Source: a virus
Lineage: Duplodnaviria > Heunggongvirae > Uroviricota > Caudoviricetes
Virus record (IMG/VR): IMGVR_UViG_651053022_000004
Coordinates: 14,440 to 78,439 of that record
Length of the DNA: 64,000 nucleotides
Strand: one strand, 5' to 3'
The position numbers were made by a program, and so were the translations under genes. Shown here in pieces: positions 1 through 64,000 of this stretch (positions are counted from its first letter, which is position 1; each line of letters opens with the position of its first letter). Below the pieces are notes generated by a model that did no database searches, had not been told where the DNA came from, and worked only from the letters and a program-made list of their open reading frames with translations.

Positions 1-2
1 TA

Positions 3-308
3 CTTTTTCTGTTATCTGTCCTGGCAGTGGGATGCTCGCAGCAAAAAGCTGATGAGCCCCGGCAATTAGTGACGGTGTATCCACGATATCCGGAATATGC
101 TGCAGCAAATTATATCAAGGGGCTGGTTGAGGTTAAGTTCGATATTGGTGCTGATGGGACTGTGACACGGATCGTTTTTCTCCGCTCAGAGCCTCATAAT
201 TTGTTTCGTGATGAAGTGGTGAAGGCCATGGCGAAATGGCGATTTGAAAAGAATCGCCCCTGTCAGGGAGTGAAGAGACAATTTATCTTTACGCCGTCAC
301 GTCCTTGA
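3..308 (+). CDS. TonB C-terminal-domain lipoprotein, 5' end outside window
   Basis: Frame is open from the window edge; lipobox-like LAVGC precedes the annotated start; YPRYPEYAAANYIKGLVEVKFDIGADGTV...AMAKWRF resembles the TonB_C fold pattern. Confidence 0.45.
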   Translation, partial: LFLLSVLAVGCSQQKADEPRQLVTVYPRYPEYAAANYIKGLVEVKFDIGADGTVTRIVFLRSEPHNLFRDEVVKAMAKWRFEKNRPCQGVKRQFIFTPSRP

Positions 309-1039
309 TGCTTCCAGGTAGAGAGGGGCTGGAAGCAGGAGAAAAATGAAAGAGCCAGCGGTTATATTTTTGTCATGGCTGACGAGGAATGATGGAAGAA
401 GGCGTTGTATGCCACACAACGCCTCACTGTTCATTTCTTCTTTTTCTCTGGTGGAACCCGATGAATAAGAGTTGCACTGGTTTCCGATGAGATGGCGATA
501 TACTCGGGCAAAGTATGCTGGCAGTTTTCCAACTGGTCAAAAATACCTGCTCTCGTCTGTTGCAATGCCTGCAGCATGCGGCGGCAATGCGCCTTGCTTT
601 TACTAACCATCTTTCCTTCCTCTATCAGTCGCTGCGTGAACTCATCATGGAATACCAGGTAAATGCGGATGTTATCGGTTTTGGCTACGCAGCATAGTAC
701 AAAACGGACAGGTGCATCCCGGGACGGGGGAGGCGTCACATGTCCCTGTGATGGTTGTTCCGGGTAATGTACTGTGTGGGGCATAAAAATGTCCGATAAT
801 TTTACTTTCTACCGCAGTTAGTTGATTCGTTGGTCCTGGTAGCACATTGGGCGAGGATTTAAATGCCAGGCAACTGAAGGATGATGTCGCAAGGGAGATA
901 GCGAGAATATTTCTGATTTTCATTTGATGATGCCTCTGTGTGAAATGACGGTAAACGACGCACTTGTGCCGGCACATAATAGCAAGCACCATAATAGATC
1001 AGATTCGATTCTTGCTGTAAGTGATAATTATTCTCGTTT

Positions 1040-1260
1040 TCGGGTCCTTTCCGTCGATCCAACAGGTTACGGGGCGGCGACCTCGCGGGTTTTCGCTATT
1101 TATGAAAATTTTCCGGTTTAAGGCGTTTCCGTTCTTCTTCGCCGTAACTTAATGTTTTTATTTAAAACACTCCCTGAAAAGAAAGGAAACGACAGGTGCT
1201 GAAAACGGGCTTTTTGGCCTCTGTCGTTTCCTTTCTCTGTTTTTGTCCGTGGAATGAACA
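1040..1260. other. cos: cos region; cohesive-end sequence gggcggcgacct at 1072-1083, Nu1-binding side downstream
   Basis: Sequence ...caggttacg|gggcggcgacctcgcgggttttcgctatttatgaaaattttccgg matches the joined right and left ends of phage lambda as recalled; Nu1 starts at 1261. Confidence 0.85.
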
Positions 1261-1780
1261 ATGGAAGTCAACAAAAAGCAGCTGGCTGACATTTTCGGCG
1301 CGAGTATCCGTACTATTCAGAACTGGCAGGAGCAGGGAATGCCCGTTCTGCGAGGCGGTGGGAAGGGTAATGAGGTGCTTTATGACTCTGCCGACGTCAT
1401 AAAATGGTATGCCGAAAGGGATGCTGAAATTGAGAACGAAAAGCTGCGCCGGGAGGTTGAAGAACTGCGACAGGCCAGCGAGACAGATCTCCAGCCAGGG
1501 ACTATTGAGTACGAACGCCATCGACTTACGCGTGCGCAGGCCGACGCACAGGAGCTGAAAAATGCCAGAGACTCCGCTGAAGTGGTGGAAACCGCATTCT
1601 GTACTTTCGTGCTGTCGCGGATCGCAGGTGAAATTGCCAGTATTCTCGACGGGATCCCCCTGTCGGTGCAGCGGCGTTTTCCGGAACTGGAAAACCGACA
1701 TGTTGATTTCCTGAAACGGGATATCATCAAAGCCATGAACAAAGCAGCCGCGCTGGATGAACTGATACCGGGGTTGCTGA

Positions 1781-1806
<26 letters not shown>
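1261..1806 (+). CDS. nu1: terminase small subunit
   Basis: 181 aa; MEVNKKQLADIFGASIRTIQNWQEQGMPV... matches lambda gpNu1 almost residue for residue; first gene after cos. Confidence 0.97.
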
Positions 1807-5487
<3,681 letters not shown>

Positions 5488-5507
<20 letters not shown>

Positions 5508-6807
5508 TCTCCCGCATATTGCCAGTATGGCCTTTAATGAGCCGCTGATGCTTGAACCCGCCTATGCGCGGGTTTTCTTTTGTGCGCTTGCAGGCCAGCT
5601 TGGGATCAGCCGCCTGACGGATGCGGTATCCGGCGACAGCCTGACTGCCGGAGAGGCACCCGCGGCGCTGGCGTTATCCGTTGATGATGACGGACCACGA
5701 CAGGCCCGCAGTTATCAGGTCATGAACGGCATCGCCGTGCTGCCGGTGTCCGGCACGCTGGTCAGTCGGACGCGAGCGCTGCAGCCGTATTCGGGGATGA
5801 CCGGTTACAACGGCATTATCGCCCGTCTGCAACAGGCTGCCAGCGACCCGATGGTGGACGGCATTCTGCTCGATATGGATACGCCAGGCGGGATGGTGGC
5901 AGGGGCATTTGACTGCGCTGACATCATCGCCCGTGTGCGTGACATAAAGCCGGTATGGGCGCTGGCCAACGACATGAACTGCAGTGCAGGTCAGTTGCTT
6001 GCCAGCGCCGCCTCCCGACGTCTGGTCACGCAGACCGCCCGGACAGGCTCCATCGGCGTCATGATGGCTCACAGTAATTACGGTGCTGCGCTGGAGAAAC
6101 AGGGCGTGGAAATCACGCTGATTTACAGCGGCAGCCATAAGGTGGATGGCAACCCCTACAGCCATCTACCGGATGATGTCCGGGAAACACTGCAGTCCCG
6201 GATGGATGCAACCCGCCGGATGTTTGCACAGAAGGTGTCGGCATATACCGGCCTGTCCGTGCAGGCTGTGCTGGATACCGAGGCTGCAGTGTACAGCGGT
6301 CAGGAGGCCATTGATGCCGGACTGGCTGATGAACTTGTTAACAGTACCGATGCGATCACCGTCATGCGTGATGCACTGGATGCACGTAAATCCCGTCTCT
6401 CAGGAGGGCGAATGACCAAAGAGACTCAATCAACAACTGTTTCAGCCACTGCTTCGCAGGCTGACGTTACTGGCGTGGTGCCAGCGACGGAGGGCGAGAA
6501 CGCCAGCGCTGCGCAGCCGGACGTGAACGCGCAGATCACCGCAGCGGTTGCGGCAGAAAACAGTCGCATTATGGGGATCCTCAACTGTGAGGAAGCTCAC
6601 GGACGCGAAGAACAGGCACGCGTGCTGGCCGAAACCCCTGGTATGACCGTGGAAACGGCCCGCCGCATTCTGGCAGTTGCACCACAGAGTGCACAGGCGC
6701 GCAGTGACACTGCGCTGGATCGTCTGATGCAGGGGGCACCGGCACCGCTGGCTGCAGGTAACCTGGCATCTGATGCCGTTAACGATTTGCTGAACACACC
6801 AGTGTAA
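5488..6807 (+). CDS. C: head protease / scaffold protein C
   Basis: GTG start at 5488 gives 439 aa beginning (M)TAELRNLPHIASMAFNEPLM as in lambda gpC; the upstream extension in the ORF track overlaps B and is not used. Confidence 0.9.
6412..6807 (+). CDS. nu3: scaffolding protein Nu3, in-frame internal start within C
   Basis: ATG at 6412 is in the C frame and gives 131 aa MTKETQSTTVSATASQ..., the lambda Nu3 arrangement. Confidence 0.8.
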   Translation: MTKETQSTTVSATASQADVTGVVPATEGENASAAQPDVNAQITAAVAAENSRIMGILNCEEAHGREEQARVLAETPGMTVETARRILAVAPQSAQARSDTALDRLMQGAPAPLAAGNLASDAVNDLLNTPV

Positions 6808-6816
6808 GGGATGTTT

Positions 6817-7149
6817 ATGACGAGCAAAGAAACCTTTACCCATTCCCAGCCGCTGGGCAACAGTGACCCGGCTCATACCGCAACCGCGCCCGGCGGATTG
6901 AGTGCGAAAGCGCCTGCAATGACCCCGCTGATGCTGGACACCCCCAGCCGTAAGCTGGTTGCGTGGGATGGCACCACCGACGGTGCTGCCGTTGGCATTC
7001 TTGCGGTTGCTGCTGACCAGACCAGCACCACGCTGACGTTCTACAAGTCCGGCACGTTCCGTTATGAGGATGTGCTCTGGCCGGAGGCTGCCAGCGACGA
7101 GACGAAAAAACGGACCGCGTTTGCCGGAACGGCAATCAGCATCGTTTAA
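6817..7149 (+). CDS. D: head decoration protein D
   Basis: 110 aa from ATG 6817 (MTSKETFTH...), RBS AAGGG 6 nt upstream; matches lambda gpD. Confidence 0.93.
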
Positions 7150-7170
7150 CTTTACCCTTCATCACTAAAG

Positions 7171-7191
7171 GCCGCCTGTGCGGCTTTTTTT
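7171..7191 (+). terminator. stem-loop gccgc-ctgt-gcggc followed by T7 between D and E
   Basis: Perfect 5-bp stem, 4-nt loop and T-run read directly from the sequence. Confidence 0.5.
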
Positions 7192-7204
7192 ACGGGATTT
7201 TTTT

Positions 7205-8230
7205 ATGTCGATGTACACAACCGCCCAGCTGCTGGCGGCAAATGAGCAGAAATTTAAGTTTGATCCGCTGTTTCTGCGTCTCTTTTTCCGTGAGAGCTAT
7301 CCCTTCACCACGGAGAAAGTCTATCTCTCACAAATTCCGGGACTGGTAAACATGGCGCTGTACGTTTCGCCGATTGTTTCCGGTGAGGTTATCCGTTCCC
7401 GTGGCGGCTCCACCTCTGAATTTACGCCGGGATATGTCAAGCCGAAGCATGAAGTGAATCCGCAGATGACCCTGCGTCGCCTGCCGGATGAAGATCCGCA
7501 GAATCTGGTGGACCCGGCTTACCGCCGCCGTCGCATCATCATGCAGAACATGCGTGACGAAGAGCTGGCCATTGCTCAGGTCGAAGAGATGCAGGCAGTT
7601 TCTGCCGTGCTTAAGGGCAAATACACCATGACCGGTGAAGCCTTCGATCCGGTTGAGGTGGATATGGGCCGCAGTGAGGAGAATAACATCACGCAGTCCG
7701 GCGGCACGGAGTGGAGCAAGCGTGACAAGTCCACGTATGACCCGACCGACGATATCGAAGCCTACGCGCTGAACGCCAGCGGTGTGGTGAATATCATCGT
7801 GTTCGATCCGAAAGGCTGGGCGCTGTTCCGTTCCTTCAAAGCCGTCAAGGAGAAGCTGGATACCCGTCGTGGTTCTAATTCCGAGCTGGAGACAGCGGTG
7901 AAAGACCTGGGTAAAGCGGTGTCCTATAAGGGGATGTATGGCGATGTGGCCATCGTCGTGTATTCCGGACAGTACGTGGAAAACGGCGTCAAAAAGAACT
8001 TCCTGCCGGACAACACGATGGTGCTGGGGAACACTCAGGCACGCGGTCTGCGCACCTATGGCTGCATTCAGGATGCGGACGCACAGCTCGAAGGCATTAA
8101 CGCCTCTGCCCGTTACCCGAAAAACTGGGTGACCACCGGCGATCCGGCGCGTGAGTTCACCATGATTCAGTCAGCACCGCTGATGCTGCTGGCTGACCCT
8201 GATGAGTTCGTGTCCGTACAACTGGCGTAA
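7205..8230 (+). CDS. E: major capsid protein E
   Basis: 341 aa from ATG 7205, MSMYTTAQLLAANEQKFKFDPLFLRLFF matches lambda gpE. Confidence 0.97.
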   Translation: MSMYTTAQLLAANEQKFKFDPLFLRLFFRESYPFTTEKVYLSQIPGLVNMALYVSPIVSGEVIRSRGGSTSEFTPGYVKPKHEVNPQMTLRRLPDEDPQNLVDPAYRRRRIIMQNMRDEELAIAQVEEMQAVSAVLKGKYTMTGEAFDPVEVDMGRSEENNITQSGGTEWSKRDKSTYDPTDDIEAYALNASGVVNIIVFDPKGWALFRSFKAVKEKLDTRRGSNSELETAVKDLGKAVSYKGMYGDVAIVVYSGQYVENGVKKNFLPDNTMVLGNTQARGLRTYGCIQDADAQLEGINASARYPKNWVTTGDPAREFTMIQSAPLMLLADPDEFVSVQLA

Positions 8231-8271
8231 TCATGGCCCTTCGGGGCCATTGTTTCTCTGTGGAGGAGTCC

Positions 8272-8670
8272 ATGACGAAAGATGAACTGATTGCCCGTCT
8301 CCGCTCGCTGGGTGAACAACTGAACCGTGATGTCAGCCTGACGGGGACGAAAGAAGAACTGGCGCTCCGTGTGGCAGAGCTGGAAGAGGAGCTTGATGAC
8401 ACGGATGAAACTGCCGGTCAGGACACCCCTCTCAGCCGGGAAAATGTGCTGACCGGACATGAAAATGAGGTGGGATCAGCGCAGCCGGATACCGTGATTC
8501 TGGATACGTCTGAACTGGTCACGGTCGTGGCACTGGTGACGCTGCATACTGATGCACTTCACGCCACGCGGGATGAACCTGTGGCATTTGTGCTTCCGGG
8601 AACGGCGTTCCGTGTCTCTGCCGGTGTGGCAGCCGAAATGACAGAACGTGGCCTGGCCAGAATGCAATAA
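8272..8670 (+). CDS. FI: DNA packaging protein FI
   Basis: 132 aa from ATG 8272, MTKDELIARLRSLGEQLNRDVSL matches lambda gpFI. Confidence 0.93.
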   Translation: MTKDELIARLRSLGEQLNRDVSLTGTKEELALRVAELEEELDDTDETAGQDTPLSRENVLTGHENEVGSAQPDTVILDTSELVTVVALVTLHTDALHATRDEPVAFVLPGTAFRVSAGVAAEMTERGLARMQ

Positions 8671-8681
8671 CGGGAGGCGCT

Positions 8682-9035
8682 GTGGCTGATTTCGATAACC
8701 TGTTCGATGCTGCCATTGTCCGCGCCGATGAAACGATACGCGGGTACATGGGAACGTCAGCCACCATGACATCCGGTGAGCAGTCCGGCGCAGTAATACG
8801 TGGTGTTTTTGATGACCCTGAAAATATCAGCTATGCCGGACAGGGCGTGCGCGTTGAAGGCTCCAGCCCGTCCCTGTTTGTCCGGACTGATGATGTGCGG
8901 CAGCTGCGGCGCGGCGACACGCTGACCATCGGTGAGGAAAACTTCTGGATAGACCGGATTTCGACGGATGATGGCGGAAGCTGTCATCTCTGGCTTGGGC
9001 GTGGCGTGCCGCCTGCCGTTAACCGTCGTCGCTGA
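8682..9035 (+). CDS. FII: head-tail connector FII
   Basis: 117 aa, GTG start, MADFDNLFDAAI...; lambda gpFII. Confidence 0.94.
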   Translation: MADFDNLFDAAIVRADETIRGYMGTSATMTSGEQSGAVIRGVFDDPENISYAGQGVRVEGSSPSLFVRTDDVRQLRRGDTLTIGEENFWIDRISTDDGGSCHLWLGRGVPPAVNRRR

Positions 9036-9046
9036 AGGGGGGATGT

Positions 9047-9625
9047 ATGGCCATAAAAGGTCTTGAGCAGGCCGTTGAAAACCTCAGCCGTATCAGCAGA
9101 ACGGCGGTGCCCGGTGCCGCCGCAATGGCCATTAACCGCGTTGCTTCATCCGCGATATCGCAGTCGGCGTCACAGGTTGCCCGTGAGACAAAGGTACGCC
9201 GGAAACTGGTAAAGGAAAGGGCCAGGCTGAAAAGGGCCACGGTCAAAAATCCGCAGGCCAGAATCAAGGTTAACCGGGGGGATTTGCCCGTAATCAGGCT
9301 GGGTAACGCGCGGGTTGTCCTGTCCCGACGCAGGCGTCGTAAAAAGGGGCAGCGTTCATCCCTGAAAGGTGGCGACAGCGTGCTTGTGGTGGGAAACCGT
9401 CGTATTCCCGGCGCGTTTATTCAGCAACTGAAAAATGGCCGATGGCATGTCATGCAGCGTGTGGCCGGGAAAAACCGTTACCCCATTGATGTGGTGAAAA
9501 TCCCGATGGCAGTGCCGCTGACCACGGCGTTTAAACAGAATATTGAGCGGATACGGCGTGAACGTCTTCCGAAAGAGCTGGGCTATGCGCTGCAGCATCA
9601 ACTGAGGATGGTAATAAAGCGATGA
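9047..9625 (+). CDS. Z: tail terminator / minor tail protein Z
   Basis: 192 aa, MAIKGLEQAVENLSRIS...; lambda gpZ. Confidence 0.95.
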   Translation: MAIKGLEQAVENLSRISRTAVPGAAAMAINRVASSAISQSASQVARETKVRRKLVKERARLKRATVKNPQARIKVNRGDLPVIRLGNARVVLSRRRRRKKGQRSSLKGGDSVLVVGNRRIPGAFIQQLKNGRWHVMQRVAGKNRYPIDVVKIPMAVPLTTAFKQNIERIRRERLPKELGYALQHQLRMVIKR

Positions 9626-10017
9626 AACATACAGAACTCCGTGCAGCCGTACTGGATGCACTGGAAAAACATGACACCGGGGCGACGCTTTTTGATGGTC
9701 GCCCCGCTGTTTTTGATGAGGAGGATTTTCCGGCAGTTGCCGTTTATCTCACCGGCGCTGAATACACGGGCGAAGAGCTGGACAGCGATACCTGGCAGGC
9801 GGAGCTGCATATTGAAGTTTTCCTGCCTGCTCAGGTGCCGGATTCAGAGCTGGATTCGTGGATGGAGTCCCGGATTTATCCGGTGATGAGCGATGTCCCG
9901 GCACTGTCAGATTTGATCACCAGTATGGTGGCCAGTGGCTATGACTACCGGCGCGACGATGATGCGGGCCTGTGGAGTTCAGCCGATCTGACTTATGTCA
10001 TTACCTATGAAATGTGA
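9622..10017 (+). CDS. U: tail tube terminator U
   Basis: 131 aa, [22 protein letters not shown]...; lambda gpU. Confidence 0.95.
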
Positions 10018-10024
10018 GGACGAT

Positions 10025-10765
10025 ATGCCTGTACCAAATCCAGTAATGCCGGTGAAAGGGGCCGGGACCACCCTGTGGGTTTATAAGGGGAACGGTGACC
10101 CTTATGCGAACCCGCTTTCAGACGTTGACTGGTCGCGTCTGGCTAAAGTTAAAGACCTGACGCCCGGCGAACTGAGCGCTGAGTCCTATGACGACAGCTA
10201 TCTCGATGATGAAGATGCGGACTGGACTGCGACCGGGCAGGGGCAGAAATCTGCCGGAGATACCAGCTTCACGCTGGCGTGGATGCCCGGAGAGCAGGGG
10301 CAGCAGGCGCTGCTGGCGTGGTTTAATGAAGGGGATACCCGTGCCTATAAAATCCGCTTCCCGAACGGCACGGTCGATGTGTTCCGCGGCTGGGTCAGCA
10401 GTATCGGTAAGGCGGTGACGGCGAAGGAAGTGATCACCCGCACGGTGAAAGTCACCAACGTGGGACGTCCGTCGATGGCAGAAGATCGCAGCACGGTGAC
10501 GGCGACAACCGGCATGACGGTGACACCCGCCAGTGCTTCCGTAGTGAAAGGGCAGAGCACTACGCTGACCGTGGCATTCCAGCCGGAGGGCGCAACCGAC
10601 AAGAGCTTCCGTGCGGTGTCTGCGGATAAAACAAAAGCCACCGTGTCGGTCAGCGGTATGACCATCACCGTGAACGGCGTTGCTGCAGGCAAGGTCAACA
10701 TTCCGGTTGTATCCGGTAATGGTGAGTTTGCTGCGGTTGCAGAAATCACCGTCACCGCCAGTTAA
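10025..10765 (+). CDS. V: major tail protein V
   Basis: 246 aa from ATG 10025, [22 protein letters not shown]...; lambda gpV including the C-terminal Ig-like region. Confidence 0.95.
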
Positions 10766-10780
10766 TCCGGAGAGTCAGCG

Positions 10781-11203
10781 ATGTTCCTGAAAACCGAATC
10801 ATTTGAATATAACGGCGTGACCGTCACGCTTTCTGAACTGTCAGCCCTGCAGCGTATTGAGCATCTTGCCCTGATGAAACGGCAGGCAGAACCGGCGGGA
10901 TCCGACAGCAACCGGCAGGTTACTGTGGAAGACGTCATCAGAACCGGCGCGTTTCTGGTGGCGATGTCCCTGTGGCATAACCATCCGAAGAAGACGCAGA
11001 TGCCGTCCATGAATGAAGCCGTTAAACAGATTGAGCAGGAAGTGCTTACCACCTGGCCCACAGAGGCAATTTCTCATGCTGAAAACGTGGTGTACCGGCT
11101 GTCCGGTATGTATGAGTTTGTGGTGAATAATGCCCCCGAACAGGCAGAGGACGCCGGGCCTGCAGAGCCTGTTTCTGCGGGAAAGTGTTCGACGGTGAGC
11201 TGA
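10781..11203 (+). CDS. G: tail assembly chaperone G
   Basis: 140 aa, MFLKTESFEYNGVTVTLSELSALQRIEHL...; lambda gpG. Confidence 0.95.
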   Translation: MFLKTESFEYNGVTVTLSELSALQRIEHLALMKRQAEPAGSDSNRQVTVEDVIRTGAFLVAMSLWHNHPKKTQMPSMNEAVKQIEQEVLTTWPTEAISHAENVVYRLSGMYEFVVNNAPEQAEDAGPAEPVSAGKCSTVS

Positions 11204-11619
11204 GTTTTGCCCTGAAACTGGCGCGTGAGATGGGGCGACCCGACTGGCGTGCCATGCTTGCCGGGATGTCATCCACGGAGTATGCCGACTGGCACCGCTT
11301 TTACAGTACCCATTATTTTCATGATGTTCTGCTGGATATGCACTTTTCCGGGCTGACGTACACCGTGCTCAGCCTGTTTTTCAGCGATCCGGATATGCAT
11401 CCGCTGGATTTCAGTCTGCTGAACCGGCGCGAGGCTGACGAAGAGCCTGAAGATGATGTGCTGATGCAGAAAGCGGCAGGGCTTGCCGGAGGTGTCCGCT
11501 TTGGCCCGGACGGGAATGAAGTTATCCCCGCTTCCCCGGATGTGGCGGACATGACGGAGGATGACGTAATGCTGATGACAGTATCAGAAGGGATCGCAGG
11601 AGGAGTCCGGTATGGCTGA
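11185..11619 (+). CDS. T: tail assembly protein T segment, expressed as a G-T fusion by -1 frameshift
   Basis: Slippery heptamer GGGAAAG at 11179-11185 near the 3' end of G; the -1 frame continues ...LSFALKLAREMGRPDWRAMLAGMSSTEYADWHRFY as in lambda gpGT. Confidence 0.88.
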   Translation: MFDGELSFALKLAREMGRPDWRAMLAGMSSTEYADWHRFYSTHYFHDVLLDMHFSGLTYTVLSLFFSDPDMHPLDFSLLNRREADEEPEDDVLMQKAAGLAGGVRFGPDGNEVIPASPDVADMTEDDVMLMTVSEGIAGGVRYG

Positions 11620-14173
11620 ACCGGTAGGCGATCTGGTCGTTGATTTGAGTCTGGATGCGGCCAGATTTGACGAGCAGATGGCCAGAGTCAGGCGTCATTT
11701 TTCCGGTACGGAAAGTGATGCGAAAAAAACAGCGGCAGTCGTTGAACAGTCGCTGAGCCGACAGGCGCTGGCTGCACAGAAAGCGGGGATTTCCGTCGGG
11801 CAGTATAAAGCCGCCATGCGTATGCTGCCTGCACAGTTCACCGACGTGGCCACGCAGCTTGCAGGCGGGCAAAGTCCGTGGCTGATCCTGCTGCAACAGG
11901 GGGGGCAGGTGAAGGACTCCTTCGGCGGGATGATCCCCATGTTCAGGGGGCTTGCCGGTGCGATCACCCTGCCGATGGTGGGGGCCACCTCGCTGGCGGT
12001 GGCGACCGGTGCGCTGGCGTATGCCTGGTATCAGGGCAACTCAACCCTGTCCGATTTCAACAAAACGCTGGTCCTTTCCGGCAATCAGGCGGGTCTGACG
12101 GCAGATCGTATGCTGGTCCTGTCCAGAGCCGGGCAGGCGGCAGGGCTGACGTTTAACCAGACCAGCGAGTCACTCAGCGCACTGGTTAAGGCGGGGGTAA
12201 GCGGTGAGGCTCAGATTGCGTCCATCAGCCAGAGTGTGGCGCGTTTCTCCTCTGCATCCGGCGTGGAGGTGGACAAGGTCGCTGAAGCCTTCGGGAAGCT
12301 GACCACAGACCCGACGTCGGGGCTGACGGCGATGGCACGCCAGTTCCATAACGTGACGGCGGAGCAGATTGCGTATGTTGCTCAGTTGCAGCGTTCCGGC
12401 GATGAAGCCGGGGCATTGCAGGCGGCGAACGAGGCCGCAACGAAAGGGTTTGATGACCAGACCCGCCGCCTGAAAGAGAACATGGGCACGCTGGAGACCT
12501 GGGCAGACAGGACTGCGCGGGCATTCAAATCCATGTGGGATGCGGTGCTGGATATTGGTCGTCCTGATACCGCGCAGGAGATGCTGATTAAGGCAGAGGC
12601 TGCGTTTAAGAAAGCAGACGACATCTGGAATCTGCGCAAGGATGATTATTTTGTTAACGATGAAGCGCGGGCGCGTTACTGGGATGATCGTGAAAAGGCC
12701 CGTCTTGCGCTTGAAGCCGCCCGAAAGAAGGCTGAACAGCAGAGTCAACAGGACAAAAATGCGCAGCAGCAGAGCGATACCGAAGCGTCACGGCTGAAAT
12801 ATACCGAAGAGGCGCAGAAGGCTTACGAACGGCTGCAGACGCCGCTGGAGAAATATGCCGCCCGTCAGGAAGAACTGAATAAGGCCCTGAAAGACGGAAA
12901 AATCCTGCAGGCAGATTACAACACGCTGATGGCGGCAGCGAAAAAGGACTATGAAACGACACTGAAAAAGCCGAAGCAGTCCGGCGTGAAGGTGTCTGCG
13001 GGCGATCGTCAGGAAGACAGTGCTCATGCTGCCCTGCTGACGCTTCAGGCTGAACTCCGGACGCTGGAGAAGCATGCCGGAGCAAATGAGAAAATCAGCC
13101 AGCAGCGCCGGGATTTGTGGAAGGCGGAGAGTCAGTTCGCGGTACTGGAGGAGGCGGCGCAACGTCGCCAGCTGTCTGTACAGGAGAAATCCCTGCTGGC
13201 GCATAAAGATGAGACGCTGGAGTACAAACGCCAGCTGGCTGCACTTGGCGACAAGGTTACGTATCAGGAGCGCCTGAACGCGCTGGCGCAGCAGGCGGAT
13301 AAATTCGCACAGCAGCAACGGGCAAAACGGGCCGCCATTGATGCGAAAAGCCGGGGGCTGACTGACCGGCAGGCAGAACGGGAAGCCACGGAACAGCGCC
13401 TGAAGGAACAGTATGGCGATAATCCGCTGGCGCTGAATAACGTCATGTCAGAGCAGAAAAAGACCTGGGCGGCTGAAGACCAGCTTCGCGGGAACTGGAT
13501 GGCAGGCCTGAAGTCCGGCTGGAGTGAGTGGGAAGAGAGCGCCACGGACAGTATGTCGCAGGTAAAAAGTGCAGCCACGCAGACCTTTGATGGTATTGCA
13601 CAGAATATGGCGGCGATGCTGACCGGCAGTGAGCAGAACTGGCGCAGCTTCACCCGTTCCGTGCTGTCCATGATGACAGAAATTCTGCTTAAGCAGGCAA
13701 TGGTGGGGATTGTCGGGAGTATCGGCAGCGCCATTGGCGGGGCTGTTGGTGGCGGCGCATCCGCGTCAGGCGGTACAGCCATTCAGGCCGCTGCGGCGAA
13801 ATTCCATTTTGCAACCGGAGGATTTACGGGAACCGGCGGCAAATATGAGCCAGCGGGGATTGTTCACCGTGGTGAGTTTGTCTTCACGAAGGAGGCAACC
13901 AGCCGGATTGGCGTGGGGAATCTTTACCGGCTGATGCGCGGCTATGCCACCGGCGGTTATGTCGGTACACCGGGCAGCATGGCAGACAGCCGGTCGCAGG
14001 CGTCCGGGACGTTTGAGCAGAATAACCATGTGGTGATTAACAACGACGGCACGAACGGGCAGATAGGTCCGGCTGCTCTGAAGGCGGTGTATGACATGGC
14101 CCGCAAGGGTGCCCGTGATGAAATTCAGACACAGATGCGTGATGGTGGCCTGTTCTCCGGAGGTGGACGATGA
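11612..14173 (+). CDS. H: tail tape measure protein H
   Basis: 853 aa, same length and start (MAEPVGDLVVDLSLDAARFDEQMARV) as lambda gpH. Confidence 0.97.
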   Translation: MAEPVGDLVVDLSLDAARFDEQMARVRRHFSGTESDAKKTAAVVEQSLSRQALAAQKAGISVGQYKAAMRMLPAQFTDVATQLAGGQSPWLILLQQGGQVKDSFGGMIPMFRGLAGAITLPMVGATSLAVATGALAYAWYQGNSTLSDFNKTLVLSGNQAGLTADRMLVLSRAGQAAGLTFNQTSESLSALVKAGVSGEAQIASISQSVARFSSASGVEVDKVAEAFGKLTTDPTSGLTAMARQFHNVTAEQIAYVAQLQRSGDEAGALQAANEAATKGFDDQTRRLKENMGTLETWADRTARAFKSMWDAVLDIGRPDTAQEMLIKAEAAFKKADDIWNLRKDDYFVNDEARARYWDDREKARLALEAARKKAEQQSQQDKNAQQQSDTEASRLKYTEEAQKAYERLQTPLEKYAARQEELNKALKDGKILQADYNTLMAAAKKDYETTLKKPKQSGVKVSAGDRQEDSAHAALLTLQAELRTLEKHAGANEKISQQRRDLWKAESQFAVLEEAAQRRQLSVQEKSLLAHKDETLEYKRQLAALGDKVTYQERLNALAQQADKFAQQQRAKRAAIDAKSRGLTDRQAEREATEQRLKEQYGDNPLALNNVMSEQKKTWAAEDQLRGNWMAGLKSGWSEWEESATDSMSQVKSAATQTFDGIAQNMAAMLTGSEQNWRSFTRSVLSMMTEILLKQAMVGIVGSIGSAIGGAVGGGASASGGTAIQAAAAKFHFATGGFTGTGGKYEPAGIVHRGEFVFTKEATSRIGVGNLYRLMRGYATGGYVGTPGSMADSRSQASGTFEQNNHVVINNDGTNGQIGPAALKAVYDMARKGARDEIQTQMRDGGLFSGGGR

Positions 14174-14499
14174 AGACCTTCCGCTGGAAAGTGAAACCCG
14201 GTATGGATGTGGCTTCGGTCCCTTCTGTAAGAAAGGTGCGCTTTGGTGATGGCTATTCTCAGCGAGCGCCTGCCGGGCTGAATGCCAACCTGAAAACGTA
14301 CAGCGTGACGCTTTCTGTCCCCCGTGAGGAGGCCACGGTACTGGAGTCGTTTCTGGAAGAGCACGGGGGCTGGAAATCCTTTCTGTGGACGCCGCCTTAT
14401 GAGTGGCAGCAGATAAAGGTGACCTGCGCAAAATGGTCGTCGCGGGTCAGTATGCTGCGTGTTGAGTTCAGCGCAGAGTTTGAACAGGTGGTGAACTGA
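14170..14499 (+). CDS. M: minor tail protein M
   Basis: 109 aa, MKTFRWKVKPGMDVASVPSVRKVRFGDGY; lambda gpM. Confidence 0.95.
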   Translation: MKTFRWKVKPGMDVASVPSVRKVRFGDGYSQRAPAGLNANLKTYSVTLSVPREEATVLESFLEEHGGWKSFLWTPPYEWQQIKVTCAKWSSRVSMLRVEFSAEFEQVVN

Positions 14500-15197
14500 T
14501 GCAGGATATCCGGCAGGAAACACTGAATGAATGCACCCGTGCGGAGCAGTCGGCCAGCGTGGTGCTCTGGGAAATCGACCTGACAGAGGTCGGTGGAGAA
14601 CGTTATTTTTTCTGTAATGAGCAGAACGAAAAAGGTGAGCCGGTCACCTGGCAGGGGCGACAGTATCAGCCGTATCCCATTCAGGGGAGCGGTTTTGAAC
14701 TGAATGGCAAAGGCACCAGTACGCGCCCCACGCTGACGGTTTCTAACCTGTACGGTATGGTCACCGGGATGGCGGAAGATCTGCAGAGTCTGGTCGGCGG
14801 AACGGTGGTCCGGCGTAAGGTTTACGCCCGTTTTCTGGATGCGGTGAACTTCGTCAACGGAAACAGTTATGCCGATCCGGAGCAGGAGGTGATCAGCCGC
14901 TGGCGCATTGAGCAGTGCAGCGAACTGAGCGCGGTGAGTGCCTCCTTTGTACTGTCCACGCCGACGGAAACGGATGGCGCTGTTTTTCCGGGACGTATCA
15001 TGCTGGCCAACACCTGCACCTGGACCTATCGCGGTGACGAGTGCGGTTATAGCGGTCCGGCTGTCGCGGATGAATATGACCAGCCAACGTCCGATATCAC
15101 GAAGGATAAATGCAGCAAATGCCTGAGCGGTTGTAAGTTCCGCAATAACGTCGGCAACTTTGGCGGCTTCCTTTCCATTAACAAACTTTCGCAGTAA
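14499..15197 (+). CDS. L: minor tail protein L
   Basis: 232 aa; lambda gpL including the C-terminal cysteine cluster. Confidence 0.95.
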   Translation: MQDIRQETLNECTRAEQSASVVLWEIDLTEVGGERYFFCNEQNEKGEPVTWQGRQYQPYPIQGSGFELNGKGTSTRPTLTVSNLYGMVTGMAEDLQSLVGGTVVRRKVYARFLDAVNFVNGNSYADPEQEVISRWRIEQCSELSAVSASFVLSTPTETDGAVFPGRIMLANTCTWTYRGDECGYSGPAVADEYDQPTSDITKDKCSKCLSGCKFRNNVGNFGGFLSINKLSQ

Positions 15198-15201
15198 TCC
15201 C

Positions 15202-15630
15202 ATGACACAGACAGAATCAGCGATTCTGGCGCACGCCCGGCGATGTGCGCCAGCGGAGTCGTGTGGCTTCGTGGTGAGAACGCCGAAGGGGGAAAGATAT
15301 TTTCCCTGCGTGAATATCTCCGGTGAGCCGGAGGCGTATTTCCGGATGTCGCCGGAGGACTGGCTGCGGGCAGAGATGCAGGGTGAGATTGTGGCGCTGG
15401 TCCACAGCCACCCCGGTGGTCTGCCCTGGCTGAGTGAGGCTGACAGGCGGCTGCAGGTGCAGAGTGATTTGCCGTGGTGGCTGGTCTGCCGGGGGGCGAT
15501 TCATAAGTTCCGCTGTGTGCCGCATCTTACCGGGCGGCGCTTTGAGCACGGGGTGACGGACTGTTACACGCTGTTCCGGGATGCTTATCATCTGGCGGGG
15601 ATAAACCATAGAGCAGAATTATTTTTCTGA
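15202..15630 (+). pseudogene. K: tail tip protein K, truncated after about residue 134 by a sequence discontinuity
   Basis: MTQTESAILAHARRCAPAESCGFV... follows lambda gpK up to ...DCYTLFRDAYHLAGI (nt 15603), then reads NHRAELFF-stop into AT-rich unrelated sequence. Confidence 0.85.
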
Positions 15631-15798
15631 TGTTGTTTATTGTTTATTTAAATGCAGGGTGGTTTATATCTCGTCTTGTAGTTTATCCATGCATATCTGC
15701 TTGATAATCAGGTTTTTATTTAAGGTATGGTTTTGTGTTTTTTCTGTATTACATGTCAGGTATTTTAAAGAATCATTTTTCAGATGGTGGAAAGAACC

Positions 15799-15987
15799 AT
15801 GGCATTTAAACACTATGATGTTGTCAGGGCGGCGTCGCCGTCAGATCTTGCGGAAAAGCTGACACATAAACTGAAAGAGGGCTGGCAGCCGTTTGGTAGT
15901 CCGGTGGCCATAACCCCTTATACCCTGATGCAGGCGATTGCAGCAGAAGGTGATGTGGTGGTCAGTGGTGCAACTGAGCCGGAGTGA
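15799..15987 (+). CDS. small hypothetical protein upstream of the lysis cassette
   Basis: 62 aa from ATG 15799 (MAFKHYDVVRAASPSDLAEKL...), purine-rich stretch upstream; no family assignment. Confidence 0.4.
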   Translation: MAFKHYDVVRAASPSDLAEKLTHKLKEGWQPFGSPVAITPYTLMQAIAAEGDVVVSGATEPE

Positions 15988-16229
15988 TACTACGTCATCG
16001 TACTGGCCCGGCATTCTAGGCCATAAAGGACAGTCTGGCAGTGGGACTAAATGCACTGACGCTGACGGATATTACCAAAAATGCAACGTATGGCGTTGAG
16101 ATAGAAAGTCTGGTGCTGGAGATAAATGTACCGGCATCATCATAAAAAGTGAGCCAGTCAAATGGAAGGTATCGTTAAACTCACCGGTAGTGTCAGTGGG
16201 TCGTCTGAGATGCCTGCATGAGTTATCAG

Positions 16230-16262
16230 AGCCATCAGTACTTAACTGGTGGCTTTTTTTAT
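16230..16262 (+). terminator. intrinsic terminator upstream of the holin, tR'-like position
   Basis: Stem agccatcag / ctggtggct with one G-U pair, 7-nt loop, followed by T7. Confidence 0.5.
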
Positions 16263-16295
16263 TGTTGTCAGCTTCCGGATAACGGGAGACGGGGT

Positions 16296-16511
16296 ATGGA
16301 CCAGATGGAAAAAATCACAACAGGTGTGTCATACACCACGTCAGCGGTGGGAACGGGCTACTGGTTCCTGCAGTTGCTGGACAGGGTTTCCCCGTCTCAG
16401 TGGGCGGCAATAGGCGTGCTGGGGAGTCTGCTGTTTGGGCTGCTGACATATCTGACTAACCTGTATTTCAAAATCAGAGAGGACCGTCGTAAGGCGGCAC
16501 GGGGAGAGTAA
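16296..16511 (+). CDS. class II holin (pinholin), phage 21 S21 family
   Basis: 71 aa [71 protein letters not shown]; dual-start M1/M4 motif; close to S21 as recalled; RBS GGGAGACGGGG upstream. Confidence 0.85.
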
Positions 16512-16515
16512 TTCA

Positions 16516-16866
16516 ATGACTCAAAACTATGAACTGATTGTGAAAGGGATCCGCAATTTTGAGAATAAAGTTACGGTAACTTTAGCGTTACGGGACAAAA
16601 AACGCTTTGACGGTGAAATTTTTGACCTGGACATCTCGCTGGACCGTGTTGAAGGTGCCGCGCTGGAGTTTTATGAGGCAGCAGCCAGAAGGAGCATCAG
16701 ACAGGTCTTCCTGGATGTTGCTGCCGCGTTATGTGAAGGGGATGAGCAGTCGCCGGAAAAGCGCCCCGTAATTTTAGAGGCGCAGAATGTATGGATAACC
16801 TACAAAGGAAAGCTACCGGGAAGAATTACTGGTTCTCTGAAGACTCCTCCGGAATCACAACCTTAA
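16516..16866 (+). CDS. holin-adjacent protein, possibly YdfR/DUF1327-like, with an aberrant C-terminus read from repeat copy A
   Basis: 116 aa MTQNYELIVKGIRNFENKVTVTLALRDKKRFDGEIFDLDISLDRVEGAALEFYEAAARRS...; sits between holin and lysozyme as ydfR does in Qin; last ~38 codons are encoded by the 16748-16860 repeat. Confidence 0.55.
   Translation: MTQNYELIVKGIRNFENKVTVTLALRDKKRFDGEIFDLDISLDRVEGAALEFYEAAARRSIRQVFLDVAAALCEGDEQSPEKRPVILEAQNVWITYKGKLPGRITGSLKTPPESQP
16748..16860. repeat. copy A of a ~113-bp imperfect direct repeat (copy B at 17652-17765)
   Basis: agtcgccggaaaagcgccccgtaattttagaggcgcag...ctaccgggaa..aatta..ggttctctgaaga occurs twice, 904 bp apart, about 88% identical. Confidence 0.85.
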
Positions 16867-16895
16867 GTCACTGACCGGAACAGATAAACCTGTCC

Positions 16896-17428
16896 GTGGG
16901 GCAAAAATCAGATACGGCCTGTCGGCTGCCGTTCTGGCACTGATTGCCGTCGGTGCGCCCGCGCCTGATATTCTCGACCAGTTTCTGGATGAAAAAGAAG
17001 GTAACCACACAACGGCATACCGCGATGGGTCCGGCATCTGGACCATCTGTCGGGGGGCCACGATGGTGGATGGAAAACCCGTTTTTCCCGGTATGAAACT
17101 GTCGAAGGAAAAATGCGACCAGGTCAACGCCATTGAGCGTGATAAGGCGCTGGCATGGGTGGAGCGCAATATTAAAGTACCACTGACCGAACCACAAAAA
17201 GCGGGTATAGCGTCATTCTGTCCCTATAACATTGGCCCCGGTAAGTGTTTCCCGTCGACGTTTTATAAGCGGCTGAATGCCGGTGATCGTAAGGGCGCAT
17301 GCGAGGCGATTCGCTGGTGGATAAAAGATGGTGGGCGCGATTGCCGCATACGTTCAAATAACTGCTATGGACAGGTTATTCGTCGTGACCAGGAAAGCGC
17401 ATTAGCCTGTTGGGGGATAGAGCAGTGA
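16896..17428 (+). pseudogene. SAR endolysin (lysozyme), 5'-truncated copy without start codon
   Basis: Reads (..)KIRYGLSAAVLALIAVGAPAPDILDQFLDEKEGNHTTAYRDG... in frame but nothing precedes KIRYG; the first in-frame ATG (17063) would lack the conserved E-D-T N-terminal region; about 90% identical to the intact copy at 18108. Confidence 0.75.
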
Positions 17429-17829
17429 GCAGAGTCGCCGCGATTATTTATGCTTTGGTTATCTGCATCATCGTCTGCCTGTCGTGGGCGGTCAATCATT
17501 ACCGTGATAACGCCATCGCCTACAAAGAACAGCGTGATAAAAAAGTCAGTGAGCTGAAGCAGTCGATCGCCACCATCGCTGACATGCAGCAGCGTCAGCG
17601 TGATGTTGCTGCACTCGATGCAAAGTACTCGAGAGAATTAGCCAATGCGAAAGTCGCCGGAAAAGCGCCCCGTAATTTTAGAGGCGCAGGATGTGTTGAT
17701 AACCTACAGAGGAAAACTACCGGGAATAATTACGGGTTCTCTGAAGAGTCCGCCGAAATGGTAATTTTACCAGCATATTTTTCATCCAGTAATACAGCAA
17801 GCCGCCTGAAAGAGTCTTGTTGTTCCTGA
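17410..17829 (+). pseudogene. Rz i-spanin N-terminal fragment fused to repeat copy B
   Basis: ...[75 protein letters not shown] matches the first half of the intact Rz at 19284, then runs into the 17652-17765 repeat. Confidence 0.65.
17652..17765. repeat. copy B of the ~113-bp imperfect direct repeat
   Basis: See copy A at 16748-16860. Confidence 0.85.
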
Positions 17830-18002
17830 GACCATTTGGGATTGCATGATTCAAACTGGATTGATGCCAGCGTTGATTGCATCTGTTCCCTTGGAATTGA
17901 GAATGCCAGATATGAGAAGGCGACGGTAAGGGTATTCACGTCTTCCCGAAGCCTGGAAATGCTGTCGAGCAACTCCTGTAGAGAAATGGTGTTATTGTCC
18001 AT
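17730..18002 (-). CDS. hypothetical protein, antisense to the lysis genes
   Basis: 90 aa [29 protein letters not shown]...; strong RBS (GAGGA, 6-nt spacer) before the ATG at 18002; 3' end overlaps repeat copy B. Confidence 0.4.
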
Positions 18003-18107
18003 AAATAATCCTCATGATTGTATTGACCTGTTAGCAGCCTGAGGCAACAGGCTGGAACTGATAAACATATCCAGGGCTCAGAAACCGATAAATCCTGATA
18101 AATATCC

Positions 18108-18641
18108 ATGAACGCAAAAATCAGATACGGCCTGTCGGCTGCCGTTCTGGCGCTGATTGCCGCTGGTGCGCCTGCGCCTGACATTCTCGACCAGTTTCTG
18201 GATGAAAAGGAAGGTAACCACACCACGGCATACCGTGATGGCGCGGGTATCTGGACCATCTGCCGCGGTGCCATCCTGGTGGATGGCAAACCTGTCGTTC
18301 CGGGCATGAAGTTGTCGAAGGAAAAATGCGACCGGGTTAACGCCATTGAGCGTGATAAGGCGCTGGCATGGGTGGAGAAAAACATCAAAGTGCCATTGAC
18401 CGAACCCCAGAAAGCGGGGATCGCGTCATTCTGTCCGTACAACATTGGTCCCGGTAAGTGTTTCCCGTCGACGTTTTACAGACGAATTAATGCAGGTGAT
18501 CGCAGGGGAGCATGCGAAGCGATTCGCTGGTGGATTAAGGACGGTGGCAGAGACTGCCGTATTCGCTCAAATAACTGTTACGGTCAGGTATTCCGTCGTG
18601 ACCAGGAGAGCGCGCTGGCGTGCTGGGGAATCGACAGATAA
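18108..18641 (+). CDS. SAR endolysin (lysozyme), Qin RrrQ-like
   Basis: 177 aa MNAKIRYGLSAAVLALIAAGAPAPDILDQFLDEKEGNHTTAYRDGAGIWTICRG...; weakly hydrophobic Gly/Ala-rich N-terminal SAR segment; closely resembles E. coli Qin prophage lysozyme as recalled. Confidence 0.9.
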   Translation: MNAKIRYGLSAAVLALIAAGAPAPDILDQFLDEKEGNHTTAYRDGAGIWTICRGAILVDGKPVVPGMKLSKEKCDRVNAIERDKALAWVEKNIKVPLTEPQKAGIASFCPYNIGPGKCFPSTFYRRINAGDRRGACEAIRWWIKDGGRDCRIRSNNCYGQVFRRDQESALACWGIDR

Positions 18642-18835
18642 GCAGAATATTTTGCTGAAAAATGAGGTTGGCCAACGCGGGCGGATAACACGAAGTCCTG
18701 TGAACTGGCAAAACCTAAGTGAATAAAAGTAAAAACCCCGTTTGTTGGCAGCAAGCGGGGTTTTGTTTTTATGGCAGTAAGCTATGGGAGGCTGCCTTGA
18801 TTGATTTTAGCAAACTGATTAGGGAGTTGCGACTC

Positions 18836-18931
18836 ATGATTAGTCAATTACCAAACTGGAAATTTTTGCTGGTCTGGAGCATCCCTTTTTTATGGGTAGT
18901 ATCCCAGTTAATTGTGGCAATTAAGGGGTAG
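18836..18931 (+). CDS. small hydrophobic peptide P0 (31 aa)
   Basis: MISQLPNWKFLLVWSIPFLWVVSQLIVAIKG; RBS AGGGAG upstream; stop lies 2 nt before the next start. Confidence 0.35.
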   Translation: MISQLPNWKFLLVWSIPFLWVVSQLIVAIKG

Positions 18932-18933
18932 CT

Positions 18934-19065
18934 ATGTCAGACAAACTCATAACGCCGGCAAAGGTCCTGTGTGTGATTGTCGGTATTTCATTTTCACTAA
19001 TGCTGGTTGCTCTTTTTCTGTCCCTCGCCTGGGTGATGTTGTCTTCGTCGGGGCTGCTGGGGTGA
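18934..19065 (+). CDS. small hydrophobic peptide P1 (43 aa)
   Basis: MSDKLITPAKVLCVIVGISFSLMLVALFLSLAWVMLSSSGLLG; RBS AAGGGG 5 nt upstream; one predicted TM helix. Confidence 0.45.
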   Translation: MSDKLITPAKVLCVIVGISFSLMLVALFLSLAWVMLSSSGLLG

Positions 19066-19184
19066 CAGTGACTGATGACATCAGCAGAGCGCTGGCTTTT
19101 GCTATTAAGTGGGTGGCTGTTGGTATTGCTGTGTCTCCGATGCTGTATGGGCTGGCAAAACTGGTCATTGCGCTGAAATCGTGA
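19062..19184 (+). CDS. small hydrophobic peptide P2 (40 aa), GTG start overlapping P1 stop
   Basis: (M)[39 protein letters not shown]; GTGA start/stop overlap with P1. Confidence 0.4.
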   Translation: MTVTDDISRALAFAIKWVAVGIAVSPMLYGLAKLVIALKS

Positions 19185-19282
19185 ACTTTAAAAAGATGAG
19201 TGCTGAACTTATTCGGGCAATGGCATTTGCCATTCGTATTGTGGCCATTGCTGTTCTGGTCTGGGCAATCCGTTGGTGGTGA
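19181..19282 (+). CDS. small hydrophobic peptide P3 (33 aa), GTG start overlapping P2 stop
   Basis: (M)[32 protein letters not shown]; paralogous to P2 (ALAFAIKWVAVGIAV vs [15 protein letters not shown]); stop 1 nt before the Rz ATG. Confidence 0.4.
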
Positions 19283-19283
19283 T

Positions 19284-19778
19284 ATGAACCGTGTTCTGTG
19301 TGTGGTGATTATTGTCATGCTGGTAGCCTGTGGTGTGCTTAGTCTGGGGCTGAATCATTACCGCGATAACGCCATCACCTACAAAGCGCAGCGCGATAAA
19401 AAAGTCAGTGAGCTGAAACTGGCGAATGCCACTATTACTGACATGCAGCAGCGCCAGCGAGATGTCGCTGCGCTTGATGCCAGATACACGAAGGAATTAG
19501 CCGATGCGAGAGCTGAAAATGAAACTCTGCGCGCTGATGTTGCCGCTGGTCGTAAGCGCCTGCGGGTCAACGCCACCTGCCCCGGTACCGTGCGTGAAGC
19601 CACCGGCACCTCCAGCGTGGATAATGCAACCGGCCCCCGACTGGCAGACACCGCTGAACGGGATTATTTCATCCTCAGAGAACGGTTGATGACAATGCAG
19701 AAGCAGCTGGAAGGGGCGCAGGAATATATCCGCACTCAGTGCACTAAGCTGGCTTTTTATTATCCGGAGGATACATGA
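19284..19778 (+). CDS. i-spanin Rz
   Basis: 164 aa from ATG 19284, [45 protein letters not shown]...; N-terminal TM helix plus coiled coil, lambda Rz-like. Confidence 0.88.
19504..19689 (+). CDS. o-spanin Rz1 lipoprotein, embedded in Rz in the +1 frame
   Basis: [61 protein letters not shown]; lipobox VVSAC and proline-rich body as in lambda Rz1. Confidence 0.85.
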
Positions 19779-19990
19779 AGAAATTACGGGTAACCGTAGA
19801 ACCTTTTCAGGGAACAATTCCGTTCCGTATTTTGCAGCGTGGTCGTGTTCTTGTTGAAGGTTCGTTCAGTGGTAAATGTACGCAATTACACTCCCGGACC
19901 TTTCAGGTGAATGCCACGAATGAAGAGCTAACCGTGGAGTGTACGATGAATGCCGCTAAATGCCGCATGGTATTACAGCCAGTGTGTTGA
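19775..19990 (+). CDS. hypothetical protein, start overlapping the Rz stop
   Basis: 71 aa [31 protein letters not shown]...; ATGA overlap with the Rz stop; no family assignment. Confidence 0.4.
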
Positions 19991-20188
19991 GCGACCTTAT
20001 TATCCATGCGCGGTATTGTCGCCGTATTCCTGCATTAACAGAGACCGCAGCCCGACAGGGAGACTCCTCTGCGCGAGTGTGCGGGGATAATCAAAAACGA
20101 TACACACCGGGGTTTACCGCGTTAACGGAGCGCGGCGTTGTCCCCTCATAGTCGCCTGTCCGGTGCGATGGTGGAAGAAACCGAACGT

Positions 20189-20389
20189 TCATTTCTCGTT
20201 ATTTGTCATGCTGGCCGGGCGCAGATGCGTTGCATCTGTTGCCAGCCTTCTCCTGCAGGCTTCAATAACCCACGCTGAAAAGTTACCGGACCCTTTATGC
20301 TCAAGGGCGATGTTGATCTGTTCAATTATGTGATTGGGGAAACGGATATTGCGGGTTGTGGTTCTGCGGGTCCGGTTTTTCGATGACAT
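20189..20389 (-). CDS. small ribbon-helix-helix-like DNA-binding protein
   Basis: 66 aa from ATG 20389, MSSKNRTRRTTTRNIRFPNHIIEQINIALEHKGSGNFSAWVIEACRRRL; RBS AAGGAAA upstream; basic N-tail then beta-strand and helix pattern. Confidence 0.5.
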   Translation of the reverse strand: MSSKNRTRRTTTRNIRFPNHIIEQINIALEHKGSGNFSAWVIEACRRRLATDATHLRPASMTNNEK

Positions 20390-20430
20390 ATTTATTTCCT
20401 TTACTGATTGCCATATGACGGGGATTTTAC

Positions 20431-20796
20431 ATGGCTGAGCTTCGTACACTCCAGAGCAGAATCAAAACACTGAATACCCGACGGGTGAATATTCTGAAGG
20501 GGGAGCAGCGTCGTGTCAGTGGCAGTGCACGTGTTTCCCTCAAGCGTCATATCTGGCTGAGGGACGCCGGGCAGTGCTGTATCTGTGGTCGTGTGGTTGA
20601 CCTCTGTGACAGTGAACTCGATCACCGAATTGCACTTCAGTTCGGTGGTGGTAATGAGGAGACGAATCTTTGGACGCTCTGTGCCGAATGCCATCGACAA
20701 AAGTCTGCTCGTGAAGCGGCGAGTGGTATGCCGGACCCGACGCTGCCGGAGGTGTCCGGAGGTAGTGGCAGAGAGGACGACATCATCGGACTGTAA
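20431..20796 (+). CDS. HNH endonuclease (terminase-associated)
   Basis: 121 aa with CxxC...DHRIALQFGGGNEETNLWTLCAECHRQK HNH/zinc-finger motif, located just upstream of the terminase genes. Confidence 0.85.
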   Translation: MAELRTLQSRIKTLNTRRVNILKGEQRRVSGSARVSLKRHIWLRDAGQCCICGRVVDLCDSELDHRIALQFGGGNEETNLWTLCAECHRQKSAREAASGMPDPTLPEVSGGSGREDDIIGL

Positions 20797-20888
20797 CCCA
20801 ACCCGGGGGGGGTATCATCCGGCGTAAAAAACGATCGCTTTGGACACCGCGCCCCCTCTCACGCAGAGAAAAAATTCCCGTTTCAGGG

Positions 20889-21012
20889 CAGTTAACATGT
20901 TAACTGGCTGCCCGGGCATTTTTGCGGTTTTTATCTTTATTATTCAGTTTGTTGTGCGGAAAAAATGTTAACAGGCTTTTTCAGCAAATGTTAACCAGGC
21001 AGCAGTTAACAT
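20889..21012. repeat. cluster of gttaacat/atgttaac sites upstream of the terminase small subunit gene, including an 18-bp perfect palindrome
   Basis: cagttaacatgttaactg at 20889-20906; atgttaac at 20965 and 20988; gttaacat at 21005. Confidence 0.8.
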
Positions 21013-21086
21013 TTGCGGCATGAGACGCCGGGAAAAATGGGCTGAACCATACCCGGCTGAGTGCGTTCTGGACCCGGGAGGAGGCT

Positions 21087-21650
21087 GTGCTGACAACGCA
21101 AAAACGAAAATTTGCGCTGGCGCTCATGTCCGGGAAAAACAAAACAGCGTCAGCCATTGCCGCCGGTTATTCGGCGAAGACCGCCAGGGTTAAAGGCTCG
21201 CAGCTGGCAAAAGATCCTGAGGTGCTTGCGTTTATAGCCCGTAAACAATGCGAGACGGTGGAGGTGGATGAGGTTCCTGTTTACCGGCAGAAAAAATCAG
21301 AGCAGGAGGATAAACCCCGTCGCCGTGAGGCGGCTGCAATACCACAGCCGGACGAAAACAATCTGGAGATGCCACCGTCCGCGGTGATGTCTCCTGGTAT
21401 TGAATATATGGAGGATGGTCTTCCCGATCCGGTGAAAGCCATGGGGCGGATCCTGGTGGAAAACCTCTGCATTGATCCGAAACTGGCACTGGATGCGGCC
21501 TGGCGTCTGGCGCAGTTCACGCACCATAAAAAAGGGGATACCGGGAAAAAATCGGCAAAAGGTGATGCCGCGAAAAAAGCGGCTAACCGTTTTGCGGTGC
21601 CACCGCCCCCCCGACTGGTGGTGAATAACGATAATGAGGGCAACGGATGA
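21087..21650 (+). CDS. terminase small subunit
   Basis: 187 aa, GTG start after RBS GGGAGGAGG; N-terminal HTH-like KRKFALALMSGKNKTASAIAAGYSAKTARVKGSQL; sits immediately before the large subunit gene. Confidence 0.8.
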   Translation: MLTTQKRKFALALMSGKNKTASAIAAGYSAKTARVKGSQLAKDPEVLAFIARKQCETVEVDEVPVYRQKKSEQEDKPRRREAAAIPQPDENNLEMPPSAVMSPGIEYMEDGLPDPVKAMGRILVENLCIDPKLALDAAWRLAQFTHHKKGDTGKKSAKGDAAKKAANRFAVPPPPRLVVNNDNEGNG

Positions 21651-23308
21651 TACCTGTATGGAGCACAGCCTGCCCGGACTGGGCAGAGCGCCTGAAAAAG
21701 GGGCTGTCGATTATTCCGGATCCGATTTATCCGGACGAGGCCGCACATGCCCTGGCGATTTTTAAACAACTGCGGATTGTGGATGCACCTGGTAGCCCTA
21801 CGTTCGGGGAGTCCTGTGCACCGTGGGTGTTTGACCTGGTGGCGGCCCTGTTTGGCTCCTACGATGCGCAGACCGGTGTACGCCATATCAAGGAAGTTTT
21901 TATCCTTATCCCCAAGAAAAACTCGAAGTCCACGCTGGCCGCGGGGATCATGATGACTGCACTGTTACTGAACTGGCGGCAGGCGGCGGGTTACACGATT
22001 CTGGCCCCGACTGTGGAGGTGGCGGCCAACGCCTTCAACCCTGCCCGGGATATGGTACGACGTGACGATGATCTGGATGACCTCTGCCAGGTACAGACCC
22101 ATATCCGGACCATCACCCACCGAGTGACGGACACCACCCTGAAGGTGGTGGCAGCCGATCCGAATACGGTGTCCGGTATCAAGTCCGTGGGTACGCTGAT
22201 TGATGAGTTGTGGCTGTTTGGCAAGCAGTGCAAGGCGGAGGACATGTTACGTGAAGCCATAGGCGGCCTTGCCTCCCGCCCGGAAGGGTTTGTGGTGTAT
22301 ACGACCACCCAGTCGAATGAACCGCCCGCCGGGGTGTTCAGACAGAAACTGCAGTACGCCCGGGATGTGCGCGACGGCAAAATTCATGATCCGCACTTTC
22401 TGCCGGTGATATTTGAACACCCTCCTGAAATGGTGGAAAGCGGGACTAACCTGCTGATGGAAAACCTCGCCATGGTCAATCCGAATCTCGGCTATTCAGT
22501 GGATGAGGCCTTTCTGTACCGGGAGTACCGTAAAGCCCGGGAAGCCGGTGAAGAGACATTCCGGGGGTTCATGTCAAAACACGCCAATGTGGAAATTGGT
22601 CTTGCCCTGCGCTCTGACCGCTGGGCGGGGGCTGATTTCTGGGAAGAGCAGGGCCGTTGTATCAGCCTGGACGATATCCTGCGTCGTGCTGATGTGGTGA
22701 CGGTGGGGATTGACGGCGGAGGGCTGGATGATCTGCTGGGGATGTATGTGATTGGGCGTGACCGGGAGACCCGCGAATGGCTGGGCTGGGGCCATGCCTG
22801 GGCGCATGAAACCGCGGTGGTCCGACGGAAGAGCGAGGCGTCCCGGTTTCAGGATCTTGTTGCCTGTGGAGATATGACCATTGTCCGGCGTGTCGGGGAT
22901 GACACGGCGGAAGTGGCGGAATATGTGCGTCGCATTCATGAGGCTGAGTTACTGGACCATATCGGTATTGACCCGTCAGGGGTGGGGCAGATTCTGGATT
23001 CACTGGCGGAAGCCGGGATCCCCGACGGAATTGTGGTGGGGATAAGCCAGGGCTGGAAACTGGGCGGGGCCATTAAAACCACCGAGCGCAAACTGGCTGA
23101 AGGGGTGCTGGTGCATGGTGACCAGCCCCTGATGGCCTGGTGTGTCGGCAATGCCCGGGTGGAGCCTAAAGGTAACGCCATTCTTATCACCAAACAGGCC
23201 AGTGGACGGGGAAAAATTGACCCGCTGATGGCGCTGTTCAATGCGGTCTCCCTGATGTCCCTTAACCCGGAACCGAAAAAGAAAGAATATGCGGTTTTTT
23301 TCATATAA
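21647..23308 (+). CDS. terminase large subunit
   Basis: 553 aa with P-loop-like FILIPKKNSKST and nuclease-domain acidic motifs; overlaps the TerS stop. Confidence 0.88.
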   Translation: MIPVWSTACPDWAERLKKGLSIIPDPIYPDEAAHALAIFKQLRIVDAPGSPTFGESCAPWVFDLVAALFGSYDAQTGVRHIKEVFILIPKKNSKSTLAAGIMMTALLLNWRQAAGYTILAPTVEVAANAFNPARDMVRRDDDLDDLCQVQTHIRTITHRVTDTTLKVVAADPNTVSGIKSVGTLIDELWLFGKQCKAEDMLREAIGGLASRPEGFVVYTTTQSNEPPAGVFRQKLQYARDVRDGKIHDPHFLPVIFEHPPEMVESGTNLLMENLAMVNPNLGYSVDEAFLYREYRKAREAGEETFRGFMSKHANVEIGLALRSDRWAGADFWEEQGRCISLDDILRRADVVTVGIDGGGLDDLLGMYVIGRDRETREWLGWGHAWAHETAVVRRKSEASRFQDLVACGDMTIVRRVGDDTAEVAEYVRRIHEAELLDHIGIDPSGVGQILDSLAEAGIPDGIVVGISQGWKLGGAIKTTERKLAEGVLVHGDQPLMAWCVGNARVEPKGNAILITKQASGRGKIDPLMALFNAVSLMSLNPEPKKKEYAVFFI

Positions 23309-23371
23309 CCCTGTTCACACTGTAACCATCACGAACCGCTCCGGCGGTTTTTTTATTTTCAGGAGGCTGAT

Positions 23372-25309
23372 GTGACTCTTAAACGGGCCTGTTCCCTGCT
23401 GACGGTGAAATCCTTCAGTGAGGATGAACGGGTGATCACCGGGATTGCGTCAACGCCTTCTCCGGATCGGGATGGTGACATCCTGGAGCCGGAGGGCGCG
23501 GAGTTTGGCAGTGCGATCCCGTTTCTCTGGCAGCATGACCATTCCCGCCCGGTGGGGCAGTGTACGGTGCGCCGGGTCAGCGAAGGGCTGGAAATCACGG
23601 CAACACTGGTGAAGCCCGTACCGGATATGCCGTCGCAACTGGCTGCCCGGCTGGATGAGGTCTGGGCGGCCATTAAGACCGGGCTGGTCAGGGGGCTGTC
23701 CGTGGGCTTCCGTCCCCATGAATACACCTTTCTGGACGGAGGCGGACTGCATTTTCTGCGCTGGGAACTGATGGAGGTGTCTGCCGTCACCGTGCCCGCG
23801 AATGCGGAATGCACCATCCGGACCATTAAATCTTACGACCGCCCGTTTTCTGCCGCGTCCGGCAACCGGAAACCGGTGGTGAAAATCGCATCTTCTGCCG
23901 GCGCTGCGGCACAGTCAACAACCGTTTTTCATAAGGAAAAGACCATAATGAATATTGGCGAACAGATTAAAAGTTTTGAAAACAAGCGTGCAGCGCTGGC
24001 AGCCTCCCTTGAGGAGGTCATGACCAAAGCCGCAGAGGAAGGGCGCACGCTGGATGTGGAGGAGGAAGAGCATTACGACAACACCGCAGCGGAAATCCGT
24101 CAGGTGGATGCGCACCTGAAGCGCCTGCGTGAACTGGAAGCCGGTAAGGCCGCCACGGCGCAGCCGGTGAAACAGGCCGGTAACGGGAATGTGGCCGCGG
24201 TGGCTTCTGCGCCGGTGATCCGTGTGGAGCAGAAACTGGATAAGGGGATTGGCTTCGCCCGCTTTGCCAAATCGCTGGCTGCGGCTAAAGGCGTCCGATC
24301 TGAAGCCCTGGAAGTGGCCCGTCGTCAGTATCCGGATGACAGTCGTCTGCATCATGTCCTGAAATCGGCAGTGGGCGCGGGGACCACCACGGATCCGCAG
24401 TGGGCAGGCAGCCTGTCTGAATATCAGGAATACGCACAGGACTTTATTGATTACCTGCGTCCGCAGACCATTATCGGGCGATTTGGTCAGGGCGGGATCC
24501 CTGCACTTCGTCAGGTGCCATTCAATATCCGTGTGCACGCCCAGGTGTCCGGCGGTGCTGCCGGCTGGGTGGGTGAGGGTAAGGCAAAACCCCTGACGAA
24601 GTTTGATTTTGAATCCATCACCTTCAGTCATGCGAAGGTGTCGGCCATTGCGGTACTGACGGAAGAATTGATCCGTTTTTCCAGTCCGGCTGCTGATGCA
24701 CTGGTCCGTAATGCGCTGGCGGAAGCGGTGGTGGCGCGTCTGGATACAGACTTTGTGGACCCGAAAAAAGCCGCAGTGGCAGATGTCTCCCCGGCGTCCA
24801 TCACCCATGATGTGAAGGGCACGGCATCAACCGGTAACCCGGATGCGGATGCAGAGGCTGCGTTTGGACAGTTTGTGGCAGCAAACCTGCAGCCCACCGG
24901 TGCGGTCTGGCTGATGTCCAGCACCAATGCCCTGGCACTGTCCATGCGTAAAAATGCGCTGGGTCAGAAGGAATACCCGGACATGACCCTGCTGGGTGGC
25001 TCCTTCCAGGGGCTGCCGGTGATTGTCTCCCAGTACGTGGGTGACCAGCTGGTGCTGGTGAATGCCCCGGATATTTATCTGGCGGATGACGGCGGCGTGG
25101 CAGTGGATATGTCCCGCGAGGCATCACTGGAAATGCAGTCTGAGCCGACCGGCGACAGTACCACGCCGTCCCCGGTGGAGCTGGTTTCCATGTTCCAGAC
25201 AGGCAGCGTGGCCATCCGTGCGGAGCGCTGGATCAACTGGCGTCGTCGCCGTACTGCGGCGGTGGCGGTGATCACCGGAGTGAACTACGGCAGTGCGTCC
25301 GGCGGCTGA
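23372..25309 (+). CDS. prohead protease - scaffold (delta) - major capsid protein fusion, HK97 fold
   Basis: 645 aa; N-terminal S78-like protease region (ITGIASTPSPDRDGDILEP...LWQHD), central coiled-coil region, C-terminal HK97-type capsid region; GTG start after AGGAGG. Confidence 0.8.
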   Translation: MTLKRACSLLTVKSFSEDERVITGIASTPSPDRDGDILEPEGAEFGSAIPFLWQHDHSRPVGQCTVRRVSEGLEITATLVKPVPDMPSQLAARLDEVWAAIKTGLVRGLSVGFRPHEYTFLDGGGLHFLRWELMEVSAVTVPANAECTIRTIKSYDRPFSAASGNRKPVVKIASSAGAAAQSTTVFHKEKTIMNIGEQIKSFENKRAALAASLEEVMTKAAEEGRTLDVEEEEHYDNTAAEIRQVDAHLKRLRELEAGKAATAQPVKQAGNGNVAAVASAPVIRVEQKLDKGIGFARFAKSLAAAKGVRSEALEVARRQYPDDSRLHHVLKSAVGAGTTTDPQWAGSLSEYQEYAQDFIDYLRPQTIIGRFGQGGIPALRQVPFNIRVHAQVSGGAAGWVGEGKAKPLTKFDFESITFSHAKVSAIAVLTEELIRFSSPAADALVRNALAEAVVARLDTDFVDPKKAAVADVSPASITHDVKGTASTGNPDADAEAAFGQFVAANLQPTGAVWLMSSTNALALSMRKNALGQKEYPDMTLLGGSFQGLPVIVSQYVGDQLVLVNAPDIYLADDGGVAVDMSREASLEMQSEPTGDSTTPSPVELVSMFQTGSVAIRAERWINWRRRRTAAVAVITGVNYGSASGG

Positions 25310-25520
25310 GTCTGATAAGGAGGACGGGAGGCGTGCGCCTCCCGTAACAGGTTATGGCAAAGATCCGATATCTGCAGGGCACGCATGATGCCCGGGCCGG
25401 GGATATCCGTGATGTGGCACAGCCGTGTGCGGAGGTGCTGGTTCGCCTGGGAAAGGCGGAGTACATCACGGTGCGACGTCCGGCAGGTCAGAAAAAGAAA
25501 CGTGATGCGGAGCATGGCGA

Positions 25521-27197
25521 ATGTGGAACCTTTTACGGCGAACCCGAAAAAACCAGAAATCAGGACGTGACGTAAGAGAGGCGGGCTGGACCAGCCTGTT
25601 TCAGGCGGTGGCTGAGCCCTTTTCCGGCGCCTGGCAGCAGGGCGTGAAAGCCGATCCTGAAGCCGTCCTCTCCTTTCATGCGGTGTTTGCATGTATTTCG
25701 CTGATATCCCGGGATATCGCCAAAATGCGGCTGCGTCTTATGCAGACGGATGCGCATGGGATACGCAGGGAAACGCGCCGGGGGGATATTGCCCGCCTCT
25801 GTCGTCGTCCCAACGCCCAGCAGAACCGCATCCAGTTTTTTGAACTGTGGCTGAACGCCAAACTGCGTCATGGCAATACGGTGGTGCTGAAAATCCGTAA
25901 TGCCCGGGGGCAGATCAAAGAACTGCGTATTCTGGACTGGAGCCGGGTTGAACCTCTGGTGGCGGATGACGGCGAGGTGTTCTACCGCATCACGCCGGAC
26001 CGGAACTGCGGGATCACGGAGGCGGTGACGGTGCCTGCCCGGGAAGTGATCCACGACCGGTTTAACTGTTTTTTTCATCCGCTTATAGGATTGCCGCCGG
26101 TGTATGCCGCCGGGCTGGCGGCCACGCAGGGGCATCATATTCAGGAAAATTCGACGTCTTTTTTCAGAAATGGCGGCAGGCCGTCCGGGGTGATTGAGAT
26201 CCCCGGCAGTATTACGGAAGAAAATGCGAAAAAACTGAAGAGCAACTGGGACAGCGGGTATACAGGCGAAAATGCGGGGAAAACGGCCATTCTGAGCAAC
26301 GGGGCAAAATACAACCCCACGACGTTTTCACCTGTGGATGCGCAGACGGTGGAACAACTGAAGATGACCGCTGAAATTGTCTGTTCGGTGTTCCGTGTCC
26401 CGGCCTACAAGATTGGCGTGGGACAACCGCCTTCCAGTGACAACGTGGAGGCGCTGGAGCAGCAGTATTATTCCCAGTGCCTGCAGACGCTGATTGAGTC
26501 CATTGAACTGTTACTGGATGAGGCGCTGGAAACGGGGGAAAACGAGAGTACAGAATTTGATGTCACCACGCTGCTGAGAATGGACAGTGAGCGGCGCATG
26601 AAAACGCTGGGGGATGCGGTGAAAAATACGCTTCTCACGCCCAATGAGGCCCGTAAACGGGAGAACCTGCCGCCCCTGGCCGGCGGTGATGCACTGTATC
26701 TTCAGCAGCAGAACTACAGTCTGGAGGCGCTGTCCCGTCGTGATGCCCGTGAGGATCCGTTCGCGTCTGCCGGGAAAACAGTTTCATCACAGCTGCCTGA
26801 CGGCGCATCTGACGGTAATAAGGCAATCAGTGAAACAGAGCATGATGCGGTGAAAGCGATGTTCAGGGGGGATACTGAGAAAATGACGGAACGGGAACTG
26901 TCCATTATTCGTGCACTGGGAGAAGAATTCTCCACAGTGCTGGCGGATTTACAGCGCACATTTGAGGGGAAGATGGCCTCGCAGGCACAAGCGTTTGAAG
27001 AGAAACTGACTTCCCTGTCGGCGGTATTACAGAAGCATGTGACGGTGGATGAGGTGCGTCCGGTTCTGCAGGCGATGGTGGATGACGCTGTGGGGGCCAT
27101 TCCGGTACCGCGTGATGGTCGTGATTATGATCCGGATGTACTGCAGCATGGTGAAGGAGGCTGTAAGCCATATCCCTGTTCCGCGCGACGGTCGTGA
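25521..27197 (+). CDS. portal protein (HK97 family) with C-terminal repeat extension; frame breaks inside the repeat array
   Basis: 558 aa; core is alignable by eye to the module-3 portal (FRNGGRPSGVIEIPG vs FFNGNARPAGIISVKN, PVDAQ motif); the C-terminal IPVPRDGRDYDPDV repeats continue in another frame (27049 ORF). Confidence 0.75.
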   Translation: MWNLLRRTRKNQKSGRDVREAGWTSLFQAVAEPFSGAWQQGVKADPEAVLSFHAVFACISLISRDIAKMRLRLMQTDAHGIRRETRRGDIARLCRRPNAQQNRIQFFELWLNAKLRHGNTVVLKIRNARGQIKELRILDWSRVEPLVADDGEVFYRITPDRNCGITEAVTVPAREVIHDRFNCFFHPLIGLPPVYAAGLAATQGHHIQENSTSFFRNGGRPSGVIEIPGSITEENAKKLKSNWDSGYTGENAGKTAILSNGAKYNPTTFSPVDAQTVEQLKMTAEIVCSVFRVPAYKIGVGQPPSSDNVEALEQQYYSQCLQTLIESIELLLDEALETGENESTEFDVTTLLRMDSERRMKTLGDAVKNTLLTPNEARKRENLPPLAGGDALYLQQQNYSLEALSRRDAREDPFASAGKTVSSQLPDGASDGNKAISETEHDAVKAMFRGDTEKMTERELSIIRALGEEFSTVLADLQRTFEGKMASQAQAFEEKLTSLSAVLQKHVTVDEVRPVLQAMVDDAVGAIPVPRDGRDYDPDVLQHGEGGCKPYPCSARRS

Positions 27198-27480
27198 CTA
27201 TGATCCCGATGTTCTGCAGAAGGCGGTGAATGATGCGGTCGCAAATATTCCGCAGCCGGCGGACGGTAAAAGTCTCACCCCGGATGATGTGCGTCCGATG
27301 CTTGAACAGATGGTGAAGGAGGCTGTAAGCCATATCCCTGTTCCGCGTGATGGTCGTGACTACGATCCGGAAGTAGATGTGCGTCCGATGCTTGAACAGA
27401 TGGTGAAGGAGGCGGTAAGCCATATTCATGTTCCGCGTGATGGTCGTGACTACGATCCGGATGTTCTGCAGAAGGCGGTT
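27040..27480 (+). repeat. coding tandem repeat array (unit ~90 bp, motif IPVPRDGRDYDP[DE]V x4)
   Basis: gatgtgcgtccgatgcttgaacagatggtgaaggaggc...ccgcgtgatggtcgtgactacgatccgga repeated with period 90 bp (27286 and 27376) plus degenerate copies from 27049. Confidence 0.85.
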
Positions 27481-27945
27481 CTGGATGCGGTGAGTGCCCT
27501 GCCGGCTCCGCAGGACGGGCGTGATGCCACGGCTCTGGAAATACTCCCCGCCATTGACGATCAAAAATCCTTTCCCCGGGGCACGTATGCCACACACCAG
27601 GGCGGACTCTGGCGGGCGTATGAAAAAACGCACGGGATGCGGGGATGGGAATGCCTGGTTGACGGGGTGGCGGATATTGACGTCAGCATGACGGGTGAGC
27701 GGTTGTTCTCTGTGGTGGTCCGGCAGAGCAGTGGCCAGCGTACGGAAAAAACATTTTCCCTGCCGGTGATGCTCTACCGCGGTGTGTTCAGAGCCGGTGA
27801 AACCTACCACCCCGGCGATACGGTGACGTGGGGGGGCTCGCTGTGGCACTGCAACAGTATGACCGAAGATAAACCCGGAGAAGCTCATTCATCAGCCTGG
27901 ACCCTGGCTGCAAAACGTGGGCGGGATGCAGGAGGCGGAAAATGA
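27049..27945 (+). CDS. repeat-containing head protein; either a separate gene or the frameshifted continuation of the portal
   Basis: 298-aa ORF in the +1 frame relative to the portal; N-terminal third consists of the same repeats; C-terminal ~190 aa unique. Confidence 0.45.
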   Translation: MRCVRFCRRWWMTLWGPFRYRVMVVIMIRMYCSMVKEAVSHIPVPRDGRDYDPDVLQKAVNDAVANIPQPADGKSLTPDDVRPMLEQMVKEAVSHIPVPRDGRDYDPEVDVRPMLEQMVKEAVSHIHVPRDGRDYDPDVLQKAVLDAVSALPAPQDGRDATALEILPAIDDQKSFPRGTYATHQGGLWRAYEKTHGMRGWECLVDGVADIDVSMTGERLFSVVVRQSSGQRTEKTFSLPVMLYRGVFRAGETYHPGDTVTWGGSLWHCNSMTEDKPGEAHSSAWTLAAKRGRDAGGGK

Positions 27946-28268
27946 CGGCATTACTGACACTGGAAGAGATCAAGGCACATCTGCGTGTCGACCATGACGC
28001 GGATGATGACATGCTGATGGACAAGGTTCGTCAGGCTACCGCCGTGCTGCTGGCCTACATTCAGGGCAGCCGGGATAAAGTGATCCGTGAGGACGGTGAA
28101 CTGATCCCGGGCGAGGCATTAACCCGGATGAAGGGGGCTGCCATGCGACTGACCGGGATGCTGTACCGGAATCCGGATCTTGCGGAGCGGGAAGAACTGC
28201 TTCAGGGGGAGCTGCCGTTTTCTGTTTCCGTGCTGATTTACGATTTGCGTTGTCCGACGGTGTTATGA
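27942..28268 (+). CDS. head-tail connector protein (gp6-like)
   Basis: 108 aa; position after the head genes; weak similarity to the module-3 connector (45557). Confidence 0.65.
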   Translation: MTALLTLEEIKAHLRVDHDADDDMLMDKVRQATAVLLAYIQGSRDKVIREDGELIPGEALTRMKGAAMRLTGMLYRNPDLAEREELLQGELPFSVSVLIYDLRCPTVL

Positions 28269-28277
28269 GGAGGGGGA

Positions 28278-28628
28278 ATGGCAATATCTGCAGGTCGTCT
28301 GACACAGATGATAAGTGTTCTGAACCCGGTGTTAACCCGTAACGCTGCCGGAGAAATGACGGAAGAATGGGTGTCATGCGGGAAAATTCATGCGGATATC
28401 CGAGGCAGGAGCAGCCGGGAGCGGATGCAGTCCGGTGCGGAAATGGCGCAGGCGGAAATCCGCATCTGGGTGCGCGGTCAGTCCGGTCGGGAAATCACGG
28501 CAGCGTCACGACTTCATGTGCTGAGTGGTCCATGGCGTGACCGGATCCTGAACGTTGTCGGGCTGCCCGTGCCGGATGCGACCGGCGGGCGTCTGGAAAT
28601 TCTCTGTCGGCTGGGAGGGGAAAAATGA
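28278..28628 (+). CDS. head closure / head-tail adaptor protein
   Basis: 116 aa; paralogous to 45883..46221 (shared ...RLEILC.L.G C-terminus); RBS GAGGGGG. Confidence 0.7.
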   Translation: MAISAGRLTQMISVLNPVLTRNAAGEMTEEWVSCGKIHADIRGRSSRERMQSGAEMAQAEIRIWVRGQSGREITAASRLHVLSGPWRDRILNVVGLPVPDATGGRLEILCRLGGEK

Positions 28629-29071
28629 TCGAAACCCTGCTGGATTTTTCGGGGCTGGAGGACATCAGCCGCGATTTGCAGCTTCTGAGTGGTGCGGAAA
28701 ATAACCGGGTGCTGCGTGAGGCAACCCGTGCGGGTGCGAATGTGCTGAAAGAAGAAGTGGTGTCACGGGCACCGGTACGCAGGGGAAAACTGCGCCGCAA
28801 TGTGGTGGTCCTTTCCCGGCGCTCCCGCGATGGCGGGATGGAATCCGGTGTCCATATCCGTGGTGTTAATCCGGACACCGGTAACAGCGATAACACCATG
28901 AAGGCGGATAACCCGCGCAATGCTTTCTACTGGCGGTTTGTGGAAATGGGGACCGTGAATATGCCACCGCACCCGTTTGTGCGCCCGGCGTTTGATGTGC
29001 GCAGTGAACAGGCAGCTCAGGTGGCGATTGCGCGGATGAACCGGGCCATTGATGAGGTACTGAGACGATGA
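28625..29071 (+). CDS. HK97 gp10-family tail component
   Basis: 148 aa; about 70% identical to 46218..46667 (NRVLREATRAGANVLKEEVVSRAP vs NKVLRDATRAGAEVMRDAVVERAP). Confidence 0.72.
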   Translation: MIETLLDFSGLEDISRDLQLLSGAENNRVLREATRAGANVLKEEVVSRAPVRRGKLRRNVVVLSRRSRDGGMESGVHIRGVNPDTGNSDNTMKADNPRNAFYWRFVEMGTVNMPPHPFVRPAFDVRSEQAAQVAIARMNRAIDEVLRR

Positions 29072-29412
29072 CGGAGGCGGATTTGTATCCTCATCTGGCG
29101 CATCTTGCCGGCGGGCAGGTGTACCCGTATGTGGTCCCCCTGCTGGATGGCAGGCCGTCGGTGGCGCTTCCGTGGGTGGTTTTCAGCCTGATTTCATCGG
29201 TGTCTGCGGACGTGATGGGCGGGCAGGCGGAGTCCTCAGTGTCGGTGCAGATAGACGTTTATGCCGGGACTGTGACGCAGGCGCGTCAGATACGTCAGGA
29301 CGCCCGTGAAGCCATAATGCTGCTGGCCCCGGGATCCGTCAGTGAAATGCAGGACTATATTCCGGAAAACCGCTGTTACCGTGCAACCCTGGAGTTTCAG
29401 GTCACGGTGTGA
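29068..29412 (+). CDS. DUF3168-like tail completion protein
   Basis: 114 aa; paralogous to 46664..47008 (LAGGQVYPYVVPL...LEFQV). Confidence 0.7.
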   Translation: MTEADLYPHLAHLAGGQVYPYVVPLLDGRPSVALPWVVFSLISSVSADVMGGQAESSVSVQIDVYAGTVTQARQIRQDAREAIMLLAPGSVSEMQDYIPENRCYRATLEFQVTV

Positions 29413-29441
29413 CTTTTTCTTTTTTTCTACAAAACCCATAC

Positions 29442-29463
29442 CCCGCCGCGTGCGGGTTTTTTA
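29442..29463 (+). terminator. hairpin cccgc-cgcgt-gcggg plus T-run immediately upstream of the major tail gene
   Basis: Read directly from the sequence; the same structure sits at the equivalent position in module 3 (47040-47061). Confidence 0.5.
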
Positions 29464-29478
29464 TTATCAGGAGGCAGA

Positions 29479-30195
29479 ATGTCTGCTTTGTATGAACGCT
29501 CACAGCTGACGCAGGTGATGATTTCATCTGCCCCGGCGACTGCTGAAACTATGGATAAGGCGGAATATCTGCGCCTGGACTGCACCATCAAGGAAGTCCA
29601 GTTCACCGCTGGTCAGAAACAGGATATTGATGTGACCACGCTCTGCTCCACCGAGCAGGAGAACATCAACGGTCTGGGGGCGTCGTCTGAGATTTCCATG
29701 TCGGGTAATTTTTATCTGAATCAGGCCCAGAACGCCCTGCGTGATGCCTATGACAATGACGCGTTGTATGCGTTTAAGGTGCTGTTTCCGTCCGGTAAGG
29801 GCTTTAAGTTCCTGGCGGAAGTGCGTCAGCACACCTGGTCATCCGGTACCAACGGCGTGGTGGCAGCAACGTTTTCACTGCGTATGAAAGGCAAACCGGT
29901 GTCCTTTGTGGTACCGCTGGCGTTTGTGAAAAATCTGGATAAAACACTTACCGTGAATACAGGTGCGCTGCTGACAATGTCAGTCAGTGCCAACGGGGGA
30001 ACGCCGCCGTATAAATACGCCTGGAAGAAGGATGGTCAGCCGGTTGACGGGCAGACGACAGACACCTTCAGTAAGCCAGGTGCGCAGTCCGCTGATGCGG
30101 GGAAATATACCTGCGTGGTGACCGATTCGGCAGAGAAAGCACAGAGTGTGACGTCTGTTGAATGCACCGTGACAGTGAGCGCAGCCGCCGGATAA
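29479..30195 (+). CDS. major tail tube protein with C-terminal Ig-like domain
   Basis: 238 aa; about 85% identical to 47069..47773; C-terminal GGTPPYKYAWKKDGQPV Ig-like motif; RBS CAGGAGG. Confidence 0.8.
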   Translation: MSALYERSQLTQVMISSAPATAETMDKAEYLRLDCTIKEVQFTAGQKQDIDVTTLCSTEQENINGLGASSEISMSGNFYLNQAQNALRDAYDNDALYAFKVLFPSGKGFKFLAEVRQHTWSSGTNGVVAATFSLRMKGKPVSFVVPLAFVKNLDKTLTVNTGALLTMSVSANGGTPPYKYAWKKDGQPVDGQTTDTFSKPGAQSADAGKYTCVVTDSAEKAQSVTSVECTVTVSAAAG

Positions 30196-30209
30196 GGGGA
30201 TGGGTCATC

Positions 30210-30584
30210 ATGAAAAAGGATCTGAAAACGCTGGCGCTGGCCAGACTGTCAGGGTTTCGTCATAAAACGGTGAAGGTGCCGGAATGGGGTAATGTCAGCG
30301 TGGTGCTGCGGGAGCCTTCGGCAGAGGCCTGGTATCTGTGGCAGGAAGTGCTCAATGGTGATGGAGAGGATGACGATACCCTGTCGGTGGTGGCGAAAAC
30401 CCGCCGTAACCTAGAAGCGGATGTGACGCTGTTCTGCGATGTCCTGTGTGATACGGATCTGCAGCGGGTGTTCGCTCCGGACGACCGTGAGCAGGTGCTG
30501 GCCGTCTATGGTCCGGTACATGCCCGGTTGCTGCGTCAGGCACTGGAACTGATCGCTGATGCAGAGTCGGCCAGAAAAAAGTAG
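30210..30584 (+). CDS. tail assembly chaperone (G-like)
   Basis: 124 aa from ATG 30210; paralogous to 47788..48159; ends at slippery A AAA AAG. Confidence 0.75.
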   Translation: MKKDLKTLALARLSGFRHKTVKVPEWGNVSVVLREPSAEAWYLWQEVLNGDGEDDDTLSVVAKTRRNLEADVTLFCDVLCDTDLQRVFAPDDREQVLAVYGPVHARLLRQALELIADAESARKK

Positions 30585-30607
30585 CCCGCCCGGAAATTCG
30601 CTTTCTG

Positions 30608-30889
30608 ATGCGACTTGCGCTCCGTCTGGGGCGCACCTTATCCGAACTGCGGCACAGCCTGAGTGTGAGCGAGGCGATGATGTGGATGGAGTTCGACAGG
30701 GTATCCCCGCTGGGTGATGAGCGCGGGGATATCCGTAATGCACAGATCGTGAAAGCGGTTTTTGGGGCACAGGGGATGAATGTTGCACTGAAGGACGCCA
30801 TGCTCTGCTGGGGCGAGGATGAGGATAAGCCGGAGGTGGATCCGTTTGCGGCGCTGGAAGACGCGCTGAGCTTCGCAGCACAGTCATGA
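30608..30889 (+). CDS. tail assembly protein T-like segment, reached by -1 frameshift from the chaperone gene
   Basis: Slippery heptamer A AAA AAG at 30575-30581; the -1 frame continues VARPEIRFLMRLALRLGRTLSELRH...; paralog at 48171. Confidence 0.7.
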   Translation: MRLALRLGRTLSELRHSLSVSEAMMWMEFDRVSPLGDERGDIRNAQIVKAVFGAQGMNVALKDAMLCWGEDEDKPEVDPFAALEDALSFAAQS

Positions 30890-30936
30890 ATGATGAGAAC
30901 CGCTGAGGCGGTTTTTTTACGCCCGGAGAAAGGTGA

Positions 30937-33900
30937 ATGGCGACGTTACGTGAACTGATTATCAAAATTTCGGCAAATTCGCAGTCATTCCAGTCGGAGA
31001 TCCAGCGGGCTTCCCGCATGGGCAGTGAATATTACCGGACCCTGCAGAATGGCGGGCGTCAGGCTGCCGCAGTCGCCCGGGTGCAGCGACGCGCCCTGGC
31101 TGAGCTGAACAGCCAGTTGACGGAAATCCGCGCTTCAGCTGCCGGAACGGCGGGGGCATTTGCAGGTGCCTTTGCCACCGGACACCTGATTTCTCTGGCC
31201 GATGAATGGAGTTCCGTGAATGCCCGACTGAAACAGGCGTCGCAGTCATCCGATGAATTTTCGTCATCACAGAAAGTGCTGATGGATATCAGCCAGCGGA
31301 CGGGCACGGCATTTTCAGATAATGCGGCCCTGTTTGCCCGCTCGGCAGCCTCAATGCGTGAATATGGTTACAGTGCTGATGATGTGCTGAAGGTGACGGA
31401 GGCCATTTCCACGGGGCTGAAAATCTCCGGTGCCAGTACGGCAGAGGCGGGCTCGGTGATCACCCAGTTCAGCCAGGCGCTGGCACAGGGTGTGTTACGC
31501 GGTGAGGAATTTAATTCGGTCAATGAAAGCGGAGACCGGATCGTACGTGCACTGGCTGCGGGTATGGGCGTGGCCCGTAAAGACCTTAAGGCGATGGCGG
31601 ACGACGGCAAACTGACGGCGGATAAAGTCGTTCCTGCGTTAATCAGCCAGCTGGGGGTATTGCGTGATGAATATGCCGCCATGCCGGAAACGGTCTCTGA
31701 CGGGATCACAAAGGTGGAAAACGCCTTTATGGCCTGGGTGGGTGGCGCGAATGAAGCCAGCGGAGCGACGAAAACGCTCTCCGGCGTGCTGAACGGTGTT
31801 GCCGGTAATATTGATAATGTGGCAACAGCCGCGGGGGCGCTGGTTGCCGTCGGGGTTGCCCGGTACTTTGGCAATATGGCCTCCGGAGCGGTGTCTGCCA
31901 CGGCAGGACTTGTGACGGCAGCACGTAATGAAGTGGCACTGGCGGAAGCACAGCTCAGGGGGACGCAGATTGCCACGGCGCGGGCAAGGGCAGCCGTGTA
32001 CCGTGCACAGCAGGCTGTGGCGGCAGCCCGCGGGACGGAGATGCAGATTGCTGCAGAAGCCCGTCTGGCGGCCACACAGGAACGCCTGAACAGAAATATT
32101 GCTGCCAGAACCGCAGCCCAGAATGAGCTGAACAGTACAACGGCGGTGGGCTCACGTCTGATGACTGGTGCGTTGGGACTGGTTGGTGGCGTACCCGGAC
32201 TGGTGATGCTGGGGGCAGCAGCATGGTATACGCTGTACCAGAATCAGGAGCAGGCCAGGGAGTCAGCGCGCCAGTATGCACTGACGATAGATGAAATCGC
32301 GCATAAAACGCCGTCAATGTCTTTGCCTGAAGCCTCAGATAATGAAGGACGAACACGGGCGGCGCTGGCAGAGCAGAACCGGCTGATTGATGAACAGGCC
32401 AGCCGGGTGAAATCCCTGCAGGAAAAAATCGCTGGATATCAGTATGTTCTGGCTAACCCTGGCTGGACAACCGGTGACGGATTCATGATAAACCATCTGA
32501 CATCGGTGAAGACCGTGACGGAAGGGCTTTCTCAGGCAACAGAGCAGCTTGCCGTTGAGCAGTCCCGTCTGGCACAGATGCAGGAAAAAGCGCAGTCCAT
32601 TCAGGATGTGCTTGCCGGGCTGGAAGACCGTCGTGTGGCGTTAATTCGTCAGCAGGCGGCAGAGCAGAATAAGGTGTACCAGTCCATGCTGGTTATGAAC
32701 GGTCAGCATACGGAATTCAACCGTCTGCTGGGGCTGGGGAATGAACTGCTTCAGCAGCGTCAGGGACTGGTGAATGTACCGTTACGGCTGCCGCAGGCCA
32801 CCCTGGATGATAAACAGCAGAGCGCCCTGACAAAAACAGAACGTGAGCTGGCCCTGTCCCGACTGAAGGGGGAGGAAAAAGAGCGTGCCCGGCTGGGGTA
32901 TGCGGCGGATGACCTTGGTTTTGTGGGGGATTCGTATCAGGAGGCGAGACAGCGTTATATCAGTAATGCTCTGGAAGCCTGGCGTAATAACGAGGCGAAC
33001 AAACCTAAATCCCGGGGTGGAAAATCAGAGACGGAAAAAGCGGAAGACAGTTTTTCCCGGCTACTGAAGCAGCAGAAAGAGCAACTGGCACTGGCGGGTC
33101 AGAATACAGAGCTGGCGAAGCTGAAGTACCAGACTGCGCAGGGCGAACTGAAAACCCTGACGGAGATGCAGAAGCAGGAACTGCTGCGTAACGCGGCCCT
33201 GATTGACCAGCAAAAAATCCGGGAACAGTTGCGATCCCGGGAAGAGACCCTGAAGAATGATAATGTGGCTGCGCGTGCATCAAATGAAGCTGAACTGCTG
33301 GGATACGGGCAGGGAGAACGAGCCAGGGAACGCATGCGGGAGTTGCAGCAGATCCGTGACAGCTTCCGCCAGAAGGATGCGGACCTTCAGTCTCAGTATC
33401 AGACCGGGGATATCAGTGAGGATTTTTACAGACAGGCACGGGCACAGAACGCGCAGTATCTGAGCGAACGCCTTAAGGACCAGGCAGCCTTTTATGCCGA
33501 ATCGGATGCGCAGCGTGCGGACTGGCAGAAAGGCTTGCAGGAGGGGCTCAGTAACTGGGTGGACAATGCATCCGATTACGCCTCACAGGCAGCACAGCTT
33601 GCGACGGAGGGTATCTCAGGGATGGTGAATAACATCACGGAGATGCTGAACGGAAACAAAGTGGAATGGCGCAACTGGGCCTCATCCGTACTGCAGGAAA
33701 TCTCAAAAGTTCTTATGAATGCTGCGATTGTCAACGGAATTAAGACGGCGGCAAACGGTATGTCCGGTGCGGGAGGATTTATTGGCAGCATTGGTGACTG
33801 GCTGGGCGGTGCGGTGGCCAATGCAAAAGGCGGCGTGTATACCTCGGCAAACCTGAGTGCGTACAGCAACAGCATTGTGGACACGCCCACGTACTTTGCG

Positions 33901-34179
33901 TTTGCAAAAGGGGCCGGGCTGATGGGGGAAGCCGGACCTGAAGCCATTATGCCCCTGACCCGGGCGGCGGATGGCTCGCTGGGCGTACGCGCGGTGGGCA
34001 GTATGAACGGCAGTGCCGGTCTGGTGTATTCCCCGGTCTACCACATCGCCATTCAGAATGACGGGGCTAACGGACAGATAGGGGCGGAGGCGGCAGGCAG
34101 TCTTGTGCAGCTGATTGACCAGCGGGTGCAGGCGGTGATGCTGTCCATGCGACGTGACGGAGGAATGCTGAGTGGCTGA
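30937..34179 (+). CDS. tail tape measure protein
   Basis: 1080 aa, Ala/Gln-rich coiled-coil composition; about 85% identical to 48502..51735; C-terminus GPEAIMPLTRAADGSLGVRAVG. Confidence 0.9.
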   Translation: MATLRELIIKISANSQSFQSEIQRASRMGSEYYRTLQNGGRQAAAVARVQRRALAELNSQLTEIRASAAGTAGAFAGAFATGHLISLADEWSSVNARLKQASQSSDEFSSSQKVLMDISQRTGTAFSDNAALFARSAASMREYGYSADDVLKVTEAISTGLKISGASTAEAGSVITQFSQALAQGVLRGEEFNSVNESGDRIVRALAAGMGVARKDLKAMADDGKLTADKVVPALISQLGVLRDEYAAMPETVSDGITKVENAFMAWVGGANEASGATKTLSGVLNGVAGNIDNVATAAGALVAVGVARYFGNMASGAVSATAGLVTAARNEVALAEAQLRGTQIATARARAAVYRAQQAVAAARGTEMQIAAEARLAATQERLNRNIAARTAAQNELNSTTAVGSRLMTGALGLVGGVPGLVMLGAAAWYTLYQNQEQARESARQYALTIDEIAHKTPSMSLPEASDNEGRTRAALAEQNRLIDEQASRVKSLQEKIAGYQYVLANPGWTTGDGFMINHLTSVKTVTEGLSQATEQLAVEQSRLAQMQEKAQSIQDVLAGLEDRRVALIRQQAAEQNKVYQSMLVMNGQHTEFNRLLGLGNELLQQRQGLVNVPLRLPQATLDDKQQSALTKTERELALSRLKGEEKERARLGYAADDLGFVGDSYQEARQRYISNALEAWRNNEANKPKSRGGKSETEKAEDSFSRLLKQQKEQLALAGQNTELAKLKYQTAQGELKTLTEMQKQELLRNAALIDQQKIREQLRSREETLKNDNVAARASNEAELLGYGQGERARERMRELQQIRDSFRQKDADLQSQYQTGDISEDFYRQARAQNAQYLSERLKDQAAFYAESDAQRADWQKGLQEGLSNWVDNASDYASQAAQLATEGISGMVNNITEMLNGNKVEWRNWASSVLQEISKVLMNAAIVNGIKTAANGMSGAGGFIGSIGDWLGGAVANAKGGVYTSANLSAYSNSIVDTPTYFAFAKGAGLMGEAGPEAIMPLTRAADGSLGVRAVGSMNGSAGLVYSPVYHIAIQNDGANGQIGAEAAGSLVQLIDQRVQAVMLSMRRDGGMLSG

Positions 34180-34513
34180 GATAAAAACGCTGCATCTGGT
34201 CCCGCGTGAAGGGATGCAGGTGAGTGAGAAACCGTCGGTGGTGAGGGTTCGGTTTGGTGACGGTTATGAACAGCGCCGACCGACGGGACTTAATGCCAGA
34301 CTGAAGACGTTTCAGGCGGTGTTCCGGGTGACGGATGAACCAACCCGGCGCTGGCTGGATGAATTTTTATCGTGGCATGGTGGTTACCGTGCCTTTTTGT
34401 GGCGACCGCCGAAACATAACCTGACGGTGAGGGTGGTGTGCCGGGAGTGGAGCGTCACAGATAACGCCAGGCACAGTGATTTCAGTTGTACGATTGAGCA
34501 GGTGGTGAACTGA
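34172..34513 (+). CDS. minor tail protein M-like
   Basis: 113 aa; VRFGDGYEQRRP...FLWRPP motif as in lambda gpM; GTG start overlapping the TMP stop. Confidence 0.88.
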   Translation: MAEIKTLHLVPREGMQVSEKPSVVRVRFGDGYEQRRPTGLNARLKTFQAVFRVTDEPTRRWLDEFLSWHGGYRAFLWRPPKHNLTVRVVCREWSVTDNARHSDFSCTIEQVVN

Positions 34514-35211
34514 TGCAGGATATTCGCGAAGAAAGTCTGAACGAGTCGGTTAAGTCAGAGCAGTCACCGCGGGTGGTACTCTGGGAAATCGACCTGACGG
34601 TACAGGGCGGTGAGCGGTATTTTTTCTGTAATGAGCTGAATGAAAAAGGGGAGCCGGTCACCTGGCAGGGGCGGCAATATCAGGCATACCCGATTGACGG
34701 CAGCGGTTTTGAGATGAGCGGGAAGGGCAGCAGTGCCAGACCGTCGCTGACGGTGTCCAATCTGTTCGGTCTGGTCACCGGGATGGCGGAAGACCTGCAG
34801 AGTCTGGTGGGGGCCACGGTGGTCCGCCGCCGGGTGTATGCCCGTTTTCTGGATGCGGTGAATTTCGTTGCGGGCAATCCGGAGGCGGACCCGGAGCAGG
34901 AGCTGAGTGACCGCTGGGTGGTGGAGCAGATGTCGCAGCTGACAGCCATGACGGCCTCGTTTGTGCTGGCTACACCGACCGAGACGGATGGGGCGCTGTT
35001 TCCCGGTCGCATCATGCTGGCGAACACCTGTATGTGGGATTACCGGGGAGATGAATGCGGGTATAACGGTCCTGCGGTGGCGGATGAGTTCGACAACCCC
35101 ACCACGGATATCCGTAAGGACAGATGCAGCAAGTGCATGCGCGGGTGTGAACTGCGCAGGAATGTCGGCAATTTTGGCGGTTTCCTTTCCATTAATAAAC
35201 TTTCGCAGTAA
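34513..35211 (+). CDS. minor tail protein L-like
   Basis: 232 aa; about 85% identical to the lambda-like L at 14499. Confidence 0.9.
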   Translation: MQDIREESLNESVKSEQSPRVVLWEIDLTVQGGERYFFCNELNEKGEPVTWQGRQYQAYPIDGSGFEMSGKGSSARPSLTVSNLFGLVTGMAEDLQSLVGATVVRRRVYARFLDAVNFVAGNPEADPEQELSDRWVVEQMSQLTAMTASFVLATPTETDGALFPGRIMLANTCMWDYRGDECGYNGPAVADEFDNPTTDIRKDRCSKCMRGCELRRNVGNFGGFLSINKLSQ

Positions 35212-35221
35212 ATCCCGGTTT

Positions 35222-35965
35222 ATGACACAGACTGAATCAGCGATTCTGGCGCATGCCCGGCGGTGTGCGCCTGCGGAGTCGTGCGGCTTCGTGATAAGCA
35301 CGTCGGAGGGGGAGTGGTATATCCCTTGTGTGAATATTTCTGCAGAGCCGGAGGCGTATTTTCGTATCGCACCGGAAGACTGGCTGCGGGCAGAGATGCA
35401 GGGGGAGATTGTGGCACTGGTCCACAGTCATCCCGGTGGGCTGCCCTGGCTGAGCGAGGCTGACCGGCGGCTGCAGATAAAAAGCGCACTGCCCTGGTGG
35501 CTGGTCTGCCGGGGTGACATTCACAAATTCCGCTGTGTGCCACATCTGACAGGACGGCGCTTTGAGCACGGGGTGACGGACTGTTACACGCTGTTCCGGG
35601 ATGCTTATCATCTGGCGGGGACTGAAATGCCGGATTTTCATCGCGAGGATGACTGGTGGCGCAACGGTCAGAACCTTTACCTGGACAATATGGCGGTCAC
35701 CGGCTTTTACCGGGTGCCCCTGTCCTCTGCACAGGCGGGCGATATTCTGCTGTGCTGCTTTGGTGCTTCGGTACCGAACCATGCCGCCATTTACTGCGGC
35801 AACGGTGAGCTGCTTCACCATCTGCCTGAACAACTGAGTAAACGGGAGAGGTATTCCGAAAAATGGCAACGACGAACGCATTCTGTCTGGCGTCACCGCC
35901 ACTGGCACGCATCTGCCTTCACGGGGATTTACAACGATTTGGCCGCCGCCTCAGCCTGTATGTGA
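35222..35965 (+). CDS. tail tip protein K-like (JAB/MPN + NlpC/P60)
   Basis: 247 aa from ATG 35222, intact through ...YNDLAAASACM; HSHPGG JAB motif and C-terminal Cys/His region. Confidence 0.9.
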   Translation: MTQTESAILAHARRCAPAESCGFVISTSEGEWYIPCVNISAEPEAYFRIAPEDWLRAEMQGEIVALVHSHPGGLPWLSEADRRLQIKSALPWWLVCRGDIHKFRCVPHLTGRRFEHGVTDCYTLFRDAYHLAGTEMPDFHREDDWWRNGQNLYLDNMAVTGFYRVPLSSAQAGDILLCCFGASVPNHAAIYCGNGELLHHLPEQLSKRERYSEKWQRRTHSVWRHRHWHASAFTGIYNDLAAASACM

Positions 35966-36543
35966 ACACGGCAGCGGAAGCCATCCGGGCGCTGTCGTTA
36001 CAGGTGCCGGGCTTTCGCCGTCAGATGAACGAAGGCTGGTACCAGATACGTATTGCCGGTTATGACACGGCACCGGAGGCGGTGTACGCCCGTCTTCACG
36101 AACAGCTGGGTGAGGGAACGGTCATCCATATTGTGCCGCGACTGGCCGGGGCCGGAAAGGGTGGACTGCAGATTGTGCTGGGGGCGGCAGCCATCGTGGG
36201 CTCTTTCTTCACTGCCGGGGCATCAATGGCGTTATGGGGTTCAGCCCTGGCAGCCGGTGGTTTTTCTGCCACCACGATGCTGTTTTCACTTGGAGCCAGC
36301 ATGATTCTGGGCGGTGTGGCCCAGATGCTGGCCCCGAAGGCAAAAACACCGGATTACCGCGCAACGGATAACGGCAGACAGAACACGTACTTTTCCTCGC
36401 TGGATAACATGATTGCCCAGGGGAACCCGATGCCGGTGCCTTACGGGGAAATGCTGGTTGGCTCCCGCCGTATATCCCAGGACATCAGCACCCGTGATGA
36501 AGGCGGGGGCGGAACGGTCGTGGTTATCGGGCGACAGGGATAA
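35863..36543 (+). CDS. tail assembly protein I-like
   Basis: 226 aa; ARICLHGDLQRFGRRL...GGVAQMLAPKAKTP...NTYFSSLDNM as in lambda gpI. Confidence 0.85.
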   Translation: MATTNAFCLASPPLARICLHGDLQRFGRRLSLYVNTAAEAIRALSLQVPGFRRQMNEGWYQIRIAGYDTAPEAVYARLHEQLGEGTVIHIVPRLAGAGKGGLQIVLGAAAIVGSFFTAGASMALWGSALAAGGFSATTMLFSLGASMILGGVAQMLAPKAKTPDYRATDNGRQNTYFSSLDNMIAQGNPMPVPYGEMLVGSRRISQDISTRDEGGGGTVVVIGRQG

Positions 36544-36885
36544 AACATAAAAAAATCCCGCAGTGATCGCGGAGCTGCGGGGACAGACAAATGAAGATCA
36601 ATGTTAAGGAGTTGTTTTTGTTACTCGGGCAAAAAAACACTAACGCAGCGAAATTATAAGCGCCACAGTCAGTGTGTGAAAATGTGAAGATATTCAGAAT
36701 TTTTATGCCATTACCGGTTTTAACCAACAGGATTATCGGTGGGCATGAAAGAAAACCCCGGTATCTGCTGATACCGGGGTTTCTCTTTAGCATGGCAGAA
36801 ATGTGTTTCATGCTTTTCGGGCGAAGGATATCCGACTTCTGTACGGAATGGCAAGTGGCGGTTAATTTATTCAGGGGAAGGCTGT

Positions 36886-39078
36886 ATGGGAAAAGGTGGC
36901 GGTAAGGCACACACGCCTCGTGAGGCGAAGGATAATCTCAAATCCACGCAGATGATGAGCGTGATTGATGCGATTGGTGAGGGACCGATAGAAGGTCCGG
37001 TGAAGGGACTGCAGAGTATTCTGGTGAACAAAACCCCACTGACGGACACGGACGGCAATCCCGTGATACACGGTGTGACGGCGGTCTGGCGCGCCGGGGA
37101 GCAGGAGCAGACACCACCGGAAGGCTTTGAGTCCTCCGGAGCTGAAACCGGACTGGGCGTGGAAGTGACGAAGGCAAAACCGGTGACGCGCACCATTACG
37201 TCCGCGAACATTGACCGCCTGCGGGTTACCTTCGGGGTGCAGTCACTGGTGGAGACCACCTCAAAGGGTGACCGTAACCCGGCATCCGTCCGCCTGCTGA
37301 TTCAGTTACAGCGTAACGGTAACTGGGTGACAGAAAAGGACGTCACCATTAACGGCAAGACCACCTCACAGTTCCTGGCCTCGGTGATTCTGGATAATCT
37401 GCCTCCCCGGCCCTTTAACATCCGGATGGTCAGGGAGACGGCGGACAGCACCACGGACCAGCTGCAGAATAAGACGCTGTGGTCGTCATACACCGAAATC
37501 ATCGATGTGAAACAGTGCTACCCGAACACGGCCATTGTGGGGCTGCAGGTGGATGCGGAGCAGTTCGGCGGCCAGCAGATGACGGTGAACTACCATATCC
37601 GCGGTCGCATCATCCAGGTGCCGTCAAACTATGACCCGGAAAAACGCACGTATAGTGGTATCTGGGACGGCAGTCTGAAACCGGCATACAGCAACAACCC
37701 GGCCTGGTGTCTGTGGGACATGCTGACTCACCCGCGCTACGGCATGGGAAAACGTCTGGGGGCGGCGGATGTGGACAAGTGGGCGCTGTATGCCATCGGG
37801 CAGTACTGCGACCAGACGGTCCCGGATGGTTTCGGGGGGACCGAGCCGCGGATGACCTTTAATGCGTACCTGGCACAACAGCGTAAGGCGTGGGACGTTC
37901 TCAGTGATTTCTGCTCTGCGATGCGCTGTATGCCGGTATGGAACGGTCAGACGCTGACGTTCGTTCAGGACCGCCCGTCGGATGTGGTGTGGCCGTACAC
38001 CAACAGCGATGTGGTGGTGGATGATAACGGCGTGGGATTCCGCTACAGCTTCAGTGCCCTGAAGGACCGGCACACGGCGGTGGAGGTGAATTACACCGAC
38101 CCGCAGAACGGCTGGCAGACCTCCACGGAACTGGTGGAAGACCCGGAAGCCATACTGCGCTACGGACGCAACCTGCTGAAGATGGACGCGTTCGGCTGTA
38201 CCAGCCGCGGTCAGGCCCACCGTGCCGGACTGTGGGTGATAAAGACCGAACTGCTGGAAACGCAGACGGTGGATTTCACGCTCGGGTCTCAGGGGCTGCG
38301 GCACACACCCGGTGACATTATTGAAATCTGTGATAATGACTATGCCGGGACCCTGACCGGCGGACGTGTCCTGTCCATTGATGCTGCCACCCGCACCCTG
38401 ACGCTGGACCGTGAGGTTACCCTGCCGGAGACAGGTACATCGGCGGTGAACCTGATTAACGGCAGCGGTAAGCCGGTGAGTGTGGACATCACCGCACACC
38501 CCGCGCCGGACCGGATACAGGTCAGTACCCTGCCTGATGGTGTGGAGACATACGGGGTGTGGGGACTCTCCCTGCCGTCACTGCGCCGTCGCCTGTTCCG
38601 CTGTGTCTCCATCCGGGAAAACACGGACGGCACCTTTGCCATCACGGCGGTGCAGCACGTACCGGAAAAAGAAGCCATCGTGGATAACGGTGCCCGCTTT
38701 GAGCCGCAGTCAGGTTCCCTGAACAGCGTCATCCCACCGGCAGTGCAGCACCTGACGGTGGAGGTGAGCGCAGCTGACGGCCAGTATCTGGCGCAGGCGA
38801 AATGGGACACGCCGCGGGTGGTGAAGGGTGTGCGCTTCAGTCTGCGCCTGACCAGTGGTAAGGGAACGGATGCCAGACTGGTGACCACCGCCATCACCGC
38901 AGACACGGAGCACCGTTTCAGCGGCCTGCCGCTCGGGGAATACACCCTGACGGTGCGGGCGATAAACAGCTATGGCCAGCAGGGTGAACCTGCCACCACC
39001 ACCTTCCGGATTGCCGCACCGGCAGCACCGTCGCGGATTGAGCTGACGCCGGGCTATTTTCAGATAACTAAACGATAG
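36886..39078 (+). pseudogene. host specificity protein J, C-terminally truncated (730 aa, no receptor-binding domain)
   Basis: MGKGGGKAHTPREAKDNLKSTQMMSVIDAIGEGPIEGP... is colinear with lambda gpJ to ...[18 protein letters not shown], then KR-stop; the last ~400 aa of J are absent. Confidence 0.85.
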
Positions 39079-39401
39079 TTAAATGGATTGATGAAAATTA
39101 AAACTATATAGGTGGATGCTCAGCCTATCGGAGGTAGTCAGGATTTGAATGTCAGTCTGTTGTCGGCATTCTGGCAATGCAATTTGGATAAAGCGGGGAT
39201 TAAAAAGATAGAGGCGAGCCGGTCAGGTAGAAATGAATCAGGCTCAAAGTGAAGCGGAAAAGGTCTGTGGCACAAGCTGATGCAGCCATAATTACAGCCT
39301 GATGATTTGTGGAATGAAACATGTTGAACCTCCTTAATTGATGTTATTCGAGTGATGAAGGCATTCTGTCCTTCTATAGTGTCCAGTAAATCAAACAGGA
39401 A

Positions 39402-39423
39402 ACTTGTCCAACGTGTTGGACAA
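39402..39423. promoter_or_regulatory. 22-bp palindrome cttgtccaac-gt-gttggacaag upstream of the module-3 HNH/terminase genes
   Basis: Perfect 10-bp inverted arms with 2-bp spacer, in a 460-bp non-coding spacer. Confidence 0.4.
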
Positions 39424-39544
39424 GCCTCTCCATTAGTGAGTTGTATTGATCACAACTCTACAAAGAATTCATTACTGGGTAGATGAAAATAGTTTCACTA
39501 TGAATGGAGGAGGCTATGTCGGTGGCTTCTTCATTGGAGTACAT

Positions 39545-39895
39545 ATGCCCCCACGAATCCCACGCGCCTGCCGTAAGCGTGGATGTGCAGGTACAACCAC
39601 AGACAGTTCTGGTTACTGCGATAAACATCGTGGCGAAGGATGGGTACAGCATCAACGCGGACTGAGCCGCCACCAGCGTGGCTATGGCTCGAAATGGGAT
39701 GCCATACGTGCGCGCATACTGAAGCGTGATAATCATCTGTGTCAGAACTGCCTGCGCAATGGGAGAGCCGTTGAAGCCAGAACTGTGGACCACATCATTC
39801 CGAAAGCTCATGGTGGCACGGATGCAGACAGTAACCTGCAGAGTCTGTGCTGGCCCTGTCATAAAGCAAAAACAGCGCGCGAACGCATCAATTGA
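39545..39895 (+). CDS. HNH endonuclease (terminase-associated)
   Basis: 116 aa from ATG 39545 after GGAG; CxxC...HxxxxH...CWPCH motifs (CRKRGCAG...DHIIPKAHGGTDADSNLQSLCWPCH). Confidence 0.8.
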   Translation: MPPRIPRACRKRGCAGTTTDSSGYCDKHRGEGWVQHQRGLSRHQRGYGSKWDAIRARILKRDNHLCQNCLRNGRAVEARTVDHIIPKAHGGTDADSNLQSLCWPCHKAKTARERIN

Positions 39896-40042
39896 TAACA
39901 GTTCCCATCTGTAGGGGAGGGGCAGGCCAAATCTCTGCAACCCTGGCTGCTCAGTACCGCCGCCTGACCTTTCCTCGCATCGCCGCAGGTTCGAAAACTT
40001 TTTTTTGGAATGTGATTAAATGATTGATAGGTAAAACCGATT

Positions 40043-40525
40043 ATGTCTGGACCCCCGAAAACCCCGCCACGCCTGCATTTGATACGAGGCAACCCCTCAA
40101 AGCGGCCAGTTAAAGACCTCAAAAAAACCGCTAAAAAGGATGAAAAAGGTCTCCCTAAAATTCCGCAACATTTAGGGGCGCAGGGGAAGTACTGGTTCAG
40201 GCGAATGGCGGAAGAGCTGAATGCGGAAGGGATCATTTCTCAGCTTGATGCGCGTGCGCTTGAGCTACTGGTGGAAGCCTATACCGAATACCGGCATCAC
40301 TGCGAAACACTCGATGTTGAGGGGTACACCTACCGCTCGAAAACGCAGAACGGTGATGTGCTGATTAAGGCACACCCGGCTGCTGCGATGAAAGCGGATG
40401 CCTGGAAGCGGATCCGGGCGATGCTTGCAGAATTTGGTATGTCACCGGCAAGCCGGGCAAAAGTAAATACCGCCGGACCGGATAATGTTGATCCGCTGGC
40501 AGAGCTTTTAAAAGCGAGAGACTGA
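40043..40525 (+). CDS. terminase small subunit (P27 family)
   Basis: 160 aa; basic N-terminus, position directly before the large subunit gene. Confidence 0.8.
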   Translation: MSGPPKTPPRLHLIRGNPSKRPVKDLKKTAKKDEKGLPKIPQHLGAQGKYWFRRMAEELNAEGIISQLDARALELLVEAYTEYRHHCETLDVEGYTYRSKTQNGDVLIKAHPAAAMKADAWKRIRAMLAEFGMSPASRAKVNTAGPDNVDPLAELLKARD

Positions 40526-42282
40526 TGGCAAAAGTGGCTGACGGGATCCGCTACGCCGAACGTGTTGTTGCAGGAGAAATTGTTGCTGGCGAATTTGTCC
40601 GCCTGGCCTGCCAGCGTTTTCTTGATGATCTGAAGTACGGCGAAAAGCGGGGGATTTATTTCAGTGAACCCCGTGCGCAGCACATCCTGAATTTCTACAA
40701 ATTTGTGCCTCATGTAAAAGGGGCACTGGCAGGCCAGCCCATTGAGTTGATGGACTGGCATGTATTTATCCTCATTAATATTTTTGGTTTTGTCATTCCG
40801 CTGGTCAATGAAGAAACCGGGGAAGTTGTCATGCGCAGCGATGGCAGCGGACGTCCGGTGATGGTGCGCCGGTTCCGGACGGCGTACAACGAAGTCGCCC
40901 GTAAAAACGCAAAATCAACCCTGTCATCGGGTATCGGCCTGTATATGACGGGGGCAGATAGTGAAGGCGGAGCTGAGGTGTATTCAGCCGCAACCACGCG
41001 TGACCAGGCCAGAATCGTGTTTGAAGACGCCAAAAATATGGTCAGAAAAGCCCGGTCGACACTCGGGCGGTTGTTTGATTTCAACAAGCTGGCGATTTAC
41101 CAGGAGCAGAGCGCATCAAAATTTGAACCGCTTTCCTCGGATGCAAACAACCTGGACGGTCTGAACATCCACTGCGCCATTATTGATGAGCTGCATGCAC
41201 ATAAAACCCGCGACGTGTGGGACGTTCTGGAAACGGCAACCGGTGCCCGTCTGCAGTCCCTGTTATTTGGTATCACCACGGCTGGCTTTAACAAGGAAGG
41301 GATTTGTTACGAGCAGCGTGATTACGCCATCAAGGTATTGCGAGGCTATAACAGCGACGTGGAGGGCGCTGTAAAAGACGACTCTTACTTTGCGATCATT
41401 TACACGCTTGATGAGGGAGATGATCCGTTTGATGAAACGGTCTGGCAGAAAGCGAATCCTGGCCTGGGCATCTGTAAACGCTGGGATGATCTGCGTCGTC
41501 TGGCGAAAAAAGCGAAGGAGCAGGTCTCTGCGCGGGTGAATTTTTTTACCAAACACATGAATGTGTGGGTCACTGCCGAATCTGCCTGGATGGATATGAT
41601 TAAGTGGGAGAAGTGCGAATACATTGCTCCACAACATGAGCTGAAAACATATCCCATGTGGGTCGGCGTCGACCTTGCTCATAAGATTGATATCTGTGCG
41701 GCGGCAAAACTCTGGCGAACCGATAACGGACATGTTCATGCTGATTTTAAATTCTGGCTTCCGGAAGGACGGCTGGAACGATGCTCGCGGCAGCAGGCAG
41801 AACTTTACCGGAAGTGGGCGGAGATGGATAAGCTCATCCTGACGGATGGTGATGTTATCGATCATGCTCAGATAAAAAGTGACTTACTGGAATGGATTGG
41901 CGGTGAAAACCTCAGGGAACTGGGATTTGACCCGTGGAGCGCAATGCAGTTCAGTCTGGCACTGGCTGAAGAAGGGATACCGCTGGTGGAGGTTCCGCAG
42001 ACGGTCCGCAATCTGTCAGAGGCCATGAAGGAAACGGAATCACTGGTTTATGCCGGGCGTTTCCATCACAGCAATCATCCGGTCATGAACTGGATGATGT
42101 CTAACGTTACTGTAAAACCGGACAAAAACGACAACATCTTCCCGAATAAATCCACGCCGGAAGCCAAAATCGACGGCCCTGTTGCGCTTTTTACAGCCAT
42201 GAGCCGCTTTCTGGTAAATGGCGGGGGCGTGAATGACTTTCTGTCCACGCTTGATCCTGATGAGGACCTGTTAATTCTGTGA
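40525..42282 (+). CDS. terminase large subunit
   Basis: 585 aa; ATPase Walker-like and RNaseH-like nuclease motifs; ATGA overlap with the TerS stop. Confidence 0.9.
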   Translation: MAKVADGIRYAERVVAGEIVAGEFVRLACQRFLDDLKYGEKRGIYFSEPRAQHILNFYKFVPHVKGALAGQPIELMDWHVFILINIFGFVIPLVNEETGEVVMRSDGSGRPVMVRRFRTAYNEVARKNAKSTLSSGIGLYMTGADSEGGAEVYSAATTRDQARIVFEDAKNMVRKARSTLGRLFDFNKLAIYQEQSASKFEPLSSDANNLDGLNIHCAIIDELHAHKTRDVWDVLETATGARLQSLLFGITTAGFNKEGICYEQRDYAIKVLRGYNSDVEGAVKDDSYFAIIYTLDEGDDPFDETVWQKANPGLGICKRWDDLRRLAKKAKEQVSARVNFFTKHMNVWVTAESAWMDMIKWEKCEYIAPQHELKTYPMWVGVDLAHKIDICAAAKLWRTDNGHVHADFKFWLPEGRLERCSRQQAELYRKWAEMDKLILTDGDVIDHAQIKSDLLEWIGGENLRELGFDPWSAMQFSLALAEEGIPLVEVPQTVRNLSEAMKETESLVYAGRFHHSNHPVMNWMMSNVTVKPDKNDNIFPNKSTPEAKIDGPVALFTAMSRFLVNGGGVNDFLSTLDPDEDLLIL

Positions 42283-42429
42283 AACAGCTTATTACTGATA
42301 TGACCGGGCTGATCGGTTTCGGTCTGCTCACTGCTGGCGTTTATCTGTATGCAGGTCTGCCAGCGTCTCTGATGCTGTCTGGCTGTTTGTTGCTGCTTTA
42401 TGCACTGGTGGTGTCCATGAGGAGAAAAC

Positions 42430-43656
42430 ATGCTTCTTGATGCTCTGTTTCGCAGTGAGCCTCTGGAAAATCCCTCGGTTCCGGTAACCGGAGAGGCCGC
42501 AGAGACGGATAATATTTTTGCCCGGGATGTGTATGTCAGTCCGGAAACGTCCATGAGGCTGGCTGCTGTCTATGCCTGTATTTATGTTATTTCATCCAGT
42601 GTGGCTCAGATGCCCCTGCATGTGATGCGAAAAACGAATGAGCATGTTCAGCCGGCACGCGATCACCCGTTGTTCTGGCTCGTTCATGATGAACCGAATG
42701 CCTGGCAGACCAGCTATAAGTGGCGGGAACTGAAGCAGCGTCATGTGCTGGGGTGGGGCAATGGTTATACGTGGGTGAAACGTAATCGTCGTGGCGAGGT
42801 TACCAGTCTTGAATGCTGTATGCCATGGGAAACCACGTTACTTAACACCGGAGGGCGTCATACCTACGGTGTGTATAACGAAGAGGGTGCATTTGCGGTA
42901 AGTCCGGACGACATGATCCATATCAGGGCGCTGGGAAACAATCAGAAAATGGGACTGAGTCCGATCATGCAGCATGCTGAAACCATTGGTATGGGAATGA
43001 GTGGTCAGCAGTATACCAGTGCTTTTTTTAACGGTAATGCCCGTCCTGCCGGGATTATTTCTGTGAAAAATGAACTGAACGAACAGAGTTGGAGCAGGCT
43101 CAAGAATATGTGGCAGCGGGCGGTGACAGCGCTTCGCAGCCAGGAAAATAAAACCATGTTGCTGCCTGCGCAACTGGATTACCGCGCTCTGACAGTTTCT
43201 CCGGTGGATGCTCAGATCATTGATATGACCAAGCTGAACCGGTCGATGATTGCCGGGATTTTTAATGTCCCGGCGCACATGATTAATGACCTGGAAAAAG
43301 CCACATTTTCGAATATTACGCAGCAGGCGATTCAGTTTGTTCGCTACACGATGATGCCCTGGGTTGCGAACTGGGAGCAGGAGCTTAACCGTCGCCTGTT
43401 TACCCGTACAGAACGGGCTGCCGGGTATTACGTTCGTTTCAACCTCACGGGGTTGCTCCGTGGGACCCCACAGGAGCGTGCGCAGTTCTATCACTTTGCC
43501 ATTACAGATGGCTGGATGAGTCGGAATGAAGCCAGGGCATTTGAGGATATGAACCCGGTTGACGGTCTGGATGAAATGCTGGTCAGCGTAAATGCAGCAA
43601 ATCCGTTGAATAACTTTAAAGATACGAAAGGCAAAGAGGAAAAGAACGATGAATGA
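42430..43656 (+). CDS. portal protein (HK97 family)
   Basis: 408 aa; typical HK97-family portal length and position. Confidence 0.88.
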   Translation: MLLDALFRSEPLENPSVPVTGEAAETDNIFARDVYVSPETSMRLAAVYACIYVISSSVAQMPLHVMRKTNEHVQPARDHPLFWLVHDEPNAWQTSYKWRELKQRHVLGWGNGYTWVKRNRRGEVTSLECCMPWETTLLNTGGRHTYGVYNEEGAFAVSPDDMIHIRALGNNQKMGLSPIMQHAETIGMGMSGQQYTSAFFNGNARPAGIISVKNELNEQSWSRLKNMWQRAVTALRSQENKTMLLPAQLDYRALTVSPVDAQIIDMTKLNRSMIAGIFNVPAHMINDLEKATFSNITQQAIQFVRYTMMPWVANWEQELNRRLFTRTERAAGYYVRFNLTGLLRGTPQERAQFYHFAITDGWMSRNEARAFEDMNPVDGLDEMLVSVNAANPLNNFKDTKGKEEKNDE

Positions 43657-44248
43657 CCGTGAAACGCGCTGTTACAGCGGGGAGGTGCGGGCGGAACAAT
43701 ATGATAATGCCCCGACCCACATTCTGGGCTATGGCTCGGTATTTAACAGTCGTTCAGAACCTCTGTGGGGATTTCGTGAAATCATCAAGCCGGGGGCTTT
43801 TGATGATGTACTGAATGATGATGTACGTGGCTTGTTTAATCATGATCCTAATTTCATTCTCGGACGAAGTTCTGCCGGCACGTTGTCATTGTCGGTGGAT
43901 GAACGCGGTTTACGTTATGACATTGTTGCACCGGATACTCCGACTATTTGTGACCTGGTGCTATCTCCAATGTTGCGTGGTGACATTAATCAGTCCTCGT
44001 TCGCGTTTCGTGTCGCCCGTGACGGAGAGAGCTGGTATGAAGACGACGAGGGGATTGTTATCCGGGAAATCACGCGCATTTCTCGTCTGTATGACGTCAG
44101 CCCGGTGACATATCCGGCCTATCAGGACGCAGACTCTGGTGTCCGCTCAATGAAAGCCTGGCAGGAAGCGCGGGCGAGTGGTGCGCTGAAGAAAGCTGTT
44201 AACGAACGAATGGCGCGTGAGCGTCTTTTGACCCTTCTTAATGCATAA
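43649..44248 (+). CDS. prohead protease (HK97 S78 family)
   Basis: 199 aa; position between portal and capsid; conserved His/Ser-containing blocks. Confidence 0.82.
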   Translation: MNDRETRCYSGEVRAEQYDNAPTHILGYGSVFNSRSEPLWGFREIIKPGAFDDVLNDDVRGLFNHDPNFILGRSSAGTLSLSVDERGLRYDIVAPDTPTICDLVLSPMLRGDINQSSFAFRVARDGESWYEDDEGIVIREITRISRLYDVSPVTYPAYQDADSGVRSMKAWQEARASGALKKAVNERMARERLLTLLNA

Positions 44249-44262
44249 GGATACTACTGACG

Positions 44263-45480
44263 ATGAAACTTCATGAGATGAAGCAAAAACGAAACACCAT
44301 TGCAAAGGATATGCGTGCACTGCATGAAAAAATTGGTGATAACGCATGGACTGATGAGCAACGGGCAGAGTGGAACAGGGCGAAAGCTGAGCTGGATGCG
44401 CTGGATGAGCAAATCGCCCGTGAAGAAGAGTTGCGCCGTCAGGATCAGGCATATGTGGATGAGTCCGGGCCGGAAGAGCGCCAGAATAATGAGGCGGAGA
44501 ACGGGAAAAAGGCGGTGGAAGAGAAGCGCGCTGCGGCATTTAACCGTTTTCTGCGTGCCGGATTTGCAGAACTGAATGCTGAAGAGCGTAATCTGATGCG
44601 TGAACTGCGGGCTCAGAGTGTAACAACGGATTCTCAGGGCGGATATACGGTGCCCACGCAGATGCGTAACAAAATCATTGACACCATGAAGGCTTATGGC
44701 GGGATTGCCAGTGTGGCGCAACTTCTGACCACATCAACCGGGCAGGATATCACCTGGTCAACGTCTGATGGCACGACTGAAGAGGGCGAACTGCTGGCGG
44801 AAAATACAGCCGCAACGGAACAGGATGTGACGTTCGGGACCGCTATTCTGGGGGCTAAAAAGCTGTCATCAAAAATAATTCGTGTGTCCAATGAGCTGCT
44901 CCAGGACAGTGGGGTGGATATTGAATCTTATCTGGCAAACCGTATTGCCCAGCGTATTGGTCGTGGAGAGGCAAAATATCTGGTTCAGGGGACCGGAACG
45001 GGATCACCGTTACAGCCAAAAGGGCTGGCAGCGTCGGTGACGGGAACCATCCAGACTGTAGCCTCTGCCGCTTTCACCTGGAAAGAAATGAATGCCCTGA
45101 AACATGCCATTGATCCGGCATATCGTGGTGGGCCGAAATACCGCTGGGCATTCAATGATGCCACATTGCAGACTATTGAAGAGATGGAGGATGGACAGAA
45201 ACGCCCGTTATGGCTGCCGGATATTGCAGGCGGTACGCCGGCTACTGTGCTGGGGATCCCTTATGTTATTGATCAGGCTATTGACGGGATTGGTACCGGA
45301 AAAAAATTCATTTTCCTGGGGGATTTCAACCGCTTTATCATTCGCCGCGTTACTTATATGGAACTGAAACGTCTGGTTGAGCGTTATGCTGAGTTTGATC
45401 AGGTGGCATTTCTGGCTTTCCATCGTTTTGACTGTGTGCTGGAAGATGTGGCAGCCATCAAGGCGCTCACTGGCAAATAA
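44263..45480 (+). CDS. major capsid protein (HK97 family)
   Basis: 405 aa; N-terminal coiled-coil delta region then capsid body. Confidence 0.9.
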   Translation: MKLHEMKQKRNTIAKDMRALHEKIGDNAWTDEQRAEWNRAKAELDALDEQIAREEELRRQDQAYVDESGPEERQNNEAENGKKAVEEKRAAAFNRFLRAGFAELNAEERNLMRELRAQSVTTDSQGGYTVPTQMRNKIIDTMKAYGGIASVAQLLTTSTGQDITWSTSDGTTEEGELLAENTAATEQDVTFGTAILGAKKLSSKIIRVSNELLQDSGVDIESYLANRIAQRIGRGEAKYLVQGTGTGSPLQPKGLAASVTGTIQTVASAAFTWKEMNALKHAIDPAYRGGPKYRWAFNDATLQTIEEMEDGQKRPLWLPDIAGGTPATVLGIPYVIDQAIDGIGTGKKFIFLGDFNRFIIRRVTYMELKRLVERYAEFDQVAFLAFHRFDCVLEDVAAIKALTGK

Positions 45481-45501
45481 CCACTCGTTGTTCAGTTACA
45501 G

Positions 45502-45524
45502 ACCGCGCCGACGCGGTTTTTTTA
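45502..45524 (+). terminator. hairpin accgcg-ccga-cgcggt plus T7 after the capsid gene
   Basis: Read directly from the sequence. Confidence 0.55.
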
Positions 45525-45556
45525 TGCCCGCACAGTGTTGCGGGCAGGAGTTTCTG

Positions 45557-45874
45557 ATGGCAGCAATAGTGGAAAAACTCAGGGCGCAGTGCCGTATTGA
45601 TACAGATGATGCAACTGATGATGAGTTACTGATGCTGTATTTCCGGGCTGCCTGCCGCAAGGCAGAAAATTTTATCAACCGTAAGCTTTATGAGGAGACG
45701 GTGCCGGAAGGTGATCCTGAAGGGGTGCTTATAGCTGATGATGTTTTGCTGGCGCTCATGTTGCTGGTCGGGCACTGGTACGAAAACCGGGAAAATTCCT
45801 CAGATGTCAGCAAGGCACCAGTCCCGTTTGGTTTTTCTTCTCTGCTGGAGCCTTATCGTTTTATTCCTTTGTAG
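45557..45874 (+). CDS. head-tail connector protein (gp6-like)
   Basis: 105 aa from ATG 45557, RBS CAGGAG. Confidence 0.7.
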   Translation: MAAIVEKLRAQCRIDTDDATDDELLMLYFRAACRKAENFINRKLYEETVPEGDPEGVLIADDVLLALMLLVGHWYENRENSSDVSKAPVPFGFSSLLEPYRFIPL

Positions 45875-45882
45875 GAGGAGAC

Positions 45883-46221
45883 ATGCAGGCGGGCAGATTA
45901 CGTGATCGCGTAATTATTCTGAATGTCACCACCGCCCGCTCTCCGTCAGGGCATCCGGTGGAGACGGTGACGGAGGGAGCTACCGTATGGGCAGAAGTTA
46001 AGGGTATCAGCGGGAGGGAGATAATCTCAGGCGGAGCAGAAACCGCTCAGGCTACGGTCAGAGTCTGGATGAGATTCCGGCGCGATGTGACAGCGACTTC
46101 ACGTCTGAAAGTGCTGACCGGTGCATTTAAAGGGGCCATTCTGGGTATAGAAGGTCCACCAATACCGGATGCACGCGCTACCCGGCTTGAAATACTCTGC
46201 AGCCTGAAGGGGAATGTGTGA
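45883..46221 (+). CDS. head closure / head-tail adaptor protein
   Basis: 112 aa; paralogous to 28278..28628. Confidence 0.72.
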   Translation: MQAGRLRDRVIILNVTTARSPSGHPVETVTEGATVWAEVKGISGREIISGGAETAQATVRVWMRFRRDVTATSRLKVLTGAFKGAILGIEGPPIPDARATRLEILCSLKGNV

Positions 46222-46667
46222 TGGATTTCAGTCTTGATTTTTCCGGCCTGGCGGATATTGCACGGGATTTGGAGACGCTCAGCAGGGCAGAAAACAATAA
46301 GGTTCTGCGCGATGCCACCCGTGCCGGTGCTGAAGTTATGCGGGATGCAGTTGTTGAACGTGCGCCGGAGCGAACCGGGAAACTGAAGAAAAATGTGGTT
46401 GTTCTCACTCAGCGTTCAAAGCGTCGGGGGGAAATTATCTCGGGTGTCCACATTCGCGGACGGAACCTGCGAACCGGAAACAGTGATAACAGCATGAAAG
46501 CCAGCGATCCCCGAAATGCATTTTACTGGCGCTTTGTGGAGCTGGGAACGATAAACATGCCCGCGCATCCATTCATTCGCCCGGCTTTCGATACGACAGA
46601 GGAACTGGCAGCACGGATTGCCATACAGCGAATGAATCAGGCTATTGATGAGGTCTTAAGTAAATGA
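46218..46667 (+). CDS. HK97 gp10-family tail component
   Basis: 149 aa; paralogous to 28625..29071. Confidence 0.72.
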   Translation: MMDFSLDFSGLADIARDLETLSRAENNKVLRDATRAGAEVMRDAVVERAPERTGKLKKNVVVLTQRSKRRGEIISGVHIRGRNLRTGNSDNSMKASDPRNAFYWRFVELGTINMPAHPFIRPAFDTTEELAARIAIQRMNQAIDEVLSK

Positions 46668-47008
46668 GAGAGGCCACACTGTATTCCCTGTTGTCTCAGC
46701 TGGCCGGAGGACAGGTTTATCCTTATGTGGTCCCACTGACGGAGGGAAAGCCTGCGGTATCTCCGCCGTGGCTGGTGTTTTCTGTGGTGTCTGACACGGC
46801 ATCTGATGTGCTTGATGGGCAGGCTGAATCCAGAATTACCGTGCAGATCGATGTCTGGGCGACAGTACCTGATGACGCAGATAATATTCGTGAGCAGGCG
46901 CTTGATGCGGTAAGAAAACTGGCACCCTCCGTTATTTCTAAAACGCAGGGTTATGATCCTGACTCCCGTCTGAGCAGAGCCACGCTTGAATTTCAGGTAA
47001 TAGCCTGA
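46664..47008 (+). CDS. DUF3168-like tail completion protein
   Basis: 114 aa; paralogous to 29068..29412. Confidence 0.7.
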   Translation: MREATLYSLLSQLAGGQVYPYVVPLTEGKPAVSPPWLVFSVVSDTASDVLDGQAESRITVQIDVWATVPDDADNIREQALDAVRKLAPSVISKTQGYDPDSRLSRATLEFQVIA

Positions 47009-47039
47009 GGTCATTAATGATTTTACCCACCCGCCGCTG

Positions 47040-47061
47040 GCGGGTTTTTTTATTTTCAGGA
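47040..47061 (+). terminator. hairpin cccgcc-gct-ggcggg plus T7 upstream of the major tail gene
   Basis: Read directly from the sequence; equivalent to 29442-29463. Confidence 0.5.
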
Positions 47062-47068
47062 GACGAGT

Positions 47069-47773
47069 ATGTCCTCTAATTTTGAGCGTTCGCAACTGAC
47101 GAAAATTATGATTTCGTCTGCACCGGTAACAGCAGAAACCCTGGATTCTGCCAGCTATCTTGGCCTGAGCTGTACAATCAAAGAGGTGCAGTTTACCGCA
47201 GGACAAAAGCAGGATATTGATGTCACCACGCTGTGTTCTGTTGAGCAGGAAAATATTAACGGTCTTGGTGCCGCGTCAGAGATTTCCATGTCAGGCAACT
47301 TTTATCTGAATGCTGCCCAGAACGCGTTGCGCAGTGCCTATGACAATGACACCACGTATGGCTTTAAAGTTATTTTTCCGTCAGGCAACGGATTTACCTT
47401 TATGGCAGAGGTGCGTCAGCATACCTGGTCTGCAGGAACCAATGGTGTTGTGGCTGCAACGTTTTCCTTGCGCCTGAAAGGTAAACCTGTGCTGACGACA
47501 GAGCCGCTGAAAGTGAAGGCCGATTTAAAAAGCACGCTGCGGGTTGCTTCCGGAGCGAAACTTGAAATGGCGGTTGAGGCTGCGGGTGGTGTGCCGCCTT
47601 ATTCTTATGTCTGGAAGAAAGGTGGTTCTCCTGTTTCCGGACAGACGGCGGCAACGTTCAGTAAGGCATCGGCAGTATCCGGTGATGCGGGTGCATATAC
47701 CTGCGAGATTTCTGATTCAGCAAGCCCGGTTAACAAAGTGACCTCCACTTCCTGCACTGTAACCGTCAGTTAA
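47069..47773 (+). CDS. major tail tube protein with C-terminal Ig-like domain
   Basis: 234 aa; paralogous to 29479..30195. Confidence 0.8.
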   Translation: MSSNFERSQLTKIMISSAPVTAETLDSASYLGLSCTIKEVQFTAGQKQDIDVTTLCSVEQENINGLGAASEISMSGNFYLNAAQNALRSAYDNDTTYGFKVIFPSGNGFTFMAEVRQHTWSAGTNGVVAATFSLRLKGKPVLTTEPLKVKADLKSTLRVASGAKLEMAVEAAGGVPPYSYVWKKGGSPVSGQTAATFSKASAVSGDAGAYTCEISDSASPVNKVTSTSCTVTVS

Positions 47774-47787
47774 TGAGGATGGATGTG

Positions 47788-48159
47788 ATGACTAAAAATA
47801 TCCGTAATCTGGCACTGGCAACGATGTCGGGGTTTCGCCATAAAACCGTTGATGTGCCTGAATGGGAGGGAGCAACGGTTGTGTTACGGGAACCTTCTGC
47901 AGAAGCCTGGTTGCGCTGGCAGGAGATCGTTAAAGCAAAAGATGATGAGACACCGTTATCCGTTGCGGAGCGCGCCCGCCGAAATCTGGAGGCAGATGTT
48001 GAACTGTTCATTGATGTTCTGTGTGATACCGGACTGCAACCCGTATTTTCAGAGGATGATCGTGAACAGGTGATTGCCGTGTATGGCCCGGTGCATGCGC
48101 GGCTTCTTCGGCAGTCTCTGGAACTGATCAGTGATGCCGGCGAGGTTAAAAAAAAGTAG
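47788..48159 (+). CDS. tail assembly chaperone (G-like)
   Basis: 123 aa from ATG 47788; ends at slippery A AAA AAG. Confidence 0.75.
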   Translation: MTKNIRNLALATMSGFRHKTVDVPEWEGATVVLREPSAEAWLRWQEIVKAKDDETPLSVAERARRNLEADVELFIDVLCDTGLQPVFSEDDREQVIAVYGPVHARLLRQSLELISDAGEVKKK

Positions 48160-48170
48160 CGCTTCCGGGG

Positions 48171-48461
48171 ATGCGTTTTCTGATGATGCTGGCGCTCAGG
48201 ATGGGGCGCACATTGTCAGAGTTACGCCGGGAAATGTCCGCATCAGAAATCATGATGTGGGCAGAATTTGACAGGTTCAGCCCGCTGGGGGACGAACGGG
48301 CTGATATCCGGGCTGCCCAGATTGTTTCAGCTGTTTACGGTGCGCAGGGGGTCAAAGTGCCACTGAATGATGCGCTTCTTCAGTGGGAGAAGGAGCAGAC
48401 AGAAGGCGTATCAGATCCATTTGCCGGACTGGAAAACGCGCTTTTAATAGTGTCTCAGTGA
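48171..48461 (+). CDS. tail assembly protein T-like segment, reached by -1 frameshift
   Basis: Slippery A AAA AAG at 48150-48156; the -1 frame continues into MRFLMMLALRMGRTLSELRR... Confidence 0.7.
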   Translation: MRFLMMLALRMGRTLSELRREMSASEIMMWAEFDRFSPLGDERADIRAAQIVSAVYGAQGVKVPLNDALLQWEKEQTEGVSDPFAGLENALLIVSQ

Positions 48462-48501
48462 GTCAACATAACCGCTTCGGCGGTTTTTTTTCGTCCGGAG
48501 A

Positions 48502-51500
48502 ATGAGTGTGGCGACATTACGTGAACTGATTATTAAAATCTCGGCAAATTCCCGGTCATTCCAGTCAGAGATCTCCCGGGCTTCGCGTATGGGGCAGGAT
48601 TACTACCGTACCATGCAGAACGGAGGCCGGCAGTCCGCTGCTGCATCCCGTGAAATGCGGCGTGCACTGGCAGAAGTGACGGATCAGATAAATACAGCTA
48701 AATCTTCGGCACTGAATATGGCGGGGGCATTTGCCGGGGCTTTTGCTACCGGTCATCTTATTTCTTTCGCCGATGAGTGGAATTCAGTAAATGCCCGTCT
48801 GAAGCAGGCCTCACAGTCCAGTGATGATTTTCAGGCATCACAGCGTGAATTAATGGCGATCAGCCAGAGAACGGGGACGGCGTTTTCTGATAACGCCAGC
48901 CTTTTTGCCCGTTCTGCAGCTTCCATGCGGGAGTATGGTTACAGTTCTGAGGAGGTACTGAAAGTCACCGAGGCGATCTCCACGGGCCTGAAATTATCCG
49001 GTGCCAGTACAGCAGAAGCCAGTTCGGTGATCACGCAGTTCAGTCAGGCACTGGCGCAGGGAGTGCTGCGCGGTGAAGAGTTTAACTCGGTGAATGAGAA
49101 CGGCGATCGTGTTATTCGTGCGCTGGCTGCGGGAGTGGGGGTTGCCCGTAAGGATCTGAAGGCCATGGCGGATAACGGAAAGTTGACCGCCGATAAGGTT
49201 GTTCCTGCACTGATTAGTCAGCTTGGGGCATTACGTGATGAATATGCGGCAATGCCTGATACGGTTTCATCCTCTGCAACCAAAGTTGAAAACGCCTTTA
49301 TGGCCTGGGTTGGTGGTGCGAACGAGGCAAGCGGAGTGACGAAGACGCTCTCCGGTGTGCTGAATGGTATTGCAGGCAATATTGACACTGTGGCAACCGC
49401 TGCCGGTGCTCTGGTTGCCGTCGGGGTAGCCCGATATTTTGGCAATATGGCGTCTTCTGCTGGATCTGCAACTGCCGGATTAATTACTGCAGCCAGAAAC
49501 GAAGTGGCTCTTGCGGAAGCGCAGCTCCGGGGGACACAGATAGCAACAGCCAGGGCGCGTGCGGCGGTTTATCGTGCGCAACAGGCGGTTGTTGCTGCTC
49601 GCGGTACCGAAAGGCAGGCAGCCGCAGAAGCGAAACTGGCTGCTGCCCAGGCATCACTTACCCGTAATATTGCGGCCAGAACAGCAGCACAGACAACGCT
49701 GAATACTGTCACGTCAGTGGGAAGTCGTCTGTTAAGTGGAGCACTGGGACTGGTTGGTGGGGTGCCGGGGCTTGTCATGCTGGGGGCCGCGGCCTGGTAC
49801 ACGATGTATCAGAATCAGGAGCAGGCCAGAGAATCTGCACGCCAGTATGCCGCAAAAATCGACGAAATTCGCCAGAAAACGTCGGCAATGTCGCTTCCTG
49901 AAGCGTCAGATAATGAGGAAAAGACGCGGCAGGCACTTGATGAGCAAAACAGGTTAATTGACGAGCAGAAAAGTAAGATTAAATCCTTACAGGAAAAAAT
50001 TGCTGGCTATCAGTATGTGCTGGCAAACCCGGGCTGGACAACCGATAACGGTTTTATGATTAACCACATGACGTCGGTAAAAACAGTCACAGAAGGGCTT
50101 GCAGAAGCAACAAATCAACTGGCAGTTGAACAGTCCCGTCTCACACAAATGCAGGGCAAAGCGCAATCCATTCAGGATGTGCTTGCCGGGCTGGAGGAGC
50201 GGCGGGTTGCGTTGATCCGTCAACAGGCGGCGGAACAAAACAAAGCGTATCAGTCCCTGTTGATCATGAATGGGCAGCATACCGAGTTTAATCGCCTTCT
50301 TGGGCTTGGTAATGAATTACTTCAGCAGCGACAGGGGCTGGTGAATGTACCGTTACGGCTACCACAGGCAACCCTGGATGATAAACAGCAGACCGCACTG
50401 AATAACAGCAAGCGCGAACTGGCTCTGTCCCGCCTTAAGGGGGAAGCGCGTGAGCGTGCCCGACTGGGCTATGCTGCGGATGATCTCGGCTTTGTGGGAG
50501 AGGCGTATCAGACAGCCAGACAGAATTATATCAATAACTCACTGGATGCCTGGCGAAATAACCAGGCAAATAAACCCAAAGCGCATAAAAAGACCGAAGC
50601 GGAAAAAACAGAAGATATTTATAAACGGCTGATTAAACAGCAAAAAGAACAGATAGCACTGGCAGGGCAGAATACTGAACTGGCTAAGATGAAATATCAG
50701 GTCAGTCAGGGCGAATTATCAACCCTGTCAGAAGCGCAGAAAAAAACGCTTTTGCAGAATGCAGCACTCATCGACCAGAAAAAGATTCGTGAGCAGCTTG
50801 CTGCGTATGAAAGCAGCCTGGCGGACAGTAATGCCAGTACCCGGGCGTCTAACGACGCGCAGTTACTGGGATATGGTGAAGGCTCACGGATGCGTGAACG
50901 ACTCCAGGAAATGTGGAGTATCCGGCATGAGTTTGAGCAGAAAAATAACGAGCTGCTGAGACAGTATCAGGCCGGAGAAATTGAAGAAGCCCTGTGGAAA
51001 CAGGAGAAAGAACTGAATAAAAAATATCTGGAAGAGCGTCTCAGCGATCAGCAGGATTATTATGCAAAGGCCGATGCTTTACGTAATAACTGGAATGCAG
51101 GACTCCAGGAGGGGCTGACCAACTGGGCAGACAGTGCCACCGATTATGCTTCGCAGGCGGCAGATGCTGTCGTTTCCACTATGGACGGGCTGGTATCAAA
51201 TATTTCCGATGCGCTGGCCGGAAATGTTGTGGACTGGAGAAACTGGGGGAGTTCAATTCTCCAGGAAGTTTCAAAAATTCTGATGAATGCGGCCATTGTT
51301 AACGGACTGAAGTCACTCTCCGGTGCCGGAGGGTGGCTTGGTACGGTCGGCGGATGGATTTCGGGGGCGGTGGCAAACGCAAAAGGTGGTGTTTACACAT
51401 CGGCAAATCTGAGTGCTTACAGTAACACTATTGTGGATACACCGACGTATTTTGCTTTTGCGAAAGGTGCCGGGCTGATGGGCGAGGCCGGGCCTGAAGC

Positions 51501-51735
51501 TATCATGCCACTGACACGGGCAGCGGACGGCTCTCTTGGGGTCAGAGCCATTGGCAATGTGAATAGTGGCGGGGGGGTTGTTTATTCTCCCGTGTATCAC
51601 ATCAGCATTCAGAATCAAGGGAGCAATGGCGAGATAGATGCGCGCTCAGCCAGGGGACTGGTGGATCTGATCGACAGCAGGGTTGTGTCAATTATGCAGT
51701 CATCGCGTCGGGATGGAGGATTGTACAGTGCCTGA
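48502..51735 (+). CDS. tail tape measure protein
   Basis: 1077 aa; paralogous to 30937..34179. Confidence 0.9.
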   Translation: MSVATLRELIIKISANSRSFQSEISRASRMGQDYYRTMQNGGRQSAAASREMRRALAEVTDQINTAKSSALNMAGAFAGAFATGHLISFADEWNSVNARLKQASQSSDDFQASQRELMAISQRTGTAFSDNASLFARSAASMREYGYSSEEVLKVTEAISTGLKLSGASTAEASSVITQFSQALAQGVLRGEEFNSVNENGDRVIRALAAGVGVARKDLKAMADNGKLTADKVVPALISQLGALRDEYAAMPDTVSSSATKVENAFMAWVGGANEASGVTKTLSGVLNGIAGNIDTVATAAGALVAVGVARYFGNMASSAGSATAGLITAARNEVALAEAQLRGTQIATARARAAVYRAQQAVVAARGTERQAAAEAKLAAAQASLTRNIAARTAAQTTLNTVTSVGSRLLSGALGLVGGVPGLVMLGAAAWYTMYQNQEQARESARQYAAKIDEIRQKTSAMSLPEASDNEEKTRQALDEQNRLIDEQKSKIKSLQEKIAGYQYVLANPGWTTDNGFMINHMTSVKTVTEGLAEATNQLAVEQSRLTQMQGKAQSIQDVLAGLEERRVALIRQQAAEQNKAYQSLLIMNGQHTEFNRLLGLGNELLQQRQGLVNVPLRLPQATLDDKQQTALNNSKRELALSRLKGEARERARLGYAADDLGFVGEAYQTARQNYINNSLDAWRNNQANKPKAHKKTEAEKTEDIYKRLIKQQKEQIALAGQNTELAKMKYQVSQGELSTLSEAQKKTLLQNAALIDQKKIREQLAAYESSLADSNASTRASNDAQLLGYGEGSRMRERLQEMWSIRHEFEQKNNELLRQYQAGEIEEALWKQEKELNKKYLEERLSDQQDYYAKADALRNNWNAGLQEGLTNWADSATDYASQAADAVVSTMDGLVSNISDALAGNVVDWRNWGSSILQEVSKILMNAAIVNGLKSLSGAGGWLGTVGGWISGAVANAKGGVYTSANLSAYSNTIVDTPTYFAFAKGAGLMGEAGPEAIMPLTRAADGSLGVRAIGNVNSGGGVVYSPVYHISIQNQGSNGEIDARSARGLVDLIDSRVVSIMQSSRRDGGLYSA

Positions 51736-52069
51736 GCCTGAAGTTTTTAACTGGATCCCCCGTGAGGGGATGGAGACGACACGAAAGCCATCAGTTATTA
51801 CGGTAAAGTTTGGTGACGGATATGAACAGAGACGGGCTGGTGGTCTGAATGCGGATCTGAAAACGTTTAAACCGGTATTTCGTGTCACAGATGAATATTC
51901 CCGTGCCGCGCTGGACAGTTTTTTATCCCGTCATGCCGGGATTCGTGCTTTTTTGTGGCGTCCGCCAAAACACAACAGGACTGTCCGGGTTGTCTGCAGG
52001 GAGTGGAGCATTTCGGATAATGCCATGTATACCGATTTTAACTGTACCTTTGAAGAGGTCACTCACTGA
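51728..52069 (+). CDS. minor tail protein M-like
   Basis: 113 aa from GTG 51728 overlapping the TMP stop, by analogy with 34172. Confidence 0.85.
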   Translation: MPEPEVFNWIPREGMETTRKPSVITVKFGDGYEQRRAGGLNADLKTFKPVFRVTDEYSRAALDSFLSRHAGIRAFLWRPPKHNRTVRVVCREWSISDNAMYTDFNCTFEEVTH

Positions 52070-52758
52070 TGCAGGATATACAGCAGGAAACACTCAATGA
52101 GTGCACTAAAACGGAGCAATCCGCGCTGATCGTGCTCTGGGAAATTGATCTGACAGAGGTCGGCGGAGATCGTTATTTCTTCTGTAATGAGCAGAACGAA
52201 AAAGGTGAACCGGTCACCTGGCAGGGGCGGCAGTATCAGGCATACCCCATTCAGGGGACGGGATTTGAACTGAACGGTAAGGGCAGTGCTGCCCGTCCGA
52301 CACTGACGGTCTCTAACCTGCACGGCATGGTCACCGGGATGGCGGAAGACCTGCAGAGTCTGGTCGGCGGAACGGTGGTCAGGCGTAAGGTTTACGCCCG
52401 TTTTCTGGATGCGGTGAACTTCGTCAACGGAAACAGTGACGCCGACCCGGAGCAGGAGGTGATCAGCCGCTGGCGCATCGAGCAGTGCAGCGAACTGAGT
52501 GCGGTCAGTGCTTCTTTTGTACTGTCCACGCCGACGGAAACGGATGGTGCGGTTTTTCCGGGGCGCATCATGCTGGCCAACACCTGTACCTGGACCTATC
52601 GCGGTGATGAGTGCGGTTATAGCGGTCCGGCTGTCGCGGATGAATAGACGTCCGATATCACGAAAGATAAATGCAGCAAATGCCTGAGTGGCTGTAAGTT
52701 TCGCAATAACGTCGGCAACTTTGGCGGCTACCTTTCCATCAACAAACTTTCGCAGTAA
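52069..52758 (+). pseudogene. minor tail protein L-like, frameshifted near codon 191
   Basis: Lambda-L-like to ...GYSGPAVADE then stop; compared with 15061-15090 an 11-bp stretch (tgaccagccaa) is missing; the remaining L C-terminus (TSDITKDKCSKCLSGCKFRNNVGNFGG) is in another frame. Confidence 0.8.
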
Positions 52759-52763
52759 ATCCC

Positions 52764-53482
52764 ATGACAGAGACAGAATCAGCGATTCTGGCGCACGCCC
52801 GGCGATGTGCGCCAGCGGAGTCGTGCGGCTTCGTGGTGAGAACGCCGGAGGGGGAAAGATATTTCCCCTGCGTGAATATCTCCGGTGAGCCGGAAGATTA
52901 TTTCCGGATGTCGCCGGAGGACTGGCTGCAGGCCAAAATGCAGGGTGAGATTGTGGCGCTGGTCCACAGTCACCCCGGTGGTCTGCCCTGGCTGAGTGAG
53001 GCTGACAGGCGGCTGCAGGTGCAGAGCGATTTGCCGTGGTGGCTGGTCTGCCGGGGTGAGATTCATAAATTCCGCTGTGTGCCGCATCTTACCGGGCGGT
53101 GCTTTGAGCACGGGGTGACGGACTGTTACACGCTGTTCTTGAGATGCCGGATTTTCATCGCGGGGATGACTGGTGGCGTCACGGTCAGAATCTCTATCTG
53201 GATAATCTGGAGGCCACAGGGCTGTATCAGGTGCCGTTGTCATCAGCACAACCGGGCGATGTGCTGCTGTGCTGCTTTGGTTCATCGGTGCCGAATCATG
53301 CCGCCATTTACTGCGGCGACGGCGAGCTGCTGCACCATATTCCTGAACAACTGAGCAAACGAGAGAGGTATACCGACAAATGGCAGCGACGCACACACTC
53401 CCTCTGGCGTCACCGGGCATGGCACGCATCTGCCTTTACGGGGATTTGCAACGATTTGGCCACCGCATCGACCTTCGTGTGA
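52764..53482 (+). pseudogene. tail tip protein K-like, frameshifted by a small deletion at the position where the first K copy is truncated
   Basis: N-part reads to ...DCYTLF (53137), then cttgag joins directly to atgccggattttcatcg; the C-part (53144..53482, MPDFHRGDDWW...TGICNDLATASTFV) is lambda-K-like in another frame. Confidence 0.8.
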
Positions 53483-54027
53483 AAACGGGAGCCGAAGCTA
53501 TCCGGGCGCTGGCCACGCAGCTCCCGGCGTTTCGTCAGAAACTGAATGAGGGCTGGTATCAGGTGCGCATTGCCGGGCGTGATGCAGGCGAAAACGAATT
53601 ATCTGCCCGTCTTAATGAGCCGCTGGCAAATGGTGCCGTGATCCACATCGTGCCGCGTCTGGCGGGAGCTAAAAGTGGCGGTGTGTTTCAGGTGGTGCTG
53701 GGGGCGGCGCTGATTGCGGTGGCATGGTGGAACCCTGTGGGCTGGCTGGGTGCCGCGGCTGTATCGGGCATGTATGCGGCAGGGGCCAGTATGATCCTGG
53801 GTGGTGTGGCCCAGATGCTGGCACCGAAAGCCCGGACGCCCACAGCGACCAGCACGGATAACGGTAAGCAGAACACCTATTTCTCATCACTGGATAACAT
53901 GGTTGCCCAGGGCAATGTTCTGCCTGTTCTGTACGGTGAAATGCGCGTGGGGTCTCGTGTGGTTTCTCAGGAGATCAGCACGGCAGATGAAGGGGACGGT
54001 GGTCAGGTTGTGGTGATTGGCCGCTGA
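53380..54027 (+). CDS. I: tail assembly protein I
   Basis: 215 aa MAATHTLPLASPGMARICLYGDLQRFG...; matches lambda gpI start and C-terminus. Confidence 0.85.
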   Translation: MAATHTLPLASPGMARICLYGDLQRFGHRIDLRVKTGAEAIRALATQLPAFRQKLNEGWYQVRIAGRDAGENELSARLNEPLANGAVIHIVPRLAGAKSGGVFQVVLGAALIAVAWWNPVGWLGAAAVSGMYAAGASMILGGVAQMLAPKARTPTATSTDNGKQNTYFSSLDNMVAQGNVLPVLYGEMRVGSRVVSQEISTADEGDGGQVVVIGR

Positions 54028-54087
54028 TGCAAAATATTTCATGTGAAACCGCCTCCGGGCGGTTTTGTCGTTTATGGAGCATGACGA

Positions 54088-54232
54088 ATGGGCAAAGGAA
54101 GCAGTAAGGGGCATACCCCGCGCGAAGCGAAGGACAACCTGAAATCCACGCAATTACTGAGTGTGATCGATGCCATCAGCGAAGGGCCGATTGAAGGTCC
54201 GGTGGATGGATTAAAAAGCGTGCTGCTGGCGC
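54088..54232 (+). pseudogene. J 5' fragment (first ~48 codons), left copy of a 799-bp tandem duplication
   Basis: MGKGSSKGHTPREAKDNLKSTQLLSVIDAISEGPIEGPVDGLKSVLL then runs into a second copy of the K-end/I-start sequence. Confidence 0.7.
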
Positions 54233-54826
54233 ATCTGCCTTTACGGGGATTTACAACGATTTGGCCGCCGCATCGACCTTCGTGTGAAAACGGGGGCTGA
54301 AGCCATCCGGGCGCTGGCCACACAGCTCCCGGCGTTTCGTCAGAAACTGAGCGACGGCTGGTATCAGGTACGGATTGCCGGGCGTGATACAGGTGAAACG
54401 GAATTATCAGCCCGTCTTAATGAACCGCTGGCAAATGGTGCTGTGATCCATATCGTGCCGCGTCTGGCAGGAGCCAAAAGTGGCGGTGTGTTTCAGGCTG
54501 TGCTGGGGGCGGCTGTTATGGCGGTTGCTATATGGATGCCGGGGGTAGGAATTATGGCGAGTAATCTGCTGTTTTCTCTCGGTGCCAGTATGACGCTTGG
54601 CGGTGTTGCACAGATGCTGGCCCCTAAACCCAGAACCCCCCGCACACAGACAACGGATAACGGCAAACAGAACACCTATTTTTCTTCACTGGATAATATG
54701 GTTGCCCAGGGCAATGTTCTGCCCGTTCTGTACGGTGAAATGCGCGTGGGATCACGTGTGGTATCTCAGGAGATCAGCACAGCAGATGAAGGTGATGGTG
54801 GTCAGGTTGTGGTGATTGGTCGCTGA
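54233..54826 (+). pseudogene. I, 5'-truncated second copy
   Basis: Begins with the duplicated K 3' end (YNDLAAAS...), then an I sequence lacking its first ~17 codons; diverges from the 53380 copy in the hydrophobic middle. Confidence 0.7.
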
Positions 54827-54886
54827 TGAAAAACGTTTTATGTGAAACCGCCTCCGGGCGGTTTTATCGTTTATGGAGCATGACGA

Positions 54887-57800
54887 ATGGGTAAAGGCAG
54901 CAGTAAGGGGCATACCCCGCGCGAAGCGAAGGACAACCTGAAGTCCACGCAGCTGCTGAGTGTGATCGATGCCATCAGCGAAGGGCCGGTTGAAGGTCCG
55001 GTGGATGGATTAAAAAGCGTGCTGCTGAACAGTACACCGGTGCTGGACAGTGAGGGGAATACCAACATCTCCGGTGTTACGGTGGTGTTCCGGGCAGGTG
55101 AGCAGGAGCAGACACCGCCGGAGGGATTTGAATCCTCCGGTTCCGAGACGGTGCTGGGTACGGAAGTGAAATACGACACGCCGATCACCCGCACCATCAC
55201 GTCGGCAAACATCGACCGTCTGCGCTTTACGCCGGTGCTGGACAGTGAGGGGAATACCAATATATCCGGCGTCACGGTGGTGTTCCGGGCCGGTGAGCAG
55301 GAGCAGTCACCGCCGGAGGGATTTGAATCCTCCGGCTCCGAGACGGTGCTGGGTACGGAAGTGAAATATGACACGCCGATCACCCGGACCATCACGTCGG
55401 CAAACATCGACCGTCTGCGCTTTACCTTCGGTGTACAGGCACTGGTGGAAACCACCTCAAAGGGAGACAGGAATCCGTCGGAAGTTCGCCTGCTGGTTCA
55501 GATACAGCGTAACGGTGGCTGGGTGACGGAAAAAGACATCACCATTAAGGGCAAAACCACCTCGCAGTATCTGGCCTCGGTGGTGGTGGATAACCTGCCG
55601 CCGCGCCCGTTTAATATCCGGATGCGCAGGATGACGCCGGACAGCACCACAGACCAGCTGCTGAACAAAACGCTCTGGTCGTCATACACCGAAATCATCG
55701 ATGTGAAACAGTGCTACCCGAACACGGCACTGGTTGGCGTGCAGGTGGACTCGGAGCAGTTCGGCAGCCAGCAGGTGAGTCGTAATTATCATCTTCGCGG
55801 GCGCATTCTGCAGGTGCCGTCGAACTATAACCCGCAGACGCGGCAATACAGCGGTATCTGGGACGGAACGTTAAAACCGGCATACAGCAACAACATGGCC
55901 TGGTGTCTGTGGGATATGCTGACCCATCCGCGCTACGGCATGGGAAAACGTCTTGGTGCGGCAGATGTGGATAAATGGGCGCTGTATGTCATCGGCCAGT
56001 ACTGCGACCAGTCGGTGCCGGACGGCTTTGGCGGCACGGAGCCGCGCATTACCTGTAATGCGTACCTGACCACACAGCGCAAGGCGTGGGATGTGCTCAG
56101 TGATTTCTGCTCGGCGATGCGCTGTATGCCGGTATGGAACGGGCAGACGCTGACGTTCGTGCAGGACCGACCATCAGATAAGGTGTGGACCTATAACCGC
56201 AGTAATGTGGTGATGCCGGAGCCGTCGGATAATGTGTGGACCTATAACCGCAGTAATGTGGTGATGCCGGATGATGGCGCGCCGTTCCGCTACAGCTTCA
56301 GCGCCCTGAAGGACCGCCATAATGCCGTTGAGGTGAACTGGATTGACCCGGATAACGGCTGGGAGACGGCGACAGAGCTCGTGGAGGATACGCAGGCCAT
56401 TGCCCGTTACGGCCGTAACGTCACGAAGATGGATGCCTTTGGCTGTACCAGCCGGGGCTGACCCGGATAACGGCTGGGAAACGGCAACAGAGCTTGTGGA
56501 GGACACGCAGGCCATTGCCCGTTATGGTCGTAATGTCACGAAGATGGATGCCTTTGGCTGTACCAGCCGGGGGCAGGCACACCGCGCCGGGCTGTGGCTG
56601 ATTAAAACGGAGCTGCTGGAAACGCAGACCGTGGACTTCAGCGTGGGCGGTGGTCGTGTGCTGGCGGTGAGCAGCCAGACCCGGACGCTGACGCTCGACC
56701 GTGAAATCACGCTGCCATCCTCCGGCACCACGCTGATAAGCCTGGTTGACGGAAGTGGCAATCCGGTCAGCGTGCAGGTCCAGTCCGTCACCGACGGCGT
56801 GAAGGTGAAAGTGAGCCGGGTTCCTGACGGCGTTGCAGAATACAGCGTGTGGGGGCTGAAGTTGCCGACGTTGCGCCAGCGCCTGTTCCGCTGTGTGAGT
56901 ATCCGTGAGAACGACGACGGCACGTATGCCATCACCGCCGTGCAGCATGTTCCTGACGGTGTTGCTGAATACAGCGTATGGGGGCTGAAGCTGCCGACGC
57001 TGCGCCAGCGACTGTTCCGCTGCGTGAGTATCCGTGAAAACGACGACGGCACGTATGCCATCACCGCCGTGCAGCATGTACCGGAAAAAGAAGCCATCGT
57101 GGATAACGGGGCGCACTTTGACGGCGACCAGAGCGGCACGGTGAATGGTGTCACGCCGCCAGCGGTGCAGCACCTGGCCGCAGAAGTCACTGCAGACAGC
57201 GGGGAATATCAGGTGCTGGCGCGATGGGACACACCGAAGGTGGTGAAGGGCGTGAGCTTCCTGCTCCGTCTGACCGTAACAGCGGACGACGGCAGTGAGC
57301 GGCTGGTCAGCACGGCCCGGACGACGCCGGAAAAAGAGACCATCGTGGATAACGGGGCGCACTTTGACGGCGAACAGAGTGGCACGGTGAATGGTGTCAC
57401 GCCGCCCGCGGTGCAGCACCTGACCGCAGAAGTCACCGCAGACAGCGGGGAATATCAGGTGCTGGCGCGATGGGACACACCGAAGGTGGTGAAGGGGGTG
57501 AGCTTTATGCTTCGCCTGACCGTGGCAGCGGATGACGGCAGTGAGCGGCTGGTCAGCACGGCCAGGACGACGGAAACCACATACCGCTTCAGGCAACTGG
57601 CGCTGGGGAACTACAGGCTGACAGTCCGGGCGGTAAATGCGTGGGGGCAGCAGGGGGATCCGGCGTCGGTATCGTTCCGGATTGCCGCACCGGCAGCGCC
57701 ATCGCGGATTGAGCTGACGCCGGGCTATTTTCAGATAACCGCAACGCCACATCTTGCCGTTTATGACCCGACGGTACAGTTTGAGTTCTGGTTCTCGGAA

Positions 57801-58847
57801 AAGCGGATTGCGGATATCAGGCAGGTTGAAACCGCAGCCCGCTATCTTGGCTCGGCGCTGTACTGGATAGCTGCCAGTATCAATATCAAACCGGGCCATG
57901 ATTATTATTTTATCCGCAGTGTGAATACTGTTGGCAAATCGGCATTCGTGGAGGCTGTCGGTCGGGCGAGCGATGATGCGGAAGGTTACCTGGATTTTTT
58001 CAAAGGAGAAATCGGGAAAACACATCTGGCCCAGGAGCTGTGGACGCAGATTGATAACGGTCAGCTTGCGCCGGACCTGGCTGAAATCAGGACGTCCATT
58101 ACGAATGTCAGCAATGAAATCACGCAGACCGTCAATAAAAAACTGGAAAATCAGAGTGCGGCAATCCAGCAGATACAGAAAGTTCAGGTTGATACAAATA
58201 ATAACCTGAACAGCATGTGGGCCGTGAAACTGCAGCAGATGCAGGACGGACGCCTTTATATTGCGGGTATCGGTGCCGGTATTGAGAATACGCCAGCAGG
58301 AATGCAGAGTCAGGTGCTGCTGGCGGCAGACAGGATTGCGATGATTAATCCTGCGAATGGCAACACAAAGCCGATGTTTGTTGGTCAGGGCGATCAGATA
58401 TTTATGAATGAAGTGTTCCTGAAATATCTGACGGCTCCCACCATTACCAGCGGCGGTAATCCTCCGGCATTTTCCCTGACACCGGACGGGCGGCTGACGG
58501 CGAAAAATGCCGATATCAGCGGTAACGTGAATGCGAACTCCGGGACGCTCAACAACGTCACGATTAACGAGAACTGCCGGGTTCTGGGAAAACTGTCCGC
58601 GAACCAGATTGAAGGCGATCTCGTTAAAACAGTGGGCAAAGCTTTCCCCCGTGACTCCCGGGCACCGGAGCGGTGGCCATCAGGGACCATTACCGTCAGG
58701 GTTTATGACGATCAGCCGTTTGACCGGCAAATTGTTATTCCGGCTGTGGCATTCAGTGGCGCTAAGCATGAGAGAGAGCATACTGATATTTACTCCTCAT
58801 GCCGTCTGATAGTGTTATTGATATGCCTGCCGGTCACGGTCACATGA
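54887..58847 (+). pseudogene. J: host specificity protein J, disrupted by several imperfect tandem duplications and a frameshift
   Basis: Lambda-J-like throughout; in-frame duplications of 198, 51, 129 and 246 bp and an out-of-frame 116-bp duplication (56344-56575) that creates a stop at 56459-56461; the frame resumes in ORF 56343..58847. Confidence 0.8.
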
Positions 58848-59239
58848 CACTGGAGTTTTCGGTGTCAGCATGGCTGGTAAATAACTGGTATCCCACAGCA
58901 AGTATCAGCGATTTGCTGGTTGCGTTATTGATATGCCTGCCGGTCACGGTCACATGACGCTGGAGTTTTCGGTGTCAGCATGGCTGGTAAATGGCTGGTA
59001 TCCCACAGCAAGTATCAGCGATTTGCTGGTTGGATTGTTATTCCGGCGGTGGCATTCAGCGGCGCTAAACATGAGAAAGAGCATACTGATATTTACTCCT
59101 CATGCCGTCTGATAGTGCGGAAAAACGGTGCTGAAATTTATAACCGTACCGCGCTGGATAATACGCTGATTTACAGTGGTGGTGATGAAGAAAGCCACTG
59201 CAGGCATCACGATTAGCTGAATTTTATAACCCAGATACG

Positions 59240-59263
59240 GGCACCAGAAATGGTGCCTTTTTT
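59240..59263 (+). terminator. hairpin ggcacc-agaaat-ggtgcc plus T-run after the J 3' fragments
   Basis: Read directly from the sequence; identical structure at 61110-61133. Confidence 0.55.
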
Positions 59264-59287
59264 ATTGCAGAAAAGCGAGAGGTAATT

Positions 59288-59887
59288 ATGCGTAAATTAT
59301 GTGCTGTTATTCTATCCGCAGTAGTCTGGCTGGTTGCCGCTGGTACGCCAGCGAGCGCAGCAGAGCATCAGTCCACACTAAGCGCCGGGTATCTTCAGAC
59401 CCATACTGATATGCCAGGCAGTGATGACCTGAAGGGCATTAACGTGAAATACCGTTATGAATTTACGGACACGCTGGGGCTGGTGACGTCATTCAGTTAT
59501 GCCAATGCCAAAGATGAGCAAAAAACGCATTACAGCGATACCCGCTGGCATGAAGATTCAGTGCGTAACCGCTGGTTCAGCATGATGGCGGGGCCATCTG
59601 TACGCGTGAATGAATGGTTCAGTGCTTATGCGATGGCAGGTGTGGCTTACAGCCGTGTTTCGACGTTCTCCGGGGATTATCTCCGCGTAACTGACAACAA
59701 GGGGAAAACGCACGATGTGCTGACCGGAAGTGATGACGATCGCCACAGCAACACGTCTCTGGCGTGGGGAGCTGGCGTGCAGTTTAACCCGACCGAATCC
59801 GTGGCCATTGATATTGCTTATGAAGGCTCCGGCAGTGGCGACTGGCGCACTGACGGTTTCATCGTGGGTGTCGGTTATAAGTTCTGA
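59288..59887 (+). CDS. lom: outer membrane protein Lom (Ail/Lom family)
   Basis: 199 aa; signal peptide MRKLCAVILSAVVWLVAAGTPASA; C-terminus DIAYEGSGSGDWRTDGFIVGVGYKF as in lambda Lom; RBS GAGAGG. Confidence 0.9.
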   Translation: MRKLCAVILSAVVWLVAAGTPASAAEHQSTLSAGYLQTHTDMPGSDDLKGINVKYRYEFTDTLGLVTSFSYANAKDEQKTHYSDTRWHEDSVRNRWFSMMAGPSVRVNEWFSAYAMAGVAYSRVSTFSGDYLRVTDNKGKTHDVLTGSDDDRHSNTSLAWGAGVQFNPTESVAIDIAYEGSGSGDWRTDGFIVGVGYKF

Positions 59888-59913
59888 TTAGCCAGGTAAC
59901 ACAGTGTTATGAC

Positions 59914-59941
59914 AGCCCGCCGGTTCAGGCGGGCTTTTTTG
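59914..59941 (+). terminator. hairpin agcccgcc-ggttca-ggcgggct plus T6 after lom
   Basis: Perfect 8-bp stem read directly from the sequence. Confidence 0.6.
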
Positions 59942-59974
59942 TGCACAGAAAACCCCCAGCTAGGCTGGGGGTTC

Positions 59975-61090
59975 CGCATTCGCAGTGTGAACACCGTTGG
60001 CAAATCGGCATTTGTGGAGGCTGTTGGCCAGCCGAGTGATGATGCATCCGGCTATCTGGATTTTTTCAAAGGAGAGATAGGGAAAACCCATCTGGCTCAG
60101 GAGTTGTGGACGCAGATTGATAACGGTCAGCTTGCGCCTGACCTGGCTGAAATCAGGACGTCCATTACGGATGTCAGCAATGAAATCACGCAGACCGTCA
60201 ATAAGAAACTGGAAGACCAGAGTGCAGCGATCCAGCAGATACAGAAGGTTCAGGTTGATACAAATAATAACCTGAACAGCATGTGGGCTGTGAAGCTGCA
60301 GCAGATGCAGGACGGACGCCTTTATATCGCGGGTATTGGTGCCGGTATTGAGAATACCCCTGACGGTATGCAGAGTCAGGTGCTGCTGGCGGCGGACAGG
60401 ATTGCGATGATTAATCCTGCGAATGGCAATACAAAGCCGATGTTTGTTGGGCAGGGCGATCAGATATTCATGAACGAAGTGTTCCTGAAATATCTGACGG
60501 CTCCCACCATTACTGGCAATCCCCCAACGTTTTCACTGACACCTGATGGTCGACTTTCTGCGAGAAATGCGGATATCAGCGGTAACGTGAATGCGAACTC
60601 CGGGACGCTCAATAATGTCACGATTAACCAGAACTGTCGGATTCTGGGAAAACTGTCAGCTAACCAGATTGAAGGTGATATTGTCAAAACGGTGGGAAAA
60701 GCCTTTCCGAGAAATGGCAGTTATGCCAGCGGTACAATAACGGTCACTGTGTACGATGACCAGGCTTTTGACCGTCAGATAGTCGTCCCCCCCGTTCTGT
60801 TTCGCGGTGGTAAGCATGAAAACTTCAACAGCAACAACCAACAGTCATACTGGTATTCAACCTGTAAGCTGCAGGTGCTGAAGAACGGACAGGAAATCTT
60901 TCAGCAACCCGCGACGGATGTCAGCAGGGTATTTTCATCAGTCATTGATATGCCTGCCGGACACGGCCATGTCACCCTGACTTTCAATGTTTCTTCATAT
61001 GGTGCAAATAACTGGACGCCAACGACCAGTATCAGCGACCTTCTTGTTGTCGTGATGAAGAAATCAACAGCCGGCATCAGTATCAGTTGA
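59975..61090 (+). other. orphan J C-terminal (receptor-binding) cassette without its own start or RBS
   Basis: From ~59980 the sequence is about 95% identical to J nt ~57905-58640 ([16 protein letters not shown]...[20 protein letters not shown]), then has a distinct, complete C-terminus ending ...[11 protein letters not shown]-stop; preceded by two hairpins. Confidence 0.75.
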
Positions 61091-61109
61091 ATTTTAAAAC
61101 CCAAATTCG

Positions 61110-61133
61110 GGCACCAGAAATGGTGCCTTTTTT
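61110..61133 (+). terminator. hairpin ggcacc-agaaat-ggtgcc plus T-run after the J cassette
   Basis: Same element as 59240-59263. Confidence 0.55.
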
Positions 61134-61148
61134 ATTTGTGGAGTGAAT

Positions 61149-63419
61149 ATGGCAGTACAGATTTCAGGTGTGCTGAAAGACGGTGCAGGAAAACCGATAC
61201 AGAACTGCACCATTCAGCTCAAAGCAAAACGTAACAGCACCACAGTTGTGGTGAACACGGTGGCCTCAGAAAATCCGGATGAAGCCGGACGTTACAGCAT
61301 GGATGTCACCGTGTATGAGGATTCTAAGCCGGGGACATTGAATGATTTTCTGGGCGCTGCAACAGAAGATGATGTTTGTCCGGAGGCACTGTATCGTTTT
61401 GAAAAGATGGTGGAAGAGGCGGCACGCAACGCTGAAGCCGCCTCTCAGAGCGCAGCGGCGGCAAAGAAATCCGAAACTGCAGCGGCATCATCGAAGAACG
61501 CGGCGAAAACCTCAGAAACGAATGCAGCTAACAGCGCACAGGCGGCAGCGACCTCAAAGACTGCATCGGCAAACTCCGCGACAGCAGCCAAAAAATCAGA
61601 AACCAACGCGAAAAATAGCGAGACAGCCGCAAAGACGAGCGAAACCAACGCAAAGTCCAGCCAGACGGCAGCGAAAACCAGCGAAACGAATGCCAAAGCC
61701 AGTGAAACTGCGGCAAAAAACAGCCAGGTTGCAGCAGCCCAAAGCGAGAGCGCGGCAGCCGGTTCTGCGACTTCAGCAGCTGGATCAGCAACTGCTGCGG
61801 CTAACAGCCGGAAAGCTGCGAAGACGAGTGAAACTAACGCAAAGTCCAGCCAGACGGCAGCGAAGACCAGCGAAACGAATGCCAAAGCCAGCGAAACTGC
61901 GGCGAAAAACAGTCAGGATGCAGCAGCCCAAAGCGAGAGTGCTGCAGCTGGTTCTGCAAGCGCGGCGGCTGCTTCTGCCACTGCATCAGCCAACAGTCAA
62001 AAAGCAGCAAAAACCAGTGAAACCAATGCAAAGACAAGCGAGACTGCAGCGGCGAACTCGGCGAAAGCATCCGCTGCAAGCCAGACCGCTGCAAAAGCAA
62101 GTGAAGACGCAGCCAGAGAGTATGCAAGCCAGGCAGCAGATCCGTATAAATATGTCTTACAGCCGCTGCCTGATGTGTGGATACCGTTTAACGATTCACT
62201 GGATATGATTACGGGTTTTTCGCCATCTTATAAAAAGATAGTTATTGGTGACGATGAAATAACAATGCCAGGCGACAAGATTGTTAAGTTTAAACGTGCT
62301 TCAACAGCAACGTATATTAATAAGTCCGGCCAACTCAAGCTTGCTGAAGTTGACGAACCGCGATTTGAGCGCGATGGCTTATTGATTGAAGGACAGAGGA
62401 CAAATTATCTGAGGAACTCAAATAAACCAGACTCATGGACTGTTCATTCCGCACTGAATAAAACATTTGGCACTGATAAACAGGGGTTCAATTATGCCAC
62501 GGTGACACCCACGGAAAGTATAGTGGGAACAACAGGTGGCTATACTGTGCATGGTGTGGTTGCAGCAGACAGATTCCCGCTGGCAAGTGGTGAATGTTTC
62601 ACTTTTTCGTGCCGGGTTAAAGGCGCTAAAGCACGATGCAGGTTAAGAGTTTCAGTTATTATTGGTGGAACAGATACCTTCTCTGCTGACTCTTATCTTG
62701 ATCTGGATACCCGGATCGCAACAGTAAGCGGTAATACATCCCTTATAACAGCCAAAGCTGAACAACAGGGCGAGTGGACCTACTATGAGGCCACTTATAC
62801 AGCTAATACGGACATTGATACCGTTAACTGTGCTTTTTATATGACAAATAAAATAAGTAATGAGACATTCTATGATGACTCAACATTAACCATGACGACG
62901 CCGCAAATTGAACTGGGCAATACGGCATCGTCATTTATTGTAACTACAATGCCAACAACACGCGCAAGTGATGTAGTTACTATCCCATCGCAGAATAACC
63001 TGTCAACACGGCCTTTTACGGTATTGTGCGAAGTAAGCAGGAACTGGAGTACACCGCCCAATGTTGCGCCAAGGATATTTGATGTTGGAGGGCACAGTAT
63101 TGATGATAATTATTTATCGCTGGGGTTTGTTGCAACAGGAAAGATAAGCGCCAACGTAGGAATGGTTCAGCCACAAATTGCCTCAGATGGAGAAAGGTTC
63201 ATTGTGGGTGTGAGAGCTAAATCTGATTTATCAGTAAATGCAATATGCAATGGTAATTATACAACAAACCTTAATGGTAAAATATTTGGAGTTACAGCAA
63301 CATCGTACCGGTTTGGTGGGCAGACCGCAGCAGGAACGCGTCATTTGTTTGGACACATCAGAAATTTCAGAGTCTGGTTTAAAGAATTAAATGACAGGCA
63401 AATCAAGGAGGCAGTATGA
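61149..63419 (+). CDS. stf: side tail fiber protein with Ala/Ser/Thr-rich internal repeats and a distinct C-terminal domain
   Basis: ATG 61149 after GGAG; N-terminus MAVQISGVLKDGAGKPIQNCTIQLKAKRNSTTVVVNTV is lambda Stf-like; 63-aa imperfect repeat AAKTSETNAKSSQTAAKTSETNAKASETAAKNSQ x2; C-terminal ~420 aa unlike lambda Stf. Confidence 0.85.
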   Translation: MAVQISGVLKDGAGKPIQNCTIQLKAKRNSTTVVVNTVASENPDEAGRYSMDVTVYEDSKPGTLNDFLGAATEDDVCPEALYRFEKMVEEAARNAEAASQSAAAAKKSETAAASSKNAAKTSETNAANSAQAAATSKTASANSATAAKKSETNAKNSETAAKTSETNAKSSQTAAKTSETNAKASETAAKNSQVAAAQSESAAAGSATSAAGSATAAANSRKAAKTSETNAKSSQTAAKTSETNAKASETAAKNSQDAAAQSESAAAGSASAAAASATASANSQKAAKTSETNAKTSETAAANSAKASAASQTAAKASEDAAREYASQAADPYKYVLQPLPDVWIPFNDSLDMITGFSPSYKKIVIGDDEITMPGDKIVKFKRASTATYINKSGQLKLAEVDEPRFERDGLLIEGQRTNYLRNSNKPDSWTVHSALNKTFGTDKQGFNYATVTPTESIVGTTGGYTVHGVVAADRFPLASGECFTFSCRVKGAKARCRLRVSVIIGGTDTFSADSYLDLDTRIATVSGNTSLITAKAEQQGEWTYYEATYTANTDIDTVNCAFYMTNKISNETFYDDSTLTMTTPQIELGNTASSFIVTTMPTTRASDVVTIPSQNNLSTRPFTVLCEVSRNWSTPPNVAPRIFDVGGHSIDDNYLSLGFVATGKISANVGMVQPQIASDGERFIVGVRAKSDLSVNAICNGNYTTNLNGKIFGVTATSYRFGGQTAAGTRHLFGHIRNFRVWFKELNDRQIKEAV

Positions 63420-63694
63420 AAGATTTAACTTTGAAATTTCCTGGTAACAGAGAGTTTAAATCCTTCCTGTCATCTCTTGACTGGGAGGAGGATGAAGACC
63501 TCCAGAATAAACTGTTAGTCGATGAAATTGGTTTCACCTACACAGAAACAGGGGTAACAGAAGAGGGAGAACCTGTCTGTGTCCGGAATGACGGTTATTT
63601 TGTCAACATTCGCATTCTTGATGACTTGTTTGATGTTTCTGTATTCTCTGATTATGTCGTGGAGCTGGAAACACCGCTTCGGGAATGGAGCTGA
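63416..63694 (+). CDS. hypothetical acidic protein downstream of stf, in the place of tfa
   Basis: 92 aa MKDLTLKFPGNREFKSFLSSLDWEEDEDLQNKLLVDEIGF...; start overlaps the stf stop; no Tfa-like motifs. Confidence 0.4.
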   Translation: MKDLTLKFPGNREFKSFLSSLDWEEDEDLQNKLLVDEIGFTYTETGVTEEGEPVCVRNDGYFVNIRILDDLFDVSVFSDYVVELETPLREWS

Positions 63695-63706
63695 AAGGAG
63701 GAAATA

Positions 63707-64000
63707 ATGGATATAAGCCCCTTACTTCATGCACTTTGTGCTGTGGCTGCGCAAACACTGGTTGGTCTTTTTACCGGAAACTGGGCTTACGGAGCGATAG
63801 CCGGTTGTACGTTCTTCATTGCGCGTGAACATACCCAGGCAGAATATCGCTGGATTGAAATGTTCGGGCATGGCAAGCGAATGAATATGCCGTGGTGGGG
63901 CGGTTTTGATCCGCGAGCTTGGGATGTGGCAAGCCTGATGGATTTTGCTGTGCCGGTGGTGGCGTGTCTGCTGGTCTGGCTGTTGGTTAATCGTGGGTGA
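63707..64000 (+). CDS. hypothetical membrane protein
   Basis: 97 aa with two hydrophobic segments (LHALCAVAAQTLVGLF and FAVPVVACLLVWLLV); RBS AGGAGG upstream; stop at the window end. Confidence 0.4.
   Translation: MDISPLLHALCAVAAQTLVGLFTGNWAYGAIAGCTFFIAREHTQAEYRWIEMFGHGKRMNMPWWGGFDPRAWDVASLMDFAVPVVACLLVWLLVNRG

Follow-up and report, generated by a model that had tools for sequence, protein, structure and literature searches.

Gene J, the host-specificity gene of a lambdoid K-I-J-lom-stf module, contains a series of imperfect head-to-tail repeats in the window (the whole stretch of DNA analysed, 64,000 nt), which raises the question of where the two copies of each repeat came from and whether they were ever joined in a cell. 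The copies of each unit were compared with each other and with natural prophages, the junctions between them were located, and the arrangement was sought in public genome, virome, and metagenome collections.

Imperfect Repeats in Gene J

Repeat finding and TRF, both applied to positions 54000-59500, detected five head-to-tail imperfect pairs inside J, all of them far beyond chance and with 0 indels between copies:

55033-55425, + strand: pair with a period of 195 bp and an identity of 94% (repeat search and TRF)
56171 and 56222, + strand: pair with a period of 51 bp and an identity of 94%
56344-56572, + strand: pair with a period of 115 bp and an identity of 93%
56820-57079, + strand: pair with a period of 129 bp and an identity of 93%
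57081-57572, + strand: pair with a period of 246 bp and an identity of 93%

The preliminary description had reported five tandem duplications in J, and they are present where it placed them according to both methods; its periods of 51, 129, and 246 bp are retained, whereas those given as 198 and 116 bp are corrected to 195 and 115 bp, respectively. It had also stated that one unit interrupts the reading frame, which is borne out for the 115-bp unit, as the open reading frame that begins at the J start codon (ATG at 54887) stops at 56459-56461, just past the junction of that unit. Features of the same kind that it had overlooked include two more duplications, a deletion, misordered pieces, and a second J C-terminus:

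53425-54228 and 54229-55027, + strand: duplication of about 799 bp covering the 3' end of K, I, and the 5' end of J (repeat search)
56648-56650, + strand: in-frame deletion of 72 nt, with B 19626 joined to B 19697 (2 nt shared; A, B, and C are the reference prophages defined below)
58812-58922 and 58922-59032, + strand: duplication of 110 bp (TRF, period 110)
58814, + strand: forward jump of 62 nt, causing a second frameshift with a stop at 58845-58847
59033-59181, + strand: out-of-order piece, C 32900-33048 (repeat search)
59977-61136, + strand: second J C-terminal third, downstream of lom

In the K-I-J-lom regions of the natural prophages A, B, and C, TRF found no tandem repeat.

Allelic Origin of the Repeat Copies

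When the two copies of the 246-bp unit were searched separately, copy 1 proved to be 100% identical to the J gene located at 2.14 Mb in E. coli strain 4/0, and copy 2 was 100% identical to another J gene of the same strain, located at 1.29 Mb; both copies also have exact matches in many other genomes. Three lambdoid prophages of E. coli ST131 genomes were taken as references, namely A (L004), which adjoins sitABCD, B (L003), which adjoins zinT, and C (L005), which comes from TUM9975, and the window was tiled with exact runs of at least 25 nt from any of them. Such runs contain 63,905 of the 64,000 bases, and the uncovered 95 bases consist of four isolated SNPs and 91 nt of a portal-gene repeat. 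Between 53 and 64 kb, every base is tiled by A, B, or C, and private substitutions are absent. In this tiling, all seven duplicated units pair two different prophages, and the copy-to-copy divergence of about 6% therefore represents the pre-existing allelic difference among A, B, and C, and not mutation that followed duplication.

The differences between copies are concentrated at third codon positions (36 of 44) and cause few amino-acid changes. All seven differences in the 115-bp unit fall at third positions with 0 amino-acid changes, and the two copies of the 129-bp unit likewise encode the same amino acids. This spectrum is that of allelic variation under purifying selection on separate working genes, which is the opposite of decay.

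Prophage A is 100% identical in at least 40 records among the matches listed, several of which are labelled O25b:H4-ST131, and B occurs at 100% identity in EC958, JJ1886, 4/0, and many other genomes. Strain IPCEC48 carries B (100%) and C (99.9%) at positions 690 kb apart and on opposite strands, both as complete prophages with early regions and an intact J each. Co-residence at separate loci is seen pairwise, with A and B together in strain 4/0 and B and C together in IPCEC48. The natural J alleles of the three prophages, with lengths of 3396, 3483, and 3474 nt, are intact and repeat-free.

Structure of the 53-61 kb Region

The exact runs resolve the region from K to stf into the following pieces, in which the copies of each duplicated unit are assigned to their prophage:

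53164-54228, + strand: B-version K 3' end, I, and J 5' end, an exact run of 1065 nt (B 17301-18365) containing copy 1 of the 799-bp unit (B) from about 53425
53380-54027, + strand: open reading frame of the first I copy (Pfam Lambda_tail_I)
54229-55035, + strand: A-version K 3' end, I, and J 5' end, an exact run of 807 nt (A 17567-18373) containing copy 2 of the 799-bp unit (A)
54284-54826, + strand: second I gene (Pfam Lambda_tail_I), within the A-version block
55033-55227, + strand: copy 1 of the 195-bp unit, B allele (exact run 54990-55230 = B 18328-18568)
55228-55422, + strand: copy 2 of the 195-bp unit, A allele, in frame (exact run 55228-55779 = A 18371-18922)
56171-56271, + strand: 51-bp pair, in frame; A allele in copy 1 (to 56220), B allele at the start of copy 2 (56221-56295), with 0 nt of microhomology
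56344-56572, + strand: 115-bp pair, frameshifting; A allele in copy 1 (to 56457), B allele in copy 2 (from 56458), with 0 nt of microhomology
56820-57077, + strand: 129-bp pair, in frame; copy 1 is the B allele (run 56648-56950 = B 19697-19999) and copy 2 the A allele (run 56948-57079 = A 19868-19999)
57081-57572, + strand: 246-bp pair, in frame; B allele in copy 1, A allele in copy 2, both exact runs
57702-58814, + strand: distal J mosaic, running from the A allele to C 31869-32746 and then to B 21030-21407, and ending in the 62-nt jump
58812-59032, + strand: 110-bp pair; copy 1 is C (exact run C 33046-33156) and copy 2 is B (exact run B 21469-21579)
59182-59976, + strand: B-allele J 3' end and lom (59288-59887), an exact run of B 21582-22376
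59977-61306, + strand: second J C-terminal third and the start of stf, A 20588-21923

The B-version block ends bluntly at B 18365, 141 nt into J, and is followed by the A-version block with 0 nt of microhomology between 54228 and 54229. The stretch 54229-55230 was considered as a single natural allele, for which the best natural match reaches 99.1%; the tiling instead divides it into A sequence and then B sequence, both matched exactly. At the junction of the 195-bp unit, 3 nt (TAC) are shared. The piece at 59033-59181 is found upstream of the 110-bp unit in a natural J, and here it stands downstream of it.

The locus resembles the lambda gpJ and lambdoid K-I-J-lom-stf module in that natural J, I, K, lom, and stf alleles match its pieces at 100% identity. 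It differs from the natural lambdoid J, a single open reading frame of 3.4-3.5 kb that is free of tandem repeats, in being split and in containing duplicated, deleted, and misordered blocks. Switches at homologous positions, from A to B at 54990-55035 and from A to C to B at 57702-58576, are similar to those of natural lambdoid mosaicism; however, natural mosaics are collinear and keep the reading frame, whereas the sequence here jumps backward and forward at non-homologous blunt junctions.

The B-allele lom piece extends about 33 nt (59944-59976) beyond the end of the B match to the insertion-free prophage L001 and then stops. In the natural B prophage, an IS200C transposase gene lies just downstream of that lom end, and this gene is absent from the window. 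The edges of repeats are typical end points of short-read contigs.

Junctions and Searches for the Arrangement

Microhomology at the 15 non-homologous junctions ranges from 0 to 3 nt with a mean of 1.07 nt, and seven of the 15 share no nucleotide at all; about 0.67 nt is expected for random blunt joins by an estimate of this analysis. The seven duplication junctions account for values of 0, 3, 0, 0, 3, 1, and 1 nt. The direct repeats that slippage needs at the borders of a unit are missing, as are overlaps of k-mer length such as a naive join in a de Bruijn graph would leave. A constant k-mer overlap was considered as a de Bruijn signature and rejected, as the identical stretch from the last difference of copy 1 to the first of copy 2 varies in length (about 50 nt in the 129-bp unit and about 19 nt in the 246-bp unit, for example) and the junctions overlap by 0-3 nt. 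No Ns or gaps separate the copies; the window consists only of A, C, G, and T, and the junctions are direct.

Matches to the 5.5-kb region come from thousands of E. coli prophages and from about 270 phage records, and the duplicated arrangement is found in none of 5,426 complete E. coli genomes and 50,697 phage records. The best natural matches break into 12 BLAST pieces that span 4,418 bp, compared with 5,501 bp in the window. Searches with four 34-mers and one 46-mer showed that five duplication junctions (195, 51, 115, 129, and 246 bp) are absent from IMG/VR, in which an interior 34-mer used as a control was found. The 246- and 115-bp junctions are absent from the GTDB representatives, and the 246- and 129-bp junctions are absent from the JGI metagenomes. 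Exact look-up of the products of two chimeric open reading frames in an index of 153 billion genes returned no record.

Three Late Operons in Series

Beyond J, the exact runs divide the entire window into a small number of large modules:

1-15602, + strand: A 1681-17282, late operon up to K
15602-17653: B and C lysis genes
17652-39068, + strand: C 10653-31906, from the lysis genes to about nt 2183 of J
39069-54228, + strand: B 3172-18365, from HNH to nt 141 of J
54229-59181, + strand: fine patchwork of A, B, and C pieces of J
59182-59976, + strand: 3' end of the B-allele J, with lom
59977-64000: A 20588-24368 for the most part (J C-terminus and stf); stf includes B-allele stretches at 61460-62215

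The window reads as the late region of prophage A into which the homologous C and B regions have been stacked. The motif in which one version of a block is followed by another recurs at several scales, from 51-799 bp in the J area through about 1 kb in the lysis genes to about 20 kb in the late operons, and allele stacking is not specific to J. Early or lysogeny genes (integrase, repressor, replication) are absent from the 64-kb window.

At 15160-15630, the K gene of prophage A breaks off at A 17282, and the iraM-holin intergenic region of B follows at a blunt join. Within 36886-39078, the J gene of prophage C breaks off after about 2183 nt and meets, again at a blunt join, the sequence upstream of the HNH endonuclease gene of B; C-derived J sequence reappears at 57702 (C 31869), 18.6 kb farther on. 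The lysis region at 15602-18413 is a mosaic of B and C in which the sequence jumps backward at 17653, from B 2564 to C 10653; the result is a repeat spaced by about 1.2 kb (16901-17200 and 18114-18413, 88% identity), in which the B version of the YdfR/lysozyme block is followed by the C version. The iss gene region of B (B 2565-3171) is absent from the window.

Two other repetitive stretches were noted. The portal gene of the C module contains 164 extra nt at 27149-27461, where the natural gene itself is internally repetitive (90-bp period), and the extra sequence splits the portal open reading frame into 25521-27197 and 27049-27945. The 91 nt that match none of A, B, and C are located here (27149-27220, 27324-27338, and 27372-27375). 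No complete E. coli genome contains the portal arrangement as one piece, and some natural portal genes are longer. The portal repeat may be an instance of the stacking seen in J. The N-terminal part of stf contains imperfect tandem repeats of 42 bp and 189 bp at 61580-62051 (72-83% identity); natural references give the same self-similar matches, and the repeats appear to be an ordinary feature of stf that is unrelated to the finding in J. Single-base differences from the A and C references occur at 6845, 6943, 25711, and 33291; the portal repeat aside, the window has no private point differences other than these four SNPs.

Coding Consequences

J is split into at least three fragments, and the receptor-binding end of the protein is encoded again downstream:

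54887-56461, + strand: first J open reading frame, 524 aa
56343-58847, + strand: second J open reading frame, 834 aa
59909-61090, + strand: third, separate C-terminal J open reading frame, 393 aa, in which the receptor-binding end is repeated (Phage_Tail_Tip, Ig_GpJ_C)

A single uninterrupted gpJ open reading frame of about 1,130-1,160 aa is not present here. Across the three fragments, the full set of gpJ Pfam domains (FNIII-A_GpJ, Phage-tail_3, Ig_J, Ig_J_second, Phage_Tail_Tip, and Ig_GpJ_C) is matched far above the cut-offs, and the 195- and 246-bp duplications cause FNIII-A_GpJ and Ig_J to be hit in two stretches each. None of this, whether the split J, the double I, or the extra J C-terminus, should be read as biology.

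Origin of the Arrangement

The region is very probably a non-biological chimera of three paralogous ST131 prophages that arose through assembly, consensus, or concatenation, and we infer that its pieces were juxtaposed in silico rather than in a cell. Each piece has an allelic origin in A, B, or C, the junctions are blunt, and the arrangement is absent from the public data searched. Homologous blocks of the three prophages stand in series in one sequence, with allele switches at homologous positions between jumps; a backward jump onto the allele of another prophage creates an apparent imperfect tandem duplication, in which one allele is followed by the other, and a forward jump creates a deletion. 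A candidate cause is the collapse of reads or contigs from the three prophages, in which both versions of poorly aligned blocks may have been kept, and in which both versions of a block may elsewhere have been dropped to leave a deletion. Other candidate causes are the joining of contigs without overlap trimming and a deliberately spliced sequence. The absence of Ns between copies and of k-mer-length overlaps at the junctions does not fit a simple assembler error, and blunt joins of 0-3 nt are also expected from replicative template switching. An assembly artefact in a repetitive region had been among the possibilities raised in the preliminary description; the artefact is upheld in substance, but the repetitive region consists of three paralogous prophages and not of repeats internal to J.

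Heterotype false duplication, in which divergent haplotypes are assembled side by side, is a documented class of error (VGP; Ko et al. 2022, PMC9516828), and it is recognized by lower read depth per copy, discordant or clipped reads at the junction, and Ns between the copies on a scaffold (PMC9516828). The region resembles such cases in the adjacency of two divergent versions, in version-specific k-mers, in spurious gene fragments, and in frame breaks; the copies carry A-, B-, or C-specific sequence, and these versions co-reside pairwise in genomes. The region differs from the VGP cases in that paralogous prophages within a haploid bacterium take the place of haplotypes and in that the units are very small (51-799 bp), numerous, and ungapped, with no N gap between copies.

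A real but rearranged molecule, that is, a dead chimeric prophage formed by a serial burst of template switching (MMBIR/FoSTeS-like) or by repeated illegitimate recombination among three co-resident prophages in an ST131 cell, is unlikely. The prophages would perhaps have been induced together, and blocks of 51 bp to about 20 kb would have been stacked too recently for point mutations to appear. The co-occurrence of the source prophages in ST131 genomes (A and B in 4/0, B and C in IPCEC48), the large number of jumps in either direction at short spacing, with microhomology of 0-3 nt, and the lack of any later mutation at 53-64 kb are consistent with a recent complex event, and the 15 clustered jumps share with MMBIR/FoSTeS the clustering of template switches in both directions with little junction homology. 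However, MMBIR/FoSTeS junctions usually share about 2-5 nt or more, whereas seven of the 15 junctions here share none, the mean of 1.07 nt hardly exceeds the value estimated for random blunt joins, and nothing places the event in DNA rather than in software. The product would be a molecule with three late operons and no early region, and the tested junctions are absent from every public genome, virome, and metagenome set scanned. A non-biological origin is far more economical than a biological one, because biology would need at least 15 illegitimate, non-homologous joins and many homologous switches among three distant loci, hundreds of kilobases apart, to produce one molecule.

Two explanations that would place the repeats within a single J gene are less probable again. 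The preliminary description had suggested replication slippage or repair scars in a decaying gene, by which segments within one J would be duplicated and the copies would then diverge; this is very improbable and is refuted by the identities of the alleles, the lack of private mutations, and the distribution of the differences over codon positions. The head-to-tail geometry, the absence of indels between copies, and the one frame-breaking unit are as slippage would leave them, but in each unit the two copies exactly reproduce different natural alleles that existed beforehand, with zero private substitutions, their differences are largely synonymous, the junctions have no flanking direct repeats, and I, K, the lysis genes, and whole operons show the same pattern. 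A device for host-range diversification, with cassette-like or DGR-like repeats in a receptor-binding protein, is scarcely credible, even though the gene that carries the repeats determines host specificity and the frame is kept in four of the five reported units. Two frameshifts break up J, the substitutions are of all types, mostly transitions, and show no adenine bias, the repeats are found mostly in the N-terminal and central FNIII/Ig parts and not only in the receptor-binding C-terminus, identical stacking occurs in non-receptor genes, and no natural J has such repeats. A TR/VR pair of a DGR was also considered and rejected, since the differences are not confined to template adenines; no reverse transcriptase is listed in the annotations of the A, B, and C prophages, whose late and lysis regions tile all but 95 bases of the window.

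Implications for Lambdoid Prophages

With high probability, the J repeats are not a real genomic feature. Taken at face value, they would point to a host-range gene that is unusually unstable or diversifying, and they would inflate the counts of J, I, and lom fragments and of pseudogenes; the 64-kb stretch is therefore unsuited to inferences about gene content, pseudogenes, or host range until it is checked against reads. The combination of exact-run painting from related complete genomes, a check for private mutations, and the codon-position spectrum of copy differences provides a quick, read-free diagnostic for false duplications in genomes that carry multiple prophages, such as those of ST131 or O157.

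What the first reader, a model, noticed from the sequence alone, without database searches (positions are those of the whole stretch)
61149..64000. Side tail fiber with lambda-like N-terminus, internal 189-bp repeats and a non-lambda C-terminal domain, followed by two small ORFs in place of tfa
The N-terminal ~60 aa resemble lambda Stf but lack the segment after RYSMDV. The C-terminal ~420 aa (ending FGHIRNFRVWFKELNDRQIKEAV) has a beta-rich, lectin-like composition, not the Gly-rich lambda Stf tip. Downstream are an acidic 92-aa protein and a 97-aa membrane protein, with no recognisable tail fiber assembly chaperone. This may be a different receptor specificity with an uncharacterised accessory pair.
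Basis: partly seen in the sequence, partly recalled or inferred. Interest (0 to 1): 0.5.

Follow-up and report, generated by a model that had tools for sequence, protein, structure and literature searches.

The report
Phage-21-type lectin-tipped side tail fibre module
This is the end of a lambda-like prophage tail operon: a side tail fibre with a sugar-binding (lectin-like) tip, a small acidic partner protein that follows this kind of tip in nearly every locus examined, and a small membrane protein often found next to phage receptor-binding genes. The arrangement is already present in phage 21 and many E. coli prophages, so it is ordinary as a sequence, but nobody has tested what it does.

Summary
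The stf gene runs 61149-63419 (756 aa). It has a lambda-type N-terminus lacking 22 residues after RYSMDV, and an Ala/Ser-rich shaft of 35 heptads containing a 189-bp (9-heptad) repeat. Its 426-aa all-beta C-terminal module has no lambda counterpart. It is followed by an acidic 92-aa ORF and a 97-aa membrane ORF, and no recognisable Tfa.

The arrangement is not new. It is the stf module of phage 21, PhiR47_2 and the sitABCD prophage of E. coli ST131 (PHROG 1419/1361/1443).

The tip models confidently (pLDDT 92) as a neck, a jelly roll like the RcGTA head-spike fibre (CBM-like), and a ConA/LamG lectin domain. It is most likely a polysaccharide-binding adhesin.

A 92-aa-family ORF follows 169 of 171 genes carrying this tip, including distant Aeromonas-phage-like loci. 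I read it as a dedicated fibre partner, probably an assembly factor, from an unannotated family with no structural match to known chaperones.

The 97-aa protein is not specific to this fibre. It lies directly after fibre, tailspike, Tfa or J genes in at least five unrelated phage types.

This particular allele is a unique three-segment mosaic of two ST131 prophage stf genes plus a 66-bp deletion. It sits next to a scrambled J gene, so it may be defective or an assembly chimera.

The parts
61109..61136 (+). Terminator-like hairpin plus T-run between the J-type fragment and stf
   Evidence: GGGCACCAGAAATGGTGCC followed by TTTTTTATTT. The same site is found by the scan in PhiR47_2 and is annotated as a terminator in phage 21. 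A second copy lies at 59239-59266 after the first J fragment (family D11).
61149..63419 (+). stf, side tail fibre gene (756 aa plus stop); three-segment mosaic allele
   Evidence: ORF. PHROG 1419 'tail protein', 1201 bits over residues 55-758. Annotated 'side tail fiber' in phage 21 and PhiR47_2. Mosaic: 61000-~61440 is PhiR47_2 type, 61419-62215 has 0 mismatches to the second prophage of EC958, and 62162-64000 is PhiR47_2 type with 2 mismatches.
61149..61412 (+). Lambda-type N-terminal tail-attachment domain (PF08400) with a 66-bp (22-aa) in-frame deletion at 61306/61307
   Evidence: Pfam PF08400 E 1e-46 in two stretches. Alignment A1. DNA comparison. The junction was not seen in complete E. 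coli genomes: all listed 100%-identity matches are split into two pieces spanning 338 bp against the 272-bp query. It is absent from IMG/VR and JGI metagenome contigs.
61413..62147 (+). Shaft: 35 uninterrupted heptads [T/S]-A-A-[K/A]-x-S-[E/Q/A] (aa 89-333), taken to be a trimeric Ala-rich coiled coil
   Evidence: Ala autocorrelation is 0.45 at lag 7. Ala frequency is 69% and 89% at heptad positions 2 and 3, and Ser/Thr 91% at position 6. Composition: A 89, S 44, T 28, K 25 of 248 residues. The trimeric state is inferred by analogy with lambda Stf.
61575..62051 (+). 189-bp tandem repeat (63 aa = 9 heptads), 2 full copies plus a partial third; nested 21/42-bp periodicity
   Evidence: TRF, the repeat finder D7, protein copies aa 143-205 and 206-268. 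99.6% identical to the stf shaft of a second ST131 prophage.
62139..62381 (+). Conserved beta 'neck' of the C-terminal module (PLPDVWIPFNDSL ... NEPRFE)
   Evidence: AF2 strands 13-89 of the model. This is the most conserved block of the family: mean column conservation 0.47-0.73; near-invariant P9, P11, D12, V13, W14, E73, P74, R75, F76, E77.
62382..62966 (+). Jelly-roll domain like the RcGTA head-spike fibre (CBM4/9-like); hypervariable core
   Evidence: NCBIfam NF048003 GTA_spike_fiber, E 9.3e-18, 65.4 bits against a cutoff of 36, residues 414-608 of the 758-aa form. Pfam CBM_4_9 E 1e-4, below the cutoff. Conservation 0.20-0.37.
62967..63416 (+). C-terminal ConA-like / LamG lectin domain ending RHLFGHIRNFRVWFKELNDRQIKEAV
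63416..63694 (+). 92-aa acidic cytoplasmic protein (PHROG 1361): conserved partner gene of the lectin-type fibre tip
63707..64000 (+). 97-aa small membrane protein (PHROG 1443) with the invariant loop motif REHTQAEYRW...GKR.NMPWWGGFD.R.W
   Evidence: Hydropathy. AGGAGG Shine-Dalgarno site. 586 clusters in Escherichia, Salmonella, Citrobacter, Leclercia, Enterobacter, Aeromonas and Comamonas. Alignment A4 invariants: H8, R40, E41, Q44, E46, Y47, R48, G56, G66, F67, W72, D79, P83. No Pfam or PDB match.

Best explanation
The region is the distal end of a lambdoid late (tail) operon of the phage-21 / ST131-sitABCD-prophage type.

stf encodes a side tail fibre with three parts:
- A lambda-type N-terminal domain that docks the fibre on the tail tip.
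- A long Ala/Ser-rich heptad coiled-coil shaft. Its length changes in steps of 63 aa (9 heptads, 189 bp), which keeps the coiled-coil register.
- A C-terminal module of three beta parts: a conserved neck, a hypervariable jelly roll homologous to the capsule-binding head-spike fibre of the Rhodobacter gene transfer agent, and a hypervariable ConA/LamG lectin domain.

The tip most likely binds a surface polysaccharide (LPS O-antigen or core, or capsule) to give reversible first-contact adsorption, while J does the irreversible binding. This is inferred.

The 92-aa acidic protein is translationally coupled to stf and is inherited with this tip domain in nearly every locus examined. It is therefore most likely a dedicated fibre accessory, either an assembly or folding factor or a tip-bound subunit. 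It would do the job Tfa does for lambda, but it belongs to a different, unannotated family. This is inferred.

The 97-aa membrane protein is a separate cassette that travels at the 3' end of receptor-binding gene clusters in many phage types. It probably acts on the host envelope, for example by receptor masking, exclusion, or protecting progeny from debris. This is a low-confidence inference.

The allele in this window is a recombinant: the shaft of one ST131 prophage sits inside the stf of another. It also carries a 22-aa deletion in the docking domain and lies next to a disrupted J gene. As written, it is probably not part of a working tail, or it is an assembly chimera.
For: Shown:
- Gene order and identity with phage 21, PhiR47_2 and the ST131 prophage.
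- PF08400 N-terminus.
- Heptad periodicity of the shaft and the 9-heptad repeat.
- GTA_spike_fiber domain above NCBIfam's cutoff.
- Laminin_G_3 hits in 35/60 homologues.
- The tip domain lies at the extreme C-terminus in 59/60 representatives. It is fused to different anchors: lambda Stf N-terminus, P2 fibre N-terminus, Tail_spike_N, collagen.
- Conserved scaffold blocks alternate with hypervariable cores.
- The RcGTA head-spike fibre binds capsular polysaccharide (PMC10218006).
- 92-aa family: ATGA overlap and Shine-Dalgarno site; 83/83 and 77/79 E. coli loci; homologues after distant tip genes (E about 1e-17); 242/243 family hits lie directly after a tip gene and 169/171 tip genes are followed by one; four clusters below 50% identity.
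- 97-aa family: found directly after the tailspike in JEP4 and phiv142-3, after Tfa in phiHAP-1, between tailspikes in a Salmonella contig, after J in a Comamonas prophage, and after the P2-type fibre in Aeromonas and Leclercia prophages.
- Mosaic structure and deletion.
Against: - No experiment bears on any of the three proteins, and no paper on their function was found.
- The receptor is unknown.
- The 92-aa fold resembles no solved chaperone. The link to the most distant (Aeromonas-type) small proteins rests on iterative search and position: direct hhalign gives E 0.004 but only 8% probability.
- The RcGTA head-spike fibre was made functional in E. coli without a partner, so the jelly roll alone may not need a chaperone.
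- Synteny can also reflect inheritance of a cassette without physical interaction.
- The loci counted are redundant: many near-identical E. coli prophages, and some contigs were fetched twice.
- 97-aa protein: one copy sits in an apparently non-phage chromosomal context in Aeromonas and one next to toxin-antitoxin/Fic genes. Its topology is ambiguous and no own promoter was found above chance.
- A ConA-like fold also occurs in glucanases and lyases, so enzymatic activity is not excluded.
Confidence: 0.6

Rival explanations
1. The allele in this window is not a biological entity of its own. It is an assembly chimera, or a decaying pseudogene, made from two co-resident lambdoid prophages. The mosaic shaft and the missing 22 residues then say nothing about function.
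For: - The crossovers lie inside identical stretches of only 41 bp (61419-61459) and 54 bp (62162-62215) shared by the two parental stf genes. Both parents occur in the same ST131 genomes, for example strain 4/0.
- No complete E. coli genome has 80% or more of 61143-64000 colinear.
- The exact protein is not on record among 153 billion gene positions. The deletion junction is absent from IMG/VR and JGI contigs.
- The adjacent J gene is scrambled by imperfect tandem duplications of 50-246 nt at 90-95% identity, some out of frame, plus a second J C-terminal copy after lom.
- The nearest genomes cover 52000-64000 in 19 pieces, over 9.3 kb instead of 12 kb.
Against: - The reading frame of stf is intact across both crossovers and across the deletion (66 bp = 22 codons), which chance mis-joins do not guarantee.
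- Recombination between prophage tail-fibre genes is common and natural.
- Window 15001-39068 is colinear at 99% with real chromosomes, so the contig is not chimeric throughout.
- The raw reads are not available, so this cannot be decided here.
Confidence: 0.4
2. Both small ORFs are 'morons': lysogenic-conversion, exclusion or anti-defence genes that merely occupy the usual cargo slot after the fibre genes. They have no role in fibre assembly.
For: - The slot after the fibre or tailspike genes is a classic cargo position (from my own knowledge: gtrABC/oac after the P22/Sf6 tailspike, Z/fun after P2 G, cor in phi80/N15). In this prophage family sitABCD follows immediately.
- The 97-aa gene sits between the tailspike and int in JEP4. 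It is 93-99% conserved regardless of which fibre tip precedes it.
- The 92-aa protein is small and very acidic, like DNA-mimic anti-restriction proteins.
- Neither resembles a known chaperone.
Against: - For the 92-aa gene: near-obligate adjacency to one specific fibre domain across four clusters below 50% identity and across different phage backbones. This is not how cargo genes behave.
- Both genes have start/stop coupling to the late operon. No own promoter or terminator was found above chance.
- No PADLOC hit.
Confidence: 0.25
3. The C-terminal module is an enzyme (glycan depolymerase, lyase or esterase) rather than a pure lectin, as in tailspikes.
For: - Several polar residues are invariant across 60 divergent homologues: R75, E84, T88, N89, Q256, E258, S265, R275. 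This is more typical of a catalytic or metal site than of a variable receptor surface.
Against: - No glycoside-hydrolase, lyase or esterase family is hit in Pfam or NCBIfam.
- The invariant residues lie in the strands that open and close the jelly roll and in the neck, so a structural role fits.
- The characterised relative (RcGTA head-spike fibre) is described as a binder.
Confidence: 0.12

Closest known systems
Side tail fibre region of Escherichia phage 21 (OL657228: CPT_21_22/23/24) and of PhiR47_2 / the sitABCD-carrying prophage of E. coli ST131
   Same: Same gene order: J - terminator - stf - 92 aa - 97 aa (- sitDCBA). The N-terminus, the tip from residue ~395 onward and both small ORFs are 99-100% identical to PhiR47_2. 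The phage 21 tip is 41-43% identical, its 92-aa protein 93% and its 97-aa protein 99%.
   Different: The window's shaft (about 750 bp, with the 189-bp repeats) comes from a different prophage's stf. The N-terminal domain lacks 22 aa. The resulting protein (756 aa, against 673 and 686) is not on record.
Bacteriophage lambda Stf/Tfa (Ur-lambda side tail fibres, OmpC-binding)
   Same: Position after J, PF08400 N-terminal domain, Ala/Ser-rich 'SETNA' heptad shaft, a small gene directly 3' of stf.
   Different: No Gly-rich T4-gp37-like tip and no Tfa (Caudo_TAP) homologue. The tip is a lectin-type beta module, so the receptor is expected to be a glycan rather than OmpC.
Rhodobacter capsulatus GTA head-spike fibre (rcc01080; NCBIfam NF048003)
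   Same: The middle jelly-roll domain is homologous (E 9e-18). It is a beta-rich, lectin-like protein that binds capsular polysaccharide.
   Different: In RcGTA it is a head appendage anchored by 10 N-terminal residues on a pentameric base. No 92-aa partner is described for it; whether one is encoded there was not examined here.
Tail fibre assembly chaperones (lambda Tfa, Mu U/TfaMu, P2 G, T4 gp38)
   Same: The 92-aa gene has the same genomic logic: immediately 3' of the fibre gene, translationally coupled, and inherited together with the fibre's C-terminal domain.
   Different: No sequence or fold similarity. It is about half the size of Tfa. Its function is untested.
Branched or dual-fibre version of the same module (e.g. 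E. coli EC958 prophage: Stf792 - 93 aa - 234-aa Peptidase_S74-type fibre - 95 aa)
   Same: Same tip family (46% identity), same 92-aa family (50%), same 97-aa family (95%). This prophage is the donor of the window's shaft.
   Different: It has an extra short fibre gene between the two small ORFs. That is the commonest form in E. coli: 55 of 79 loci show all four genes with room to judge. The window has the three-gene form.

Membership tests
Lambda-type side tail fibre (Stf) | N-terminal 'prophage tail fibre N-terminal' domain (PF08400) | tested here: met
   E 1.1e-46, 158.6 bits against a cutoff of 26.6. The match is split: 22 residues of the domain are deleted, so the domain may not fold.
Lambda-type side tail fibre (Stf) | Gene located after J (and lom) at the end of the late tail operon | tested here: met
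   J-type ORFs, lom (59288-59887) and a second J fragment precede stf. Same order in lambda, phage 21 and PhiR47_2.
Lambda-type side tail fibre (Stf) | Gly-rich T4-gp37-like distal tip with a Tfa (Caudo_TAP) chaperone gene downstream | tested here: not met
   No alignment to lambda Stf beyond the shaft. No Tfa family hit for either downstream ORF in Pfam, NCBIfam or PHROGs.
Phage-21-type Stf (PHROG 1419) with PHROG 1361 and 1443 downstream | Full-length match to the family profile and the same two downstream families | tested here: met
   phrog_1419 1201.5 bits (residues 55-758 to profile 75-793); phrog_1361 E 1.6e-39; phrog_1443 E 7.8e-58. Synteny in 83/83 loci.
GTA head-spike fibre domain (NCBIfam NF048003) | Score above the curated cutoff over the whole domain | tested here: met
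   65.4 bits against a cutoff of 36, profile positions 1-181 of 182.
GTA head-spike fibre domain (NCBIfam NF048003) | Binding of capsular or extracellular polysaccharide | not testable with these tools
   Shown only for the RcGTA protein (PMC10218006).
Concanavalin A-like lectin/glucanase (LamG, PF13385) | Sequence match above Pfam's gathering score | tested here: not met
   20.3 bits against 27.6 (E 6.5e-4) for the window protein. However, 35/60 homologues match, best E 1.9e-11.
Concanavalin A-like lectin/glucanase (LamG, PF13385) | ConA-like beta-sandwich fold | tested here: met
Tail fibre assembly chaperones (Tfa / gp38 / U / G) - for the 92-aa protein | Sequence or fold similarity to a known chaperone family | tested here: not met
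Tail fibre assembly chaperones (Tfa / gp38 / U / G) - for the 92-aa protein | Gene immediately 3' of the fibre gene and co-inherited with the fibre's C-terminal domain | tested here: met
   169/171 tip genes are followed by a family member; 242/243 family members lie in that position. ATGA overlap.
Tail fibre assembly chaperones (Tfa / gp38 / U / G) - for the 92-aa protein | Required for fibre folding or trimerisation; binds the fibre tip | not testable with these tools
   Needs genetics or biochemistry.
Superinfection-exclusion / lysogenic-conversion membrane proteins - for the 97-aa protein | Membrane location | tested here: inconclusive
   Two clear hydrophobic segments. The phage 21 annotators report 2 TMDs. 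Topology is not resolved.
Superinfection-exclusion / lysogenic-conversion membrane proteins - for the 97-aa protein | Expression from the prophage and a protective or surface-altering phenotype | not tested
   No own promoter above chance. No expression or phenotype data found.

The most novel reading that the evidence does not exclude
The 92-aa protein would define a new, unannotated family of fibre accessory proteins, either assembly factors or tip subunits. The family would be obligately coupled to the lectin-type fibre tip (GTA-spike-fibre jelly roll plus LamG) in lambdoid, P2-like, Aeromonas and other phages. The 97-aa protein, with its invariant REH..E.R...WWGGFD loop, would be a conserved envelope-acting factor that phages of at least five unrelated architectures place directly after their receptor-binding genes, for example to mask or remodel a common glycan-assembly step so that lysogens or lysing cells do not trap particles.
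Probability: 0.35. Interest if true: 0.5.

Novelty: new member of a known kind. Interest (0 to 1): 0.3.

Why it matters
This fibre module is carried by a classical laboratory phage (phage 21) and by the sitABCD prophage of pandemic E. coli ST131, yet none of its three proteins has been tested.

If the tip is a glycan lectin whose hypervariable cores set strain specificity, it would be a ready-made swap-in receptor-binding domain for engineered lambda-based delivery particles. In that case the 92-aa gene would probably have to be moved together with it.

The 97-aa family is a conserved small membrane protein that follows receptor-binding genes in many phage types. Working out what it does could reveal a general way in which phages manage the host surface.

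Both ideas can be tested directly in phage 21.

Tried and rejected
- Sequence search of the tip against PDB chains: nothing.
- Profile search of the 97-aa family against PDB and Pfam, member by member: only sub-threshold noise (PhoR, B12D).
- PADLOC on all three proteins: nothing relevant.
- BFVD search of the 92-aa model: only uncharacterised small phage proteins.
- The first homologue search of the tip returned 120 near-identical E. coli sequences, which were useless for an alignment. I replaced it with the 50%-cluster representatives.
- Genome-contig scan for the 92-aa family: only Escherichia ruysiae plus a 2.8-kb 'Collinsella MAG' contig that looks like E. coli phage contamination.
- Promoter and terminator scan inside the module: not above the shuffled expectation.
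- Literature: no paper found on the function of the phage 21 Stf or the two ORFs. The phiv142-3 paper studied the neighbouring tail fibre (orf6), not the 97-aa homologue (orf5), and its supplement has no data on orf5.
- Idea that the two small ORFs co-vary with the tip as a pair: rejected, because the 97-aa protein stays 93-99% identical whatever the tip.
- Idea that the 92-aa protein is an adaptor for the second fibre: rejected, because it is kept in three-gene loci and in distant loci without that fibre.
- 3-D clustering of the invariant polar residues could not be examined, because model coordinates are not exposed.


Full report
**1. What is in the sequence**

The six-frame ORF list shows three consecutive plus-strand genes at the end of the window:
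- A 756-aa ORF from the ATG at 61149 to 63419 (758 aa if the GTG at 61143 is used).
- A 92-aa ORF at 63416-63694.
- A 97-aa ORF at 63707-64000, whose stop codon is the last base of the window.

The 92-aa ATG overlaps the stop of the large ORF (ATGA) and is preceded by AAGGAG. The 97-aa ATG is preceded by AGGAGG. A terminator-like hairpin (61109-61136) separates the large ORF from the preceding J-type fragment, and phage 21's annotators marked the same site.

- The N-terminus matches Pfam PF08400 (E 1e-46), but the match breaks after residue 56.
- Alignment with lambda, phage 21 and PhiR47_2 shows an in-frame loss of 22 residues after RYSMDV.
- TRF finds a 189-bp period at 61625-62051, 2.3 copies, 83% matches.
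- The last ~420 residues have no lambda counterpart.
- The 92-aa protein has pI 4.05, and the 97-aa protein has terminal hydrophobic segments.
- Neither small protein hits Pfam, NCBIfam or PADLOC.

**2. The arrangement is already in the databases**

Region 61143-64000 matches 4,698 E. coli records and 100 phage records. The same order, J - terminator - stf - 92 aa - 97 aa - sitDCBA (convergent), occurs in several places:
- Escherichia phage PhiR47_2.
- A prophage of ST131-type E. coli. There PGAP splits stf into 'prophage tail fiber N-terminal domain' and 'phage head spike fiber domain-containing protein'.
- Classical phage 21.

The three proteins belong to PHROGs 1419 (tail protein), 1361 and 1443 (both of unknown function). 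No paper dealing with their function was found.

**3. This allele is a private mosaic**

Base-by-base comparison gives three segments:
- 61000 to about 61440 is identical to PhiR47_2, apart from a 66-bp deletion at 61306/61307.
- 61419-62215 has no mismatch to the stf of a second ST131 prophage (EC958). This segment supplies the shaft with the 189-bp repeats and is 99.6% identical in hundreds of genomes.
- 62162-64000 is again PhiR47_2 type, with two mismatches.

The crossovers lie in shared identical stretches of 41 and 54 bp. Both parental genes occur in the same genomes.

The combination is not seen elsewhere:
- No complete E. coli genome has 80% or more of the region colinear.
- The exact protein is not on record.
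- The deletion junction is absent from IMG/VR and JGI metagenome contigs. In all listed best E. coli matches it appears as two pieces spanning 66 extra bases.

Immediately upstream, the J gene is scrambled. It carries imperfect tandem duplications of 50-246 nt at 90-95% identity, some out of frame, and a second copy of the J C-terminus follows lom. The nearest genomes cover 52000-64000 in 19 pieces over 9.3 kb.

The allele is therefore either a natural recombinant in a decaying prophage or an assembly chimera. The tools here cannot decide between these. The open frame across all three junctions argues mildly for a real recombinant.

**4. Anatomy of the fibre**

Shaft. Residues 89-333 form 35 uninterrupted heptads of the type [T/S]-A-A-[K/A]-x-S-[E/Q/A]. 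Ala autocorrelation is 0.45 at lag 7; Ala is 69% and 89% at heptad positions 2 and 3; Ser/Thr is 91% at position 6. The 189-bp repeat is exactly nine heptads, so gaining or losing a copy changes shaft length without breaking the register. I take this as the reason the repeat is tolerated, and as the source of the length differences among alleles (673, 686, 756 and 792 aa).

Tip. The C-terminal 426 residues were modelled with an alignment of 59 representatives at 24-53% identity. The model has pLDDT 92.2 and pTM 0.87 and is all-beta. The evidence on each part is:
- NCBIfam places a GTA_spike_fiber domain in the middle (E 9.3e-18, above the cutoff).
- Pfam on the isolated module gives sub-threshold CBM_4_9 and Laminin_G_3 hits, and 35 of 60 relatives match Laminin_G_3.

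The family is large: 1,392 representatives at E ≤ 1e-3. The domain sits at the extreme C-terminus in 59 of 60 cases. It is fused to various anchors: lambda Stf N-terminus, P2 fibre N-terminus, Tail_spike_N, collagen.

Conservation is confined to the neck (residues 1-100), the inter-domain strand (261-280) and the last strand and helix (401-426). The two sandwich cores are hypervariable.

The one characterised relative, the RcGTA head-spike fibre, binds capsular polysaccharide (PMC10218006).

My reading is a polysaccharide-binding adhesin whose variable cores set specificity. This is an inference; no receptor is known.

**5. The 92-aa protein**

- Direct homologues are confined to Escherichia and Shigella: 45 clusters, all 'hypothetical'.
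- In 83 of 83 loci retrieved with the 92-aa family, it starts at the stop of an stf with this tip.
- In 77 of 79 loci retrieved with the tip, it follows directly. One exception is a contig end and the other proved to have a homologue.
- Small ORFs after distant tip genes (76-94 aa, pI 4.0-4.4) are clear homologues (E about 1e-17).
- In a still more distant Aeromonas-phage-like group the next gene is again a small acidic protein (101-110 aa). It aligns end to end with the same motifs: D-L-x-L-K, G-Y-x-x-N-[IV]-R, T-P-x-x-x-W. hhalign gives E 0.004 at low probability.
- An iterative search over all 17,139 ORFs of the fetched loci converged on 243 members. Of these, 242 lie directly after a tip gene. 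Conversely, 169 of 171 tip genes with room downstream are followed by one.
- The members form 101 unique sequences and four clusters below 50% identity.

The protein therefore behaves genomically like a fibre-specific chaperone or partner, but it is not a member of any known chaperone family.

**6. The 97-aa protein**

This family is much wider: 586 clusters, up to 60% identical in Comamonas. It has a strikingly invariant loop, REHTQAEYRW...GKR.NMPWWGGFD.R.W, plus H8, D79 and P83.

It stays 93-99% identical whatever tip precedes it. It is absent from the distant loci that keep the tip and the 92-aa gene.

Its homologues lie directly after receptor-binding genes in many phage types:
- The tailspike of a P22-like phage (JEP4) and of an epsilon15-like phage (phiv142-3 Orf5).
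- The Tfa of phiHAP-1.
- Between two tailspikes in a Salmonella contig.
- The J gene of a Comamonas prophage.
- P2-type fibres in Aeromonas and Leclercia prophages.

Counting the window's own lambdoid type, that is 8 of the 11 distinct contexts examined. The exceptions are a chromosomal copy in Aeromonas rivipollensis, a copy next to toxin-antitoxin/Fic genes, and a stretch of unannotated ORFs in an Aeromonas phage.

It is thus an independent cassette associated with receptor-binding genes. That it acts on the envelope is a guess.

**7. Comparison and verdict**

The module works like a lambda Stf/Tfa pair in its layout: a docking domain, a coiled-coil shaft, a distal adhesin and a small coupled gene. 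It fails the membership features that concern the tip and the chaperone. It is a full member of the phage-21-type family.

- A different specificity is likely.
- The 'accessory pair' is really one dedicated partner plus one independent cassette.
- The arrangement is common, not special to this window.

As a sequence it is a new (mosaic, possibly defective or chimeric) member of a known kind. The modest interest lies in the two uncharacterised small protein families, which can be tested directly in phage 21.

Noticed in passing
window 54887-61090: The J (central tail fibre) gene of this prophage is scrambled. It carries imperfect tandem duplications at 55012-55401 (195 nt x2, 90%), 56171-56271, 56344-56572 (114 nt, spacing 115), 56820-57077, 57081-57572 (246 nt x2, 93%) and 58806-59025 (110 nt x2). 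After lom (59288-59887) there is a second copy of the last ~1.2 kb of J (59909-61090). This looks like unrolled allelic bubbles of an assembly graph, or a decaying prophage.
   Followed up: partly
window 1-64000: Three phage structural modules lie in a row, with large terminases near 1781, 21647 and 40525 and tape-measure genes at 11612, 30937 and 48502. Window 15001-39068 is colinear at 99% with natural E. coli chromosomes such as IPCEC48, so the first junction is natural. The junction near 39.1-40.0 kb, after a J gene truncated at 730 aa, was not covered.
   Followed up: partly
L005 8250-8954 (EC958); also L102, L121, L176 and others: In most E. coli loci a second short fibre gene sits between the 92-aa and 97-aa genes. 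It is either 234 aa with a Peptidase_S74-type self-cleaving C-terminal chaperone or about 360 aa. All versions share the first ~30 residues, which suggests a common docking site and a branched or dual side fibre.
   Followed up: partly
L001 8701-12150, L002, L004 (downstream of the window's end): In the closest relatives the fibre module is followed immediately by the convergent sitABCD iron/manganese transporter operon. The prophage sits next to an icd fragment, the attachment site of phage 21 and e14. The window stops one base short of showing whether sitABCD follows here.
   Followed up: no
L173 5001-5309 (Aeromonas rivipollensis chromosome): A 57%-identical homologue of the 97-aa membrane protein stands alone in an apparently non-phage context. 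It lies between a pirin gene and a RIO1 kinase gene, near two lipid A acyltransferase genes. This hints that the family also has a cellular role.
   Followed up: no
window 27051-27464: Four imperfect copies of an ~89-nt repeat lie inside a structural gene of the second module; in context it may be a repeated domain of a head or decoration protein. They are unrelated to the finding.
   Followed up: no
L008 (2.8-kb contig labelled as a Collinsella MAG): This contig carries an E. coli-type stf tip, the 92-aa gene, the 234-aa fibre gene and the 97-aa gene at 51-96% identity. It is almost certainly a mis-binned Escherichia phage contig.
   Followed up: no
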